64,000 bases of DNA. Source: Bacteroidales bacterium. GTDB taxonomy: Bacteria; Bacteroidota; Bacteroidia; Bacteroidales; CAIWKO01. Positions 1-64,000 of the stretch are shown here, in pieces. The stretch's first letter is position 1; each line of letters opens with the position of its first letter. The position numbers and the translations under genes were made by a program. The notes beneath the pieces are model-generated. The model was not told where the DNA came from and did not search any database. It was given only the letters and a program-made list of their open reading frames with translations. The stretch covers positions 1,754,922-1,818,921 of the forward strand of contig OY782882.1 in assembly GCA_963678485.1 (NCBI GenBank), written 5' to 3'.

Positions 1-551
1 GCACAACCGAAGGTTTCTTGTCCATCTGGAACTGATGGAGGGTTGTACACGATCCCAAGCTTTGTTGAATCGGGAGAAATTACATCGAAAAAATATCCCG
101 ATACAGGTAAAGGCTTTTTGACGATAGGAACTTCCAGTACTTTAACGGTTTCCGATGATAAGGTCTGTGAGTCCTCATTATACTTATTATAGTAAAGAGT
201 TTTGGTTCCCGCCTTCACATCAATAAATGACGAAAATACAAGAGTGGCAGTTTTCAATACTGAGGTAAATTCATAACTCAGTGCTTTGTCCTGAAATTTT
301 AATGGTACTTTAATGAGCGATAAAAAATTCATACCGCGATCAAACTTTATTATAGAGACACTTGTTGAAGCTCTCATAAATGCTGGAACCGGTGAAATAA
401 CACACAGACCATTTTCATTAAGCGAAAGCACTCTGAAGTTACCAGCAAAAGATTTCTTTGTACAGGGTTTCCCCCATTTCACGTCCTTTACCTGGCCAAA
501 TACGGTAGTGGAAAAAATCAAAACCGTAATAATGCATATTAGTTTTTTCAT
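1..551 (-). CDS. hypothetical secreted protein, N-terminal part only (ORF runs off window start)
   Basis: I translated the reverse strand by hand from the ATG at 551: MKKLICIITVLIFSTTVFGQVKDVKWGKPC... The frame stays open for 183 codons to position 1. The N-terminus looks like a signal peptide. The ORF is missing from the track because it has no stop in the window. Confidence 0.55.
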   Translation of the reverse strand, partial: MKKLICIITVLIFSTTVFGQVKDVKWGKPCTKKSFAGNFRVLSLNENGLCVISPVPAFMRASTSVSIIKFDRGMNFLSLIKVPLKFQDKALSYEFTSVLKTATLVFSSFIDVKAGTKTLYYNKYNEDSQTLSSETVKVLEVPIVKKPLPVSGYFFDVISPDSTKLGIVYNPPSVPDGQETFGC

Positions 552-698
552 ATCGAAGATTTTTTACAAATGTATCGTTATAAGCTGAATATTTTAAAGC
601 ATTTCATAAAATTTTATTTACGATTTATTGAAGTCAATGTATAATATTGTTAATCAGTAATCTTTGTAATAATAGTTGCCTTCGGAAAATAATTTTCG

Positions 699-706
699 TA
701 TCTTTG
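699..706 (+). promoter_or_regulatory. Bacteroidota-type -7 box (TAtcTTTG) upstream of ferritin gene
   Basis: Exact match to the TAnnTTTG consensus, 63 nt upstream of the ATG at 769. The motif is short and expected by chance in AT-rich DNA. Confidence 0.35.
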
Positions 707-768
707 TACCTCAATATTTAAAACAATAATTCAATCCATCATAATTATTAAAAATAAGGAGTCTATAT

Positions 769-1287
769 ATGTTAAGTAAAAAAATGGAACAGGCATTTAA
801 TGATCAGATTAATGCTGAGATGTTCTCGTCGTATTTATATCTTTCTATGTCTTCATATTTCACCGATGCAAATTTAAAAGGCTTTGCGCATTGGATGAGT
901 ATACAGGTGAAGGAAGAGAATGCACATGCAATGATAATGTTCAACTTTGTTCACGAACGTGGCGGAAAAGTGACATTACAGACTATTGAGCAACCCGAAT
1001 CTAAATGGAATGATCCAATTGCAGTATTTGAAGCCACTTTGCATCACGAAGAAAAAGTTACCTCGCTAATCAACTCACTTATGGATGTTGCCTTACAGGA
1101 AAAAGACCATGCTTCTGTGAACTTCCTTCAATGGTTTGTTAAAGAACAGGTTGAGGAAGAGGCTAATGCAACAGAGATTCTTCAACAGCTCAAAATTGTT
1201 GAAGGAAAAGGGCATGGATTGCTGCTTCTCGACAGGGAACTCATGACCCGTGTTTTTGTTGATCCCACCTTAACTGCGGGTGCATAA
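769..1287 (+). CDS. ftnA: non-heme ferritin
   Basis: 172 aa. Ferroxidase-centre pattern EMFSSYLYLSMSSYF...GFAHWMSIQVKEENAHA...FLQWFVKEQVEEE is typical of bacterial Ftn. Confidence 0.9.
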   Translation: MLSKKMEQAFNDQINAEMFSSYLYLSMSSYFTDANLKGFAHWMSIQVKEENAHAMIMFNFVHERGGKVTLQTIEQPESKWNDPIAVFEATLHHEEKVTSLINSLMDVALQEKDHASVNFLQWFVKEQVEEEANATEILQQLKIVEGKGHGLLLLDRELMTRVFVDPTLTAGA

Positions 1288-1307
1288 TACAAGCATCGCA
1301 AAGAAAG

Positions 1308-1334
1308 AAAACCGGGCTGTCCCGGTTTTTTTTT
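1308..1334 (+). terminator. rho-independent terminator after ferritin
   Basis: Stem accggg (1311-1316), loop ctgt, stem cccggt (1321-1326), followed by a T-run. An A-run precedes the stem. Confidence 0.85.
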
Positions 1335-1341
1335 ATTTTTG
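1334..1341 (+). promoter_or_regulatory. -7 box (TAttTTTG) upstream of 1362 gene
   Basis: Match to TAnnTTTG, 20 nt upstream of the ATG at 1362. Confidence 0.4.
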
Positions 1342-1361
1342 TCCAAAGGAATCCCCATTTT

Positions 1362-2984
1362 ATGCGCATCGGACTATCATCGCTTTTGGCGATTTTACTA
1401 TATTTTCAAATCTCCTTCGTTAGTGCGCAATCGCTGATTGGCTTTGAGCGATCAATCATGCAACCCTACGAAAGTGTTCAGGATGGATCGCCAACGGCAA
1501 GGCATCTATCTGTAAAACCTTTCATAAGTCAAAACAAAAGCGAACTGCTTTTGAATGATTCACTCTTAACTCCGGGCTGCCAACAGTCCGGCTCGGGCCG
1601 TTCCTGGATTATTCGCAAGCTCTACTTCGAACACTTTTTACATGCAGATAGCGGAAATTTTTCAATCGCCGCGGATCCCCTATTCGATTTGCAACTAGGC
1701 AAGGATGTATATAATTCCGGACTGCTGTACCGCAATAGCAGAGGTGTTCAGATTTCAGGAACCATCGGCAACAAGCTCGCCTTCTATACTTCATATTTGG
1801 AAACCCAAGCGCGCTTTGCCAGCTATATTACTGATGTCATCCAACAATTCGAAGTGGTTCCTGGAATGAATCGCGTAAAAGATTTCAGAAGCAATTCTTT
1901 CGATTATGGCGTGGCTTCGGCCAACATCTCCTATTCACCATGGAGGTTTCTGAATTTTCAATTGGGTTATGGAAAAAATATGTTTGGCAATGGTTATCGC
2001 TCCTTGCTTTTATCGGATAATTCCTTTCAGTACCCCTTTCTTAAAATCACCACTAAATTAGGGCGATTTGAATACGTCAACCTCATCACAAGTTTCCAAA
2101 ATCTGGATTCCGATTCTGTGCTGGATGCACCCATCATCTGGTACCAGGGATATCAGAAAAAAGGCGGAACCTTTAATTATCTAAGCGCACATGTCACCCG
2201 TTGGTTGGATATTGGGTTATTCGAAGGTATCATTTGGGAATCACGCAGTTTTAAAGATCGGTCTTTCAATTTTAATCAATATATACCTATTATCTATGTC
2301 AATACATTTCGGTATTCGCTTTTCTCAAAAAACAATGTTCTTATCGGAGCGGATTTAAATGTTAGACCATGGAAGAAGCTTCATATTTACGGACAATTTG
2401 CGCTTGATGATTTTCATTTTAGCAAACCATCAGGCGGTGGCTATTTGAAAACGAAATTCGCTTATCAGGCTGGTGTTAAATGGTTCGATGTTGGTGGCGT
2501 TCGAAACCTTTATCTGCAGGCAGAGTACAATCAAGCACGACCGTATACCTATGGTCACCAGGATGCACTGCAAAGTTACACTCATTACAATCAGGCATTG
2601 GCTCACCCTTTAGGCGCAAACTTCAGAGAACTTTTATTTTTTGCTGATTACCGTTACCGCAGGATGTATGCATCCATTAATTGTTTGTACGCTGTAAGCG
2701 GTGCGGATACACTGAACTCGCATTGGGGAAGCAATATTTTTATGTCAGACACTCACGCTTCCGGCGGATATAATTCAACAGGTAATGTAATGCTACAAGG
2801 CGATCGTCTGGTTCGGATGATTGGTGTATTGAGAGCGGGATATTTGTTTAATCCCAAGTATCAGCTTTGTGTTGAAGGTGAATTGAGTTACCGCACAGCC
2901 CGAATGAACGAATCTACACAAAAGAACCTTTGCATCTCGCTCGGAATAAAAACAAAATTGTTTAATCAGTACTTTGATTTTTAA
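1362..2984 (+). CDS. outer-membrane beta-barrel protein, capsule-assembly Wzi / RemB-like (putative)
   Basis: 540 aa with a signal peptide (LLAILLYFQISFVSAQ). Motifs GYRSLLLSDNSFQYPFLKITT and YNQARPYTYGH...YTHYNQALAHPLGANF match my memory of the Wzi/RemB family. It is a paralog of the next gene. Confidence 0.5.
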   Translation: MRIGLSSLLAILLYFQISFVSAQSLIGFERSIMQPYESVQDGSPTARHLSVKPFISQNKSELLLNDSLLTPGCQQSGSGRSWIIRKLYFEHFLHADSGNFSIAADPLFDLQLGKDVYNSGLLYRNSRGVQISGTIGNKLAFYTSYLETQARFASYITDVIQQFEVVPGMNRVKDFRSNSFDYGVASANISYSPWRFLNFQLGYGKNMFGNGYRSLLLSDNSFQYPFLKITTKLGRFEYVNLITSFQNLDSDSVLDAPIIWYQGYQKKGGTFNYLSAHVTRWLDIGLFEGIIWESRSFKDRSFNFNQYIPIIYVNTFRYSLFSKNNVLIGADLNVRPWKKLHIYGQFALDDFHFSKPSGGGYLKTKFAYQAGVKWFDVGGVRNLYLQAEYNQARPYTYGHQDALQSYTHYNQALAHPLGANFRELLFFADYRYRRMYASINCLYAVSGADTLNSHWGSNIFMSDTHASGGYNSTGNVMLQGDRLVRMIGVLRAGYLFNPKYQLCVEGELSYRTARMNESTQKNLCISLGIKTKLFNQYFDF

Positions 2985-2987
2985 TAC

Positions 2988-4676
2988 TTGAAAAAAGTCA
3001 TCATGAAATTAGTCCAAACCATTCTCCTGTCGCTTGCGTTATTGTGCACATTGCCTCACAGGCTTTCGGCACAGCAAGGGCATCTTCAGGGCACAGAGGA
3101 ATGGAATTATTTGGAAAGAAAAAAACTTAATATTGCCGGACAAAGCCGTCAAGCTGCAGTCCTGCCGATACTAGAGAAGGATCTAATTTCTGATACTCTT
3201 ACAGAATTTCTGCATGCTGTCAAAGGAAGAAGAAACAATGCATTTGAGCGTTTGTATAATTTTGAAATGGGAAAGATTGGCAATGATAAAAACCATATCA
3301 TCATTACGCCTACGATAGATTTTGAAGCTGGTTTAAATTCACGAACCTCAGGTGCAACAGGCGGTGGAGCAGTTGGTTTGAATGTTACAGCAGACCTTGG
3401 AAAACAGTTTTCGTTTGGTGGATATGGCCGGTTCAGCCAGTATTCATTTCCCGATTATCTGGAGCATGAAATTTCCCGTCTGCACGTTTCCCCTGCTTGT
3501 GGCTACGCTGTTCAATCATCGCTTGGCGGTCATTATTTCTGGGATTGGGACGTGTATGCGAACTATAGTTTCATGAAATATTTCAATCTTGAAGCTGGCA
3601 TGGGTCGTAATTTCTGGGGCGATGGATACCGTAGTTTCTTTTTAAGTGATCAGTCGTTCTCATACCCTTACATTAAACTTACTACCTCAGTCTGGCATAT
3701 AAAATATATAAATCTTTACGCTCAGTTAAAAGATTTGCGCAACAGCAATACAGGAATCTGGAGTAGGATGGATAATAAATACGGGAGCTTTCACTTTTTA
3801 ACCTGGGATGTCTCAAAGCGAGTGAACATTGGTTTTTTTGAAGCAATTATATGGCAAAACGCCGATAGTTCGATGCGTAGAGGCTTTGACATCAACTATT
3901 TGAACCCACTCATATTTTATCGACCTGTTGAATTTTCAATTGGTAGTCCTGATAATAGCTTGATGGGATTCAGCGCCAAAGTTAAAGTTGGGAAAAAGAG
4001 TTTCTTCTACGGACAATTCATGCTGGATGATATTATATGGGGAGAATTTTCAAGTGGCAGTATAAACCGAATAAAGCACTGGCTGCATCCCGGCGATTCC
4101 GTAGGCAATTATGGATACTGGACCAATAAGCAGGCCTGGCAGTTAGGATTTACTTCATATGATATATTCAAAATAAAAGGACTTGATATTCAAATTGAAT
4201 ACAACGCTGCGCGTCCCTATACTTTCTCGCATCGTCGCCCAGAAGTCAATTATACTCATTATAATGAACCTTTAGCGCATCCGGCTGGGGCGAATTTTCA
4301 TGAAATACTTGGCTTTATTAAATATTCCTATAAAAAATATTTCTTTCAATGCGAAGGCAGGTATTTGTTGAATGGTCTTGATACCAATGGAACCCATTAC
4401 GGTAGTAATATTTTACAGCCAACATTCGACACCTATTATCCCGAATATCAAAACATCCCGGTTCAGCAATATGGGAATAGCATTGGCCAAGGATTAAAAT
4501 GCCAAACGTTTCTTTTATCTATCAAGGCAACACGAATGATAATTCCATCCTTAAATTTGCGTGCGGAAGCGATGTTGATGTTCCGTCAACAGCAAACTTC
4601 CTTATCAACACAACGGGGAATTTACTTTTCGGTGGGAATAAAAAGTAGTTGGTTCCATCCATCGATTGACCGCTAG
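2988..4676 (+). CDS. outer-membrane beta-barrel protein, Wzi / RemB-like paralog (putative)
   Basis: 562 aa with a signal peptide ending LSAQ. It shares GYRSFFLSDQSFSYPYIKLTT and YNAARPYTFSH...YTHYNEPLAHPAGANF with the upstream gene. The track start is TTG at 2988; an alternative ATG lies at 3003. Confidence 0.5.
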   Translation: MKKVIMKLVQTILLSLALLCTLPHRLSAQQGHLQGTEEWNYLERKKLNIAGQSRQAAVLPILEKDLISDTLTEFLHAVKGRRNNAFERLYNFEMGKIGNDKNHIIITPTIDFEAGLNSRTSGATGGGAVGLNVTADLGKQFSFGGYGRFSQYSFPDYLEHEISRLHVSPACGYAVQSSLGGHYFWDWDVYANYSFMKYFNLEAGMGRNFWGDGYRSFFLSDQSFSYPYIKLTTSVWHIKYINLYAQLKDLRNSNTGIWSRMDNKYGSFHFLTWDVSKRVNIGFFEAIIWQNADSSMRRGFDINYLNPLIFYRPVEFSIGSPDNSLMGFSAKVKVGKKSFFYGQFMLDDIIWGEFSSGSINRIKHWLHPGDSVGNYGYWTNKQAWQLGFTSYDIFKIKGLDIQIEYNAARPYTFSHRRPEVNYTHYNEPLAHPAGANFHEILGFIKYSYKKYFFQCEGRYLLNGLDTNGTHYGSNILQPTFDTYYPEYQNIPVQQYGNSIGQGLKCQTFLLSIKATRMIIPSLNLRAEAMLMFRQQQTSLSTQRGIYFSVGIKSSWFHPSIDR

Positions 4677-4686
4677 ATATATTTTG

Positions 4687-4694
4687 TATTTTTG
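4687..4694 (+). promoter_or_regulatory. -7 box (TAttTTTG) upstream of lnt
   Basis: Match to TAnnTTTG, 14 nt upstream of the ATG at 4709. Confidence 0.35.
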
Positions 4695-4708
4695 TATCAG
4701 AAAACTAC

Positions 4709-6355
4709 ATGAAAAAATTCTACCTCATATTACTTGCAATACTCACAGGTGTCCTGCTATGGCTGGGCTGGCCTGCCCGCGGATTCCCGGGAATACTGTT
4801 TGTGGCTTTCATTCCCATGCTGTTTGTTGAAGATTATATTGTTCAGAACAAGCATAACTTCATTAAGGGTAGCTTGTTTTTACACGCATATATTGCCTTT
4901 CTTGTATGGAATCTGCTTACAACATGGTGGATTTACTACTCTACGCTATTCGGGGCATTGATGGCCATTTTCTTCAATGCCTTGTTTATGGCCTTGGTCT
5001 TCCATTTTTATCATGTAATTCGACGAAATCTTTTTAAGGGCCGCGGAGGCTTTATTGTCCTCATTTTTTTCTGGGTGACCTTCGAATATTTGCATTTGGA
5101 TTGGGATCTCACATGGTCGTGGCTCAACTTAGGAAATGGATTTGCTAATTATCCTACATGGATTCAGTGGTATGAATACACCGGGACATTTGGCGGAACA
5201 ATTTGGGTGCTTGGCATCAACATTTTAATTTATCTTTCATTAAAATATACGTTTGGATTATTGAAAATGAAGAAAAGAGTGCTGCTCTATGGTCTGGGCG
5301 CACTACTTGCCTTGATCATTCCGATTTCCACCTCCCTCCTAAGATATTACTCCTACAAAGAAACCTCTGCCCCGGTTAAGGTCGTAGTGGTTCAGCCTAA
5401 CATTGACCCTTACAATGAAAAGTTTGGCGGGATGGCCCCACAAGCGCAGCTTGATAAAATCCTTAGTCTTGCGCGCCAAAAAATTGATTCAACAACCGAT
5501 TTCTTAGTTTGCCCAGAAACAGCCATTCCTGAAGGTATTGTTGAAAACGAACTTAATGATACCTGGAGTGTTGATAGTTTAAAAGCATTATTGGTTGACT
5601 TCCCTCAATTAAAGATTGTGATTGGAGTCTCTTCATTTAAGATTTATCATAAGGGAGAAAAACTTACAGAGACTGCCCGCATTTCCCACGATGGCTCTTA
5701 TTATTATGATGTATGCAACTCTGCATTATATTACGATTCAACGCATAATCCTCAAATCTACCACAAATCGAAGCTGGTTCCCGGAGTCGAAAAAATGCCT
5801 TTCCCAAAATTATTAAAGCCACTTGAAAAATTCGCCATTGATTTGGGCGGAATGACAGGAAGTAACGCCACACAAACAGAGCGAAGCGTATTTGTTGGAG
5901 ACCATGGCAAGATTAAAGTTGCTCCTGTGATTTGCTATGAATCTATCTACGGCGACTTTCTTACTGGCTACATCCGTAACGGAGCTGAGCTTATTTTCAT
6001 CATCACCAATGATGGCTGGTGGGACGATTCGCCAGGTCACAGACAACATTTCCAATATGCACGTTTACGTGCAATTGAAACACGTCGTAGTATTGCACGC
6101 TCAGCAAATACGGGAATTTCAGGATATATCAACCAGAGGGGCGACATATTGCAAAGCACTCCCTATTGGGAAGATGCCGTACTCAGCATGAGCATTAACG
6201 CCAATAACCACATGACTTTTTACAGTCGTTTTGGCGACTATTTTGGAAATATTTTCCAGTATTTCACACTGACAATTCTTGTAGTGCAGCTGGTCATGCT
6301 CTTTCTCAATATGAGATTTCGCATGCGCTCGAAAAAGGCCGCAAAGAAAGGCTAG
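4709..6355 (+). CDS. lnt: apolipoprotein N-acyltransferase
   Basis: 548 aa. The N-terminal half is polytopic membrane. The C-terminal half is a CN-hydrolase domain (VVVVQPNIDPY, CPETA, ICYESIYGDF, IITNDGWW, SANTGISG). Confidence 0.9.
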   Translation: MKKFYLILLAILTGVLLWLGWPARGFPGILFVAFIPMLFVEDYIVQNKHNFIKGSLFLHAYIAFLVWNLLTTWWIYYSTLFGALMAIFFNALFMALVFHFYHVIRRNLFKGRGGFIVLIFFWVTFEYLHLDWDLTWSWLNLGNGFANYPTWIQWYEYTGTFGGTIWVLGINILIYLSLKYTFGLLKMKKRVLLYGLGALLALIIPISTSLLRYYSYKETSAPVKVVVVQPNIDPYNEKFGGMAPQAQLDKILSLARQKIDSTTDFLVCPETAIPEGIVENELNDTWSVDSLKALLVDFPQLKIVIGVSSFKIYHKGEKLTETARISHDGSYYYDVCNSALYYDSTHNPQIYHKSKLVPGVEKMPFPKLLKPLEKFAIDLGGMTGSNATQTERSVFVGDHGKIKVAPVICYESIYGDFLTGYIRNGAELIFIITNDGWWDDSPGHRQHFQYARLRAIETRRSIARSANTGISGYINQRGDILQSTPYWEDAVLSMSINANNHMTFYSRFGDYFGNIFQYFTLTILVVQLVMLFLNMRFRMRSKKAAKKG

Positions 6356-6365
6356 CGTTAAAATT

Positions 6366-7370
6366 TTATTTAGTTAGTGCTTTTGAAAAAACAGTATCAA
6401 TAATCGACTGCTTTATCGGAATGAATGTGAATGCCTTTAGGTTGGCAAATTTTGTCGTATCATAAGAAGAAACCGACGTTGATATTCTTAACATCTCTTT
6501 GGTAAGTGGATTTGTCTTTCCTGTAAAGACGGTCTTCAGCTGGAGCACTACCCTGGCCGCATTCATCAAAGAGTGACTGGCCCGTTTTGTCGGAACGTTG
6601 ACATTTAGGGCTGTTGCAATCAAGGTCATGATATGTTGATAGGATAAATTCTCTGCAGAAACAATAAAGCGTTCAGCAGTAATATCTGATTTCATTAAAT
6701 ATACCATCGCTGCAGCAACATCCCGAGCATCAATCCAGGCATTTGACCCATTGGGAAAATATTTCATTCCCTTTTGGACCAACTTCACCAGAGGCTCAAT
6801 ACCTTGATTTGACCCACAAGGCCCAGTAATTACAGATGGATTCACTATTACTGCATTTAAGCCTTCAGCGATGCCTCTGAATACTTCGAGCTCTCCCATA
6901 TATTTTGTCCAACCATAGCCTGAATGTTTAACTGCAGCGCTTCGTGGTGTTTGCTCATCAACTGGAATTCCTTCAGAAGCATCACCCAATGAACCAATAC
7001 TGCTGACATGACACAACTTCCTCGCTTTTTTCTCCAAACAGGCATTGACAATATTAGCTGTACCGCTAATATTTACCTTATACATTTTGTTTCGTTGTCT
7101 TTTAGAAAAACTGATGACAGCGGCACAATGATAAACATCGTCGCCTTCCTTTACCAACTCTAAGATTCCTGTTGCATCAAGCACATCACAATCAACCCAT
7201 TCAATGAGGTTTTTTTGTGTGTCATCATCAACATACAAATTGAGAATCTTCAGGCATGCCTCCATTGATGCAGGAGAGCGTCGTACAGCACGTACTCTGC
7301 TACCCTGACTCACTAATAAGCCAAGTAAATGCGCCCCTAGAAAACCTGTTCCTCCTGTAACGATGATCAT
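6366..7370 (-). CDS. NAD-dependent epimerase/dehydratase family protein
   Basis: 334 aa. N-terminal Rossmann motif MIIVTGGTGFLGAHL and an SDR-type YxxxK region (YGWTKYMGE). Confidence 0.85.
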   Translation of the reverse strand: MIIVTGGTGFLGAHLLGLLVSQGSRVRAVRRSPASMEACLKILNLYVDDDTQKNLIEWVDCDVLDATGILELVKEGDDVYHCAAVISFSKRQRNKMYKVNISGTANIVNACLEKKARKLCHVSSIGSLGDASEGIPVDEQTPRSAAVKHSGYGWTKYMGELEVFRGIAEGLNAVIVNPSVITGPCGSNQGIEPLVKLVQKGMKYFPNGSNAWIDARDVAAAMVYLMKSDITAERFIVSAENLSYQHIMTLIATALNVNVPTKRASHSLMNAARVVLQLKTVFTGKTNPLTKEMLRISTSVSSYDTTKFANLKAFTFIPIKQSIIDTVFSKALTK

Positions 7371-7772
7371 TTTAAAAAATTAATTTGCAGCAAGGACAGA
7401 GATTATATTTTCACTGTACTTACAATCCATCCTTTGCATCAAAAGTAACCAAATATTGTGAATTCTGCAGTGTCAGCTTCTGACAAAATAATTGACCCTT
7501 GCGTTGCAGACTATGGTATCAAACACATTTTAACGAAAACATGTAATTAGTTTCACTGCGATAAAGAAATGTGTAAAGATCCTAAATCCTCAATCAGTGT
7601 AAGATTACTTCCCAATACAGTGATCTGTACAAAAATATTTATCAACAATTACTTGCCGTTTTGTCGATACAAATACAGCTTTTGTTTTTTATTCATAATA
7701 TTTTGTCTAATTTCTATCTATTTTAATTTCTTTTTCACGATAGTTTCATTTTGTATATAATTTTTTATGATT

Positions 7773-7780
7773 TATATTTG
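7773..7780 (+). promoter_or_regulatory. -7 box (TAtaTTTG) upstream of 7811 gene
   Basis: Match to TAnnTTTG, 30 nt upstream of the ATG at 7811. Confidence 0.35.
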
Positions 7781-7810
7781 ACAAAAAAACAAACACCAAA
7801 TAATCAAACT

Positions 7811-9247
7811 ATGAAAAAAAGAAAACATCACTTCGATCGCTTGCATTCTAAGAAATTTAAGCGATTCATTAGCAAAATAAAGCCGACCGTCATTGGTGCG
7901 CTGTGCTGCATTCTTTGGGCAGTACCGCCGGACATCAGTGCACAGAATGTCCCTCCGCATTACCCAAACGCAGTATTAAAATTGTATTATGGTAATGGAC
8001 GTTATACTTACGGAGTATCGCAATTATACGATGACAGCATAAACGTTGGCTGTGGGACTATCACTCCTACAGAGAAATTTGATGTTGTGGGAGGAAACAT
8101 TCGCACCACTGGAAAATTGATATCCTTGATTCCCACTGGCACTGCACCGCTGAGTGTAAGTTCCTCGACTTTAATATCAAATCTGAATTCAGATATGGTA
8201 GATGATCTTCACGCAAGTGCCTTTTCACTAAGCACTCACACACATGCAGGTATGGTAACAGGTGCAGGAACTGCCACACAACTTGCTTTCTGGAATGGTC
8301 CGTCTAGCCTGACAGGCAGCACAGAGCTGTTTTGGGACAATGCGTCTTCCCGCTTGGGAATAGGGACAAGTGTACCCTCAGCACAATTACACATTGCAAG
8401 TACCAACGCTCAGGCTGCCTTAAAACTTACGGAAACCTTTAGTTTTACAAACTCAACTACCACCAAAAGCTGGAATATTGCTAATAATATGGGCATACTG
8501 CGCTTTGAAATTCAGACAGGCAACAGCACGCCGTATGCAGCAATGACCATCCAGTCAACCGCAACCAATGCAATTGTAAATGTAAATGGGCAGGTAAATA
8601 TTAAACGACTTCAATTCACCTCAGGCTTTACAGCTAATTATTTATTGGCGACTACTTCAACAGGTTTAGTAATATCGAAAGACCCGGCATTAGTCACTGG
8701 ATGGACTGTAAGCGGAAACAATGTATATAAAACGAATGGCGCTGCCGCAGTTGGAACGACTTTAATGGAAGGACAGATGAACATTGCAAGTTCAGCGCAA
8801 CCTGCTTTAGTTATCGGGGCAAATCAGTCAGGGCCGGGATATGCTCTGCTTACCAAAGCTTCAAATTCGCAAATCAAAGCGTTTGCGGTGGAGTCAGGAG
8901 GAACCGAAAATTTCATTCTCTGGGGCAATGGTTATATGCAGGTTGACAATAAAATTAGAGCGAAGGAAGTGGAAGTTTGCGTGGATGTATGGCATGATGA
9001 TGTATTCCGCAATGATTACCCCTTATGGACATTGCAACAAATTGATGAGTATATCAGCGCCAATGGCCATTTGCCGGGGATTCCACAAGAAAGCGAAGTG
9101 CTCAAAGAAGGTATTTCTTTGGGTAAAATGAACGCCGCCCTGCTTGAAAAAGTCGAAGAACTTACCTTATATGTAATCGCCCTTAACAAAACAAACATTG
9201 ATCTTCAAGCCCAGATCAGTGAACTGAAAACCGCGTCTAAACCCTAA
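7811..9247 (+). CDS. secreted surface / tail-fibre-like protein with conserved C-terminal coiled-coil module
   Basis: Likely start is MKKRKHH at 7811, followed by a signal peptide (CCILWAVPPDISAQ). The body is rich in Ser, Thr, Gly and Ala, suggesting beta structure. I recognise the C-terminus WHDDVFRNDYPLWTLQQIDEYISANGHLPGIPQESEV...LLEKVEELTLYVIAL as a recurrent Bacteroidota tail-fibre-like terminal module. The function is unknown. Confidence 0.45.
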   Translation: MKKRKHHFDRLHSKKFKRFISKIKPTVIGALCCILWAVPPDISAQNVPPHYPNAVLKLYYGNGRYTYGVSQLYDDSINVGCGTITPTEKFDVVGGNIRTTGKLISLIPTGTAPLSVSSSTLISNLNSDMVDDLHASAFSLSTHTHAGMVTGAGTATQLAFWNGPSSLTGSTELFWDNASSRLGIGTSVPSAQLHIASTNAQAALKLTETFSFTNSTTTKSWNIANNMGILRFEIQTGNSTPYAAMTIQSTATNAIVNVNGQVNIKRLQFTSGFTANYLLATTSTGLVISKDPALVTGWTVSGNNVYKTNGAAAVGTTLMEGQMNIASSAQPALVIGANQSGPGYALLTKASNSQIKAFAVESGGTENFILWGNGYMQVDNKIRAKEVEVCVDVWHDDVFRNDYPLWTLQQIDEYISANGHLPGIPQESEVLKEGISLGKMNAALLEKVEELTLYVIALNKTNIDLQAQISELKTASKP

Positions 9248-9285
9248 ACTACAAACTATAATTAAATAATGAATATCTCTTTATT

Positions 9286-9705
9286 ATGAAAAAAACAATT
9301 CTTATCCTTATCGTGATGACGCTGGTCGTTGCCTCCTGCAAGAAATATGAGGAAGGTCCAGCTATAAGTTTGCGAAGTAAAACAGCCCGTGTATGTGGCA
9401 TCTGGACTGTCGAAAAAATGTTCGAGAATGAAATTGAAGTGCTTGACGAAACCCAGATACAATGGGAGTTTAAGTCTGACGGCACAGGAACACGCCAATC
9501 TACCGACCCACTTATTGGGACAACAAATGTCGCATTTAGCTGGAGCTTTATCAAAGACAAATCGTCGCTGGAAATTATTCTTACCATTCCTTCGGTGCAA
9601 TTGACAATGACAGAAGAATGGGAAATACTCAAGTTGAAAGATAAGTCAATGTGGGTAAAAACTACTTTATACGACAACTTGTATGAATACAGGCTCAAAC
9701 AATAA
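9286..9705 (+). CDS. small lipoprotein (lipocalin-like?), paralog pair member 1
   Basis: 139 aa. Lipobox LVVASC is followed by KKYEEGPAISLRSKTARVCGIW. The post-Cys motif is shared with the next gene. Confidence 0.6.
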   Translation: MKKTILILIVMTLVVASCKKYEEGPAISLRSKTARVCGIWTVEKMFENEIEVLDETQIQWEFKSDGTGTRQSTDPLIGTTNVAFSWSFIKDKSSLEIILTIPSVQLTMTEEWEILKLKDKSMWVKTTLYDNLYEYRLKQ

Positions 9706-9774
9706 TGAGATGTCGGCACAAAAAAACAAAAACAAATAAATCACATTTTGTGCTCACATATCAAAAAAACTAAT

Positions 9775-10260
9775 ATGAAAAACAACACCTTCATTAACGG
9801 CCGCATGGCACTTGCCTGCATTTTATTTTCTTTAATTCTTTTCTCATGCAAATATAAAGATGGCCCTGCAATTAGCTTTCGCTCGGCAGATTCACGCATT
9901 ATAGGCAATTATGAAGCGGATGCATTTACTGTAGACGGTCAGGACGCGCTACAATTATGGAAAGATTCAATCAGCGATATAATTTTCAGTCTATATCATG
10001 AGGTTGAGCCAACCGATAATTACTGGATATCAACTCGTGTTAAGTCAGAATTTCTTTCGGGTAACTATAAGCTGGTTGCTGATGATACTCAATTGTTGAT
10101 TTATTCGCTCGAAGAAACCGCGGCTTTCCCCGGAGCGGGGCCATTTCGCGAAAACAAAGAAAGCACCTGGGATATCTATAAGCTTAGTAAAAAGAGGATA
10201 TGGATGCAGACCGAATTTGAAGGACATATTTATTATGTCGAACTAAAACAAATAGAATGA
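9775..10260 (+). CDS. small lipoprotein, paralog pair member 2
   Basis: Likely start is MKNNTF at 9775. Lipobox LILFSC is followed by KYKDGPAISFRSADSRIIGNY. Confidence 0.6.
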   Translation: MKNNTFINGRMALACILFSLILFSCKYKDGPAISFRSADSRIIGNYEADAFTVDGQDALQLWKDSISDIIFSLYHEVEPTDNYWISTRVKSEFLSGNYKLVADDTQLLIYSLEETAAFPGAGPFRENKESTWDIYKLSKKRIWMQTEFEGHIYYVELKQIE

Positions 10261-12347
10261 TGAAAAAAATACTAATATTTACAACTATTATACTTTCATT
10301 ACTGCCGTTCAGTCTGTTTTCACAAAGCGCATCGACTGATCAGGCATTACTTTCAAAATACTGGAAATATCGCCTTCGTCTCAAATACTTTGTCATTCCG
10401 GGCAATGCCGGACAACTCAGAGGTGAAGGGATGGTCGCAGGCATTAGAAATCAACAATCCACTGGTTTAATTTCCTATGGTGATCAGATGGTACACATGG
10501 GTTATTATTTAGGTGTGCTGGCAACTGAATATGCGTTGCTGGTTAGTTACGGACAAGATGCTTCAGCAACGCTTCAGGAATTAAATACGGCTCTCGATTG
10601 TTACGTAAGAAATGATCTTTGCGAAAGTCGCATGCCCTGGTATAAAAATTTTGATACCTATGATGGATTTCATATGCGCCAGGATGTTCCTGAATCTTTC
10701 ATCGTTGAACATCCACAGATCAACGAGGGGCTTACTTCCACAGATATTGTCGGCAGCCTAAGTCCGGGGCGACCAGCTTGGGTAGAACATGTGTCGGCCA
10801 ACGATTATCAAAACTGGGAAGTTGAACCGGGTGGCACACCTCATTTGGTCTTTCAATCAGATCAAGACATGAAGAATGGATCAATGAGTCAAGACAATGC
10901 CATTGGGCTATTGAAAGGACTTGCGCTGGTACATAAATGTATTCCATCAGGATATTATGCACACGATAAGGCCTCTGAAATTGCCAACAAAGTCATAACA
11001 AGGATGTGGGGAGCAGGATCATGGATTATTCTAGATCCCAATAAAGAAGCGGTACCTAGAGGTTCTGATGCATATTTCTACTCCATTCCACTGACTGTTA
11101 TCAATCTCACCATGGATAATCCACCACTACCCAGCCCGGTGCTTGCGCAGAATGCAAACCTCACCTGGCAAGGATTGCAATATGTTCCAACAGAACCGAT
11201 GAACAATTGCATGACAATGACGATGGCCGCTCTGTGTGATTGCTGGAATGGGTCGCTTGTTGGACTACCCGGAGTAAACACCACTAAAGGTTGCATATAT
11301 CAGCTCTCTGAGCAAGACAATTGGGATACATTTTATCTGCTCCTTTGGGAATATCTTCACGATAAAAGTACTTCGCTGCTGAGCATGGGAAAAGTCAGAG
11401 ACCAGCTGATCGCCGCACCTTGCGACGGACCCTATTGCTACGATTCAGTTATGCACATTCACGCGGAGAATGGCTGGGCTTCGACCTACAAATTTGAGCA
11501 GGGTGAAGATTTCCAGAACCACGGAAAGATTGGGAGTCAAGGAAATTATAACGGATTAGATTATATGTTATTATACAATTTATATCACCTTGTCTCTCTC
11601 CGGGATAATTATACTCCATCAGCGTTTATTAATATGATAAGTATGAATCTAAGCGGAGAACTCCCGATGTGCCATTACAACAACAGTATCACAAATATTG
11701 GGAGTAGCCAGCATCCCTCCCATTATCAGGCGTTTGAGACGATTGTTTCTAATCAATTGATTGATACCTATGTCCACCCTGCCGAACCCATATGGAACAT
11801 TGGCAACTGTCCGACCATTGGTTCGTTTGATCCGGGCAGAGTAACATACAGAGCAGGTAAATCCATCCTTTTACAAGCTGGATTTCATGCAGTGGCAGGC
11901 TCATATTTCAGAGCATACATTGAGGGTTTTGATTGTCCCGATTTACAAAAAAAAGACACCAATAATAATCTTAACGACCATCAACTTCCAGCGATCATGG
12001 CAGAGTCGCAGGGAGAATGGAATGTGGAAGCGGCATTGGAAGCTATTCTCGGAACGTACAATGATAGCAGTTCAATGCCTACAAATAACTCATTGTCTCT
12101 TTCAGTCTTCCCAAATCCTTTCAGTGAACGAGTTATTTTACGATTCAACCTTCCCATCAATACTGACGTAAGTCTGTCCATTTACAATGTGAATGGACTG
12201 GTGGTATATAGTTCAATCTTTATGAATGTCAAGGCCGGAGCCAATTCCATAGAGGTCAACACACAGGAACTATCCTCCGGTCAGTATTGCATTGTATTAA
12301 AAGCGGACAATATTATTGCATCTAAAAATATCATAAAAGAAGAGTAG
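10257..12347 (+). CDS. secreted protein with T9SS (Por) C-terminal sorting domain
   Basis: 696 aa with a signal peptide. The last 80 or so residues (LSLSVFPNPFSERVILRFNLP...SLSIYNVNGLVVYS...LSSGQYCIVLKADN) fit the T9SS CTD pattern. The start overlaps the upstream stop by 4 nt. Confidence 0.75.
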   Translation: MMKKILIFTTIILSLLPFSLFSQSASTDQALLSKYWKYRLRLKYFVIPGNAGQLRGEGMVAGIRNQQSTGLISYGDQMVHMGYYLGVLATEYALLVSYGQDASATLQELNTALDCYVRNDLCESRMPWYKNFDTYDGFHMRQDVPESFIVEHPQINEGLTSTDIVGSLSPGRPAWVEHVSANDYQNWEVEPGGTPHLVFQSDQDMKNGSMSQDNAIGLLKGLALVHKCIPSGYYAHDKASEIANKVITRMWGAGSWIILDPNKEAVPRGSDAYFYSIPLTVINLTMDNPPLPSPVLAQNANLTWQGLQYVPTEPMNNCMTMTMAALCDCWNGSLVGLPGVNTTKGCIYQLSEQDNWDTFYLLLWEYLHDKSTSLLSMGKVRDQLIAAPCDGPYCYDSVMHIHAENGWASTYKFEQGEDFQNHGKIGSQGNYNGLDYMLLYNLYHLVSLRDNYTPSAFINMISMNLSGELPMCHYNNSITNIGSSQHPSHYQAFETIVSNQLIDTYVHPAEPIWNIGNCPTIGSFDPGRVTYRAGKSILLQAGFHAVAGSYFRAYIEGFDCPDLQKKDTNNNLNDHQLPAIMAESQGEWNVEAALEAILGTYNDSSSMPTNNSLSLSVFPNPFSERVILRFNLPINTDVSLSIYNVNGLVVYSSIFMNVKAGANSIEVNTQELSSGQYCIVLKADNIIASKNIIKEE

Positions 12348-12539
12348 TGCTGTAAAACTATCCAAAAGGCTGAGGGCAAGCCGGTTCTTTCATGTAAAAC
12401 GGGGAATGTTCAGGGACCGGTCTTACCCAAAAGCCACAATTACGGCACATACGATACTATTGCGCTATACAGAGGTAATGCAACAATCCTTCATGTTTGT
12501 TCACAACAATCCAGCTATTTAAATTATTCGCAATTTGAG

Positions 12540-12547
12540 TATCTTTG
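12540..12547 (+). promoter_or_regulatory. -7 box (TAtcTTTG) upstream of tyrS
   Basis: Match to TAnnTTTG, 16 nt upstream of the ATG at 12563. Confidence 0.45.
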
Positions 12548-12562
12548 CAAAAAATTCACACC

Positions 12563-13837
12563 ATGAACTTTGTTGAAGAATTGCGCTGGCGAGGGATGAT
12601 CCATGATATGATGCCGGGCACGGAAGAACAATTAATAAAAGAATCAACATCAGCCTATGTAGGGATTGATCCTACGGCAGATTCTCTGCATATCGGACAT
12701 CTTGTTTCAATCATGATGCTGAAGCACTTTCAATTGGCCGGGCACAGACCTATAGCTCTTGTTGGAGGAGCAACCGGGATGATTGGAGATCCTTCGGGGA
12801 AATCGGAAGAACGCAATCTACTAAGTGAAGACATACTCCGTCATAATCAGGAGTGTATTCGCAAGCAATTGCTCAGATTTTTGGATTTTGATACAAAAAC
12901 GAATCCTGCGAAGCTTGTCAATAATTACGATTGGATGAAGGAATTCACCTTTCTTTCTTTTCTTAGGGAAGTTGGAAAACACCTTACCGTAAATTATATG
13001 ATGGCTAAAGATTCTGTTCAAAAGCGATTGGAGACGGGTATTTCTTTTACAGAGTTTACCTATCAGCTTGTTCAGGGTTATGATTTTCTGCATTTATATG
13101 AAAATGAAAACTGCAAATTACAAATGGGAGGTTCCGATCAATGGGGGAATATTCTCACCGGAACAGAGCTTATTCGCAGGAAATCGGGAGGTACCGCCTT
13201 TGCACTGACTTGCCCATTAATAACCAAAGCTGATGGCGGAAAGTTCGGGAAAACCGAGGAAGGGAATGTATGGCTTGATGCTCAAAGGACATCACCTTAC
13301 AAATTTTATCAGTTCTGGCTCAACTGCTCTGATGAAGATGCCGCACGATATATAAAGATTTTCTCACTTTACAGTAAATCTGAAATTGACGCATTCATAT
13401 TGGAACATCAGCAGGCGCCCCATTTGCGAATCTTACAAAAAGCACTGGCAAAAGATATAACCATCCGAGTTCATTCTGAACAAGATTACACTCAAGCAGT
13501 GGACGCCTCTGAAATACTATTTGGGAAAGGGACAGAGGATGCATTAAAATCACTATCAGGAGAAATGCTGCTTGCAGTTTTTGAGGGTGTACCGCAATGT
13601 CAGGTCGCACGCGAACAATTATCAGCAGGAATCCCTGTTGTTGACTTTCTCAGCGAATCAACAAATATATTCCCAAGCAAGGGAGAGGTGCGCCGAATGC
13701 TCAAAGACGGCGGAGTCATGATTAATAAACAAAAGATATCTGACGACCTCGTTGTTGGCAAGAATCATCTACTTAGCGACCGTTATATTCTCGTTCAAAA
13801 AGGAAAAAAGAACTACTACCTGGTCGTTGTTTCTTAG
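12563..13837 (+). CDS. tyrS: tyrosine--tRNA ligase
   Basis: It has a HIGH motif (DSLHIGHLV), a KMSKS-type motif (KFGKTEEG) and a C-terminal S4-like domain. The ATG at 12563 is preferred over the track TTG at 12545. Confidence 0.95.
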
Positions 13838-13960
13838 TATTGTTTATCACTTTATAAAAGAAACTTTATATCAATGCGGAGTTTTTTTGGACAACTATGT
13901 CCTCTCCCAAATATCAATTCCCACAAGCAACTCAGGGCAAAGCATTACTTAAACAACCTC

Positions 13961-14286
13961 TTTAACTGCGAATGACGCGGATTTACGCGAATAATATTCA
14001 TTACATAACTATTCGTGTCCATTCGTGAAATTCGTAGTATAATCCATAAAGTAAGGTACAAGGATGTTATCCTTTCTTTTTTGGTTTAACTGCGAATGAC
14101 GCGGATTGGCGCGAATAATATTCTTTACAAATTCATTCGTGTCCATTCGTGAAATTCGTAGTATAATCCATAAAGTAAGGTACAAGGATGTTATCCTTTC
14201 TTTTTTGGTTTAACTGCGAATGACGCGGATTGGCGCGAATAATATTCTTTACAAATTCATTCGTGTCCATTCGTGAAATTCGTAGT
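13961..14286 (+). repeat. 124-bp tandem repeat, about 2.6 copies, each unit carrying a long hairpin plus a weak terminator-like hairpin
   Basis: Unit starts (tttaactgcg) lie at 13961, 14085 and 14209. Copies 2 and 3 are identical over the stretch they share. In copy 2, a 27-nt arm at 14090-14116 pairs with 14135-14161. Confidence 0.9.
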
Positions 14287-14427
14287 TAAAATCATTAAAG
14301 GTGCATCATAAAGAATTTCAGTTTTCAATTAAAAGAAGTGACTTGTTGCACTGAGATTTTTGATGCGAATAATGTTAGTTAATCTGTTTTTTTGGAAAAA
14401 TATTTTTATTATTTTTACAAGAAAAAC

Positions 14428-14826
14428 ATGAACAAATTATTCTTTAAGGAGGAATCCTATGCTATCATAGGAGCCTGCATGGAAGTCCATAATCAGTTGG
14501 GCCCCGGCTTTCTTGAATCTGTCTATCAGGAAGCATTGCACATCGAAATGATAAATAGAAAAATTCCCCATTTTCAGCAAATCGAAATCCCTGTGCATTA
14601 CAAAAGAGAGCCTCTTAAAAAAAGTTTTAAGGTGGACTTTTTATGTTATGATCAAATTTTGGTTGAGATTAAGGCGATAAAAGAGCTTTCAAATCTCGAA
14701 AAATCAATTGCTTTAAACTACCTCAAAGCCGGACAATTTCCGTTATGCTTACTGATTAATTTTGGAGAAGAATATCTGGTATATGAAAGATTTTTACTGA
14801 CGGAAAAACTGAAATATCCGTTGTAA
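14428..14826 (+). CDS. GxxExxY protein (PD-(D/E)XK nuclease superfamily)
   Basis: The GPGFLESVYQEAL motif (G-x-x-E-x-x-Y), the later DFLCYDQILVEIKA motif and a length of about 130 aa are typical of the family. The ATG at 14428 is preferred. Confidence 0.85.
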   Translation: MNKLFFKEESYAIIGACMEVHNQLGPGFLESVYQEALHIEMINRKIPHFQQIEIPVHYKREPLKKSFKVDFLCYDQILVEIKAIKELSNLEKSIALNYLKAGQFPLCLLINFGEEYLVYERFLLTEKLKYPL

Positions 14827-14837
14827 AACGCATCCAA

Positions 14838-15713
14838 TTATTGTCCTTTTGAAGTGCCTTTTTCTTTCTTTATCAAACGCACAGTACGCCAAAAAACTTT
14901 TGCAAAAAGCCAATAGGCCTGTATGAACGCGCTTCGTGGAAAAACTATACGGCTATAGTTCTTAAACACACGAATGCGGGAAGCGTCGGTTTTAATACCA
15001 TAGAGCGCTAATTTTTTCCCAATTAAACTGAAACCTGGTATTGCATCTTTGTCGATTTTATTTCTTCTCCACTCTTCATTCACTAAATGTAAAACTTCCC
15101 AATGTGCCGGAATTCGAGGGTTTCGATACAGCAAGGTACGAACATATCTCCAACTATCCTGATTCGAAAATTCATGAATGCATGATTGTAGTTCATGCTT
15201 TACAATAGCTTCGTTTAGTATCCTTATTGGAAGGTTCCAATCTGTATTGTCGGCATTTACCTGTGCAACGGCTAATTCATAACATTCATACATGAGCTGC
15301 GATTCCTTGGGACATTTCATGATGTTGCCTACCACTGGAAAGTCATGGTGCGTCCGAAAAACATAAGGTTCCAAAAAATCCAGTGAACGCAAACATACCA
15401 CATCCATATCCGTCCACCAACCCCCATACAAAAACAATAATTTATAACGGAATATATCTGAAAATCCAGCAAAACTGCCCTTTCCATGACCATATTGATT
15501 TTTGTTACGATAGGCAAAAACCTCAGACTTTGGAATTATCGTATTGGCATCTCCGAGAATTACTGCATCAGGTAACACAGTACTGAGGTTGTCGTATACC
15601 CATAAATGAAATTCGTGGCCGTTAGAAATAAAGGAGTTTATGCACAGCAGTTCCACTACAGACAACTCAGTGCCAATCCACAAACCATGAACTATTTTAT
15701 TGTCCTGTGTCAT
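14838..15713 (-). CDS. glycosyltransferase, DXD-motif sugar transferase (GT32-like)
   Basis: 291 aa. IVHGLWIGTELS...SDIFRYKLLFLYGGWWTDMDVVCL fits the Gly_transf_sug pattern. Its start abuts the stop of the upstream rSAM gene with no gap. Confidence 0.7.
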   Translation of the reverse strand: MTQDNKIVHGLWIGTELSVVELLCINSFISNGHEFHLWVYDNLSTVLPDAVILGDANTIIPKSEVFAYRNKNQYGHGKGSFAGFSDIFRYKLLFLYGGWWTDMDVVCLRSLDFLEPYVFRTHHDFPVVGNIMKCPKESQLMYECYELAVAQVNADNTDWNLPIRILNEAIVKHELQSCIHEFSNQDSWRYVRTLLYRNPRIPAHWEVLHLVNEEWRRNKIDKDAIPGFSLIGKKLALYGIKTDASRIRVFKNYSRIVFPRSAFIQAYWLFAKVFWRTVRLIKKEKGTSKGQ

Positions 15714-16892
15714 CTAATTCATTGCTGGGATGGATACAACCTTCGCATCTTTCCATTGGGTGATTGTTTGAACAAACTCCATATAACGCGCATTATTCTC
15801 TCTGGACTGCAAGCTGTTTTGTTCTAACCGATGCGCAGTAAGGACTTCAACAACATGTACAATATCCGAATAACTCAAACTATTCAATGATAATTCTTCT
15901 GGAAAAACAACCGTACTAATGTTGATACCTGTTTGATGGTTATTACAGAAATCAATCATTGCAGGCAGATCCTGCCAGTTATGGATGGATGGAGTAAAAG
16001 AAACAGATAGCAGATTGCCCTTACGTTTGCTATAATCACAATAATATTCAAAGCTCTTCATTACATCTTCGAAAATTGCGTTTTTTCTAATCTTCTCAAA
16101 GCTTTCTTTATTCAGCGAATCTATAGAGATCATAATAAAAAAGCGCGCCTTCTCCATAAGTTCTTTAGCTTTGGGAGTAAGTACCGTTCCGTTAGTCAGA
16201 ACATTGATACGTAAAGAAGGATTTACTCTGGCTATTAACTCCCACAAACTATAATAAATATTGATTAGAAACGGCTCTCCCCCACAGCAATTGATGTGTT
16301 TTAAGTACGGGAGAAATGGTGCCAGCGATTGTATGAATGATTCATCATAGGGCATGTTCAAGGGCTCAAGATTCTTCTTCATGCGATGAGTGGAGGACTC
16401 AAACTCATTACACATCACACATTCAAGATTACACCGATTGTCGAGCCAAAGATCTAGTGATGCTGGATACCGATACCGTGTTCTAAAGCTATATCGATCG
16501 AAGGTTTTTGAAAACATCAGGCTGCTTTGATTGGTTTCAAACCAATGGCGACAGTCCTTACATTCGTCGGGAAAAATTCCGCGACGAATGCTTCGACGTA
16601 TCTTTTTTACATGTTCAGATCTCCATATCTCTTCAATGCTTTGCTCAGGATATGTTCCCAACACAACCGAGCTTCGGCAACAGATGTATACTCGTCCTTC
16701 AAGACTTACAAAGAGATTTCTGAATGGCGCATAGCAAAGCTGTGGCTGAAATCCGTGCATACGTCCCTTGTTGTACTGCAGCCATCTTTTGTACGGTAAC
16801 GACTGTTGTCCTGCAAATTTAGAAAGCAGGAAATGCAGCGTGCTATAGACACGCTTGCATCCAAGAAATACCTTGACCAACAGCTGTTTCAT
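15714..16892 (-). CDS. radical SAM enzyme with N-terminal SPASM/twitch-like Cys module (array paralog A1)
   Basis: 392 aa. N-terminal module CYAPFRNLFVSLEGRVYICC...EIW...CKDC, then CNLECVMC and GGEPFLI. It is the shortest paralog and lacks the C-terminal tail. Confidence 0.85.
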   Translation of the reverse strand: MKQLLVKVFLGCKRVYSTLHFLLSKFAGQQSLPYKRWLQYNKGRMHGFQPQLCYAPFRNLFVSLEGRVYICCRSSVVLGTYPEQSIEEIWRSEHVKKIRRSIRRGIFPDECKDCRHWFETNQSSLMFSKTFDRYSFRTRYRYPASLDLWLDNRCNLECVMCNEFESSTHRMKKNLEPLNMPYDESFIQSLAPFLPYLKHINCCGGEPFLINIYYSLWELIARVNPSLRINVLTNGTVLTPKAKELMEKARFFIMISIDSLNKESFEKIRKNAIFEDVMKSFEYYCDYSKRKGNLLSVSFTPSIHNWQDLPAMIDFCNNHQTGINISTVVFPEELSLNSLSYSDIVHVVEVLTAHRLEQNSLQSRENNARYMEFVQTITQWKDAKVVSIPAMN

Positions 16893-16909
16893 AGATCACC
16901 AATATACAA

Positions 16910-18439
16910 TCATTCTATAATGATATGAGTACTCTTTAATTCCTCTTGTTTTCTGATAAATAGCTCAGCGATGGCTTCATTATCCATTTCCGCGAGCCCC
17001 TGCATCACTTTTTCCTTTGCTGTATTCAACAGGAAAAAATAAATAATTGCCTGCGAAAGTCCCTTTTTTGCAATTATCAAATCAATGCGATTAAGAAAAT
17101 CAGGCATCGCCGATTCGTTTGAAAACACTGCATACGTTCCCAGATACTTTTCAAATTTTGAAGAAAATTCGTTTCGAAACCTTGACGCATCTGCAATCCG
17201 AATTTCTTCCTTTTCTATATAATCTCCCTCCTCTTGTTGTGAAGCGTATTTTCTGAATTCACTTATATAATCGGGATTACGCTGCTGTTCTTTGTACCAG
17301 AATGCAATATCGCCAACCATTTCTCTGAAGTTTTTTTCATTCGTATTTTCGGGAAGATTCACAGCATTATAAAAATCCAGAATTTCCTTTTGATTGACAA
17401 TCGGAAGATTCCACAAACTAAGCGTTTCGGGATAATAAGCAACACTGAAGTATACTTCCATGTTCCACTCATTGCATTGTTTCACCATTTCCGGAATCTC
17501 TCTCCAATTCGTTCGTGTAGGAGTAATGAAAACACGCAGTTGTTTTCGGTGACGCTGCATATAATCATTGAAGTAATGCAAATGCTCCATGGTTTTTTCG
17601 AAAACAGCATTCACGCGTATCCTTTCATAGCAATCCTTTTGGAAGGAATCAACAGAAACGTTAATAGTGAAGTTTCCCCGTTCGAGCAGACTTTTTACTG
17701 TATCATTTAAGATGGTTCCATTGGTAAGAACATACAGATCAATGTTTGAATTCGCTGTAATAAATGCATTCCAGATATCATAATAAATATCAATCATGAA
17801 TGGTTCCCCTCCATAAAAACGGGCTTGCTTAAGGTGAGGGATGAATTCTTCCAATTGCTTCACAAAGTTGCTATCGTATGGCATTTTCAAGGGTTCACGA
17901 CCCTCCCTGTGCTTGCGAATACCAGATGAAACTCTGCCTGAACACATTTCACATTCAAGATTACAGACATTGCTAAGTTCAAACTCCATCATTCGCGGAT
18001 ACTCTGAAACAGGCCATGCCCTAAGAAAGTCAAATCCACTGGCAGTCATTGAACCATAATTTCCCGAATGCAGTGCTTCCCGGCATTTATAGCAACCATG
18101 CGACAAATCATTATGTTGAATATATGCTCTCAAACGATCAATCTTTTCGCTGAACCACATCGAATGTATACTTGAACCGGGATATTTTCCGAGCACAACC
18201 TTCGTGTTTTTACAGCAAACGATTGCCTTGCCATCTGTATTAAAAAACAAGTTGGAAAATGGAGCATAGCAGAATCGCTGCGCCGGCCCATACGGCCGAT
18301 GATTGTTGTAATCAAGAATGCGTTTTTTGTCTTCAGGAACGAAACCGTTTTCAACTGTTGGGTAGGAATAGAATGCTGAGGCTGCTTTATTAAGCAGTCT
18401 GGCGGAGCGGCGAATAATATTTCTTCTTCCATCACTCAT
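16910..18439 (-). CDS. radical SAM enzyme with N-terminal SPASM/twitch-like Cys module (A2)
   Basis: 509 aa. CYAPFSNLFFNTDGKAIVCC...SMW...GCYKC, then CNLECEMC and GGEPFMI, with a helical tail of about 130 aa. Confidence 0.85.
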   Translation of the reverse strand: MSDGRRNIIRRSARLLNKAASAFYSYPTVENGFVPEDKKRILDYNNHRPYGPAQRFCYAPFSNLFFNTDGKAIVCCKNTKVVLGKYPGSSIHSMWFSEKIDRLRAYIQHNDLSHGCYKCREALHSGNYGSMTASGFDFLRAWPVSEYPRMMEFELSNVCNLECEMCSGRVSSGIRKHREGREPLKMPYDSNFVKQLEEFIPHLKQARFYGGEPFMIDIYYDIWNAFITANSNIDLYVLTNGTILNDTVKSLLERGNFTINVSVDSFQKDCYERIRVNAVFEKTMEHLHYFNDYMQRHRKQLRVFITPTRTNWREIPEMVKQCNEWNMEVYFSVAYYPETLSLWNLPIVNQKEILDFYNAVNLPENTNEKNFREMVGDIAFWYKEQQRNPDYISEFRKYASQQEEGDYIEKEEIRIADASRFRNEFSSKFEKYLGTYAVFSNESAMPDFLNRIDLIIAKKGLSQAIIYFFLLNTAKEKVMQGLAEMDNEAIAELFIRKQEELKSTHIIIE

Positions 18440-19661
18440 CGAAACTAACTCCTTTCGATTTGCCGAATGCCTTCAGGTACTGCCAAACCTCCCACTGCTC
18501 ATCACCAAAGCGGTGATATACATGTACCATTTCAGGTTGTATAATGCTTGCAAAATTATCTTTGGTGAAGCCGCCCTTTCCATCCAACCCAAGTCCGGGC
18601 TTGTAATAATCAAGAATAAAATTAAAGCGGCTGTCAATCGTCCTGCAGTTTTGCAATCCAAATCTCCAAACAGTCTGCGCCAATGTTCCCTGATCGCGAA
18701 CTTTCCAATCGGCATCCTTAAAAATGCTTATTGTCCTTTCGTGCCAATACTCTAGAAATTCAACTGAGTTCCGATTAAAGAGGAATAGTCCACCATTCCA
18801 GTGTTGCCAGCTATCCGGAGATATTTCACACCCATTCGACTTTTTAATCAGTTCGTGAAGATGGGTGCAGCGTGGGATGCAGGCATCATGGTCCGATTGT
18901 TCGCTCCAAAAATTTCCCTCGGGCACATAGGTAAAACCTGTCTTTCTTGCGATATACTCATAATACGTAACGATTGGAAACAGGATAACTTCTCCCTTGT
19001 AGTTTCTCCACACTTTTAGCTTTTTATCCCATGAATAGGATTTGAACGATGCCTTGCGACAAAGGGGACAGGCCTTTTCTATGGCAAAACGTGATAATGC
19101 AAATAGATTGCGCGATTTCTTTGCATTTGCTTCTGCAATGATGGCGTCTAAAACATCACCTTTATGTTCCTTTTTGAACGCCTCCCATTCAGCTAATAAT
19201 TTCGCATAAGCACTTTGTGCTTCAAGGAGGTGTTGCTCATTTTGTCGGGCTTTTTCATAACAACCGCAATTCACCGCGTAGGGACTAAAAAGATCAAGGG
19301 TGATATTGTCAGCACAAAAGCCAATAACTTCGGGCTCCTCCAAAAAGACTTCATCAGCCTTATCGCTGATTGCAAGAATATCTGAATCCAGATAACAGTA
19401 CTTTCCTTTATCAAGATCAAGGTAACGATGAATGGATGTTTTAAGGAATACGGATGCCTGATGATGCGTGTATGCCTTATCAGTTCTAACATCAACGATA
19501 TGTTCACACTGAATGGGACATTCATTTCTACTGCTATCGGTAATGACGATAACATCACTTTTTGAAAATACCTTCAAAAAACGCAATGCAATATTGAGGG
19601 TGTCGATATAGACCTCTCCACCGCAAACAACAAATACAAAAGTATTTTTCGGGTTTACCAT
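18432..19661 (-). CDS. hypothetical protein, possible GT-A fold nucleotide-sugar transferase with Cys-pair insertion
   Basis: 409 aa. The N-terminus FVFVVCGGEVYIDTLNIALRFL...YCYLDSDILA resembles a GT-A Rossmann-like start with a DxD motif. Three Cys pairs are present (NCGC, CPLC, CIPRC). It overlaps both flanking rSAM genes by 7-8 nt. Confidence 0.35.
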   Translation of the reverse strand: MVNPKNTFVFVVCGGEVYIDTLNIALRFLKVFSKSDVIVITDSSRNECPIQCEHIVDVRTDKAYTHHQASVFLKTSIHRYLDLDKGKYCYLDSDILAISDKADEVFLEEPEVIGFCADNITLDLFSPYAVNCGCYEKARQNEQHLLEAQSAYAKLLAEWEAFKKEHKGDVLDAIIAEANAKKSRNLFALSRFAIEKACPLCRKASFKSYSWDKKLKVWRNYKGEVILFPIVTYYEYIARKTGFTYVPEGNFWSEQSDHDACIPRCTHLHELIKKSNGCEISPDSWQHWNGGLFLFNRNSVEFLEYWHERTISIFKDADWKVRDQGTLAQTVWRFGLQNCRTIDSRFNFILDYYKPGLGLDGKGGFTKDNFASIIQPEMVHVYHRFGDEQWEVWQYLKAFGKSKGVSFDE

Positions 19662-21178
19662 AATTGCCCTTTCATACTTAATTCGTACTTATCATTATCG
19701 CTCAAACCTTCCCCTGCAAAAAATTCATAATACATGGCATTGTGATATCCGGCCAGCTTTTCAGAGAGTTCCTTGTCATTCATAGAATTTAATCCTTGAA
19801 CGATTTCCTGCGGAGTTATCGTTGATAGCTTTAGAAAAACCAATTCATTATATGCCTCAACTTGCAACTGCGCAATAATTGTTTCGATTCTTCGCTGATG
19901 ATGCTTCAACGTTTCATCGTCCTCAATTACTGAAGAAAGTTCAGCCCAAAACCTCTCTTTTGCCCTATTTATAAGCGTTTCCAATGAACCTGCTTTCTCC
20001 TTTATGGCACTTTCTCTCAATGCAGCCTTGACGGCCCATGCATTAATCAAATCTGTCACTGCATCATAATTCCTAGAATTGATACGTGTTCTGAAATCAC
20101 TTCCCTTAAACTGATAAGGAACCAAATGTGAATGCAACAATCTTAGCTCATCGGACTTCATTGTCCACAAAGCCAAAGATGCGGGTTTGAAGACAACGTG
20201 ATAGCTTAGCGTAGCTTTATAACGATTGGCAAACTCAATAAAATCGGGAAGTTCATAACGATTAATCTGAAGAGGACACACAAGAAAGCCAAGCGATGTA
20301 TTGTGTTTCTGGGTATATTCAAAAAATATCTGGATGTTCTTAATTGCATTTTCAAAGGTTGCATTTCTGCGTATTTGCTCATAGATATCCTTGCGCAGCG
20401 AATCTATAGAAACATTAAAACTCAACTTCAATTTCCCTTGCAATAACGCTTGTACGGTACTATTCATCGTATTAGCGTTGGTCGTAATCAACAAGTCCAA
20501 AGAGGGATTTACCTTTTCAATCTTCGACCACAACTCTTTATATATCGGAATTAAAAAAGGGTCGCCCCCAGTAAATTCTGCGGCCCGAAGATGCAGCAGA
20601 CAGAAATCGAATTGCTTCACAAAGTTAGCATCAACAATGCTTTCGACCTTCGTTTTATGTTCGCGGTTTGCACGAATAGAAGATGACAATTCCCCACAGC
20701 ACATCACACATTCCAGCGCACATTCATTTCCCAGTTCAAGCTCTGCGATTGCAGGAAATCCGCCATTTTCAGCAGCATGATGATCATATTTAGCCGCAAG
20801 GATACTTCCAAAATTCTGGTTTTTTAAGTGTCCCCGACAAAAGCTGCACTCATCTGGAATAATGCCCTCACTCATTTGCGTTCTCAGTGCCCTAAAATCC
20901 TCGCCGTTCCATATTTCCTCAAGACTTTGTCTTTTTAATGACGCATTGGTTTTGCAGGCATAACATGGTGAAACCCGGCCATCGTAAGAAACAAAAATAC
21001 TACGGAAAGGAGCATAGCAGAAATATTTACGCGGACCATAGAACCGCTGACGATTATAAGCTAGCCCGTGTGCTTCTAAGCCTTTGTTTTTAACCGGATT
21101 CTTCGTCCCCATGAAGAGATTCACTGCGCGCAAAATGCCAATAGCAATGGATTTAATTTGGGAACCGAGGGTAGTCAT
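19655..21178 (-). CDS. radical SAM enzyme with N-terminal SPASM/twitch-like Cys module (A3)
   Basis: 507 aa. CYAPFRSIFVSYDGRVSPCYAC...EIW...CSFC, then CALECVMC and GGDPFLI, with a helical tail. Confidence 0.85.
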   Translation of the reverse strand: MTTLGSQIKSIAIGILRAVNLFMGTKNPVKNKGLEAHGLAYNRQRFYGPRKYFCYAPFRSIFVSYDGRVSPCYACKTNASLKRQSLEEIWNGEDFRALRTQMSEGIIPDECSFCRGHLKNQNFGSILAAKYDHHAAENGGFPAIAELELGNECALECVMCCGELSSSIRANREHKTKVESIVDANFVKQFDFCLLHLRAAEFTGGDPFLIPIYKELWSKIEKVNPSLDLLITTNANTMNSTVQALLQGKLKLSFNVSIDSLRKDIYEQIRRNATFENAIKNIQIFFEYTQKHNTSLGFLVCPLQINRYELPDFIEFANRYKATLSYHVVFKPASLALWTMKSDELRLLHSHLVPYQFKGSDFRTRINSRNYDAVTDLINAWAVKAALRESAIKEKAGSLETLINRAKERFWAELSSVIEDDETLKHHQRRIETIIAQLQVEAYNELVFLKLSTITPQEIVQGLNSMNDKELSEKLAGYHNAMYYEFFAGEGLSDNDKYELSMKGQLW

Positions 21179-21290
21179 AAAATTGAAATTTGGTCGATGT
21201 CTAAAGGTTTATGAGAAATGGCAACAAGTGTCAGTGAATTTAGTATTATGAGTGTTATGACAGCTGAACAAAGTTAGGAAAATATGGCTA

Positions 21291-22652
21291 TCAGAGGTCA
21301 TTTTCAATGGTCTTCATCATATTAACAACATAAAGATATTTATCAAGTATTTTTCTATTTAACAATTCCTGACTAAGCTCTGGCAACATTTTCACAATCT
21401 CTGGTATTGGAGTGTCAAGTAATGAAAAATAAACAAGATCAATTTGAAAACCCGGCAGCTCGTGTGATTTGAGGGCATTGATTTGACGTTCAAACCAGAC
21501 TTTATCAAAGCGGGCAAACTGAGAATTCTCAAGCAAAAAGGCGTTCAACAAAACAAAGAATGTTTCCTTTTTTTGTTGCACCAGGGCAAGAATTTCTTCG
21601 GCATTTTGTCGCTTTGCGGGAGCTTCTGACGCCCATTGCCTGAGTTGGCCCAGCATGGTGGCAAAGACGATACGATTTACCTCAGCAACCCTTCCCTTGC
21701 CAGAAATCTCTTCCTTTTCAAAACAATGAATAAGCATTTCAATCTTTGCTTTATTCATTTTTTTTATAGACAGATATTCCGGAACCTCAACATAATTAAT
21801 ATATACGACAATATCGTGCTGATTGCAAAAGCGAAACAAGTCAGGAAACTCTTGCCAATTGAGCGACATTAAACACATGCATGCGGAGAGATTTATTTTC
21901 CCCTGCTCATTCAAGGAAATGAAATAATCCAAATGCTCCTTGTATTTGCTGAACGTTGCACCAATGCGAATCTTTTCGTAAGTGTTTGTCTGCAGGCTAT
22001 CCAGCGAAACATTCAAATCAAAATTTCCCCTTTCGAGCATCCTTCGATGTTCAGTGGAAAGTACTGTCGCATTTGTAGTTGCTCCAATATGCAATGCATG
22101 ATTAATGCTTCGAAGACGCTCCCAAAAATCATGATAACGAGAGATAAGAAATGGCTCTCCTCCACGAAAATGCGCCTTGATTAAAGCTGGTGCATACTTA
22201 TCGAATGCAGTAAAAAATGCATCATCATAGGGCGATTTATAATTACTACACACACCATCACTGTATGGAATTGAAGAAGAAAAATACGGGCTGCACATAA
22301 TGCAATTTAAATTGCAGCGATTATCAAGTTCGAAATCGATATAACGAGGTCTGTAATCACTCAACAGCGGATAGGCTTTGTGAAAATTTATAAATGCTGC
22401 TGCTTCGGTACCTTGCGTCAAATGCTGCTTGCATTGCTCACAGCCCTCAATAAATTTTTCTTTTATAAACTGTATTCTATACTGCTGCATTAAATCGCCG
22501 GAAACAATTTCATCGACGCTTTGAGCAGGATAACTTCCGAGTACTGCATTTCTGTTGGCGAGACAATAGTAAGCCTTCCCTGTCATTGAGAAAAACAGAC
22601 TATTGAAGGGCGCCAGACAAGGTTGCGATGATCGGTGTTTCATTGAAAACAT
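21291..22652 (-). CDS. radical SAM enzyme with N-terminal SPASM/twitch-like Cys module (A4)
   Basis: 453 aa. CLAPFNSLFFSMTGKAYYC...GCEQC, then CNLNCIMC and GGEPFLI, with a helical tail. Confidence 0.85.
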   Translation of the reverse strand: MFSMKHRSSQPCLAPFNSLFFSMTGKAYYCLANRNAVLGSYPAQSVDEIVSGDLMQQYRIQFIKEKFIEGCEQCKQHLTQGTEAAAFINFHKAYPLLSDYRPRYIDFELDNRCNLNCIMCSPYFSSSIPYSDGVCSNYKSPYDDAFFTAFDKYAPALIKAHFRGGEPFLISRYHDFWERLRSINHALHIGATTNATVLSTEHRRMLERGNFDLNVSLDSLQTNTYEKIRIGATFSKYKEHLDYFISLNEQGKINLSACMCLMSLNWQEFPDLFRFCNQHDIVVYINYVEVPEYLSIKKMNKAKIEMLIHCFEKEEISGKGRVAEVNRIVFATMLGQLRQWASEAPAKRQNAEEILALVQQKKETFFVLLNAFLLENSQFARFDKVWFERQINALKSHELPGFQIDLVYFSLLDTPIPEIVKMLPELSQELLNRKILDKYLYVVNMMKTIENDL

Positions 22653-22669
22653 TTATATAGCTCTTTTTT

Positions 22670-24076
22670 TTATAAAATAATCAGCTTTTCGTAACATCCA
22701 TTTTGTTCCAAAAACAATAGTTCTTCCATACGATGCCTTCCCATTGCAAGCCGATGTTCATGAGATTCATTTGCAAAAAGATTTGTAAAGTATGTTAGCG
22801 CTTTCCCTTTGAAAATCAGAAAAACAAAATCTATATTTTTTGTCTGTTCCTGAAATTCAATCTGTAGTTCTTTGACATACATCATCAGACTCTCAACAAA
22901 AAGAGGATTAACACTTCTCAATTCTTCAAGTTGCTGCAAAAATTCAATTTTAAAATTTGCAATTTCCTCGAACAATCCAGCTTCAAACGCTGTTGCATTA
23001 GCTTCCGTATTGCGACGGGTTTTAAGATGACCTTCCAGCATTTCAATAAAATGCAGAAACACCTTGTTGTTTCGTTCAGCAATTTCGGTACTTGCAGATA
23101 ATTCACCAGCAATTGCGCGATACGCGGACAATAGAGATTCGATTTCAACCGCCTTCAACGACCAAATAGCCAGAGAATATGGCCAGTTGAGAATACTTAA
23201 AGACAATATAGAATCATGAGTATTGCAATATTCAAGTAATTTCGGGACCTCCAGCGCATTCAGGCGCATGGGTGTCATCATGATAGTCATGTGATTCCCT
23301 TTAGCCATGCTGTATTCCTGAAAATACTGCAAATTATCAAACATCACATTAAAGTGGCTGTTCCTGCGTATTTGCTCATAAATCTCAGGCGTAAGAGCAT
23401 CCACAGAAACACCCAATTGAATGTGGTACGAATGAAGCCGCTCTTTAATTATGCTGTTTAACACTGTCCCATTCGTTTGAACATAAATGCCAGCTGTCGG
23501 ATTATTACGTTTCATATATGCCCATATTTCCTGATAAAATGGAATCAGAAATGGCTCTCCGCCTGAAAATACGGTAAACTGCACTTTATTAAGAAATGGT
23601 TTTATCTGGTTTAAAAATGCATCTCCAAACGAAATCGGTTTCTCCACGAATCCTGAGGCAGTGATGGTACTTGATTTATTGGAGGCGCACATAATGCATG
23701 ACAAATTACATTCATTGTCAAGTAGGAACTCGATTTGTTGCGGGTATGAGCGTAATGATGCGCCAGGATAAGATTTGCTGGTTTTAATTTTTGAATCGGG
23801 TGACTGACTATTAATCCCATGCTGAATGCAGTTTAAGCATGCCTGGGGCACTTTCCCCTCTCTCATTTCCTGAACCATGTTCCTTCTGATTTCCCCAAAC
23901 CATATATCGTGCATTGATTGCTCAGGAAATTTCCCGATGGTAAAATCATTATTATTATGGCAACAAATTCTTACGTTTCCCTGCTGATCAATCAGCATAT
24001 TATTCAGTGGTGCAGCACACAGCATCTTACGATTCTTGCCGTTTACAAAAGACCTTATGTAATCACCTAAACTCAT
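22670..24076 (-). CDS. radical SAM enzyme with N-terminal SPASM/twitch-like Cys module (A5)
   Basis: 468 aa. CAAPLNNMLIDQQGNVRICC...DIW...ACLNC, then CNLSCIMC and GGEPFLI, with a helical tail. Confidence 0.85.
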   Translation of the reverse strand: MSLGDYIRSFVNGKNRKMLCAAPLNNMLIDQQGNVRICCHNNNDFTIGKFPEQSMHDIWFGEIRRNMVQEMREGKVPQACLNCIQHGINSQSPDSKIKTSKSYPGASLRSYPQQIEFLLDNECNLSCIMCASNKSSTITASGFVEKPISFGDAFLNQIKPFLNKVQFTVFSGGEPFLIPFYQEIWAYMKRNNPTAGIYVQTNGTVLNSIIKERLHSYHIQLGVSVDALTPEIYEQIRRNSHFNVMFDNLQYFQEYSMAKGNHMTIMMTPMRLNALEVPKLLEYCNTHDSILSLSILNWPYSLAIWSLKAVEIESLLSAYRAIAGELSASTEIAERNNKVFLHFIEMLEGHLKTRRNTEANATAFEAGLFEEIANFKIEFLQQLEELRSVNPLFVESLMMYVKELQIEFQEQTKNIDFVFLIFKGKALTYFTNLFANESHEHRLAMGRHRMEELLFLEQNGCYEKLIIL

Positions 24077-24081
24077 GCTGT

Positions 24082-25557
24082 TTAACTTTCGTTGATAAAA
24101 AACTGTCCGCCTGCCTCAAACAATTTCTTTCCGGCAATCTTCCGCAATTGGGATGAATCCTGAGTTTCCAATTCCCTGATAATTGCCTTTACAGGAATTT
24201 TTGCAAGTGCCAAATAAACCAAATCTGTTTCCTGTTCAGTCCCTAATTCCTGAATGGCCTGCTCAAATTTCTGCAACATCATTGCTCCATCGTTATATTC
24301 CTTAAGTTCATTTTTAAGATTTAATAAAAACTCACTTTTTATTCGTTGCATTTCGATGGCAGAAATAGCGGTCTTTTGAGCGCCATCAACATTATGGAGA
24401 TTTGTCGCCATCCATGCTTCAAGTTGTTTTAAAAAGTCTTGAAAGTGGCGATAATTGTCCTTTTCAACAGTTGTTCGTTGTGGTAAATTTGCCAAAGATA
24501 GTTCTCTGATCATCTCATCAAGCTCCGTTGAAGGCATATTCCAAAGTGCAAGATCAAGAGGAGTAATGAGCGTATTGAAGTAGACCCTTCCCTCTAAGGT
24601 GGCAGCCCATGCAGTGAGCTCAGGAAGGTCCATCCAGTTAAGGCGATTCGGAGTAGGAATGATTCCAAAATGCGTTTTCTTACGATGACAATACTCAGCA
24701 AACCATAGCGTATTTTCCATCACTTTTTCGAATTGCGCATTCTTCCTGATGTGCTCGAAACGCCCTTTATTAAGGGAATCTATGGATATGTTGATGCTGA
24801 AATTTCCTTGTTCCAACAGCGTCTTCACTTTATCATTCAACACGCTTCCATTCGTCTGTATGAGAATCTGCAGGCCAGGATTGAGATGAAGCATATTATT
24901 CCAAATATCGTAATAGATTGGAATTAAAAAGGGTTCGCCTCCATAAAATTTTGCTTCGCGCAGATGCGGAATAAAAGACTGCAATTGTGATACAAACTGC
25001 TCATCATAAGGTGATTTTTTCTTTCCAGTGCCTGCGATTGACGAGCTAAACAAATCATTACAAATTACACATTCAAGATTGCAGGTACTATCAAGTTCAA
25101 ATTCCATGGTAATCGGCCATTTCCTGACCTTGTAGCGATCATAAAGGGCATTTTTCGCACCATCGAAATTGTTTGCCAGTAGAAGTGTTTTGCACACTTC
25201 GCAACCATGCGAGAGATCGTTGTTTGCAATATAATTGCGAAGTACGCCTAGTTCGCGGCCTTCCCAGATTTCATTCAATGATTGCTCCGGATATCGTCCC
25301 AAAATATTTTTACGGTTATGGCAGCAGGCGATGACTTCTCCTCCAAAAGCGAAGTACATCATTTTATAAGGCGCATAGCAAAGAAGCGGCTGCGGGCCTA
25401 ATGGTCTTGAACGATTAAATGCCTTGATTACCGCATCGGATAAGGGATTATAATTTGTAGTAACCGTAGTATTCCCGGCTCTAAACAAGGATTTGCTTAA
25501 ATTTATCCATTTCAGGACTTTTGCTCCGCTCCTCTTCAAAGTATAATTCACGCACAA
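24082..25557 (-). CDS. radical SAM enzyme with N-terminal SPASM/twitch-like Cys module (A6)
   Basis: 491 aa. CYAPYKMMYFAFGGEVIACC...EIW...GCEVC, then CNLECVIC and GGEPFLI, with a helical tail. Confidence 0.85.
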   Translation of the reverse strand: MCVNYTLKRSGAKVLKWINLSKSLFRAGNTTVTTNYNPLSDAVIKAFNRSRPLGPQPLLCYAPYKMMYFAFGGEVIACCHNRKNILGRYPEQSLNEIWEGRELGVLRNYIANNDLSHGCEVCKTLLLANNFDGAKNALYDRYKVRKWPITMEFELDSTCNLECVICNDLFSSSIAGTGKKKSPYDEQFVSQLQSFIPHLREAKFYGGEPFLIPIYYDIWNNMLHLNPGLQILIQTNGSVLNDKVKTLLEQGNFSINISIDSLNKGRFEHIRKNAQFEKVMENTLWFAEYCHRKKTHFGIIPTPNRLNWMDLPELTAWAATLEGRVYFNTLITPLDLALWNMPSTELDEMIRELSLANLPQRTTVEKDNYRHFQDFLKQLEAWMATNLHNVDGAQKTAISAIEMQRIKSEFLLNLKNELKEYNDGAMMLQKFEQAIQELGTEQETDLVYLALAKIPVKAIIRELETQDSSQLRKIAGKKLFEAGGQFFINES

Positions 25558-26888
25558 CCTCCCTTTTCGAAAACAAATGCATTGAGCGTTTCGCGTAATG
25601 CATTTTCATCCATTACATCAAAAAGTTCAGCTAAAAGAGCAGATGAGGCTGTTTGTGCAATTTGAAGAAAACTACGTTTGTTATAGCTAAAATTCGATTT
25701 CCCGATAAGGCAGCTTTCGATTTTTAATTTCAATGCTTGCTGCTGAACATCATTGTTGACTTCACACACATCAATTACACACTTTAGAAAATCCGCTTCT
25801 CCGCACAGATCGCCAGTTTTAGGGTGCAAATGAATAAATGATGCTTCAATCATACGATCGATAGTGCTTTTCAAAAGATTGAAGACGTCTTTATTGTATC
25901 GCTCCACCTCAGTGCTTTCAGGGAAAGACCGCCCTTCCAATTGCTCTTTAAGGTTCTCAAGCTCCGCTGCTCCAAGCTTCCATAAAGCTTGTGAAGGAGG
26001 AAACCAAACATTGCTGAACCAACCTCTGGCATTGTAGGAATTCCAGGCATTAACAATCTCAGCAAATTCATGACAATTCTTTTGCATAGCGCAGGCGGTC
26101 ATCCCCCAAAAGCGATCGTTGCTCAGGCAATAATCTTGAAACCATTCGAGATTAGATTTTACGGCAGATAGGCTACTTCCCTTACGTATTGCGGAATACG
26201 TAGCATCATTAAATGAATCAACAGAAACATTTATGTGAAATTTACCTGATGCCATTAATGTTTTAATGCGATTATTAAGTATGGTTCCATTCGTTTGAAC
26301 TACAATATTGCACTCAGGATTAATCTCAATCAGCATTTTCCAGAGGTCAAAATAAAAGTCAGAAAGAAAAGGTTCTCCCCCGCTAAACCGTGTTTCGCGT
26401 AACTTAGGAGCCCATTGTCGGATTTCATCTAAAAAAGCAGAATTATGGTACACATTCGTGTTGGGCAATTCAGCACTTCTTAATGAAGAAGAAGAAAGAC
26501 CATTACACATGATGCACGCAAGGTTGCATCGGTTATCAGTTTTGAAATCCAATATTACAGCTTGTTCTGCTACGGGTTCATAACGATCATACAAGGCTGC
26601 GCTTCGCACCTTGGAAAACGTATTTTTCGATTCAAGAATACAATATGAACATGAATCGGGAAAGTGCTGTGTTTTTAGATCACGCCGCAGATGGGAGATA
26701 GTTAGAGAATTCCAGATTTCAACTAATCGCTGAGATGGATAATTACCGACAACCACTTTATTATTGTGACAGCAAACCGTCACTCTTCCTCCCGGGCCAA
26801 AGCGCAGACTTTTGGCTGCAGCCTCACATGAAGGCAGTTGATGTTCTGTATCAGACCATAGCAATCGCTTTAATGACAAGCCTTTCAT
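25548..26888 (-). CDS. radical SAM enzyme with N-terminal SPASM/twitch-like Cys module (A7)
   Basis: 446 aa. CEAAAKSLRFGPGGRVTVCC...EIW...SCSYC, then CNLACIMC and GGEPFLS, with a helical tail. Confidence 0.85.
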   Translation of the reverse strand: MKGLSLKRLLWSDTEHQLPSCEAAAKSLRFGPGGRVTVCCHNNKVVVGNYPSQRLVEIWNSLTISHLRRDLKTQHFPDSCSYCILESKNTFSKVRSAALYDRYEPVAEQAVILDFKTDNRCNLACIMCNGLSSSSLRSAELPNTNVYHNSAFLDEIRQWAPKLRETRFSGGEPFLSDFYFDLWKMLIEINPECNIVVQTNGTILNNRIKTLMASGKFHINVSVDSFNDATYSAIRKGSSLSAVKSNLEWFQDYCLSNDRFWGMTACAMQKNCHEFAEIVNAWNSYNARGWFSNVWFPPSQALWKLGAAELENLKEQLEGRSFPESTEVERYNKDVFNLLKSTIDRMIEASFIHLHPKTGDLCGEADFLKCVIDVCEVNNDVQQQALKLKIESCLIGKSNFSYNKRSFLQIAQTASSALLAELFDVMDENALRETLNAFVFEKGGCA

Positions 26889-28354
26889 GTGGTATGGTCG
26901 TTATTGTTTATATACGTTTCCCCACGGGAATAATAGTAAATCGAGCAAAAATTTCCTGCGGTTGTTGGAATATCCTCATTCAAAATCTCAGTAATAATAC
27001 GACTTGCAGGCATCCTCATCACACGGCGAATAAAAAAATCAGTAAAAAAAGATTCAGGCAGACTACTTAAAACAGCTTCTGTTTTTTGCGAAATAATTTC
27101 CTGTTCTGTTGCTGAATGTGCAGCAAAGAAAGGGTCTGTAGAAAGATACGAAATCAATTGATCTTTAAATGCCTTTTCAGATATCAGATAATAATTGAGC
27201 CTCTTTTGAAAATATGCTGATTGTCCGGCCCAACTTTCCAATTGTTGTATTAGAATTTGAATTTGACTGAAAGGCCCGTCACTACTTGGCTTTTCCGTCG
27301 CCAGAAAACAATCTTTTAAATACCTTGCAATGCTTAATAGTTTTTCGTCTTCAAGTGGCCACAGCGCAACTCCAAAGGGTTTTGTAACAAGATTAAAATA
27401 AAGTTGGATCTTTTCTTTGACACAAAATTCAGCAAGTTCAGGAAGTGTTTGCCAGTTCATGTTCATAGGACATGCCGCGATGGTCAGATTTGTTCCTTTT
27501 CTCCGCGTGTAATCGATTAGATATTGCAGGTTTTCTTGTGTCCGCGCGAATGATGCATTAGTGCGGATATGCTCATACACCAAGGTGTCCATTGAATCCA
27601 GCGAAATATTAAATGAACAATTGCCTCTTTCGATGATATTCTTCGCCCTTTCGCCTAGGACTGTTGCATTCGTTGTAATAACAATGCTCATAGAGGGATT
27701 TAATGTCATCATCCGATCCCATATTCGATAGTATGATTCTATCATAAAGGGTTCACCACCGGAGAAAATTGCAAATTCCAGATCAGGAATCAGAAGCTCC
27801 AGCTCCTCGAAAAAGCGCTCATCGTAAATAACGCCCGTGGCCTTCTTTTCTTCAGGATTTGCCAGTCCGGAAGACAAACTACCATTACACATTATGCATT
27901 GCAAATTACAATGACTGTCGATACTAAAGTCCAGATAAACCGGCTTCAGCCGCTCTTCTATAGTAAAATGTTTATAATGCGTAGCGAGCACATTGCCAAA
28001 GTCTCTGTTCAACAAATGTGTTTTACAAAAATCACATTGTCCATCAAGATTATTTTCAAGAATTCTCTTTCTAAGATCTGTGTATGGCTTGCCATTCCAT
28101 ACATCAAGAATTCCTTTATCGCAAACAGAGTCCAGATGATAGTTTTGACAGCAAGGGGTAACACCTCCATTGCGATTGAAGCGCATACTCAGAAATGGTG
28201 CTTTGCAAATGGGCTCATTATCAGAAAGGCCGGCGTATTTGCGATAATCCAAAAGTATGTCTGTAGAAATGCCAGCGTTGCTTTTACGGCTGACAGTCCC
28301 ATAAACACCCGACTTCTTTCTAAAAGGATTCTTCATCTCGTTAATTTCAGACAA
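26885..28354 (-). CDS. radical SAM enzyme with N-terminal SPASM/twitch-like Cys module (A8)
   Basis: 489 aa. CKAPFLSMRFNRNGGVTPCC...DVW...QCDFC, then CNLQCIMC and GGEPFMI, with a helical tail. Confidence 0.85.
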   Translation of the reverse strand: MSEINEMKNPFRKKSGVYGTVSRKSNAGISTDILLDYRKYAGLSDNEPICKAPFLSMRFNRNGGVTPCCQNYHLDSVCDKGILDVWNGKPYTDLRKRILENNLDGQCDFCKTHLLNRDFGNVLATHYKHFTIEERLKPVYLDFSIDSHCNLQCIMCNGSLSSGLANPEEKKATGVIYDERFFEELELLIPDLEFAIFSGGEPFMIESYYRIWDRMMTLNPSMSIVITTNATVLGERAKNIIERGNCSFNISLDSMDTLVYEHIRTNASFARTQENLQYLIDYTRRKGTNLTIAACPMNMNWQTLPELAEFCVKEKIQLYFNLVTKPFGVALWPLEDEKLLSIARYLKDCFLATEKPSSDGPFSQIQILIQQLESWAGQSAYFQKRLNYYLISEKAFKDQLISYLSTDPFFAAHSATEQEIISQKTEAVLSSLPESFFTDFFIRRVMRMPASRIITEILNEDIPTTAGNFCSIYYYSRGETYINNNDHTT

Positions 28355-28360
28355 AATCTA

Positions 28361-29728
28361 TTAACTACGAAATCTCATTACAAATTTCTCAATATTATTT
28401 CTATACAATTCATTAATCACCATAAATGGAGGGAGCATCAATAGTTTCAACAATAACACTCTTCGCTTTTCCTGTTCCATGGCAGTTTCCATCAATGCAT
28501 TCAACGCAGTTACCGAAGATTTCAATAGACGTTCTCTTTCGGTGGCTTCAGTCATTTCATCATTAGTTATTGCCTCTTGAACCATTTGAAACAGCTTAGC
28601 TTCGAGGGCTTCCGTGCGCATGGCCTCAAGAGAATTTTGCGAAAAACTATCCCTGTCCTCACGCCATTGTTCCAAAGTACGAATCATTTCCTTATAGCGT
28701 ATTATGTTGAACCCTTTTATTTGGCTATCATTACTGAAGGAAAATGAACGTAAAAAATTCGCTTGAGCTTCAATCGCCTCAGGCTCCTGAAACCGAAGAC
28801 TGAGATCAAACGGCACCATAGCCAGCTTAGGATAGAGTTGTACACCTTGTGAATGGAAAAACTCGAAGAGTTCGGGTATTTCCATAATGTTCTCTTTCAT
28901 CACCACAAATTTAACAGAAAACAAACGCTGTTTCTGTTTCATAAAATCAATAAGATACCTAATATTGCTCATGGTTTCATCGAAAGAAGCATGTTTACGA
29001 ATACGTTCATAGGTATCTTTCTTAAGACTATCAATAGAAACAGTAAGCTGTATATTCAATGAGGACAAGAGGGCTTTAACTGTATCATTAAGAATAGTCC
29101 CATTGGTAGAAATGGTGATGTTCAATGCCGGATTAACTTTCTCAATTTCGCTCCATATCCAGTAATATTGTTCATTCAGGAAAGGCTCTCCACCGGTGAA
29201 ACTGGCAAACTTAAGTTTCGGTAAATAGGGCATCAATTGTTCGTGAAAGGACTCATCATAGGGATCCGGCCATGCAGCACCTTGTTCTCTGTTCTTACGA
29301 ATGGCTGATGAATACTCACCGCTGCACATGATACATTCGAGATTGCAGCGATTCGATGTTTGGAACTCAATGGAAGAAGGATATCCAGTTAATGATCCAG
29401 CGAGATAATCATACTTCTTACAGCCGGCCGTCTGGAAATTTCCGGCAACAATCTCATCACCACAAAACTGACAGCCTGGAGTGACTTCATAGTTTGAAAC
29501 ATTAGCTCTCAAAGCATCGATACGACGACCTTTCCATGCTTCATCAATACTCTGTTCCGGAAAGGTTCCGATTGAAAAACCCCTGTTATAATGACAAACC
29601 ATCATTTTGCCACTTTGAACGAATAAAAGATTTTGGAAGGGCGCATGACATAAGTGTTCGCATTGGGATTTTTCCCGCAAACCGTTGTATGCATAAAAGT
29701 CTTTTTTCTTTTTATTGGCGCCGAACAT
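28361..29728 (-). CDS. radical SAM enzyme with N-terminal SPASM/twitch-like Cys module (A9)
   Basis: 455 aa. CHAPFQNLLFVQSGKMMVC...EAW...GCQFC, then CNLECIMC and GGEPFLN, with a helical tail. Confidence 0.85.
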   Translation of the reverse strand: MFGANKKKKDFYAYNGLREKSQCEHLCHAPFQNLLFVQSGKMMVCHYNRGFSIGTFPEQSIDEAWKGRRIDALRANVSNYEVTPGCQFCGDEIVAGNFQTAGCKKYDYLAGSLTGYPSSIEFQTSNRCNLECIMCSGEYSSAIRKNREQGAAWPDPYDESFHEQLMPYLPKLKFASFTGGEPFLNEQYYWIWSEIEKVNPALNITISTNGTILNDTVKALLSSLNIQLTVSIDSLKKDTYERIRKHASFDETMSNIRYLIDFMKQKQRLFSVKFVVMKENIMEIPELFEFFHSQGVQLYPKLAMVPFDLSLRFQEPEAIEAQANFLRSFSFSNDSQIKGFNIIRYKEMIRTLEQWREDRDSFSQNSLEAMRTEALEAKLFQMVQEAITNDEMTEATERERLLKSSVTALNALMETAMEQEKRRVLLLKLLMLPPFMVINELYRNNIEKFVMRFRS

Positions 29729-29740
29729 AGTATAAAAGTA

Positions 29741-30964
29741 CTACTTTTTCGTGCTTATCCAACGGAAAAAGGCCTTTTGGAGTTTGTTAAGATGTACTCC
29801 GTGTAAAATATCAGATCCCACAATCACATTGATTCTATTCCTGGGTGACAATCTGACTGAGGTCACATTTATGCCATTAATATTGTTCGGAAAAATAAGA
29901 TCAGGATTGCGTTGTAAGAGTTGTGGGTTTATTAGAAAGTATAACCAAATCCCTTTTTGATTTTGAGCAATCCTCAATCTGGAACCGCCTCTAATTCCCG
30001 GAAAGGTATGTGCGGGCCAGCGGTCATTTAATGGGAGTCTCTTATCGTTTATAACAATCATCGCCTCTTTTGATTCAATAGCATGAAGTATAAATGGAAA
30101 CTCGATAAATCCAACATAACCACTGTCAATAAAAACTGCACATTCTGCGTAATTGTATAGCTGTGTGAAGTCACCTTTAAAATCTGACCAAAGAGGAAAT
30201 CTCGAGAATACTGGAAAAATCAATTTAGATTTAGGAGGTAATTTTATAGTCAAAGAAGTATCAGATGGCAGGTCAATTAAAGTATTTTCAATAATGCGAT
30301 TATTATCCACTGACTCATAGATTTTCGCAAGATTCCTGCTATTCCCCATAAATCGACTCCAGATATTTTTCCTTAATCCCGGGCAAATATTTGGATGATT
30401 AACATACTTAGAGTGAGCGGCTAACGAATCAACACTTAATGGAGTCCCATAATCATCGGTGTAATAAATATGATATGTAGGATCCCAGACCTCCCAATGA
30501 TTTTTTACAAAAATCTCTGGAACAACGTGCCCTTCAAGATCAACCACTCTGGTGTCGTATCCCATTGCCCGCCAGATCCATGCGAGCGCCTGTGATTTAT
30601 TCCCACAGAAACCGGAACCAATAGCATTAAAAAAGGTTAATCCATCTTTGATGTCGCGTGCCCCAGCCAGTGGCTTTCGTTGCGACCATGTATAAGTCCC
30701 CATGAAAAGCCATGCTCGCTGATAGTCCTTATCAAGGGCTTTTGGAACGTCCATCTTACGAATAAACTGAATAAGCGAATCTTTCGAAAGAAAGAAAAGC
30801 TGATTTAAAAGACTTGAAATATCAATTTCATGGTCTGTATCATTTGAGATCATTCTTACAGCTTGAGGCTTTTCCCGGGAAATCTCCTTATATGAGATTT
30901 TTTGCCCTTCTGCAATATTAATCCAACAAACTAACCCTAACGCTATAACTAACCAAGCTCTCAT
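29741..30964 (-). CDS. secreted transglutaminase-like (Cys-His-Asp) protein
   Basis: 407 aa with a signal peptide (MRAWLVIALGLVCWINIAEGQ). The transglutaminase core pattern is GFCGNKSQALAWIWRAMGYDTRVVDLEGHVVPEIF...WEVWDP. Confidence 0.7.
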   Translation of the reverse strand: MRAWLVIALGLVCWINIAEGQKISYKEISREKPQAVRMISNDTDHEIDISSLLNQLFFLSKDSLIQFIRKMDVPKALDKDYQRAWLFMGTYTWSQRKPLAGARDIKDGLTFFNAIGSGFCGNKSQALAWIWRAMGYDTRVVDLEGHVVPEIFVKNHWEVWDPTYHIYYTDDYGTPLSVDSLAAHSKYVNHPNICPGLRKNIWSRFMGNSRNLAKIYESVDNNRIIENTLIDLPSDTSLTIKLPPKSKLIFPVFSRFPLWSDFKGDFTQLYNYAECAVFIDSGYVGFIEFPFILHAIESKEAMIVINDKRLPLNDRWPAHTFPGIRGGSRLRIAQNQKGIWLYFLINPQLLQRNPDLIFPNNINGINVTSVRLSPRNRINVIVGSDILHGVHLNKLQKAFFRWISTKK

Positions 30965-32721
30965 TTTTCAAATCTGGCAAACCACATTTCAAGCACTGCT
31001 AACTTCCACAGATGCCAAGGCATCTTTCCTTCAATAAATTTCCCAATAATTTCCGGATTAATAATTCCCTCCTCAACTAAACGGCTTTTATTGAATAACT
31101 GTCGGTAAAAATCCGGTCGATCATAAAACAAATCTGAACCTGTAAATCCTTGCTTTTTGCGAGCAAGAATATTATCGGGAATCTTTCCCTTTAATTCGTT
31201 GAACAGAATTTTCTTATATTGTTCTTTACTGAAATATAATGAACTCTCGTGCGAAAAAATTTCTTCGGCAATCCGGTGATCCAGAAATGCCGGACGCACT
31301 TCAAGTGAATTTGCCATGGAGGCCCTATCCATTTTTGGTAATATCAACTCAGGCAAAAATGTTCTGATATCAAGTAACTGAAGTGACTTTAATACAGGAA
31401 TATCCTTGTTCAAATTGTGCTTATACAGCCAAAATATATCTTCAGGAATTTTACTATGCAGATCCGAATGTAGTGTTTCTTTAAGTATCTCTTTCGAATA
31501 CAAACCCATAGCAGTATATCTGCAGTAAGTATCCAAGGCCATTTTATGAAAATCCGGTCGTTTGAAAAAGGACTTTTTTGTATCAGCAATTTGTTGAGCT
31601 ACTTCATAATACCAATTGTAGCCTCCGAGCACCTCATCGGCACCATCTCCTGATAAAACCACCTTATGTGTTCGAGCAGCTAATGAACAAACGCGAAAAG
31701 TGGGAATAATAGAAATATCGGCAATAGGTTCATCCCAGGCAGAAATGATCTGCTCAGAAAGAAATTCTTCTTCAGATATTAGTTCGGAAGTATTTGGGAT
31801 TTGAAGTGATTTGGCTACTTCGGCAGCAAATACATCCTCGCTTTGTGACCAATTCCTGAATCCGATGGAAAAGCTCATTGGAGATTTCCCCATCTCCTTC
31901 ATTTTTAATGCAATATAACTCGAATCATAGCCACCACTTAGAAATGCTCCAATTGCCTCCTCACCTATCATATGCTCACCCACAGAACGCTGCAACATTT
32001 CACCTATTTTTCGACTGAAATCAGCTTCGTTCTCCTTTTTCTCTGCTACGTTAATTGACCAATACTCAGAAATTGAGAACCCCAATTTACGGTCAATAAT
32101 CATGAATCGTGCTGGTGGAAGCTTATAAACATCTTCGTAGATTGTTTCAGGAGCAGGAATATATCTATAAATCAAATAATTAATTATTGCACTTCGATTT
32201 ATTTTGGGTTTATGAAATGCGACGATAGGCCTAAGCTCCGAAGAAAATATTATCGAATCCTTATTGACCTGGTAATAAAGAGGTTTTATTCCAAAACGAT
32301 CGCGAGCCAAAATAATAGACTCGTTCGTTTGATCAACAATGGCAATGGAAAACATACCATTAAGCTTCGGAAATATATCTACCCCCCATTCTTCATATCC
32401 ATGGAGAATAACTTCAGTATCGGAACTACTTGTGAAAATATGACCGGATTCGACAAGTAACTTCTTTAATTCCTTATAATTATAAATCTCACCATTACAA
32501 ACCAAATGAAGTTTCCCGTCTTCGTTGGCTATAGGTTGTTGAGCTCGCTCTGAGGTGTCGATAATTGCAAGGCGTCTGAACCCTAAGGCAAATTGCCGGT
32601 TCTCAGCTATCCAGCACTGCCCGTCATCCGGCCCACGGTGACTAAGTAAATTATTAAGACCCGTAAACGTATCTCTATCAATAGCTTTTTTCCCATCGAA
32701 CACACCGGTAATCCCGCACAT
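30961..32721 (-). CDS. asnB: asparagine synthetase (glutamine-hydrolysing) family amidotransferase
   Basis: 586 aa. N-terminal nucleophile MCGITGVF, RDRFGIKPLYY, and PP-loop AFLSGGYDSS. It overlaps the downstream gene by 4 nt. Confidence 0.85.
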   Translation of the reverse strand: MCGITGVFDGKKAIDRDTFTGLNNLLSHRGPDDGQCWIAENRQFALGFRRLAIIDTSERAQQPIANEDGKLHLVCNGEIYNYKELKKLLVESGHIFTSSSDTEVILHGYEEWGVDIFPKLNGMFSIAIVDQTNESIILARDRFGIKPLYYQVNKDSIIFSSELRPIVAFHKPKINRSAIINYLIYRYIPAPETIYEDVYKLPPARFMIIDRKLGFSISEYWSINVAEKKENEADFSRKIGEMLQRSVGEHMIGEEAIGAFLSGGYDSSYIALKMKEMGKSPMSFSIGFRNWSQSEDVFAAEVAKSLQIPNTSELISEEEFLSEQIISAWDEPIADISIIPTFRVCSLAARTHKVVLSGDGADEVLGGYNWYYEVAQQIADTKKSFFKRPDFHKMALDTYCRYTAMGLYSKEILKETLHSDLHSKIPEDIFWLYKHNLNKDIPVLKSLQLLDIRTFLPELILPKMDRASMANSLEVRPAFLDHRIAEEIFSHESSLYFSKEQYKKILFNELKGKIPDNILARKKQGFTGSDLFYDRPDFYRQLFNKSRLVEEGIINPEIIGKFIEGKMPWHLWKLAVLEMWFARFEK

Positions 32722-32760
32722 ACTGTTTTGATTTTATATCATTTACGAACAAAAACGAGC

Positions 32761-33714
32761 TTAATGTTTTGACTGGTACTGAGTCTTAAAATAATTCAAC
32801 TCCTCATTGGTGGCAAGCTTAGCGTACTTTTTATATGCTTTAAGGTGCGCCTTAAATTCTGATTTTCTAAGATTTTTAATGTCAGGCAAAGATAACAGAT
32901 GAAAATATTCCTTTTCAAGTGCCTTAAAAACATCCTTTACCAAATTTGAATAATATTCATCTTGCAGAAGGGTTTCAAGCATCTTTATATTATTGATCTT
33001 GAAATCTATAAGACTGTATTTCTTACTAAAACCTTCAGGATGGTCGTGGTACTCTGACCATACTTCATTGAAGTATTTGAATTTACTTTCTTTTAATAAC
33101 CAAAGATGTATCGCCCAACTAATTGATAATCGAAAAGCGCCAAACTTTTTAAAAAACAATTCCAGGTTTGCCTTTCTGAATAAAAGCGACGCGGTTGGAA
33201 TTATCTTTCTTGATAGCGCATCCCATGGAAAAAAATCGCCTGAATATGTATTGAATTGGGAATATGTTTTCCAATGATTATGAAAACGCATCAGATATTC
33301 ACTGCTTCCAATGCCTTCAGGTGCATCCGAAATGATTGCAGCATCATGGAAGCAACCAACATAATCAGGATTACTCTCTAAAAAATCCAACTGTTCCTGC
33401 AGTTTATTCTTATAAATCCAGCGATCATCAGCATCCAGCCAGCAAAGATATTTGCCTCTGGCTATCGCTGCAAATTTCTTGGCTTGTTGAACCGGACCCC
33501 CATTTTTCTCATTCGTAACAACTATGATATTGTCGTGCGATTTGCTCCAACGCTGAATGATCTCGATACTTGCATCTTCTGATGCATCATCCAGAACAAT
33601 AACTTCAACGTTATAAGTGGTTTGCTGACCGAAAACGCTGGCCAATGTATGCTCTATAAACTTCTCATGATTATGACAAAAAACCCCAACACTAACAAGC
33701 GGTAAATCAATCAT
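32761..33714 (-). CDS. glycosyltransferase family 2
   Basis: LVSVGVFCHNHEKFIEHTLASV...VEVIVLDDASEDAS fits the GT2 pattern. The ATG at 33714 (MIDLPLVSV) is preferred over the track start at 33741. It overlaps the PPTase stop by 8 nt. Confidence 0.8.
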   Translation of the reverse strand: MIDLPLVSVGVFCHNHEKFIEHTLASVFGQQTTYNVEVIVLDDASEDASIEIIQRWSKSHDNIIVVTNEKNGGPVQQAKKFAAIARGKYLCWLDADDRWIYKNKLQEQLDFLESNPDYVGCFHDAAIISDAPEGIGSSEYLMRFHNHWKTYSQFNTYSGDFFPWDALSRKIIPTASLLFRKANLELFFKKFGAFRLSISWAIHLWLLKESKFKYFNEVWSEYHDHPEGFSKKYSLIDFKINNIKMLETLLQDEYYSNLVKDVFKALEKEYFHLLSLPDIKNLRKSEFKAHLKAYKKYAKLATNEELNYFKTQYQSKH

Positions 33715-34336
33715 TATTATTTGATTTTCTAAGCATTGCAACTAACACACAGCGTCCGTCGTGACTTACACTCAAATCAGAATATGTCTGCGAACTATTA
33801 TTTGATAATACTGGATAACCGTACAATGGATGATCATGATACGTATTGTTCATTGATTCGTTTTCTTTACTGAATCCAATTTCTTCCAAACACTTACGCG
33901 AAAAAAAATAGTCATCGTAAGTAAATTCCGTGACGCGATAAAAAGCATGAAGCTCCACTTGATTCAACATTTCATGCTCAAGGCAGGCATATGCAGATAT
34001 CGAACGTTCAATCCTTGACAAACTGCACATTACATAACAGTAACTTTCTTTGTATTTTACAGTCAGCTGATATTTCTCGGCAGATCCTTCAGTCCCAATA
34101 GCAGTGATTGTTTGACACTGAAATAATGCCGGCGAAAAAGAGTTCAAATTCAAACACTTAAAAAATAACTTATAGGAACTTTCCTTAGCTGCCCAAAAGA
34201 TTGCAAATTTCTCGGTAGTATCTGCCAATGCACGTTCAATGGCAGTAAACGTCCTTAACTGATAGGTAAGTCGCTCGCTGGAGCCAAACAGCTTAAATAA
34301 TTCGAAATCAACTACATCACAGCCGATAAATGACAT
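33707..34336 (-). CDS. 4'-phosphopantetheinyl transferase family protein
   Basis: 209 aa. IGCDVVDFE and FWAAKESSYK match the PPTase motifs (G.D / W..KE..K). Confidence 0.65.
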   Translation of the reverse strand: MSFIGCDVVDFELFKLFGSSERLTYQLRTFTAIERALADTTEKFAIFWAAKESSYKLFFKCLNLNSFSPALFQCQTITAIGTEGSAEKYQLTVKYKESYCYVMCSLSRIERSISAYACLEHEMLNQVELHAFYRVTEFTYDDYFFSRKCLEEIGFSKENESMNNTYHDHPLYGYPVLSNNSSQTYSDLSVSHDGRCVLVAMLRKSNNND

Positions 34337-34340
34337 GATT

Positions 34341-34583
34341 TCAGGCGGTTTTGCTTTTTATTACTTCGAAAATATCCTTAACACATTTAATTTGCTCGAT
34401 ATCCTCATCGGTAATATTCACCTGAAAATCCTCTTCCATGTCAAGAATAATATCTACAATTCTGGCAGAATTGATTTTAAGGTCTTTAATCAATCCGAAT
34501 TCAGGCGTAAAGTTGGCCCATACATCAGGATTGGGAGTATATTTTTTTAATATGCCAAGAACTTTGTTTTCAATTGTTTCCAT
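34341..34583 (-). CDS. acyl carrier protein (stand-alone, locus-specific)
   Basis: 80 aa and acidic. The DLKINSARIVDI motif places a Ser at the ACP phosphopantetheine attachment position. Confidence 0.75.
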   Translation of the reverse strand: METIENKVLGILKKYTPNPDVWANFTPEFGLIKDLKINSARIVDIILDMEEDFQVNITDEDIEQIKCVKDIFEVIKSKTA

Positions 34584-34593
34584 ATGATAGAAA

Positions 34594-35871
34594 TTAACGT
34601 TTATATTCTTTGAGTACTAAACAAGAATTCACATCCCCGAAGCCAAAACTCGCCTTAATAATACATTTGGGATGATAATCAATGGTTGAATGGGGAATAG
34701 CCTCAGCTCGGATGGCGCTAAGGATTTCGCTATTTACGTCCTCACAATTCAGGTTTGGATGGATAAACCCCTGCTGCATCTCAATGAGTGCGGCGGCGGT
34801 TTCAATTGCTCCGGCTCCTCCGAGTAAATGGCCCGTCATTGATTTAAGGGAGTTGATATAAGGGAAATCGTTAAAACTCCGTCCAAGCGCAGTTTTCCAA
34901 TTGTTCACCTCTATTGCGTCTGCCTTTGTGGCTGTAAGATGGCCTGAGATAAGATCTATTTCCTCTGGTTTTATTGACGCGTTGTGCACAGCTCCTTCAA
35001 TACATTTTAATATGGCTTCGCTATTGGGGGCTGTCATTGTACCACCTTTGCGTTGACCGCCAGTATTCATGAAGCCTCCAGCGATTTCTGCGTAAATTGT
35101 CGCGCCGCGTAACTGTGCTTCCTCTAGTTCTTCAAGAAGTAAAACGGCGCCTCCGGCACCAGGAACAAATCCTGCAGCTGACTGACTCATTGGTCTGCTT
35201 GCTTCCTCCGGTCGGTCGTTAAAACCCTTAGAAAGCACGCGCATCAGGTCGAAAAGACACCAATAATTTGGAGAGTAACAATCAATTCCGCCAACAAGCA
35301 TACGCTTGGCCCGTCCTGCCTGTATATGCTGCGCCCCCATAATAATTGCATCAGTACCAGAAGCACAGGCATTCGAATTCCCAAAATTGGCGTTACCCAA
35401 GGCCAGAATTTTTGTAAGATGTGCGCTGGGAGCACTCACCATGGTTTGTTCAACCATGTCGGATCGCAATTTTTTTATTTGATTGCTGCTAACCATTGGA
35501 GCAATGCGATCACACAGCAAATCCACCGAACCTATCACAGTTCCCAGCACCGAACCACTATCGTAGTCAACTTCTGAATTATAAAGGTCGGGGATTTGTA
35601 AACCTGCATCCTTCCAGGCCTCAAGTCCGGCAATTAAACCATATTTTAAAAAACGGGAAGTATTTGGCAAATTAAAGCGCTCAAGAAAAGACTCAGACTC
35701 TGCATCCAATTCAGGAATTCCACCAACCTGACAACGCATACCCAGCGATTCAAGTTCTGGAATGAAGCGAATTCCGGATCTGCCTGTCCGAATTGCTTCA
35801 GCAAAAGCATTTTTCCCAAAGCCATTTGGGCTGATTACTCCAATACCTGTAACAACAACCCTTTTCATCAT
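34594..35871 (-). CDS. beta-ketoacyl-ACP synthase (KAS I/II type)
   Basis: 425 aa. RVVVTGIGVISPNG, active-site NACASGTDAI, and His motifs SGHLTATKA and SMTGHLLGGAGAIE. Confidence 0.9.
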   Translation of the reverse strand: MMKRVVVTGIGVISPNGFGKNAFAEAIRTGRSGIRFIPELESLGMRCQVGGIPELDAESESFLERFNLPNTSRFLKYGLIAGLEAWKDAGLQIPDLYNSEVDYDSGSVLGTVIGSVDLLCDRIAPMVSSNQIKKLRSDMVEQTMVSAPSAHLTKILALGNANFGNSNACASGTDAIIMGAQHIQAGRAKRMLVGGIDCYSPNYWCLFDLMRVLSKGFNDRPEEASRPMSQSAAGFVPGAGGAVLLLEELEEAQLRGATIYAEIAGGFMNTGGQRKGGTMTAPNSEAILKCIEGAVHNASIKPEEIDLISGHLTATKADAIEVNNWKTALGRSFNDFPYINSLKSMTGHLLGGAGAIETAAALIEMQQGFIHPNLNCEDVNSEILSAIRAEAIPHSTIDYHPKCIIKASFGFGDVNSCLVLKEYKR

Positions 35872-36305
35872 TTTTGTACTTTTGAAAGCATCAGCAAACC
35901 TTTGAGTGTAACATAAATAAGGCCTGCTTCATCCATCATTTTAATTGATGACTTTATTGTTTTATTTCTGAAGTAGATGAGCTCTCCAACAGTAATCATT
36001 GGCTTACCTACTGGGATTTTTTCGTGAAACTGAGCATTAATCTCGTGAAGGATTGGAATATAATCACCGGGATTCTCAACCAAAGCAAAAGCATGCCCCA
36101 CCAATCCAACTTGCCCCATAGCTTCAACAGCAATTACCCCGGGAATCACCTGCTGTTCGGCAAAATGTCCGTTATATACTGGATTATCACTGTGAAAGGT
36201 ATATTTCCCGGAGATTTTCCGCTCATCGATTTGAATAAATTCGTCGACCAGCAAAAAACTTTTGCTATAGGGCAGTATGCTAAGAAGCGCTGCAGGGGCT
36301 ATCAT
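35868..36305 (-). CDS. FabZ/FabA-like hotdog-fold dehydratase
   Basis: The YNGHFAEQQVIPGVIAVEAMGQ motif is present. The ATG at 36305 (MIAPAALL) is preferred, because the track TTG at 36320 falls inside a -7 box. It overlaps the KAS start by 4 nt. Confidence 0.7.
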   Translation of the reverse strand: MIAPAALLSILPYSKSFLLVDEFIQIDERKISGKYTFHSDNPVYNGHFAEQQVIPGVIAVEAMGQVGLVGHAFALVENPGDYIPILHEINAQFHEKIPVGKPMITVGELIYFRNKTIKSSIKMMDEAGLIYVTLKGLLMLSKVQK

Positions 36306-36317
36306 TACTTTTTTTTT

Positions 36318-36325
36318 CAAAGATA
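36318..36325 (-). promoter_or_regulatory. -7 box (TAtcTTTG on minus strand) heading the 21.5-kb minus-strand operon
   Basis: The plus strand reads caaagata, whose reverse complement is tatctttg, 13 nt upstream of the ATG at 36305. Confidence 0.45.
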
Positions 36326-36429
36326 ATTATAAAACACTTCATTTGTTCCAAACACATATAGAATATCAAACACCGATACGTATTCTCCGTCTCCCCCGAA
36401 ACAGTATTGAAAAAGCGCACGGAAATGTC

Positions 36430-36437
36430 TATTTTTG
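36430..36437 (+). promoter_or_regulatory. -7 box (TAttTTTG) for divergent SPASM rSAM gene
   Basis: Match to TAnnTTTG, 20 nt upstream of the ATG at 36458. Confidence 0.45.
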
Positions 36438-36457
36438 TATTCTACTAATCTGTTCGC

Positions 36458-37579
36458 ATGAAGCCGCGGTATTCGATATTATATTTTGAAACTACCCGCA
36501 GATGTAATCTTTCCTGCCCCTATTGCTCGTCGGGATCGCAGAAGCCGGAAGGAAGCTACCCTGCAGATATGACTACGCAACAGATTAAGGATCGCGTACT
36601 AAATCCTGCGCGAAAGCTGGGAACTGAACTGCTCGATTTATCCGGAGGAGAGTTTTTGCTTAGAGACGATGCTCTGGATTTGCTTGATTTTGCTAATAAA
36701 ACAGGATTCAGAATCGCCATGGCGACCAACGGTTTACTGCTTGATGAGGCGCAGGCCAGAGAAATCAAGAGGATAGTGGGAGATAACATCATCATTTCTT
36801 TTGGTATTAATTCTTTTGATGAGCTAAATCCTGAAACCAGAGAAACGAAAGATAGCTTCGTTTTGGAGCGTATTCAAATGCTGGAGCACCTTAATATTCG
36901 GGCAAACATCAGCATTACCATGGGACAATTCAACAAGACCAGCTTTAGCGACACCGTTGCGCGCATACGTGAATTGCATCTCCCATTTAATCGAATTCCC
37001 TTTGTTCCCAGGAATTGCGGTCGATCTGAACTGATGCCGGACAAAGCCTCAATGAGAGATTATTTTCATGAAGTACTGAGAAATAATTACAACGGACAAG
37101 TCAGTTACACGCCCTATTTCCTGCCTCAAGATGTTTATGAAAAAGTTTCAGGTCAGGATTTGAATCGCGAGAAAATTCCTCTTAATCCGCCGGTAGGATG
37201 CTGGGTCGGGGCATACTATGCCATAAATGCTGAAGGGGATGTTTCTCCCTGTCCGATGTTTCTCGACCAGGTTAAAGGTGGGAATGTGCTTGACACCGAC
37301 TTAAAAGAAATTTTATTTGAAAGTGCTCTTTTTAAAACCATCACTAATCGAGACGCCTTAAAAGGAAAATGTGGAAACTGCCGCTACACGCACACTTGCG
37401 GTGGATGTCGCGTAATGGCATATTTTCATACAGGCGATATGTATGCAGAAGATCCAATCTGTTTCATCGATGAACTCAGCGAAAGCGAGCTATCAGGAAT
37501 GGAAGCAGAAACAGTAAAAAGCTTTAGAAATTATGTAAGGATGGCGTATTTCGGAAAGATCTTCCTGCCACCAAAATAA
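36458..37579 (+). CDS. radical SAM/SPASM domain protein (canonical C-terminal SPASM)
   Basis: 373 aa. N-terminal CNLSCPYC and SGGEFLL. The C-terminal SPASM is CWVGAYYAINAEGDVSPCPMF...KCGNCRYTHTCGGC. Confidence 0.9.
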   Translation: MKPRYSILYFETTRRCNLSCPYCSSGSQKPEGSYPADMTTQQIKDRVLNPARKLGTELLDLSGGEFLLRDDALDLLDFANKTGFRIAMATNGLLLDEAQAREIKRIVGDNIIISFGINSFDELNPETRETKDSFVLERIQMLEHLNIRANISITMGQFNKTSFSDTVARIRELHLPFNRIPFVPRNCGRSELMPDKASMRDYFHEVLRNNYNGQVSYTPYFLPQDVYEKVSGQDLNREKIPLNPPVGCWVGAYYAINAEGDVSPCPMFLDQVKGGNVLDTDLKEILFESALFKTITNRDALKGKCGNCRYTHTCGGCRVMAYFHTGDMYAEDPICFIDELSESELSGMEAETVKSFRNYVRMAYFGKIFLPPK

Positions 37580-38147
37580 CATTTACAAACCACTAAGGTT
37601 TTTGTTGATACCAACAAAAGACAAAGCATCGCGGGAAGGTCTCTTACTCTTAAGGCATAACCAAAACAAAGCATGCATCCGTGTTTGCGGACCAAGACGG
37701 ATTGTTGATGAATAACAAATAGTTACAGGTGTTTTTTAGTACAACTAAAAAAACCAAATACTGAATTTTCACATTTAACAAGAGCACAACTAAACGTGTG
37801 GTTTATATTCTTTAATTTCCACCTTTTGCATGAACAAAAGGTGGAGCCAAAATTCTAGTCAAAGCAAAATGCTATCCCCCCGCTCTCGCCAATGGCCGCA
37901 AATCACGCAAGGTAGTGCGGATTTGCTTGCCATTCGCGATTCACAGTCCGCCCACGCCCGCTTGCTTTGACAGGCCCGCGCACACGCTGTGAATATTAGC
38001 ATTGCATAATTTCATTACTGTAAAAGAACCCCAAAGTACTAATGGTTTTGGTCTGATAGACTATTAAAACATGGGTGCTCAAAAAGATTGATAAGTGTAA
38101 TCAATATTGATGGCCAATATTACAAACAATAGCTGCAAAAGGAACTC

Positions 38148-38174
38148 ATTCGCGTTCATTCGTGGTATTCGTAG
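38148..38174 (+). repeat. solitary copy of the 3' hairpin arm of the 13961-14286 repeat family
   Basis: attcgcgttcattcgtggtattcgtag matches attcgtgtccattcgtgaaattcgtag at 23 of 27 positions, counted by eye. Confidence 0.6.
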
Positions 38175-38320
38175 TTGAAGAAAGGTTTTAAAATCTATTG
38201 TTTTCTGTGAATAGTATTCCTACTACTCAACTTTTCCACTTGATCCGTGTTTGCACTTTTGCGTTGCCTGTTTGGTTCGGATCGTAAAGTTTTATGTGAA
38301 AAAAATTCCTACAGCAAATA

Positions 38321-38914
38321 CTACAGTGTCCCAAAATCAGGGACATCTTCCCTGACCACCACAGCTGTTCCAATAAAAGCGTTGTTCCCTATACGTACGC
38401 CCGGGTGCACAACGACGTTGGTGCCGATAAAACTGTAATCGCCCACACTGCAAGGTCCGATGAGGGTCGTCATAGAAGCCACAGACACATAGTTGCCCAA
38501 CTTCACATCATGACCAATAACTGAGTTTGCGTGCAGGGTGCAGGATTTCCCGAATTCAATATTATGAGCAATCACTACTCCCGGTTGAACAATAATGGGT
38601 GCCTCAATACTGATTAGTGCACTAATGTATGACTTTGAAGAAATCAGCGGCGCCATCTTACCACCCCACTGTTCAATCTTAACTGCCATTTTTTCGCGCA
38701 TACGATTATTGCCAACAGTAGCAATGAAATTTGAACCATGCTGCTGAAAATGGGCACGAACGGCCTCTTCCGTTTTTAATACAGGGAATTTTTCATATAA
38801 AAAATCAGGAAGCGAGGGATTATCATCATAAAACACCACTGGCTTATCATAACCATCATAGATAAGCATATCCAGACTGTGTTTCCCCAAGTTGCCGGCA
38901 CCTGCGATTAACAT
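38321..38914 (-). CDS. sugar N/O-acetyltransferase, NeuD/PglD family (left-handed beta-helix)
   Basis: 197 aa. N-terminal MLIAGAGNLGKH Rossmann-like domain, followed by hexapeptide repeats (IGHDVKLGNYVSVA..IGTNVVVHPGVRIGNNAFIG). Confidence 0.8.
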   Translation of the reverse strand: MLIAGAGNLGKHSLDMLIYDGYDKPVVFYDDNPSLPDFLYEKFPVLKTEEAVRAHFQQHGSNFIATVGNNRMREKMAVKIEQWGGKMAPLISSKSYISALISIEAPIIVQPGVVIAHNIEFGKSCTLHANSVIGHDVKLGNYVSVASMTTLIGPCSVGDYSFIGTNVVVHPGVRIGNNAFIGTAVVVREDVPDFGTL

Positions 38915-38917
38915 AAG

Positions 38918-40015
38918 CTATTTTATTGGTTGAAGTTTTCCGCAAATATAATTCAAGTCCTCGTCCCACATGAATGTATGCAAAGGTAAGGTCAACACCT
39001 TATCACAAAAAGGCTGTGCTGCCACGATACCCTCTGCAATATATGCATGATCACGGAACATCGCATATGAATATAAGGGTCGCGGATAGTGTATCATCGT
39101 TTGTATGCCTCTCTTTTCAAGGAAAAGCTTAAGATCGTTTCGGTCTTTTGCAAGAACAACATACTTATGATTGTTATATATTTCGTTGGGAGAAATCAAT
39201 ACTTTGATCTGCTCTTTTCCATTAAGAGTCTTCGCATATAACTGCCCACACTTGATTCTGGCGCTAACGATTTCGTCGAGAACATCCAGTTGAGCATCTA
39301 ACAATTTTGCCTGAAGTGTGCTAATTCGGCTATTGTAGCCATGTTCAAAGTGATCCTGCCCGGCTTTTCCATGATACCTCAGCTTATGAATTTTCGCTGC
39401 AATTGCCGCATCATCAGTAAGTACGGCACCTCCAGAGCCAAATGCGTGAACTACTTTTGTGGGATCAAAACTTAAACAAGCAATGGTACCAAGACTACCT
39501 GCCACTGCCCCACCCCGCGAACTTCCCAGCGATTGCGCAGCATCTTCGATGTAGGGAATCTGATACGTTTCCACGAGCGCCTTCACTTTTTGCGGATCGG
39601 GCAGATTGCCATAAAGGTCCACACCTATGACGGCTTTCGGTTTATGTTGCTGCACCAATTGCTCAAGATGTGATAAGGAAATAAGCCCGGTTTCAGCATC
39701 AACATCTGCAAATACAGGAACTGCTCCAGCCCGCAACACTGGCGTTACCGTGGCAACAAAGGAAACAGCAGGAACAATGATTTTATCACCAACCTGAACG
39801 CCAAGAGCCACTAATGCAAAAAACAATGCATCGGTACAACTACCAACCGTGACAGCATAAGACCGATGACAGAGCATCGAAAGCTTTCGTTCAAAATCAG
39901 CGATTACAGCCTCATCAACATATTGACCTGAAGCAAGTGTTTCCAGTCCTATGGCGTCAAACCTGTCCTTATACATAGCATACAGGCGGTCGAGACGGTA
40001 AAAAGGGATGTTCAT
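38918..40015 (-). CDS. DegT/DnrJ/EryC1/StrS family sugar aminotransferase
   Basis: 365 aa. The PLP-Lys context is LSFDPTKVVHAFGSGGAVLT, and overall family motifs are present. Confidence 0.85.
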   Translation of the reverse strand: MNIPFYRLDRLYAMYKDRFDAIGLETLASGQYVDEAVIADFERKLSMLCHRSYAVTVGSCTDALFFALVALGVQVGDKIIVPAVSFVATVTPVLRAGAVPVFADVDAETGLISLSHLEQLVQQHKPKAVIGVDLYGNLPDPQKVKALVETYQIPYIEDAAQSLGSSRGGAVAGSLGTIACLSFDPTKVVHAFGSGGAVLTDDAAIAAKIHKLRYHGKAGQDHFEHGYNSRISTLQAKLLDAQLDVLDEIVSARIKCGQLYAKTLNGKEQIKVLISPNEIYNNHKYVVLAKDRNDLKLFLEKRGIQTMIHYPRPLYSYAMFRDHAYIAEGIVAAQPFCDKVLTLPLHTFMWDEDLNYICGKLQPIK

Positions 40016-40094
40016 ATAAGCATTGCAATAGTTGTGGTAAAGATACTAAGATTTGAGCATTCGATTATTCGATATAATATACATATTGATAAAT

Positions 40095-40104
40095 GGACAT
40101 TCTA
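40095..40104. repeat. target-site duplication (left) of IS element
   Basis: ggacattcta lies immediately outside the left IR and is repeated identically at 41355-41364. Confidence 0.8.
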
Positions 40105-41354
40105 CAGGGCAAACGCATCTAATTTTCCAGAACAGTAAGAAGATAGTCATTATCCCAGCCGGCTTTGAGTCTTTTACCCTTCACACTTCTTCTGGATGAT
40201 TTTTCTTTTTTAAGCAAATTAAGAGCAATGCGATTAAGCAGGGATGCATTGTGAGCAGCATTACCAGCTCGCTTTCTGTTTTTGTCTTCAAGAAAGGCTA
40301 CATCTAATACCCAGTGCAAACTATTCTCAATTCCCCAGTGAGAACGTATGCATCGACCAATAGACTCTGCGTCAGAATTAGCACTGGTAATATAATAGCG
40401 TGTTTCAGTTTCAGTTTTTTGTGTTGCTTTATGAAACCTCTCTGCTTGCACCCGTGCTATAGCATGTAATTTCGGCCAACGATGAGCCTTATCCATTAAG
40501 CTAAAGTCACTAATGATGCTACAAACCCTTGTTTCAACCCGACCATGACCATAATCGACATCTTCCCAAACATCGATTGGTTTAAGCATGCGAAATGAGT
40601 CTTGTATATCCTCAAATAATTCGGGCTGATTTGCTTTAACCGCCAACAAGTAATCTGCGCTTTTGGATACAATTTTATTTGCGATATCCACTTGACAGCC
40701 CATGGCATCAATAGTTACAATGCTTCCTGATATTAACAGCGCATCAAGCAACGCAGGGATAGCTGTTATCTCATTTGATTTGTCTTCAACCTGAATTTGA
40801 CCAAGCGTAATCTGGTTTTCTTCAACCCATGCACTCACCATATGAATCGCCGATTTGGGACCTTTGCCTCTGCTTCCGCGAATAGTCTTTCCATCAATGC
40901 TAATTACTTTTCCTGTAGTTTGTTTTACTATATGTCTCGTCCAGTCAAGAAAACAAATCTCAAATGCATCAGGATCTAGGCTTGAGAAAAATCGATTGAA
41001 AGTATCATGCGAAGGAACACCATTTGGCAACTCGAGTATAGTCTTCAGCCATTCGATTTTTGAATGTCCGAAATCCTCCATTTCATCCCAGGTATCTGCA
41101 CCACATAAAACAGATGCAATACTAATAAATACTATGTCTTCGGCTAAATGCAATTTTGTTCTGTCAATTCTATGATCTGGTAAAGATGCGAAAAAAGACA
41201 ATACGCTGGATTCTGCTTTCATTGTTTATGTTTTATATTGTTGTATATCAGACAAATATACAACTTTTGATTCAATAAACAATGATTAAGATATTAACAT
41301 TCAGCGTGTTAACAACTATTAGCCAGTAGGTAATTATTTAGATGCGTTTGCCCT
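40105..41354 (-). mobile_element. ISAs1-family insertion sequence (1250 bp) with 18-bp terminal inverted repeats
   Basis: The left end cagggcaaacgcatctaa (40105-40122) is the exact reverse complement of the right end ttagatgcgtttgccctg (41337-41354). It carries a single transposase ORF and is flanked by a 10-bp direct repeat. Confidence 0.85.
40119..41222 (-). CDS. ISAs1 family transposase (H-repeat-associated type)
   Basis: 367 aa. The N-terminus FFASLPDHRIDRTKLHLAEDIVFISIASVLCGADTWDEMEDFG is diagnostic of the family as I remember it, and a DDE-type C-terminal half follows. Confidence 0.85.
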   Translation of the reverse strand: MKAESSVLSFFASLPDHRIDRTKLHLAEDIVFISIASVLCGADTWDEMEDFGHSKIEWLKTILELPNGVPSHDTFNRFFSSLDPDAFEICFLDWTRHIVKQTTGKVISIDGKTIRGSRGKGPKSAIHMVSAWVEENQITLGQIQVEDKSNEITAIPALLDALLISGSIVTIDAMGCQVDIANKIVSKSADYLLAVKANQPELFEDIQDSFRMLKPIDVWEDVDYGHGRVETRVCSIISDFSLMDKAHRWPKLHAIARVQAERFHKATQKTETETRYYITSANSDAESIGRCIRSHWGIENSLHWVLDVAFLEDKNRKRAGNAAHNASLLNRIALNLLKKEKSSRRSVKGKRLKAGWDNDYLLTVLEN

Positions 41355-41364
41355 GGGACATTCT
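41355..41364. repeat. target-site duplication (right) of IS element
   Basis: ggacattcta, identical to 40095-40104. Confidence 0.8.
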
Positions 41365-41427
41365 ACTGAATAATTATCTTTTGTTTTGCTTACTTTTACA
41401 CTGCGAAAAACTAACCCTATCTATTAA

Positions 41428-42777
41428 ATGTCTGTCGATAAGCCCAAAGAAAAAAGAGGCTGGAAAGAATTCCTGAAATTTCTGCTTCTTTTTATTGTTA
41501 TTCTTGCCTTGCTGGAAGGCTTGTGTTTCTTACTGATTAAGGGTCTTTTCCCCAACTATGAAAACTATCCATACAATCGCATAGTATCCGGATCAACGCT
41601 CTTTTATAACACTCCCGGTTACAATTACGGAAGCTCAACAATAAAAAATTCACCCACTGAAAAAGACCTTTGTATAGACTCGAATGGGTTTGTTTGCGGA
41701 CATCCCTTGTTGATGCATAAACCCAAAGAGGTTATACGTATTTTTCTTATCGGCGGATCAGCCTTGTTTGGCTCAGGACAGAGCAGACCTTATGATCAAC
41801 TTTTTGCCTATCCTTCAGGAAATTACTCATGGGAATCCAGTATTGCCGGTTGTCTTCAGCGAAAGCTGGATTCGCTGGCACCAAACAAGAAATTTGAAGT
41901 TATAAATGCTGCCTGCTCAGGCTTTACAACAAAGCAGGCGTTGGCATTATATATTGAAAATATTTGTCGTTATCAGCCTGACTACCTTATTGAAATGGAC
42001 GGCATGAACGATTTGGGAAACATGATCTCAGGAAGAGAAATCGACATGAACGAGATAATGTTCAGGAATTACTTTGAATTAGCTACACGAAATAAAAATT
42101 TGCTTGGATTGAACATGATAAAAATCGTTCAACTGCTGCAATCCCGCATGCTTGAAAAGCGCACGGAGAAGGTCTCTCAATCATTAATTGCGTCAAAGCT
42201 TTCGTACCATCCCGAAAAATTTACACTTGAGCAAGCGACCAACATCTATACTCCATTGAGCGAAAATTTCAGCGAATACTGCAGGCTAGTTAATCGCTAC
42301 GCTGCAGTAGTAAAAGCAGATTCGGTGAAATTTATTTACGTATTGCAACCCATGCTTAATCGCGTCAAAACCAATAAAACCCTAAGCCAAACTGAGCAGA
42401 AATTTGCAACCACGATTGACCCGATTACAGCACCCGAAGAACAAATAAACAGCTTCACCGTAGCAAATATCCACGGACAAAAGATGAGTTCATATGACAT
42501 TCTGCATTTGATGTTACTTTATGCCTTCGATCTTGGCTTTTCCGATTCGCTGAAAACCACAATTGAAAAGCAGTCTGCGCTATACATTGATGGAAATCAA
42601 GCCATACAGGGACTTGGAAACAATGTCGAATTCTACACCGATTACTGCCATTTAACACCGCAAGGAAATAAATTGATGGCCGGAACCATTGCATCTGCCA
42701 TACTATCTCAAATCCCACAACTATGGGCTAAAGAGGATTCTCTTGCCCGGGCTGAACGACCGATTAAAAAGAAATAA
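41428..42777 (+). CDS. membrane-anchored SGNH/GDSL-type hydrolase or acyl-esterase
   Basis: 449 aa with an N-terminal TM helix (FLLLFIVILALLEGLCFLLI). SGNH blocks are IFLIGGSALFGSG, DGMNDLGN and DYCHLTPQG. Confidence 0.6.
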   Translation: MSVDKPKEKRGWKEFLKFLLLFIVILALLEGLCFLLIKGLFPNYENYPYNRIVSGSTLFYNTPGYNYGSSTIKNSPTEKDLCIDSNGFVCGHPLLMHKPKEVIRIFLIGGSALFGSGQSRPYDQLFAYPSGNYSWESSIAGCLQRKLDSLAPNKKFEVINAACSGFTTKQALALYIENICRYQPDYLIEMDGMNDLGNMISGREIDMNEIMFRNYFELATRNKNLLGLNMIKIVQLLQSRMLEKRTEKVSQSLIASKLSYHPEKFTLEQATNIYTPLSENFSEYCRLVNRYAAVVKADSVKFIYVLQPMLNRVKTNKTLSQTEQKFATTIDPITAPEEQINSFTVANIHGQKMSSYDILHLMLLYAFDLGFSDSLKTTIEKQSALYIDGNQAIQGLGNNVEFYTDYCHLTPQGNKLMAGTIASAILSQIPQLWAKEDSLARAERPIKKK

Positions 42778-42811
42778 TGACAATCATTGCCATCACTGAT
42801 TACACAACTTA

Positions 42812-45076
42812 ATGTCGCACATTAAAAAAAATAGTTGGCGCTTTCGCTTGATAATGGCGGCTTTTGCAGGAGCAATTGTTGTTTCAATAGTTTCCATTTT
42901 CTACATTACATCATCGCCGATATTTCTTCCAGTTAATATCGCTGTATCCGGTGCATCACAAGAAGAATTAAAAAATATACATTTTTTCGGCGAAAAGCCT
43001 TTTGGCGGAGATTACGAAATCCCTCGTCCCTGCTGCAGATGGAAAGGTGAAGAAGCTTTTTATAAAGCAATAAGAGTAGAGTTACCCGAGACGCTGAACA
43101 CCGGAAACATTGTGATTCGCATAGAAGCTGGCGGTGATGTTTCAAATTACAATATTGGTGAGCTGAAACCTGTTCCATCAAACAAATCAGGCTTCAACGG
43201 CTTTCATCTGAACCCAGTGATTAAAAGTCCGGGCAGTTTTTCAGATAAGCTGCTGATGTTTGTTTCAAAACCTATGATTCCATATGCTGCCCTCGCCTTC
43301 ATTCTTTTTATTCTAATTCTTCTTCTATGGAACAAGCTTAGCCGTATCCCAACGGTGTATAAAAAAGTGAAGGAGCATCTTCTTCTTTTCATTGAAAGTA
43401 CTATAAAATCCAAACAACGCTTAATACTATTCTGTAGCATTTCAGGCATTTGCCTGAGTATAGGCTTCGGAGTCGGGGTGCATTTTTCTGATGCTGCCGG
43501 CACAGCAAATCTTCCGGATTCTTACGACTATCAGGCCATTGCCGTTAACTATGCTGTTGGAAATGAATTTCCGGTTTCAGGAATCACCCACCCTGTTGAG
43601 ACCTACAAATACGATACATTAAGCCCAGAAACACTTGCAAAACTGCATCAAACTTCGGGTTTTCTAAGCCTGCACCGCGCTCCAGTCTTCAGCCTGTTCT
43701 GCGGACTGATTTATAAAGCGGTCGGAATTCATCCTGTTGTAATCAAGTATATTTTACTCATATTATTATGCTTTACTTGTGTTTTCATTATATATGCAGC
43801 ATCAACTATTTTTGGAACAAAGGGCTTTGTGGCCGGAAACATTAGCGGCATTGCGCTTATAATTCTAAATTATCATGATGCTGATATTCTTTCACCGGGC
43901 AGCATATTTATCTCCCTATGGGTTGTGCTTGCCTTTTATTTGTTTTTCAGGTATTTGAAGGAACCCGGATTTATCAGGGTTATCCTCTTAGCCGTGCTTT
44001 TTGCCTCCAGCTGGCTGACTACCTACTCATTAATGCTGGTGCCCGGATTTTTTATTTTGTCATTATTTATCCTTGCCCTTCGTAGAAAAAGCAGCAAGCT
44101 CTTTTTACATCTGATTGTTCACGTGCTGGTATTAATTGCAGTGCTGTTGCCATGGCAGATTAAAGTCAACAGCGAATTGAAGCAATTAAAACCCGGACTT
44201 GAACAAATTAAAACTCTGGCGCTTGATACATTGCAGTCGCAGGAAAGCAAGCAGCAGAAGGCGAATCAAATCTTTCCCCTATTTGGCTCAAGGCTCATCC
44301 CGGACTCAAGTTTCAACGGAAAAGAAATTAGCGTTTTGCAACGTTCCATTTTACCATCCACACGACAGAACGGTTATTATCCCAATCCGGGCATTAGTGA
44401 GGACATGAACCAAATGGCCTTTCTTGAAGACATTCGTTGTTCACCCGATTATGTTTTTCTCTTTCTACCCAAACCAAATCATGAAGCCTTAAGCTGTCAT
44501 AATGAATTTGTTGCTAAGGGAATGATTGCGCAGGATTGGCGGCTAAAGAATTGTTTTTATACTCGTCAGGACACCACCAACACCAATGATGTTTCGCGGA
44601 TAGCCGGCTTCTATCGAGAGAATCCGGATATGCTATTCCTGTTGTCAAACGACAAATTAACTGCTGCCTTTGGTTCATATAATGAGCTTCTGGCCTTATT
44701 CTGTCTGAGTCTTGGAATATTATTTCTGATGCTGCTTCAACAAAAAAAACTAAAGACAAACAAACTGTTCGTTAAAATATTGGCGCTGGGACTACCTTTT
44801 GCCTTGCTCGCGTCCTTGCATTATATCTCATGGCTCTACATTGTAATCCTAATCATATTTTCGCTTTCGCTGATAATAAAGCCCTGGCTAACGACTTCCT
44901 CAACCTTTGACCGCATCACTGGATTTTTCTTTTTGAATTATATCGTTATAGTGGTGATTGCTTACGGAATCGACCGCTACGTTCAACCTTTGCAGTTCCT
45001 GATGCTATTCCTTGCCGTGTATGTTCACTTGATTTTTATTGGAAAATTTCGTGAGCTCTTCAGGAAGAAGGAATGA
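42812..45076 (+). CDS. polytopic membrane protein, GT-C fold (ArnT/PMT-like) glycosyltransferase (putative)
   Basis: 754 aa with many TM helices. The first-loop motif LPDSYDYQAIAVNYAVGNEF resembles the ArnT/PMT DExxY loop. A long soluble insert lies between TM blocks. Confidence 0.5.
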   Translation: MSHIKKNSWRFRLIMAAFAGAIVVSIVSIFYITSSPIFLPVNIAVSGASQEELKNIHFFGEKPFGGDYEIPRPCCRWKGEEAFYKAIRVELPETLNTGNIVIRIEAGGDVSNYNIGELKPVPSNKSGFNGFHLNPVIKSPGSFSDKLLMFVSKPMIPYAALAFILFILILLLWNKLSRIPTVYKKVKEHLLLFIESTIKSKQRLILFCSISGICLSIGFGVGVHFSDAAGTANLPDSYDYQAIAVNYAVGNEFPVSGITHPVETYKYDTLSPETLAKLHQTSGFLSLHRAPVFSLFCGLIYKAVGIHPVVIKYILLILLCFTCVFIIYAASTIFGTKGFVAGNISGIALIILNYHDADILSPGSIFISLWVVLAFYLFFRYLKEPGFIRVILLAVLFASSWLTTYSLMLVPGFFILSLFILALRRKSSKLFLHLIVHVLVLIAVLLPWQIKVNSELKQLKPGLEQIKTLALDTLQSQESKQQKANQIFPLFGSRLIPDSSFNGKEISVLQRSILPSTRQNGYYPNPGISEDMNQMAFLEDIRCSPDYVFLFLPKPNHEALSCHNEFVAKGMIAQDWRLKNCFYTRQDTTNTNDVSRIAGFYRENPDMLFLLSNDKLTAAFGSYNELLALFCLSLGILFLMLLQQKKLKTNKLFVKILALGLPFALLASLHYISWLYIVILIIFSLSLIIKPWLTTSSTFDRITGFFFLNYIVIVVIAYGIDRYVQPLQFLMLFLAVYVHLIFIGKFRELFRKKE

Positions 45077-45154
45077 TCTATTGTTCCTGATTCTATTCAA
45101 AACTTGCCATCCTCATTACAAATCCCTAATTTTGTTATCCAAACCCGCCCAATA

Positions 45155-46576
45155 ATGGTCGAAACCAACACTTCTGATTATTGCTTGCTGATAATACCTC
45201 CCTTTCAATCGGGCAAAGGCAGTATTCTGAAGTCGTTCAATTACTCTATGCCTCCACTAGGCCTGCTTTCGATTGCAGCATGGTTGCGGCATAACGGAAT
45301 ACGGGTTTCCTTGCTTGATTTCAGCATAGAAGATACGCAGCATAAAACGCTGGACAACCTCCTTGAGGAACATGCCGAAGAACACGGCAATCCGCAATGG
45401 ATTGGAATTTCGGTGTGTACGCCTGTTGCCTATGAGGCCTACAAGGTGGCTGATCTTTGTAAGAAAAAATATTCTGAAAGCACCATTGTTCTTGGCGGAC
45501 CGCATATAACAGTGATTGGCGAACAGGTATTTTCGGAATGTACAACTGCAGATTATCTAATTACCGGCGAAGGAGAATATGCTTTGTGCAATTTGATTAA
45601 GCAACACGATTTGAGTGCTCCAAACTTACTATGCAGAGATGTTCACAAAAATCTTGTGAAGGTTGAAGAAACGCTGGTGGATCTGGACACCCTGCCAATG
45701 CCGGCGTACGACTTACTTAAGTTTGATCGCTATGTGCCACCGCCATCTTCCCTTCATAGCCGACAGCCAGGAATTGGCATTATGACCACGCGAGGCTGTC
45801 CGTTCAAATGCACCTTCTGCGCGAAGATCGCGGGTTCCAAATTGAGATTGACACCTGTTCCAATGGTCATTGAACAGCTGATATATCTAAAAGATCGATT
45901 TAATATTAAGCAATTTCATTTTTACGACGATACTATTTCCTGCAATAGAAAGTACATTATTGACCTTTGCCAGACGATTATTGATAAAAAGCTAAACATC
46001 CACTGGTCTTGCTTTGCGAGGGTCGACACGGTAGATCACGAGGTGCTCAGCATCATGAAAAAGGCCGGTTGCTTCATTATTATGTATGGGGTGGAAAGTC
46101 TTGATGAGGATATTTTGCAGAGCTTTAATAAAGGCATTACAGTTCCACAGATAAAGGCCGCTTTAAATGCAACGCGTAGTGTCGGCATCGAATCACGTAT
46201 TTCGCTGATCATCGGAAACCCTAAGGACACGCGGGAAACACTGCAAAAAACGAAAAAGGAAACCCTTAAATTAAAAACTGATTTCCTACAGGTTTTTATC
46301 GCGATTCCTATGCCCGGCTCTCAGTTTTACATTGAAGCCAAAGCCGAAAACAGAGTTCTTAGTGAAAACTGGGAGGACTTCAATCTATCCAAAGTTCTTT
46401 ACAAACATCCACTCTTCAGCGAGAAAGAATTATTCAAAATTCAGCGTCAATTCTATCTTTCATTTTATTTACGATTCAGCATAATTTTTAGATATCTCTT
46501 AAAAATAAATTCATGGAATGCATTAAAAAATGTATTTATGGGCTTTAAAGGATTTTTGAAGATAGTGTCGGTTTAG
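45155..46576 (+). CDS. B12-binding domain radical SAM enzyme (B1)
   Basis: N-terminal cobalamin-binding-like Rossmann domain (LLIIPPF...GISVCTP...VLGGPHIT...ITGEGE), then TRGCPFKCTFC. The C-terminal tail is hydrophobic or amphipathic. The ATG at 45155 is preferred over the TTG at 45104. Confidence 0.85.
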   Translation: MVETNTSDYCLLIIPPFQSGKGSILKSFNYSMPPLGLLSIAAWLRHNGIRVSLLDFSIEDTQHKTLDNLLEEHAEEHGNPQWIGISVCTPVAYEAYKVADLCKKKYSESTIVLGGPHITVIGEQVFSECTTADYLITGEGEYALCNLIKQHDLSAPNLLCRDVHKNLVKVEETLVDLDTLPMPAYDLLKFDRYVPPPSSLHSRQPGIGIMTTRGCPFKCTFCAKIAGSKLRLTPVPMVIEQLIYLKDRFNIKQFHFYDDTISCNRKYIIDLCQTIIDKKLNIHWSCFARVDTVDHEVLSIMKKAGCFIIMYGVESLDEDILQSFNKGITVPQIKAALNATRSVGIESRISLIIGNPKDTRETLQKTKKETLKLKTDFLQVFIAIPMPGSQFYIEAKAENRVLSENWEDFNLSKVLYKHPLFSEKELFKIQRQFYLSFYLRFSIIFRYLLKINSWNALKNVFMGFKGFLKIVSV

Positions 46577-46765
46577 AAAGAAAGAACTATTGAATAATAA
46601 TTATAAATAATAAAAAGGGATGATGGATGCGGTTTCCGGTTTGAGTAACGAAAATCATTGCATCATTGCATGGTCCAGAATCCCCTTGATTAGCGCGTTG
46701 GACTAGGAAGAACATCAATCAGCATTAAAGACTCTTTAGAACAATTGACTTTCCATTAATAGAAA

Positions 46766-48211
46766 ATGCAAACGCCCAGCACACATTACGATTTCATTTT
46801 TATTGTGCCTCATTACAGGGCGAAGGGTGGCTTTATTTGGAAAGCAATTGAATACCGCTTTCAGTCGCCGGGTGTATTGTCGATTGCAAGCTACCTTAAA
46901 AGCAAGGGCTATAATCCCTCCATCTTTGATTGCAATCTGGAGCAGATCAGCGAGGAATCCTTCGAAAAAGAATTTGATCGCAGATATGCTAATGCTACTT
47001 TCAGTTATATCGGCTTTAGCAGCGCTACACAAACCGTAAATCTTGCCTATCGTCAGGCGCAATTATTAAAAAATAAATACCCCCAAACGACCATTGTCTT
47101 TGGAGGAGCCCATGCGAGCGCACTTCCGAAGGATGTGCTGCAACATTCTTTTGTTGATTTGGTGGTGATGGGCGAAGGGGAACAGACAGCCTATAACATC
47201 CTTGCCGGAACTCCCCGCGAAGAAATTAAAGGCGTGGCTTTTCGCAATAAAGGAGAGATTGTGATTAATGCAGCTTCTGAGCGCATAAAAAATCTTGATG
47301 AACTGCCCGTGAATGCCTATGATCTGGTTCCAATGCATTTGTGCAAACCGCTGGTTGGAACCTATCAAAAACTGCCGGCGACCATTCTGGTTACCGCTCG
47401 CGGATGCCCCGGCCGCTGCACCTTTTGCAGCAGGGTTGTTGGAAACGCGCTCTGCGTGCAGAGTCCGGAACGCATTATAAAAGAAATTGAGGTCCTTTAT
47501 CACACTTATCATTTCCGACAGATAATTTTTTATGACGACACCTTCATTGCCGACAAACAGCGAATAGAAGCGTTTTGCGATTTACTGCTGCAATCAGGAA
47601 TGAAGATTAAATGGACCTGTTCTTCACGCGTGGATAAAGTGTATCCTGAACTATTGCGTAAAATGAAGCAGGCCGGATGTCATCAAATCATGTATGGTAT
47701 CGAAAGCTTTGATGCTGGCGTACTTCAGCGCATCAATAAAAAAACAAACAGCGAGGATATCTTTTTCGCGATCAATGAAACGCGTAAAGCCGGAATTGAA
47801 GCCAGAGCTGCTATCATGCTCGGAAACCCCGGAGATACGGTAGATATCCTCGAGGAGAATATCCGCCAATTGAAAAAACTTAACCCGGATCTTATTCAAG
47901 TCACCATCACTACGCCGCTTCCTGGTTCTATGATGTTTCATGATAAAGCCGCCGCTAACGAAATACTGACATACAACTGGGATCATTACGAAGGCTCTGA
48001 TAAAATTTTCGAACACGAGAATCTCAGTTTTGAGCAATTAAACCACTATTACAAAAAAACATATTTAAGGTTCTATCTGCGCCCTTCGTTCATTTTAAAA
48101 AGCATATTTAAGGTTACATCGTTTATGCGGATAAAAATGATGCTGATTGGCCTGGTTTCTATTGTTCCGATTATTTTCAGGTCCTCAAAAAAAACAAGCA
48201 ATACTATGTGA
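46766..48211 (+). CDS. B12-binding domain radical SAM enzyme (B2)
   Basis: 481 aa. FIFIVPHY...VFGGAHASA...VMGEGE, then ARGCPGRCTFC, with a hydrophobic C-terminal tail (MMLIGLVSIVPIIF). Confidence 0.85.
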   Translation: MQTPSTHYDFIFIVPHYRAKGGFIWKAIEYRFQSPGVLSIASYLKSKGYNPSIFDCNLEQISEESFEKEFDRRYANATFSYIGFSSATQTVNLAYRQAQLLKNKYPQTTIVFGGAHASALPKDVLQHSFVDLVVMGEGEQTAYNILAGTPREEIKGVAFRNKGEIVINAASERIKNLDELPVNAYDLVPMHLCKPLVGTYQKLPATILVTARGCPGRCTFCSRVVGNALCVQSPERIIKEIEVLYHTYHFRQIIFYDDTFIADKQRIEAFCDLLLQSGMKIKWTCSSRVDKVYPELLRKMKQAGCHQIMYGIESFDAGVLQRINKKTNSEDIFFAINETRKAGIEARAAIMLGNPGDTVDILEENIRQLKKLNPDLIQVTITTPLPGSMMFHDKAAANEILTYNWDHYEGSDKIFEHENLSFEQLNHYYKKTYLRFYLRPSFILKSIFKVTSFMRIKMMLIGLVSIVPIIFRSSKKTSNTM

Positions 48212-48351
48212 ATTGAACAATGAAGGAATCCCGCATCAATTGTTGGATGGCAAGTCCGATGGACAGCCGCTGACAAGAAATACAGCACTCCTACATCTTA
48301 ACAACTGACAAAACAAATTATTAAAACATCTTCAAAATAATCAGTAATACC

Positions 48352-49782
48352 GTGAAGAAGAACATCGATTGCATGCTGCTCAATCCACACTTTACCTACG
48401 TAAAGGGCAGCATTTACAGGGAGATCAGCAGTCTCGACCCGCCATTGGGTTTAATATCCCTGTCTTCTTTTTTGAATTCACACGGAATTCAAACCATGGT
48501 ATACGATTTAAATGTGGAGATCAGCAACAACACAGAAATACCGAAATTTCTGCGACGCATTTCTGATGAGTACCAGTTTTCGAAACCTGTTTTTGGTATT
48601 TCATTTCTTACTCCCTATGTGGGAAATTCCTATGAGCTTGCCGAAGCCATCAAACGTGAGATTCCTGAATCGCTTATTATTGCAGGCGGAGCGCATGCTT
48701 CGTTCATGGCAGAAGAAATTCTTTCGAGTGGAGCCATTGATGTGGTAGTAAGAGGCGAGGGCGAACTTACCTTAAAAGAATTGCTTGAGGATATTCCGTA
48801 TCCACAAATTAAAGGAATCAGCTATGCCTCGGTGATTGATGGCAAACTGCAATTTTTTCACAATGCGGATCGCGAGCGCATCATGGACATAGATTCCTTA
48901 CCCCGACCGGCATACGAGCAGCTTCAATTGCGCAAGTATCACCCCATTCTAGGTTCGTATCGAAAACTTCCCGCAGCTAATATTATCACAACCCGCGGCT
49001 GTACCGGCAAATGCAACTTCTGTTGCAAAACCTTCGGCAACAAGGTTACCTTCAAATCACCGCAAGGCATTGTCGAAGAAATCGAATTTCTTGTTCAGAA
49101 CTATAAGATAAAACACATCAATATTTACGACGACACCTTCACGCTGAATCGCAGTCGTGTCATGGAGTTTTGCGAGTTAATTATTGAGAAAAAAATACGA
49201 ATCGACTGGACTTGCTTTGCGCGGATTGACACCATGGATAAGGCGCTGCTGCAAAAAATGAAAGAGGCCGGTTGTTATCAGGTGATGTATGGCGTTGAGA
49301 ATTTTGATCAGGAAATATTAAATCGCATTTCGAAGAATGTAGAAGTCTCAACGATGCTGGAGGTAATCCGAATGACCAAAGAAGTTGGGATTATCACCAG
49401 AGTTTCGATGATGATTGGAAACCCGCAGGACACCTGGGAAACATTCAATAACAACATCCGCATATTAAAAAAAATCAAACCGGATATAGTGGTGGCTAGT
49501 ATCTTCACTCCTATTCCCGGATCCGAATTATATCAGTGGGCATTAGCGAACGATCGTTTGCTAAGTCACAATTGGAGCGAGTTTGCCGGTAACAACTCCG
49601 TTATGAAATTAGATTATCTTTCGCAGGAAGATGTAGTTAAACAATACCACAAGATTTATTCAATCTATTATTATAACATCCCCTATTTATTCGGACGATT
49701 AAAACGCATAAGCACCTTTACCGCACTATGGATGTCGGTAAAAGCATTTTTTTTGATTCTGAAATTTGTGGTTAAGAGGTAG
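48352..49782 (+). CDS. B12-binding domain radical SAM enzyme (B3)
   Basis: 476 aa with a GTG start. CMLLNPHF...IAGGAHAS...VRGEGE, then TRGCTGKCNFC, with a hydrophobic tail. Confidence 0.85.
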   Translation: MKKNIDCMLLNPHFTYVKGSIYREISSLDPPLGLISLSSFLNSHGIQTMVYDLNVEISNNTEIPKFLRRISDEYQFSKPVFGISFLTPYVGNSYELAEAIKREIPESLIIAGGAHASFMAEEILSSGAIDVVVRGEGELTLKELLEDIPYPQIKGISYASVIDGKLQFFHNADRERIMDIDSLPRPAYEQLQLRKYHPILGSYRKLPAANIITTRGCTGKCNFCCKTFGNKVTFKSPQGIVEEIEFLVQNYKIKHINIYDDTFTLNRSRVMEFCELIIEKKIRIDWTCFARIDTMDKALLQKMKEAGCYQVMYGVENFDQEILNRISKNVEVSTMLEVIRMTKEVGIITRVSMMIGNPQDTWETFNNNIRILKKIKPDIVVASIFTPIPGSELYQWALANDRLLSHNWSEFAGNNSVMKLDYLSQEDVVKQYHKIYSIYYYNIPYLFGRLKRISTFTALWMSVKAFFLILKFVVKR

Positions 49783-49875
49783 GCTGTTTCTCCCTGGAAA
49801 CGGGCATTTAATGATGTTTTGCGTTTGGGTTTGAATGATAAATCTTCTCCGATTATTATTATTACTCCACAAATT

Positions 49876-50472
49876 CTATTTTAATGAATCCCTGTTCCAA
49901 TTTGCAGGATTTTTTATAATATAATTGGATATATTTATATACGATTGTTCATCCCGAATGATGTGTTCGTGGTAATTGCGTTGCCATATTTTTCCGTTGA
50001 ATCCCAATAATCCCAATTGTTTTGTAACGGATGATTTATATCCACGGACAATGGAACCAATGGTTTGCGATGGCGACCGCAGGGGCGTATTGAATACGCC
50101 CCCATTATCGAACGAATGCAATTCGTTCGATAATGCATTCAATGGCATTTCGGGCATATTCGTGTTGGGCGAATTCATTTTGGGCGAATTCATTTCGCCC
50201 CGACGTAATATACGGATGATGCCGTGAACATGATTTGGCATTATAACAAAATCACACAATTCAACATTGGTGCGAATTTCGGGGGTTTTCATCCATTCGT
50301 TGTGTGCAATGTGCCCGTATTCGTTCAAAATCATTTCGTCGTTTACCACATTCCCAAACAAACATGCCCTGTTTTGGGTACATATTGTAATAAAATATAA
50401 CCCGGCCTGCGAATAATCGTATCCTTTTAACCGAATGCTACGGCGTTGGTGTTTGATGGGATTGTTGGCCAT
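49876..50472 (-). CDS. IS200/RAYT-like Y1 (HUH) transposase family protein
   Basis: 198 aa. The HUH motif is MPNHVHGII and the C-terminal Tyr region is IWQRNYHEHIIRDE..YIIKNPANW. The central segment is encoded by palindromic DNA. Confidence 0.75.
   Translation of the reverse strand: MANNPIKHQRRSIRLKGYDYSQAGLYFITICTQNRACLFGNVVNDEMILNEYGHIAHNEWMKTPEIRTNVELCDFVIMPNHVHGIIRILRRGEMNSPKMNSPNTNMPEMPLNALSNELHSFDNGGVFNTPLRSPSQTIGSIVRGYKSSVTKQLGLLGFNGKIWQRNYHEHIIRDEQSYINISNYIIKNPANWNRDSLK
50082..50200. repeat. cluster of perfect palindromes / 15-bp tandem duplication inside the RAYT-like ORF
   Basis: 50082-50102 is ggggcgtatt-g-aatacgcccc. 50103-50135 is a hairpin with 15-bp arms (cattatcgaacgaat gca attcgttcgataatg). 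50167-50196 is gggcgaattcattt repeated twice. 50182-50200 is the hairpin gggcgaa ttcat ttcgccc. Confidence 0.85.
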
Positions 50473-50765
50473 ATTACAATGTTTTCATGGTTACAATTTT
50501 GTGTTGGCACATCACTTCATCTTTTCTTTGATCTTACTATAACGAGGCTATAAAAATGAGGAACTTTTTTTCTTTTTTAACAGCATCGTTCTGGCTCTGA
50601 TTTCAAAACTTATCACTCTTGAAATATTTCTTGGTTGTCAATTTCAAATGCTTTCATGTCGCATCTTTTTATATTTTCCTCGCTCTGAAAATTCCAGGAA
50701 TCTCAATATTTACATTTTTGATGAAAAAGCTGCTTAACGCACAAAGTAGATCAATAAAATTCCTG

Positions 50766-51104
50766 CTAGGCAATTCTGAAATCACCATCTATAAGTTCAA
50801 CTTTAAAATTCACATTTGCTTTTAATGCCTTGAAAACCCTTAAAATAGTTTCAATCGTTACATTTTTTGCATTTCTTTCAATTCTAGATATCTGCGATTT
50901 TTGTACTCCAATCATTTCTCCCAATTCAGATTGCGTTAAATGTCGCTCTTTTCGAGTTTGTTTAATCATCTCTCCCAAAAGGTCAAGTCTGAGTTCATAT
51001 TCGTATTTGTCTCTTTTCGCTGTACCAATTTTTCCCAGGTGCTTATTCTTGGCTTGCTCCAAGGTGTATATCTTAAGTTTTTTTGAGTTTTCCATGACGT
51101 TCAT
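50766..51104 (-). CDS. XRE-family HTH antitoxin (HigA-like)
   Basis: 112 aa. The HTH is LTQSELGEMIGVQKSQISRIERN. It overlaps the upstream toxin gene by 4 nt (ATGA). Confidence 0.75.
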   Translation of the reverse strand: MNVMENSKKLKIYTLEQAKNKHLGKIGTAKRDKYEYELRLDLLGEMIKQTRKERHLTQSELGEMIGVQKSQISRIERNAKNVTIETILRVFKALKANVNFKVELIDGDFRIA

Positions 51105-51445
51105 TTTTTTAGTTTCTGTTCAAAATAAAGTCTCATTATTGCTCTGCCCTTTTCAATTTCTCCTTTTGGAACTTTATCTGTTTTCTTTATAATTCCATGT
51201 GTCGCGATAACCAATGTTTCTTTGTTCTCTGTCTTATCCCAAAATGATAGAAGTCTGTAATATGTTCTTTTGTACAAGGTCCTGAACTCCCATATTTCAT
51301 CATCAATCTTTTTAAATAATTCAGGGTCATTAATATACCTAGATTTATCAAGATTATAAAAAATCTTTTCTTTAGACTTTTCATCAAGTGTATCTAAAAA
51401 ATCCCATACCTCTTGAAGTAATATTACGTCAAACTTCGGTTTCAT
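51101..51445 (-). CDS. RelE/ParE-superfamily toxin (Gp49/HigB-like)
   Basis: 114 aa. Toxin-first order, a small basic protein, and the pattern EIWEFRTLYKRTYYRLLSFWDK...VIATHGIIKKTDKVPKGEI. Confidence 0.7.
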   Translation of the reverse strand: MKPKFDVILLQEVWDFLDTLDEKSKEKIFYNLDKSRYINDPELFKKIDDEIWEFRTLYKRTYYRLLSFWDKTENKETLVIATHGIIKKTDKVPKGEIEKGRAIMRLYFEQKLKK

Positions 51446-51464
51446 TTATTGTTTTTTTTCATCA

Positions 51465-51472
51465 CAAAGGTA
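51465..51472 (-). promoter_or_regulatory. -7 box (TAccTTTG on minus strand) for the toxin-antitoxin operon
   Basis: The plus strand reads caaaggta, 20 nt upstream of the ATG at 51445. Confidence 0.4.
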
Positions 51473-51612
51473 ACAAATGTTCTAATATAACGAAACTTTG
51501 TATTGAAGTTTTTGATTACGATTACCTGACTTTTTTCAGTAGGACTCCGGCTATCATTCAGTCAGAAGTAGTCGGCAAGGTGCTGAACAATCAGAAAAAT
51601 GTGATGGGAAGA

Positions 51613-52968
51613 TTAGCGGCGCTTTCTTAGCGTGAGATCCCAGAAAAGCCTGACTATCCGTAAGCCTATATCCCATAGCTGGATTGGGCGGAGATAGTAA
51701 GTTAGAAAGGCCATGGTTCGTAGGCGCTTTAGTTTTGTAAGCGACAAGCCTGTGGGAACATAATGAGGAATGCCTGTTTCGCCCTTCATATAGGTGGTCC
51801 AGACTTTTTCGTGAAACACCTTTTCCTTCACCCCTAAGGTAAAAATGGGCGATTGGGGCAATGCCGTCATATTATAATATTGTGCATAATTCGCATTGAG
51901 CCTGCGCGAGAGCCTTATGGTTTCACGGATTTGTGCATAGCTTTCGCCGGGATTGCCGAGTACATAAGAACACAACACTTTTACACCTGCACTTCTCAAC
52001 TCATTAATCATCTCAACATATCTTGAGGTGGTAATGTTCTTATTGATGCTTTTGCGTACTTCTTCGTTCCCCGCTTCAACACCGAGAATGACATAATACA
52101 ATCCGGCCTCTTTCATAATGCGGATAAGGTCCGCATCCAGCACGTCCACACGGGTACAGCAGGTCCACTTAAAACTGAATTGTTCGTCTTTTATAAACTT
52201 ACAGAGTTCAATAACACGTTCCCGGTTGTAAGTAAAGGAATCATCAACAAAACTCAACCACTGCACATGGTATTCATTTACCAAGGTGCGGATCTGTTGT
52301 TTTATAAGTGCTATGGGATATTCCGCATATTTGTTCTTACCTGGGTCTTTGCAGAATTTGCAATTATACGCACAGCCTTCCGTAGTGATTAAAGTAAACC
52401 ACCGTCTTCCGTAGAAAACATTTTGATACGTCCCGGGTTCATAGAGTGAATAGTCAGGCATGAGCGGTGAGTCCGTAACATCGTAACACGCCGGAGGTCG
52501 CACCAATGCTGACTTTCCAATAACGATTCCATCAATATCATCAAATTCACTAATACCGGCTTTCACCCGCTTAATAAACTCAGGGAAGCTTTGTTCGCAA
52601 TGTCCGCGAAATCCATAATCAATTCCCATGTCGGTGACGATCTGCGGATCATTAGTAATATGAGGCCCTCCGGCAACAATGAGGATTTCAGGGAAATGCT
52701 TGCGGATTGCAATGGTAAGTTTGTAAAAAAGCGGCAGCGATATAGACATCACCGAATAGCCTATTATCATAGGCTTATGAGCGGCAATTGCTTTTAATAT
52801 TCCTCGTACTCCACCCTTTTTTACATCAACATCGTAGAGCTGACAACAAAAATTCCTTGATTTTATATATGATGATAAATATCCCACACCCAAATATGGA
52901 TATACCGAAAACTGCACTGCACGGGCTTTTGAGGAAGTAATAAATAAGCAGTCGGTGCTATGTTCCAT
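51613..52968 (-). CDS. B12-binding domain radical SAM enzyme (B4)
   Basis: 451 aa. CLFITSSK...VAGGPHIT, then TEGCAYNCKFC, with a basic amphipathic tail. Confidence 0.85.
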   Translation of the reverse strand: MEHSTDCLFITSSKARAVQFSVYPYLGVGYLSSYIKSRNFCCQLYDVDVKKGGVRGILKAIAAHKPMIIGYSVMSISLPLFYKLTIAIRKHFPEILIVAGGPHITNDPQIVTDMGIDYGFRGHCEQSFPEFIKRVKAGISEFDDIDGIVIGKSALVRPPACYDVTDSPLMPDYSLYEPGTYQNVFYGRRWFTLITTEGCAYNCKFCKDPGKNKYAEYPIALIKQQIRTLVNEYHVQWLSFVDDSFTYNRERVIELCKFIKDEQFSFKWTCCTRVDVLDADLIRIMKEAGLYYVILGVEAGNEEVRKSINKNITTSRYVEMINELRSAGVKVLCSYVLGNPGESYAQIRETIRLSRRLNANYAQYYNMTALPQSPIFTLGVKEKVFHEKVWTTYMKGETGIPHYVPTGLSLTKLKRLRTMAFLTYYLRPIQLWDIGLRIVRLFWDLTLRKRR

Positions 52969-52969
52969 A

Positions 52970-54502
52970 TTATACCTTTTTGAAAAATCTGAAAAACACT
53001 CCGAAGCAGGCCTTAAACGAAATGCCTATAGGTGTAAATATACTAAGAAACATTAAACCCAACTTAAATCCAACATCCATCAATAATAGTAAAGTCAAGG
53101 GGAATTTTCTGAATGCTTCCCAATTGCTGCTGCCAAAGCTGAAGATTGCCCCGCCCCAGTCTTTTTTTGTCAGCATCTTTTTTATCATCCCAAAGCGAAA
53201 ATAAAACTTAAAATAGGAGAATAATATCTCGTTGCGCATCCCATAGCCGGTTGACCCTTCGGGCAAATAGGGAAAAGGCAGGCGTTGCCAGGCCGGACGC
53301 ACCAATACTAATTGTGAATTGAAATTCGAAAAATCAGCATCAACATGAAGCCGGCCAGCACCAAGGGTTTCGTCGTACATCCGCGTTCCCGGGTATGGGA
53401 CAACATTGTTGAATTTCGCCACATCAATATGATTATCTATGGCAAAGCTCACGCAATTGCTGCGTATATCGCGGGTTTCGTTGGGGAGACAATAAAGAAA
53501 ATTGGCCATTACTTTAAAGCCTGTGTTGCGGGAAGCCTGTATCGCCTGTTTAATTTCGTCAAGGGTTTCATCCTTCCCGACTTCTCGCAAAAGCTTTTCA
53601 GAAACGGTTTCTATTCCAAAGAATACAGTTCTGAAGCCGCTTGCATACATCTCTTTAAGCAAATCCTCATTCAAATCCCTCGATCGTGCCTGAAATGAAT
53701 AGGAACAGTTTTTAAGCTTTGGCGATTTTCGAATTGCTGCACACAATTCATGAATCCGATCTGTGTTGGCTAAAAAGTTATCATCAAAAAAAGCAATCTC
53801 TCGTTGAGCGTAATCAGTGGCCAATAATTCGAGTTCACTCACGGTGTTCGCTGCGCTTTTGTAGCGATATCGGCGCTTACCAACGGCCTTAACACAGCAA
53901 AAACTACAATTGAAGGGACAGCCACGCGAGCTGATCATATGTCCGAAATGATACTTCGATGAATGTGAAAACAATTCGTATGGAAAATCAGGGAGGCTAT
54001 CCAACTCCTTTATTAATTCTGGCGGATCGTTAAGCACCAGCGCTCCATTTTTCCGAAAGCCAATTCCTTTCACATGATTAATCGGCAATCCCGCTTTAAG
54101 CCGATGATAAATTTCGACGATTTCCGATTCTGCTTCACCGGAAAAAACATAATCGATTTCCTCATTTAGCATCACCTCATCCGGCATACAGGAAGGATGC
54201 AAACCGCCAAGAATAACAATACTTCCCGGGTATTGAATCTTTAATTGCCGAGCTAAGGTTTTGGCCGAAGAAAAGGCCTCAGTAAGTGTACTAATACAAA
54301 ACACATAGGGCGCAGAATGGTTCTTCACCATTACTGCTATTTCCGACAGGGGATTTGGATGCAATTGCTGATCAACATAGTTAAATACTATCCCCTCGCG
54401 TTTCAATACTGCCATTAAAAAGCCTATACCATACGGCAGCGTAATGGGAAAAAACGGCTTAAATAAACCAGTTGTATTGGATGCAGTATTAATGAAAATC
54501 AT
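52970..54502 (-). CDS. B12-binding domain radical SAM enzyme (B5)
   Basis: 510 aa. MIFINTA...ILGGLHPS...FSGEAE, then SRGCPFNCSFC, with a hydrophobic tail of about 80 aa (LTLLLLMDVGFKLGLMFLSIFTPIGISF). Confidence 0.85.
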   Translation of the reverse strand: MIFINTASNTTGLFKPFFPITLPYGIGFLMAVLKREGIVFNYVDQQLHPNPLSEIAVMVKNHSAPYVFCISTLTEAFSSAKTLARQLKIQYPGSIVILGGLHPSCMPDEVMLNEEIDYVFSGEAESEIVEIYHRLKAGLPINHVKGIGFRKNGALVLNDPPELIKELDSLPDFPYELFSHSSKYHFGHMISSRGCPFNCSFCCVKAVGKRRYRYKSAANTVSELELLATDYAQREIAFFDDNFLANTDRIHELCAAIRKSPKLKNCSYSFQARSRDLNEDLLKEMYASGFRTVFFGIETVSEKLLREVGKDETLDEIKQAIQASRNTGFKVMANFLYCLPNETRDIRSNCVSFAIDNHIDVAKFNNVVPYPGTRMYDETLGAGRLHVDADFSNFNSQLVLVRPAWQRLPFPYLPEGSTGYGMRNEILFSYFKFYFRFGMIKKMLTKKDWGGAIFSFGSSNWEAFRKFPLTLLLLMDVGFKLGLMFLSIFTPIGISFKACFGVFFRFFKKV

Positions 54503-54555
54503 TCCTTATGCCATCGAAATTAAAACAGAAATTAAGCATCAGCAGTATGCTGGCC

Positions 54556-55410
54556 TTAAAGCAAATATATTCTAAACACCAGCAGTACCACCCCTTCCAA
54601 AAAGAACACAACACGATAAATATTTCTATATCTGAAGATATAATTTCTTTTAGCAATCATGTGCGGCTTTAACGCAATAAACGAAATTAATTGTACGAGA
54701 TATCCGGCAACAATCACGGCCAGAACCAGTGGATCGATATTTCCTGTGGCGAAGAGCACCAGCAGGAGTATGACACCTGCCGTGAATAAAATAAACGACA
54801 ACCAAATTCCCCAGGCTAGTCCTACCAATACGGCGCCCGTTCTGATTCCCGCCTGTTTATCCGCATCATAGTCGATTACTTCATGGTTCAGGTGACCACC
54901 AGCAAATCCAAATGAAAAAAACAATGAGATCAACAGGGAATTCCAGCTAAGCGGAGCAAAGACATAGAAGACCATGTTGAAGTGAATAATCTGCGCAACA
55001 AAATGCAAGGCTGTTCCGGCAAAGGGAATTGCCTTGAGGCCGAAAACCGGAAGGGAGTACAACACCCAAAGTACTGCAACACCCAGCAATGCAAGGGGAA
55101 TGACCGTATTCAGATACAGACCGAGAGATAATGAAATTAGAAGAGAAACAATAGACGTAATGAAAAAGCCCCATTTACCTAGGTTTTTCAGGTCGTTCAG
55201 CCGATCATTCTTTTCATCCTGTTTTTTACCAAAGAATGAATTAAACGCATAGATAGAAATGATGAGGAAGAAACAGGCTGCGCCAATGACTGCAAGCTTA
55301 ATCAGTGTTTCTGCATCAAGGGCGGTGATGGCGAACACAGCTCCAATCATAAAGAACCCTGTCATCAGCGTAACTTCAGGAATACGCAGTGCTTTAAGAA
55401 ATTTGATCAC
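54556..55410 (-). CDS. UbiA-family prenyltransferase (putative)
   Basis: 284 aa with about 8-9 TM helices. The Asp-rich motifs are NSFFGKKQDEKNDRLND and EVIDYDADKQAGIRTG. Confidence 0.6.
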   Translation of the reverse strand: MIKFLKALRIPEVTLMTGFFMIGAVFAITALDAETLIKLAVIGAACFFLIISIYAFNSFFGKKQDEKNDRLNDLKNLGKWGFFITSIVSLLISLSLGLYLNTVIPLALLGVAVLWVLYSLPVFGLKAIPFAGTALHFVAQIIHFNMVFYVFAPLSWNSLLISLFFSFGFAGGHLNHEVIDYDADKQAGIRTGAVLVGLAWGIWLSFILFTAGVILLLVLFATGNIDPLVLAVIVAGYLVQLISFIALKPHMIAKRNYIFRYRNIYRVVFFLEGVVLLVFRIYLL

Positions 55411-55454
55411 GGTTGCCGGCGATTAGTTTAGGGAGTGTGTTTCAAAACAGCACA

Positions 55455-56573
55455 CTAGAGCAGTTTCTTAAAACATCGTCTGCGCTTATGCTGTATGTGC
55501 TTATAGTTTTTCCAGTGTTGAATAGCCTTGTGGTTCGTTTCGAAAATCCCCGTTGTTTCAACAAATTCGATCTTATGTTCGAGGATGGTTTTTTGCAACT
55601 CATTGATTAAAATGGCCGGTACGCCTGTTCCCTGCATCTTAGGATCAACGCCAGTCAGGAAAATATCCATTTCTTCCGGATGCTTCAATGCCTTAAGTAC
55701 CGGGATAAATCCAAAGGGATATAAGCTGCCGTTGGCTTTCTGCATGGCTTTGGAAAGCGAAGGAACACCAATGATAAAGCCAGCCAATTCTCCATCCTTC
55801 GTTTCGATTAACTTAACGAATTTTGGATTCAGCAGTTTGAAATATTTATTGGAATAATAACTAATCATGTCATCGTCAAAGGCCGATACGCTAAACAGCT
55901 CTTCGAAGGCCGCATTCAACAATTTGAATACGCGATGTCCATGAGGAATAAGATCTTTTGTTCTTGTAAAGGTGAGGATATTCAGGTTGTAGCGCTGACG
56001 AATCATTTCGGCCAATTTAGCCGCCTTTTCAGGGATGGCTTCCATGGTAAGGCGGAATTCCAGCCAATCAATTTCCTTAACATAGCCCAATCGTTCGAAA
56101 TGGCCTTGATAGTAGGCATGATGATACACCGAAGCAATGGATTGAAGATGATCGAATCCTTCAATTAATAATCCCTGAGTATCCAGATTTGTAAAGCCCA
56201 AAGGACCTTGAACTTCTTTCATACCTTCTGCTCTGAGCCAGTCTTCGGCAGTTTTGAACAGAAGATCAACCACCACTGCATCGTCAATAAATTCAATTCT
56301 TGACACCCTTCCAATAGAAGTTCCGACTTTTTGATTGTATTTTTCATTGATGATCGCTCCAATACGCCCAACACATTTGCCTTCTTTATATGCCAACCAG
56401 AATTTAGCTTTACAGAAGCGATAAGCAGGATTATGTTCCGACTCGAGGCTTTTTATCTCGTCATCCTTAATTGGAGGTACCCAAAAAGCGTTTCCCTTAT
56501 ATAATGCAAACTGTAGATTTACAAAGGCTTTCCTGTCGGATTTATTTGTTACTTCACGAATTTCTATTCCCAT
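55455..56573 (-). CDS. GNAT-like N-acyltransferase family protein (conserved Bacteroidota ~370-aa type)
   Basis: Likely start is MGIEIREV at 56573. The pattern FALYKGNAFWVPP...GRIGAIIN...GPLGFTNLDTQGLLIEGFDH matches a family I recall as annotated GNAT. Confidence 0.55.
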   Translation of the reverse strand: MGIEIREVTNKSDRKAFVNLQFALYKGNAFWVPPIKDDEIKSLESEHNPAYRFCKAKFWLAYKEGKCVGRIGAIINEKYNQKVGTSIGRVSRIEFIDDAVVVDLLFKTAEDWLRAEGMKEVQGPLGFTNLDTQGLLIEGFDHLQSIASVYHHAYYQGHFERLGYVKEIDWLEFRLTMEAIPEKAAKLAEMIRQRYNLNILTFTRTKDLIPHGHRVFKLLNAAFEELFSVSAFDDDMISYYSNKYFKLLNPKFVKLIETKDGELAGFIIGVPSLSKAMQKANGSLYPFGFIPVLKALKHPEEMDIFLTGVDPKMQGTGVPAILINELQKTILEHKIEFVETTGIFETNHKAIQHWKNYKHIQHKRRRCFKKLL

Positions 56574-56591
56574 ACAACAATCTTTAGTGTG

Positions 56592-56599
56592 CAAATTTA
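56592..56599 (-). promoter_or_regulatory. -7 box (TAaaTTTG on minus strand) upstream of GNAT-like gene
   Basis: The plus strand reads caaattta, 19 nt upstream of the ATG at 56573. Confidence 0.4.
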
Positions 56600-56646
56600 C
56601 ATTAAAAGACAACAATTCCTGCAAAGTTGCCGCTGCATCTTCCAGC

Positions 56647-58173
56647 TTAGTGAATTTTATATCGTCTGGTCATAAAATTCGTTTCAGCATTTTTTAATTC
56701 CTCTCTGAGCTCCCCCCTTAGTATCCAAAGCAATATCCTTGCATCAAGGTTCCACCCGTATACACCGATTTTGAACCGCAACCAAACCCAGGGATAGGCC
56801 GTCAGATTACAAAGTTTGAGCAACCAATGCTTTTGAGCAGCACCATGTTTGTGATAAGCCGGATCGATAAATCGAAAATAGATCAAAGAGTAGTATTCCA
56901 ATATCCGGTAATGACGGTCGGTGTGCCATGGGAGGCGGTGACTTCCGGCAAAAAAATCAAGATAATCGCTAATCTTTTCAGGTGGAGTCATGCCCTGTTC
57001 CTTAGCTAAAAAATAAAATTTATTTTTTCTCGAAGGATAGTAAAGATTGATGGTGTACTTGATGGTAGGATCAATCAGCTTGATTTTACTGATTAATTTC
57101 ATCGTCTGTTTTAATTCCTGATCGGTTTTTCCAGGATACAGCGACATAAAACTGAGTGATACCCGAATGTCCGCTTTTTGAAGACGACGCACGAATGTGA
57201 GTGTTTGCGCAGGCTTCAGGTTTTTATTCAGCATATCTAAAGTCTCCTGATCGCCTGATTCTGCACCTGCATATATCGTTTCACAACCGGCCTCTTGTAA
57301 AATTCTCAAATCTTCATCAGAATAATTATCAAGTAAACCCGCGATATTGGTGGTCCCGCACCAGCGTAATTTCTTAGGGTATTCGAGAAAGAACGCAGCC
57401 AGTTCCATTGTAAATTCGCGGTCTGCAAAGAGATTGCTGTCATCAAAAGAAATGTGACGAATTTCAGGATCTTTCGCAAGCAAATACTGAAGTCCGGCGA
57501 TTACATCTTTAATGTTTCCTGACTCCCAATAGGATTTCCAATAACTTGAAAGAAAGCAAAAGCTGCAATTACATGGACAACCCTGGCTGGCAATAAAATG
57601 CACTGCATGTTCCGTTGAAACGTAGTCATGAACATTGATATACTCCCAGTTAATTGCAGGCAGACTTTTAACGGAATACGGTCGAAGTTCCCCGTTATTT
57701 ATTATTTCTCCCTGATGACGGAACAATAGATTTGGCAAGGCTTTCAACTGCTCCAATGAAGGTTTACTGTTATCTAATAGCAGTTTCACCAATGCCCCAA
57801 AAGGAATTTCTCCCTGGCCTGTTATAACATAATCAATCGCGGGATCGTTCAGCAATACCGTGGGATTCCAGTTAGCAAACCATCCTCCCCATAAAACCGG
57901 CACATCCCGTTCTTTTTTTACAAATTTGCTGAATGCTAATCCTTCTCCTACTTGATTACCTAGTATTGCAGAGACCGCGCACATTAAAATATTGCCCTTT
58001 AATTCCGAAATTCTTTTCTGATAATTAGTTTCAATTTGCCCATCAATGATGACCACTTCCACCTCCAAATTCCGCACTGCACGCTCAAGATAGAGGAGTC
58101 CGTATGGGATAGCCCGATACTCTCCACGTGGATCGGGGTTAAAGAGGATTATATAATTCCTTGAGGCGTTCAT
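56647..58173 (-). CDS. B12-binding domain radical SAM enzyme (B6)
   Basis: 508 aa. YIILFNPDP...VLWGGWFA...ITGQGE, then SQGCPCNCSFC, with an amphipathic Trp-rich tail. Confidence 0.8.
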   Translation of the reverse strand: MNASRNYIILFNPDPRGEYRAIPYGLLYLERAVRNLEVEVVIIDGQIETNYQKRISELKGNILMCAVSAILGNQVGEGLAFSKFVKKERDVPVLWGGWFANWNPTVLLNDPAIDYVITGQGEIPFGALVKLLLDNSKPSLEQLKALPNLLFRHQGEIINNGELRPYSVKSLPAINWEYINVHDYVSTEHAVHFIASQGCPCNCSFCFLSSYWKSYWESGNIKDVIAGLQYLLAKDPEIRHISFDDSNLFADREFTMELAAFFLEYPKKLRWCGTTNIAGLLDNYSDEDLRILQEAGCETIYAGAESGDQETLDMLNKNLKPAQTLTFVRRLQKADIRVSLSFMSLYPGKTDQELKQTMKLISKIKLIDPTIKYTINLYYPSRKNKFYFLAKEQGMTPPEKISDYLDFFAGSHRLPWHTDRHYRILEYYSLIYFRFIDPAYHKHGAAQKHWLLKLCNLTAYPWVWLRFKIGVYGWNLDARILLWILRGELREELKNAETNFMTRRYKIH

Positions 58174-59948
58174 AGAGGGAAATAAAGTTGTTCACTCACA
58201 CCAGCGTATTCGCACCAGTTTTCGAAATCAATCAAACGTATCAACTGCGGATGTTCTGTAGTACCCTGTCGTTCCAGTCGCTTTATACGTCTGTAATTGT
58301 ACAGATGCCTTTTCCCTTCAAAATTCTGTGCAAAAATCATTTTTAACGCGGCAGCATATTTAGGTCCTCTGCTTTGAAAGGGGCTCTTTGGTGCATCAAA
58401 ATATTTTAAACTCGCACCCTCATGATTTGCATAATTGGAATTTGTTGCAATGCTTTTAAATTCGAAAGGCATGCGATCAACCACTGTGTTATACAGGCGT
58501 CCATGGCCCAATCCAAGCATATCTGGCGACAGCTGAAAAAATAAATTAATTAATCGCTCATCCGTAAATGGGACACAAAAATGTTTATGAATGAGTTGTG
58601 GCTGAAAGTGAAACAGTCCTCGAGTCCCCTTCCAAAAATCAGTGAAAAAAGAACGGGTGAGTAATGATATACTTAAGTCCAATGCGGCATTTGCTCTGTT
58701 ACTTTTAAACAATTCCTCTCGAATAGCTTCTTCAATAGGAAGTTGGCGTTTGCTAAAAGATGCGGCACACATTGAAGAATCTTGTTTACTAAAGGAATAC
58801 CACGGTCGACCGGCCTTTTCATCATATGAATAGATGGGCTTCTGCGTAAATCTATTCAGTAAGTTACGCAATAATGTGGGAACCAAATAATAAAATTCCG
58901 CCTTAAATATCTCACTCCCGAAGTGCCCACTAAAAATCATTTCTGGTTGGTCCTTACGCATCAATTCGAAAAATGAGGGGGCGAAATCATCCTTCCAATA
59001 AGGAAAATCGCGTGTTTCGAGTTTAAGGTCAAACGCGGTGGCTATTTGCTGTGAAATCAAAAATTCACTGTCAGTTGTTCGGTCCAGCGGCGGAGTAAGC
59101 ATAGTAAGAAATCGCTGCGATTGCCGCTCTTCCTGAGAAAGATTAGCCAAAATCAGGCGCGTATCCATACCGCCTGACAAAGTAAAAATTGTGCTTGCGC
59201 TTTTCAGCGAATCGATTCTGCTCGTTAATCCAGCTTGAAAATCCTGAACAAATTCCCGTGCAAAGGCCTCAACGTTCGTTTGTGCATCTTTATAAAAAGG
59301 GACAACAGTATTATATAGCTGTGGAATCAAATCAGGACCTGCATGCATCATGGATCCTGCAGGAAACTGATGGACTTTAGAAAAAAATGTTTTGTTACCG
59401 AGTACCATTCCCCCTTCGAGATATTCGTACACCGCCTGCGGATCGAGCTTTAGCTTTGCAGGATTCGCCTGAATTATCGGTTCATATTCATTACAGAAAA
59501 ATAAATATTCGTCGGTCTCGTGATAATAAAGAGGAAATGAACCATTCGGATCATTGATTAAAAACAATTGCCTGATTGATTTATCAAAAATCACAATTGT
59601 GTATGCACCCAGCAGTGTTCGTAATTGTGTCGTTCCTGTTAGTAGGTACTCCGTAGCGACGTAATTGCAGGCAATATCACAATCATTATTGGGCAAAACA
59701 TTTTTTTTGATGGCATCAAATCGCTGCTCGAAGTCCATAAAATACCCTGCAATGGCGACAATCAGCGTTTCTGTTTCAAGACAATTTGCTTTGTGCCTCC
59801 ATTTTGGAGCTGCCGCTAATTGAATGAAATCCGCTGCTACCGCTTTGTACGGGCGCTGTCCGTTAAAACCAAATGAAGTAAAGTAACGCTCAAAGTCGGC
59901 GGAATGCAAGGGCGATCCTTTAGATACAACGGCGGCTAGCAGCGACAT
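58170..59948 (-). CDS. asparagine synthetase-like adenylating enzyme lacking the N-terminal catalytic Cys
   Basis: 592 aa. It starts MSLLAAVV, with no Cys2. The Ntn-like fold is retained (FLINDPNGSFPLYYHETDEYLFFCNEYEPI), as is the PP-loop FTLSGGMDTRL. It overlaps B6 by 4 nt. Confidence 0.7.
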   Translation of the reverse strand: MSLLAAVVSKGSPLHSADFERYFTSFGFNGQRPYKAVAADFIQLAAAPKWRHKANCLETETLIVAIAGYFMDFEQRFDAIKKNVLPNNDCDIACNYVATEYLLTGTTQLRTLLGAYTIVIFDKSIRQLFLINDPNGSFPLYYHETDEYLFFCNEYEPIIQANPAKLKLDPQAVYEYLEGGMVLGNKTFFSKVHQFPAGSMMHAGPDLIPQLYNTVVPFYKDAQTNVEAFAREFVQDFQAGLTSRIDSLKSASTIFTLSGGMDTRLILANLSQEERQSQRFLTMLTPPLDRTTDSEFLISQQIATAFDLKLETRDFPYWKDDFAPSFFELMRKDQPEMIFSGHFGSEIFKAEFYYLVPTLLRNLLNRFTQKPIYSYDEKAGRPWYSFSKQDSSMCAASFSKRQLPIEEAIREELFKSNRANAALDLSISLLTRSFFTDFWKGTRGLFHFQPQLIHKHFCVPFTDERLINLFFQLSPDMLGLGHGRLYNTVVDRMPFEFKSIATNSNYANHEGASLKYFDAPKSPFQSRGPKYAAALKMIFAQNFEGKRHLYNYRRIKRLERQGTTEHPQLIRLIDFENWCEYAGVSEQLYFPL

Positions 59949-61148
59949 TTATGATTCCTCCCTGTTTAATTTCAGCAGGTCGATGTAAATGGACGCGGGG
60001 ATCAGACTGCATTGATCCTCCTTCTGGGTGTCGGCTACCTGAAACGAAATCACATTCGGAATACCGATTTTTTTATCTACTGAGGCGGAAGTAACATATG
60101 CATCCAGACTATAAAAACCCGGGCTAAGCAGCTTTGCAGGAATGGTAAATTTGAGCATATACTTGCCCTTTGTAGTTGCTCTACAATCGGTGTTCAGCAT
60201 TGTGCTTGTGCTGAGCACTGCTACTTTCCAAGAGTTTTGGAGATTAATGGTCCAATCAAGAATGTCCTCCGTTTTGCTGTTGAAGCGGATTTCGATTTCG
60301 ATTGTTCGATTCCGCTGGATTTCTCTGAGTGGTGTGATTAAGGCAATATCATCAATCGCAATAAAATCGTTATCGATTTTTTTAAAGGCTTCTATTTGAT
60401 TTGAGCGGGTCTCAGAAGACTGTGCACCATTCACAATTTCGTTTAGTTTTTGAATGGTTTCAACAGGTGCCCCTGCATGGACAAGCGTCCCATGATGCAA
60501 TAATATCATCTGATCGCAGAATCGTGAAATTTCGGTGGGTGTATGCGAAACAATGATTACTGTTTTGCCCTTTTCCTTTAAGGATTTAATATAGTTTAAT
60601 ACATTATTTCTGAATGCAATGTCGCCAACAGAAAGCACTTCATCAAAAAGAAAAATATCGGCATCCATTGCAATTAATACAGAAAAGGCCAGGCGCAGGT
60701 ACATTCCGCTGGAATAAAACTTTACAGGTTGGTCGATATACTCTCCGATACCGCTAAAATCAACTATTTCAGGCATCTTTTCGAGCATACGCTTACGCGA
60801 TAATCCCATAAGATTTCCGTACATCAACACATTATCGCGTCCTGTATTTTCGGGAATAAAACCAATTCCAACTTCAAGGATTGATAACACTTTTCCATTG
60901 ACATTAATACTTCCGTCGGAGGGCGGAGTAATCTGTGCAATCAGCTTAAGCAATGTACTTTTGCCTGCGCCATTCATCCCGATTAGTCCAGTGATACTTC
61001 CTGCAGAAAAATTATAACTAAAATCCTTAAGTGCATATTTTTCATGTGCAGCCTCACGATCGCCTGCGACGCTGGTGAGCGGATAAACCTTTGATATCTT
61101 TTGAATTATTATCGCATTCTGCATCATGGTCTCAAATATAGTCAGCAA
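59949..61148 (-). CDS. ABC transporter ATP-binding protein, Wzt/TagH type with C-terminal extra domain
   Basis: 399 aa. Walker A GMNGAGKST, signature YSSGMYLRLAF, Walker B IFLFDEVLSVGD, and a C-terminal extension of about 150 aa. An alternative start lies at 61127. Confidence 0.8.
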   Translation of the reverse strand: MLTIFETMMQNAIIIQKISKVYPLTSVAGDREAAHEKYALKDFSYNFSAGSITGLIGMNGAGKSTLLKLIAQITPPSDGSINVNGKVLSILEVGIGFIPENTGRDNVLMYGNLMGLSRKRMLEKMPEIVDFSGIGEYIDQPVKFYSSGMYLRLAFSVLIAMDADIFLFDEVLSVGDIAFRNNVLNYIKSLKEKGKTVIIVSHTPTEISRFCDQMILLHHGTLVHAGAPVETIQKLNEIVNGAQSSETRSNQIEAFKKIDNDFIAIDDIALITPLREIQRNRTIEIEIRFNSKTEDILDWTINLQNSWKVAVLSTSTMLNTDCRATTKGKYMLKFTIPAKLLSPGFYSLDAYVTSASVDKKIGIPNVISFQVADTQKEDQCSLIPASIYIDLLKLNREES

Positions 61149-61947
61149 TCATTCGCTCTTTCCTGATAAAGAAGCTTACCGAAACAACAAGCAATATCAA
61201 TGGAAGTATTAAAATCAATAAAATATATAGAGAAGGTATTTCACTGCCAAATATGCTCCATCGAAAAAACTCTGTAATACAACTCAATGGATTTAAAAAG
61301 ATCATCCATGTATAGGGTTCAGGAATTAGTGATACCGGGTAAAAGATTGGAGTGAGCCAGCTTCCAAAACCTATAATGCCCGGAAGTATGTGTAAGAGTT
61401 TGCGGTTCTTTACCGATTTGTAACTAAAATACAAACCCAATGAGAAACTAAAAATTACGGTCATGATCATAAACAGCGGGAACATTGCAATCCATCCGCT
61501 AATCGGGGTTTCCATGATTAAACATGCGAGGATGAGTAACAAATACGAAACAACAGCGACCAGTAATGAATTTGCCAAGGCACTGACCGGAATGATGATA
61601 CGGGGAAAATAAAGTTTAGTGATGACTGATCCGTATTTATTCAGGGATGACATCACATCCATAAAAGACATTGCAAATAAATTCCAAATAATCATTCCGC
61701 TAAACGCATAGAGCGGATATTTAACGCCTGGTGTTTGGATTTTAATAAGCAATCCGAAAAAAACAGAGAAAAAAACCAGTGTGATCAATGGTTGCAGAAA
61801 AGAAGTTAAAAAACCATATATATTGCCTGAATAAATTTCACGAAGATTACGTTTTGCAAAGGATCCCAGCAAATAGGATTGCTTTCTTACCAGCCTTATG
61901 TAGTTGGAAAAAGTTACCGGACGGTTAGTAATAAGCGTGCCTTCCAT
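61132..61947 (-). CDS. ABC-2 type transporter permease (Wzm/TagG-like)
   Basis: 271 aa with six predicted TM helices. It lies immediately upstream of, and is coupled to, the ATPase gene. Confidence 0.75.
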   Translation of the reverse strand: MEGTLITNRPVTFSNYIRLVRKQSYLLGSFAKRNLREIYSGNIYGFLTSFLQPLITLVFFSVFFGLLIKIQTPGVKYPLYAFSGMIIWNLFAMSFMDVMSSLNKYGSVITKLYFPRIIIPVSALANSLLVAVVSYLLLILACLIMETPISGWIAMFPLFMIMTVIFSFSLGLYFSYKSVKNRKLLHILPGIIGFGSWLTPIFYPVSLIPEPYTWMIFLNPLSCITEFFRWSIFGSEIPSLYILLILILPLILLVVSVSFFIRKERMIADYI

Positions 61948-62385
61948 GTCAACAGCCTGAATTGTTTAGAAACTCAAAAGTACAAAAGAAATCGCTTTGA
62001 ATGGCATTTTTCGTATTTCATAATGCAGTTCACATCTGGCAAGGACTCCGTAGATTAGCAGCAGTGAAGTTCGAGGCAACTCGGTTGCTCGCCGCGAAAC
62101 CTTATGATAAAGCATTTCGCTATATCTTTAGCGGAGGAAAATCCAGTCTCACGAATCACGGGTATGAACCCAGGGGCAAGTTGAGTTCTCGAAATCCCGC
62201 TCTGCGAGGCCCCGGATCCAACATTCCGTCCAAGAAGGGCGGGGAATTATACCCTCCGCTGTTGGCGGGATTGTTCGCCTAAGGCTTTTAATTCGCCTTC
62301 GGCTTTTAAAAACCAAGGCTCACGAATAAATTACTTATTTTTACATTAGAATTAAAGGGAATCGCTGCCCTTTAAGTCCTGACCA

Positions 62386-63702
62386 ATGGTAAGCAAAAAC
62401 ACAGATATTTCTATTCGTGAACTTCTTAAGGAGTATAACGCTGCGACTTCCTCGCATCGAAAAGTGTTTTGTGCCGCACCATGGAATTCCCTTAGAATAG
62501 GGATGGATGGCAGTGTGTATGCCTGTAATCACAATTCTCATTATATACTGGGCCATTATCCTGACCAATCGTTAATGGATATCTGGAAAGGCAAATCTAT
62601 AAAGGCCCTCAGGAAGCATCTCAAGCATCATGACTTTTCGCTGGGTTGCGGATTATGCGGTGATGACATTCTTCAGCATCGTTTTGCTCAGGGCAGCTTT
62701 GTGATGTTTGATCGTTTTCCTGTAAAGAAAATGCCGTCGATGCTGGACTTCCGGCTTTCGAATGCATGCAATTTAAAGTGCATTATGTGTTCCGGCCTTT
62801 CATCAACCGCGCATCAATCTAACTCGAAAACGACTGTTGATTTTGGTGCAGATTTTCTGAAACAGCTTGATGCCTTCATTCCGCATTTGCATACGGCCCG
62901 ATTTATTGGTGGTGAACCACTTGCTATTCCTGTGTATTACGATATCTGGGAGCGTATCATAGACCAAAACCCACAGTGCAATATCGTTATACAAACCAAC
63001 GGAACAATCGTTAACGAACGCGTACAACGACTTGCGGCCACGGGCAATGTACATTTTTCGATTTCACTGGACTCTTTACAGCAAGATGTTTATGAGCAAA
63101 TCCGCATAGGTGCCCGCTTTGAAGAGGTCATGAAAAACATCGGTTACTTTTCTGAAAATGCCGTGGCTCGAAATAGAGATCTGGTATTATGTTTTTGCCC
63201 GATGCGCAACAACTATCAGGAAATTCCTCAATTTATTCGCTTTGCAAATCAACACAAGGCTTTGATTTGTCTGAATCGCTTTCTATATCCTGCAAAGCTG
63301 GCTCTATGGTCACTATCGTCTGATGAAATAACTACCATACAACGCTCACTTCATTCAACAGCGGAAGTTGCCAACACCCAACATCAGGAACAGAATCAAC
63401 AATTTTACAATGATTTTCTTTCCTTGCTCGGCGAATGGCAAAAGGAGGCCATCATCAGGGAACAACATATTCCATCGGAGGAGGAGAAGCAATCCTTGTT
63501 TTCAACCTTCAGAAAAGCTGCGGAGCTTGATGACTCGCATAAAGAAAAGATAGATAAGATTCTTTGCATCCCCGATCAAAAGAAATTATACTTCTATTTG
63601 AAACCCTTGTTACATGCGTATTCCCTGAAACTCTTTTTTGATTTTCTGGATACAGCTGATACTGAAAAAATTATCGACGATATTGCGACGCTCAGCATAT
63701 AA
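62386..63702 (+). CDS. radical SAM enzyme with N-terminal SPASM/twitch-like Cys module (A10)
   Basis: 438 aa. CAAPWNSLRIGMDGSVYAC...DIW...GCGLC, then CNLKCIMC and GGEPLAI, with a helical tail. Confidence 0.85.
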   Translation: MVSKNTDISIRELLKEYNAATSSHRKVFCAAPWNSLRIGMDGSVYACNHNSHYILGHYPDQSLMDIWKGKSIKALRKHLKHHDFSLGCGLCGDDILQHRFAQGSFVMFDRFPVKKMPSMLDFRLSNACNLKCIMCSGLSSTAHQSNSKTTVDFGADFLKQLDAFIPHLHTARFIGGEPLAIPVYYDIWERIIDQNPQCNIVIQTNGTIVNERVQRLAATGNVHFSISLDSLQQDVYEQIRIGARFEEVMKNIGYFSENAVARNRDLVLCFCPMRNNYQEIPQFIRFANQHKALICLNRFLYPAKLALWSLSSDEITTIQRSLHSTAEVANTQHQEQNQQFYNDFLSLLGEWQKEAIIREQHIPSEEEKQSLFSTFRKAAELDDSHKEKIDKILCIPDQKKLYFYLKPLLHAYSLKLFFDFLDTADTEKIIDDIATLSI

Positions 63703-63720
63703 TGATTGAAATACTGCCTC

Positions 63721-64000
63721 ATGAATAAGCCCGTTTTCAGGATGTTTTCTAAGGTACGTCAGCACCAGCTTCCTTGCCTTGCACCGATGAACAACCTTGT
63801 GTTGGATTCATTTGGCAAAGTGAAGATGTGCTGTAATCAGGCAGATGTTCCCTTAGGCATATATCCTGAACAATCATTACGAGATATCTGGTTTGGATCG
63901 GCTCGAAAAAATATTATTGAAGAATTTACCAAAGGTCGCATACCCTCGATTTGCTCTTCCTGCCTGAGTAATGTAAGTTTTAATCTTTCGCCGACCGCCA
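63721..64000 (+). CDS. radical SAM enzyme with N-terminal SPASM/twitch-like Cys module (A11), 5' part only
   Basis: By hand translation from the ATG at 63721: MNKPVFRMFSKVRQHQLPCLAPMNNLVLDSFGKVKMCCNQADVPLGIYPEQSLRDIWFGS...ICSSC. It is open to the window end. Only the N-terminal module is visible. Confidence 0.7.
   Translation, partial: MNKPVFRMFSKVRQHQLPCLAPMNNLVLDSFGKVKMCCNQADVPLGIYPEQSLRDIWFGSARKNIIEEFTKGRIPSICSSCLSNVSFNLSPTA

Follow-up and report, generated by a model that had tools for sequence, protein, structure and literature searches.

A conserved dehydratase-ketosynthase-ACP-PPTase module in Bacteroidota glycan loci may supply acyl groups for an amino sugar

The stretch of DNA analyzed here (64,000 nucleotides from a Bacteroidales bacterium, termed the window) carries four tightly packed, intact genes on the minus strand at positions 33707 to 36305. 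They encode a FabZ-like hotdog 3-hydroxyacyl-ACP dehydratase (DH, 35868 to 36305), a KAS I/II-type β-ketoacyl-ACP synthase (KS, 34594 to 35871, 425 aa), a dedicated acyl carrier protein (ACP, 34341 to 34583, 80 aa), and an AcpS-type 4'-phosphopantetheinyl transferase (PPTase, 33707 to 34336, 209 aa). Their spacing is operon-like, with a 4-bp overlap of DH and KS followed by gaps of 10 bp and 4 bp. The PPTase gene overlaps the next gene downstream, which encodes a GT2 glycosyltransferase (minus strand, 32761 to 33741; Glycos_transf_2, 9.8e-27), and the same strand carries a gene for an AsnB-type glutamine-dependent amidotransferase (30961 to 32721; asn_synth_AEB, 427 bits, above the cut-off of 267). 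As the initial annotation of this DNA proposed, the four genes lead an 18-gene unit: 18 co-directional ORFs run from 36305 to 14838, with a widest gap of 112 bp. The divergent intergenic region of ~150 bp upstream of the operon (36306 to 36457), whose sequence was read, is the presumed promoter region. A TAnnTTTG-type match just upstream of the dehydratase start, TATCTTTG, is a putative promoter element, identified by consensus match only.

The identities that had been assigned to the four proteins also hold. DH matches Pfam FabA (1.8e-9) and carries the catalytic His and Glu, which are invariant among 11 family members. Its mechanical ORF (35868 to 36320) opens with a TTG at 36320, but the ATG at 36305, where the initial annotation ended the gene, fits the N termini of orthologues better and gives a protein of 145 aa. 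The best PDB match is amxFabZ of K. stuttgartiensis (8AYD, 2.4e-9), which ranks barely above Plasmodium FabZ. The residue at position His+21 is Leu, and it is L, M, I, or V across all 11 family members, whereas its equivalent is Gly in E. coli and canonical FabZ and Ile69 in amxFabZ. The latter enzyme prefers C6-C8 chains, and Ile69 is a tunnel position (PMC10139942). Because a bulky Leu occupies the equivalent position, the DH tunnel hints at short acyl chains of about C4-C8.

KS matches the N and C domains of Pfam ketoacyl-synt (5e-29 and 2e-24, respectively), retains the catalytic Cys-His-His and the gating Phe, and belongs to an uncurated clade with the family signatures GHL(T/S)(A/S)T and GFGD(V/I)N. 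It is ~31% identical to E. coli FabF, compared with 46-61% identity within its own family. The residue that corresponds to FabF Ile108 is variable (I, F, V, or A) and provides no clear indication of chain length. The ACP, which matches Pfam PP-binding at 1.3e-3 and PDB ACPs at 5e-8, carries its Ser in DLKINSARIVDI, where INSA stands in place of DSL; the KINSA motif is invariant in the family (KINSA(R/N) in 105 of 105 homologues). The PPTase has an internal insertion of ~90 aa and scores 26.2 bits, just above the cut-off, against Pfam ACPS. A profile of eight PPTase orthologues matches AcpS (5xuk, E = 9e-8) through both its N- and C-terminal segments. The motifs are IGCD, KES, and SVSH, and the invariant positions of the family are G5, D7, K51, E52, and S189/S191/H192.

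All four proteins score far under the housekeeping cut-offs of the NCBIfam equivalog models. KS reaches 274 bits against fabF (cut-off 494) and 239 bits against FabB (cut-off 630), and it is also under the cut-offs of the remaining KS equivalogs. DH reaches 55 bits against FabZ (cut-off 113) and only 54 bits against NF009667 (cut-off 465). NCBIfam ACP models match the ACP at up to 4e-13, yet the top score of 49 bits is under the cut-off of about 70. Because every equivalog score falls so far short, the module, judged by sequence, is very unlikely to be the housekeeping set.

Divergent from the module lies a gene for an AhbD/NirJ-like radical SAM (rSAM) enzyme with Radical_SAM and SPASM domains (plus strand, 36458 to 37579), which scores 141 bits against AhbD and 120 bits against NirJ2, both under cut-off. 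Farther upstream, on the minus strand, is a gene for a PglD/PerB/VioB-family left-handed β-helix (LbH) N-acyltransferase (38321 to 38914; NeuD/PglB/VioB family, 145.7 bits, cut-off 160.8). Its best PDB matches are PerB, VioB, and PglD, which are 4-amino-sugar N-acetyltransferases, and the catalytic His is kept in IGHDVKLG. The LbH relatives LpxA and LpxD use acyl-ACPs with long chains. A DegT-family PLP sugar aminotransferase resembling PseC and LegC is also encoded on this strand (38918 to 40015; Pfam DegT, 2.5e-84; PseC 206 bits and LegC 185 bits, both under cut-off).

The initial annotation listed acyltransferases among the activities missing from the window, but the PglD-like N-acyltransferase gene lies 2 kb upstream of the module, and a GNAT is encoded at 55455 to 56624. 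The rest of that list stands: Pfam scans of all large ORFs in the window found no KR, ER, MCAT, or thioesterase, and tblastn searches with the SDR, MCAT, KASIII, and PlsC proteins from homologous loci gave no match in it, with the caveat that a membrane-anchored GDSL hydrolase (41428 to 42777) and an extended SDR outside the cluster (6366 to 7370) are present. The window also encodes a UbiA protein, an ABC-2 exporter, and a 14-TM GT-C-like protein. It contains 17 rSAM genes, most of them for N-terminal-twitch (N-twitch) rSAMs (NF033640). Six B12-rSAMs are encoded as well, in separate operons 9 kb or more from the module. The twitch domain of the neighboring N-twitch rSAMs best matches BtrN, an aminocyclitol dehydrogenase, and their cores resemble viperin and MoaA; because of these similarities, sugar or nucleotide substrates appear to fit these enzymes better than lipid substrates.

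We compared 10 independent Bacteroidota loci (the window, L002, L003, L009, L011, L012, L013, L014, L015, and L017). DH-KS-ACP is found in all 10 and the PPTase in nine, a count of co-occurrence that is biased because most loci were retrieved with KS as the query, and only L010 and L011 are independent of it. For the initial annotation, absence of the module from homologous loci would have spoken against its reading. All 10 readable loci contain the module, among them L011, retrieved with a marker from outside the module; L010 was retrieved likewise, but it is a duplicate of L003 and breaks off within the PPTase gene.

A PglD-like gene lies within ~3 kb upstream of the module in all nine loci with upstream sequence, and in eight of these it is paired with a PseC/LegC-like DegT gene. 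In L017, the PglD-like and DH genes share 4 bp, which places them in one operon with translational coupling. In the Syntrophales relatives of KS, a PlsC-type acyltransferase follows DH-KS-ACP instead, so the acyltransferase near the module appears to change with the kind of locus. The SPASM rSAM has an orthologue (49-64% identity) at the same position in nine of the 10 loci; L017 lacks it and carries instead a gene for a PhyH-type dioxygenase directly after the PPTase gene. The position of the GT2 gene is kept in L002, L003, L011, L012, and L014, and the AsnB-type gene is syntenic in eight of 10 loci. Four of the 10 encode their own SDR in the cassette, which scores best as FabL (enoyl reductase), not FabG. 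In L013 and L015 the cassette is kept, and the flanks read (10 kb) contain no array of N-twitch rSAM genes; one N-twitch gene, cut, lies at the edge of L015. Thus, the cassette, which comprises DegT, the PglD-like enzyme, the SPASM rSAM, an optional FabL/FabG-like SDR, DH, KS, ACP, and PPTase, is a conserved Bacteroidota unit inside a glycan or glycoconjugate locus.

With moderate confidence, we propose that the module is a dedicated acyl-ACP supply line, and that the acyl chain it supplies, which may be short, becomes N-linked to a 4-amino sugar. The product is most likely an unusual acyl group destined for a sugar at the surface, rather than a membrane lipid or a ladderane. The insertion-bearing PPTase would turn the divergent KINSAR ACP into its holo form, and housekeeping FabD would presumably load malonyl units in trans. 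KS, by means of its Cys-His-His, would prime and elongate the chain, FabG would perform the ketoreduction in trans for the window module, and DH would yield 2-enoyl-ACP, perhaps with chains of about C4-C8; FabI may also be used in trans. The model relies on this cross-talk with the housekeeping FAS because the window is without KR, ER, MCAT, and KASIII. A hydroxy-, enoyl-, or saturated acyl group would then pass from the ACP onto a nucleotide sugar, at its 4-amino group, presumably through the PglD/PerB/VioB-like transferase, with the amino sugar supplied by the PseC/LegC-like aminotransferase. The N-acylated sugar would enter a glycan assembled by enzymes that include the downstream GT2 and AsnB. 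The SPASM rSAM might tailor the acyl chain, or it might oxidize the sugar to a keto form as BtrN does.

Several points count against this model. The PglD-like enzyme might take its acyl group just from acetyl-CoA, and it may be encoded next to the module because both act in one pathway, not because it accepts the acyl chain directly. The FabL-like SDR in related cassettes is compatible with longer saturated chains, and no 4,6-dehydratase gene adjoins DegT in nine of the 10 loci. Moreover, conservation of the SPASM rSAM alongside the module almost matches that of the module, and the proposed model leaves this enzyme unexplained.

The initial annotation offered two roles for the ACP-tethered chain, as a scaffold that the rSAMs modify or as a decoration of the glycan. 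The second gains from the PglD/DegT synteny, the coupling in L017, and the wfpC-G precedent described below, whereas the first finds little support. As a scaffold, the chain would be the substrate of the SPASM rSAM, and possibly of the N-twitch or B12 rSAMs, and desaturation, decarboxylation, cyclization, or C-methylation would give an rSAM-tailored ketoacyl chain, in keeping with the ladderane-like idea of that annotation. We regard this as unlikely but conceivable, given the number of rSAM genes in the window, the divergent SPASM rSAM gene that is conserved like KS, and the bulky tunnel residue that DH shares with anammox amxFabZ, its top PDB match. The PhyH family, whose gene replaces that of the SPASM rSAM in L017, includes acyl-thioester hydroxylases, but this swap is ambiguous because PhyH-family enzymes also act on aminoglycoside sugars. 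However, the amxFabZ match (40.8 bits) is no better than that to ordinary FabZs (39.6 bits), and scans of the window reveal neither a desaturase nor a second FabF or CLF-like partner. The B12-rSAMs belong to other operons at least 9 kb away, L013 and L015 keep the cassette with no N-twitch array in the flanks read, and the N-twitch rSAMs are similar to enzymes that act on sugars or nucleotides. Also, the only rSAM-modified ketoacyl lipids listed as proposed in a 2026 review are ladderanes and jawsamycin (PMC13459092). The ladderane analogy has little in its favor, with no CLF-like partner, no phytoene-desaturase-like gene, B12-rSAMs elsewhere, and a non-anammox host; the one ladderane-cluster feature shared is the bulky residue at the amxFabZ Ile69 position.

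It is also rather improbable that the module makes a long fatty acyl group as the lipid anchor of a glycolipid, for example an N-acylated amino sugar as in LpxD/lipid A. The Syntrophales relatives of KS belong to FAS-like sets that are complete and include a PlsC-type acyltransferase, beside Mla and Arn genes, which are outer-membrane lipid genes. In addition, the cassette SDR scores best as an enoyl reductase, the LbH acyltransferases LpxA and LpxD use long acyl-ACPs, and UbiA, the ABC-2 exporter, and the 14-TM GT-C-like protein are encoded in the window. However, the bulky DH residue suggests short chains, the PglD-like enzyme is nearest to the small-acyl 4-amino-sugar transferases PerB, VioB, and PglD and not to LpxD, and the combination of several glycosyltransferases and Wzm/Wzt-type ABC-2 export is in keeping with a polysaccharide. 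It is very unlikely that the genes form a pigment module of the aryl-polyene or flexirubin type. Orthologous dehydratases give weak ApeI-like or ApeP-like Pfam matches, and the window encodes no enoyl reductase, but it contains a single KS and lacks a CLF, a second ACP, any enzyme for adenylation or aryl loading, any exporter of the LolA or MMPL type, and DarA/DarB, and the context is one of sugar-modifying genes. Least probable of all is that these are the organism's housekeeping fabZ, fabF, acpP, and acpS genes, merely located beside a polysaccharide locus, as the lack of other fab genes in the 64-kb window might suggest. In addition to the equivalog scores and the low identity of KS to E. 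coli FabF, the ACP has KINSAR where the DSLD context is near-universal, no fabD, fabG, fabH, or acc gene lies beside the module, and the same cassette recurs only within glycan and rSAM loci. Housekeeping FabZ of Bacteroidota is normally fused to LpxC, yet the NF009667 match of DH is far too low for such a fusion protein.

The proposed acyl-ACP supply line shares its folds and catalytic residues with housekeeping type II FAS (FabZ, FabF/FabB, AcpP, and AcpS), but it is set apart by its sub-cut-off scores, the KINSAR ACP, the PPTase insertion, the lack of fabD, fabG, fabH, and fabI alongside, and its glycan and rSAM context. Its closest sequence relatives outside Bacteroidota are in a Syntrophales/Desulfobacterota set (L006-L008 and L016; KS 51-54% identity) that encodes MCAT, acyl-CoA dehydrogenase, KASIII, a FabA-like protein, KR, DH, KS, ACP, a PlsC-like protein, and PPTase. 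This set shares the DH-KS-ACP order, the terminal PPTase, and a related ACP motif (KVNSAR). Unlike the module, it is complete and self-sufficient, with a glycerolipid-type acyltransferase and Mla or Arn neighbors, and it is without a PglD-like gene or SPASM rSAM. An ArnB-like DegT gene is located at the edge of L016.

The butirosin side-chain pathway, with the ACP BtrI, the transferase BtrH, the rSAM dehydrogenase BtrN, and the DegT-type aminotransferase BtrS, offers a further likeness: a twitch-domain rSAM, a DegT-family aminotransferase, and an acyl group that is carried on an ACP and finally joined by an amide bond to an amino sugar or aminocyclitol. However, the butirosin acyl group derives from glutamate via an ATP-grasp ligase and a decarboxylase, not a KS, and BtrH is not an LbH enzyme. 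The similarity to BtrN here is in the N-twitch rSAMs, not in the SPASM rSAM.

[quoted passage not shown] Both systems have a dedicated ACP and FabZ pair near rSAM genes and a bulky residue at the Ile69 tunnel position. The finding that amxFabZ accepts only substrates on its own ACP (PMC10139942) supports the notion of a private DH/ACP pair. In contrast to the anammox cluster, the module has no KS/CLF-like pair, no phytoene-desaturase-like gene, and no B12-rSAM in its operon, and it resides in a Bacteroidota host in a sugar-modifying context; DH is no more similar to amxFabZ than to ordinary FabZs.

In the O-polysaccharide (O-antigen) gene set of Flavobacterium psychrophilum, wfpC-G encode two KASIII enzymes, an ACP, FabG, and a PglD homologue, and are predicted to build a 3,5-dihydroxyhexanoyl group on the ACP and to move it to UDP-Qui2NAc4NH2 (PMC6519341). 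Both this set and the module are in Bacteroidota, place a private ACP and ketosynthase(s) in a glycan locus, and adjoin both a bacillosamine-type aminotransferase pathway and a PglD homologue. They also share their proposed logic, in that an acyl group on a dedicated ACP passes to a 4-amino sugar. The wfp set has two FabH-like KASIII enzymes and a FabG-like KR, and is without a dehydratase, PPTase, or rSAM, whereas the module combines a single KS of the KAS I/II type with a FabZ-like DH, a PPTase of its own, and a paired SPASM rSAM, and the window encodes no KR. The likeness drawn here is one of gene content and logic, and the function of wfp is itself predicted. On these terms, the module parallels the predicted wfpC-G module but uses different enzymes.

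Four intact, co-directional genes at 33707-36305 on the minus strand form the minimal acyl-chain module proposed in the initial annotation. They encode a FabZ-like dehydratase (35868-36305; 145 aa), a KAS I/II-type ketosynthase (KS; 34594-35871; 425 aa), an ACP (34341-34583; 80 aa) and an AcpS-type PPTase (33707-34336; 209 aa), and neighboring genes overlap or are no more than 10 bp apart. The start of the dehydratase gene is taken as the ATG at 36305, rather than the TTG at 36320 of the mechanical ORF (150 aa), because the ATG agrees with the N-termini of orthologues. As was also proposed, the module leads a minus-strand unit of 18 co-directional genes, which ends at 14838 and has no gap larger than 112 bp. 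A promoter and terminator scan found sites no more numerous than in shuffled sequence, and an Rfam scan of the whole window gave no match.

All four proteins have family matches and catalytic residues. The dehydratase matches FabA/FabZ models (1.8e-9 in Pfam and 5.9e-15 in NCBIfam), both KS domains are matched in the ketosynthase, and the ACP matches ACP models with E-values down to 4e-13. Alignments reveal the Cys-His-His residues and gating Phe of the ketosynthase, the His and Glu of the dehydratase, and the ACP serine inside the sequence KINSAR. The intact ketosynthase triad and the odd serine context (NSA, not DSL) that had been reported are therefore both present.

The PPTase is more divergent. 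Its Pfam ACPS match barely exceeds the cut-off, and a single-sequence search of the PDB returned only noise. Because the single-sequence matches are weak, a profile was built from eight orthologues. This profile matches AcpS crystal structures with E = 9e-8, and the N-terminal (GxD, KE) and C-terminal (SxSH) segments are both aligned. The AcpS motifs tested, namely an N-terminal GxD, (F/W)xxKE(S/A)xxK and a C-terminal SxSH, are represented by IGCD, FWAAKESSYK and SVSH. Family members are 187-214 aa long, compared with ~120 aa for a single AcpS domain, and carry a ~90-aa insertion between the KE and SxSH motifs. Thus, because the profile aligns at both segments, the protein is an AcpS-type enzyme with a ~90-aa insertion.

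Genes with probable roles in sugar modification adjoin the module. Just upstream, on the minus strand, is a gene for a PglD-like left-handed β-helix N-acyltransferase (38321-38914), which is preceded by a DegT aminotransferase gene (38918-40015, minus strand). The title of the initial annotation, which stated that there is no acyltransferase, overlooked the former. The sole gene separating this pair from the module is divergent from it and encodes an AhbD/NirJ-like SPASM radical SAM (rSAM) protein (36458-37579, plus strand) with no N-terminal extension for peptide recognition. The PglD-like protein scores 145.7 bits against a cut-off of 160.8 for the NeuD/PglB/VioB family. Among proteins of solved structure, it is closest to PerB, VioB and PglD, all of them 4-amino-sugar N-acetyltransferases, and it keeps the catalytic His. 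LpxA and LpxD, which are acyl-ACP-dependent, are more distant relatives of the same fold. DegT scores highest as PseC or LegC. In the wider neighborhood, genes for GT2, AsnB, DegT, the PglD-like enzyme, a second, DXD-containing glycosyltransferase and an ABC-2 exporter surround the ACP and KS genes.

Directly upstream of DegT is a DDE transposase gene (40119-41222, minus strand; DDE_Tnp_1 and DDE_Tnp_1_assoc), which may cut DegT and the PglD-like gene off from the promoter that they once had. In homologous loci L003/L004 and L012, a sulfotransferase gene takes this place. Between the convergent SPASM rSAM and PglD-like genes is a gap of 740 bp (37580-38320; ~320 bp in the equivalent region of locus L011). 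This gap has no ORF longer than 63 aa, no Rfam match and no convincing precursor peptide or gene remnant.

Searches with the ketosynthase found many relatives at 49-61% identity, and genomic context was read for nine. Two more loci (L010 and L011) were recovered by scanning for the neighboring transglutaminase-like protein, a marker that is not part of the module. Ten independent Bacteroidota loci are readable: the window, L002, L003, L009, L011, L012, L013, L014, L015 and L017. The dehydratase, KS and ACP genes occur together in all ten and the PPTase gene in nine. Absence of the module from homologous loci, which the initial annotation had named as counting against its proposal, is thus not observed, and the module is present even in the marker-found L011, where synteny is complete. 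(L010 is a duplicate of L003 and ends inside the PPTase gene.) An orthologue of the SPASM rSAM gene is in the same divergent position in 9 of 10 loci. Where upstream sequence is available, a PglD-like gene is within about 3 kb in all nine loci, and DegT is present in eight. The PglD-like and dehydratase genes of L017 overlap by 4 bp, and the PglD-like, dehydratase, KS, ACP and PPTase genes there form a single operon. We refer to the module with DegT, the PglD-like gene, the SPASM rSAM gene and an optional SDR gene as the cassette. L013 and L015 retain the cassette with no array of N-terminal-twitch (N-twitch) rSAM genes in the 10-kb flanks read, except for one cut N-twitch gene at the edge of L015.

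The marker itself is a 407-aa protein with a signal peptide (29741-30964, minus strand). By eye, it has a conserved transglutaminase-like arrangement of Cys120, His146 and Asp161; it has no Pfam or NCBIfam match. It is rare, with one locus each in all GTDB species genomes and in JGI metagenomes.

Four Syntrophales loci (L006-L008 and L016) have the same dehydratase-KS-ACP core in a complete FAS-like set, in which the ACP gene is followed by a PlsC-type acyltransferase gene. Thus, the module-side acyltransferase differs by kind of locus, as expected if the acyltransferase sets the destination of the acyl chain. The set comprises MCAT, acyl-CoA dehydrogenase, KASIII, a FabA-like protein, KR, a PlsC-like acyltransferase and PPTase, and adjoins outer-membrane lipid genes (Mla in L006 and Arn-like in L016). 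We found no description of this private FAS-like set in the literature.

The explanation that we favor, with moderate confidence, is that the module supplies a possibly short acyl group for the N-acylation of a 4-amino sugar. A private ACP would carry this group, and the adjacent PglD-like enzyme would move it to the sugar. The SPASM rSAM could oxidize a sugar to the keto form needed by DegT; no 4,6-dehydratase gene is beside DegT in 9 of 10 loci.

In amxFabZ, an anammox dehydratase from a candidate ladderane cluster, Ile69 projects into the tunnel for the acyl chain, at a position that is Gly in canonical FabZ, and the enzyme prefers C6-C8 substrates and takes only those bound to its own ACP (Dietl et al., PMC10139942). 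At the equivalent position (His+21), the dehydratase in the window has Leu, all 11 aligned family members have L, M, I or V, and E. coli FabZ has Gly. By analogy from this alignment, the bulky residue suggests short chains, and we regard a long-chain lipid anchor as a rather doubtful product. The KS pocket is uninformative as a guide to chain length, since the equivalent of FabF Ile108 varies among I, F, V and A across the family. A pigment module of the aryl-polyene type is very improbable: weak ApeI-like matches occur on orthologous dehydratases only, but the window contains no KS/CLF pair, second ACP, aryl-loading enzyme or LolA/MMPL export set. It is highly improbable that these are the organism's housekeeping fab and acp genes. 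All four proteins are far below NCBIfam equivalog cut-offs (fabF, 274 bits against 494; FabB, 239 against 630; FabZ, 55 against 113; pantethn_trn, 27.7 against 45; and ACP, at most 49 against about 70). The ketosynthase is ~31% identical to E. coli FabF, versus 46-61% inside its own family. Moreover, the ACP serine is not in a D-S-L(D) context, and all 105 homologues, which come almost entirely from Bacteroidales or Bacteroidota MAGs, have KINSA(R/N). The module is conserved and very probably dedicated to a purpose other than housekeeping.

The tight pairing of the SPASM rSAM with the module (9 of 10 loci) would also fit synthesis of an rSAM-tailored chain, which we consider unlikely. Acting on an acyl chain, the SPASM rSAM could, for example, catalyze anaerobic desaturation, hydroxylation, decarboxylation or C-C bond formation. 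It is similarly doubtful, and slightly more so, that this enzyme acts on the ACP-tethered chain and that the resulting rSAM-tailored ketoacyl group is grafted onto a glycan remodeled by 16 further rSAMs. The possible examples of rSAM-tailored ketoacyl groups listed are only ladderanes, which are proposed and unproven, and jawsamycin (PMC13459092). The ladderane analogy drawn in the initial annotation fares poorly. By alignment only, the window shares with the candidate ladderane cluster a bulky residue at the amxFabZ Ile69 position (PMC10139942). However, that cluster has two FabF homologues, a PDH-like desaturase and a B12-binding rSAM (B12-rSAM) together, whereas the window has a single KS and no desaturase, and its B12-rSAM genes are in other operons at least 9 kb away. 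The match to amxFabZ is also no stronger than matches to ordinary FabZs. A profile of the ten N-twitch rSAMs best matches (1.6e-12) the twitch domain of the aminocyclitol dehydrogenase BtrN, and in their cores these proteins are similar to SkfB, viperin-like enzymes and MoaA. The BtrN-type twitch and viperin/MoaA-like cores lead us to lean toward sugar or nucleotide substrates over lipid. Of the two roles originally offered for the acyl chain, a glycan decoration or a scaffold for rSAMs, the synteny with the PglD-like and DegT genes favors decoration.

Of the ten N-twitch rSAM genes, nine are in tandem (15714-29728, minus strand) and one is distant (62386-63702, plus strand); their products all have an N-terminal twitch/SPASM domain and match NF033640 at 140-164 bits, with a cut-off of 170. 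The paralogues are 23-33% identical to one another, and each corresponds one-to-one to a collinear orthologue in L011 (53-65% identity); the array is therefore an old one of distinct enzymes. Six B12-rSAM genes form three groups (45104-49782, plus strand; 51613-54502 and 56647-58173, minus strand), and B12-rSAM genes are also beside the cassette in L003, L009 and L014. An IS200-like fragment and a toxin-antitoxin pair (Gp49/HigB-like and HTH, HigA-like) are between two of these groups (49876-51445, minus strand). An operon at 54556-61947 (minus strand) combines B12-rSAM with a UbiA-family prenyltransferase, a 389-aa GNAT protein, a second AsnB-like amidotransferase and a Wzm/Wzt-like ABC-2 exporter, a combination that points to a polyprenol-linked, ABC-exported glycoconjugate. 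L017, which has no SPASM rSAM orthologue, carries a PhyH-family Fe/2OG dioxygenase gene (12227-13123) after the PPTase gene and a different MoaA/NirJ-like rSAM gene (2907-3986) upstream of DegT. The PhyH enzyme may represent an aerobic-for-anaerobic swap for the SPASM rSAM.

Partner enzymes for chain synthesis are scarce. Pfam scans of all substantial ORFs in the window detected no KR, ER, MCAT, KASIII or thioesterase, and tblastn of the SDR, MCAT, KASIII, KR and PlsC proteins of related loci against the window returned nothing, in agreement with the absence of KR, ER, MCAT and thioesterase first reported. An SDR gene is between the SPASM rSAM and dehydratase genes in 4 of 10 loci (L012, 8706-9497; L014, 8763-9566; L015, 8784-9569; and L009, 8763-9566). 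As scored in L012, L014 and L015, it fits the FabL enoyl-ACP reductase (119-143 bits) better than FabG (81-99 bits) and is under the cut-off for both; its glycine motif is unusual, GG(S/T)(S/G)GFGLA. Given that four related cassettes have this SDR and that its best fit is FabL, the cassettes differ in the reductive steps that they encode in cis, and housekeeping enzymes would have to provide at least one such step. The window's only SDR is an extended, HpnA-like protein (6366-7370, minus strand; 139 bits), with weak thioester-reductase and LegB matches, that is encoded outside the cluster beside the apolipoprotein N-acyltransferase Lnt.

A membrane-anchored GDSL/SGNH hydrolase gene, followed by one for a 754-aa protein with ~14 TM segments, occupies 41428-45076 (plus strand). 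Orthologues of the 754-aa protein match PMT_2 (GT-C) weakly. The pair is kept in L004, has related genes in L012, L014 and L017, and suggests periplasmic glycan modification. An N-terminal membrane anchor and the association with the 14-TM GT-C-like protein make the hydrolase an unlikely candidate for the missing thioesterase.

Non-acetyl N-acyl groups on surface sugars shape antigenicity, and how they are made is largely inferred. The cassette is a distinct, recurrent putative solution, with a KAS I/II-type KS, a FabZ-like dehydratase, a KINSAR ACP and an insertion-bearing AcpS, that comes with a PglD-like transferase (9 of 9 loci with upstream sequence) and nearly always with a SPASM rSAM. 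It bears on whether PglD-family enzymes accept acyl-ACP donors. We found no description of the cassette or of N-twitch rSAM arrays in the literature. The cassette occurs in many anaerobic Bacteroidota MAGs, for which the KINSA(R/N) signature and the insertion-bearing AcpS are useful markers, and it offers a tractable way into the stranger locus of 17 rSAM genes.

A precedent from the same phylum is the O-polysaccharide of Flavobacterium psychrophilum, in which Qui2NAc4N bears a 3,5-dihydroxyhexanoyl group (PMC6519341). At the corresponding locus are genes for two KASIII enzymes, an ACP, FabG and a homologue of PglD; the authors predict that this homologue takes the acyl group carried by the ACP and attaches it to the UDP-amino sugar (PMC6519341). 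Like these genes (wfpC-G), the module places a private ACP and a ketosynthase in a glycan biosynthesis locus, and a PglD-family acyltransferase and a sugar 4-aminotransferase adjoin (38321-40015 in the window). In contrast to the KASIII synthases and FabG-type ketoreductase of F. psychrophilum, the ketosynthase in the window is of the KAS I/II type, and tblastn detected no KASIII there. By this analogy, the two systems share a logic and use different enzymes, and the cassette is a variant of a pathway type that is itself only predicted.
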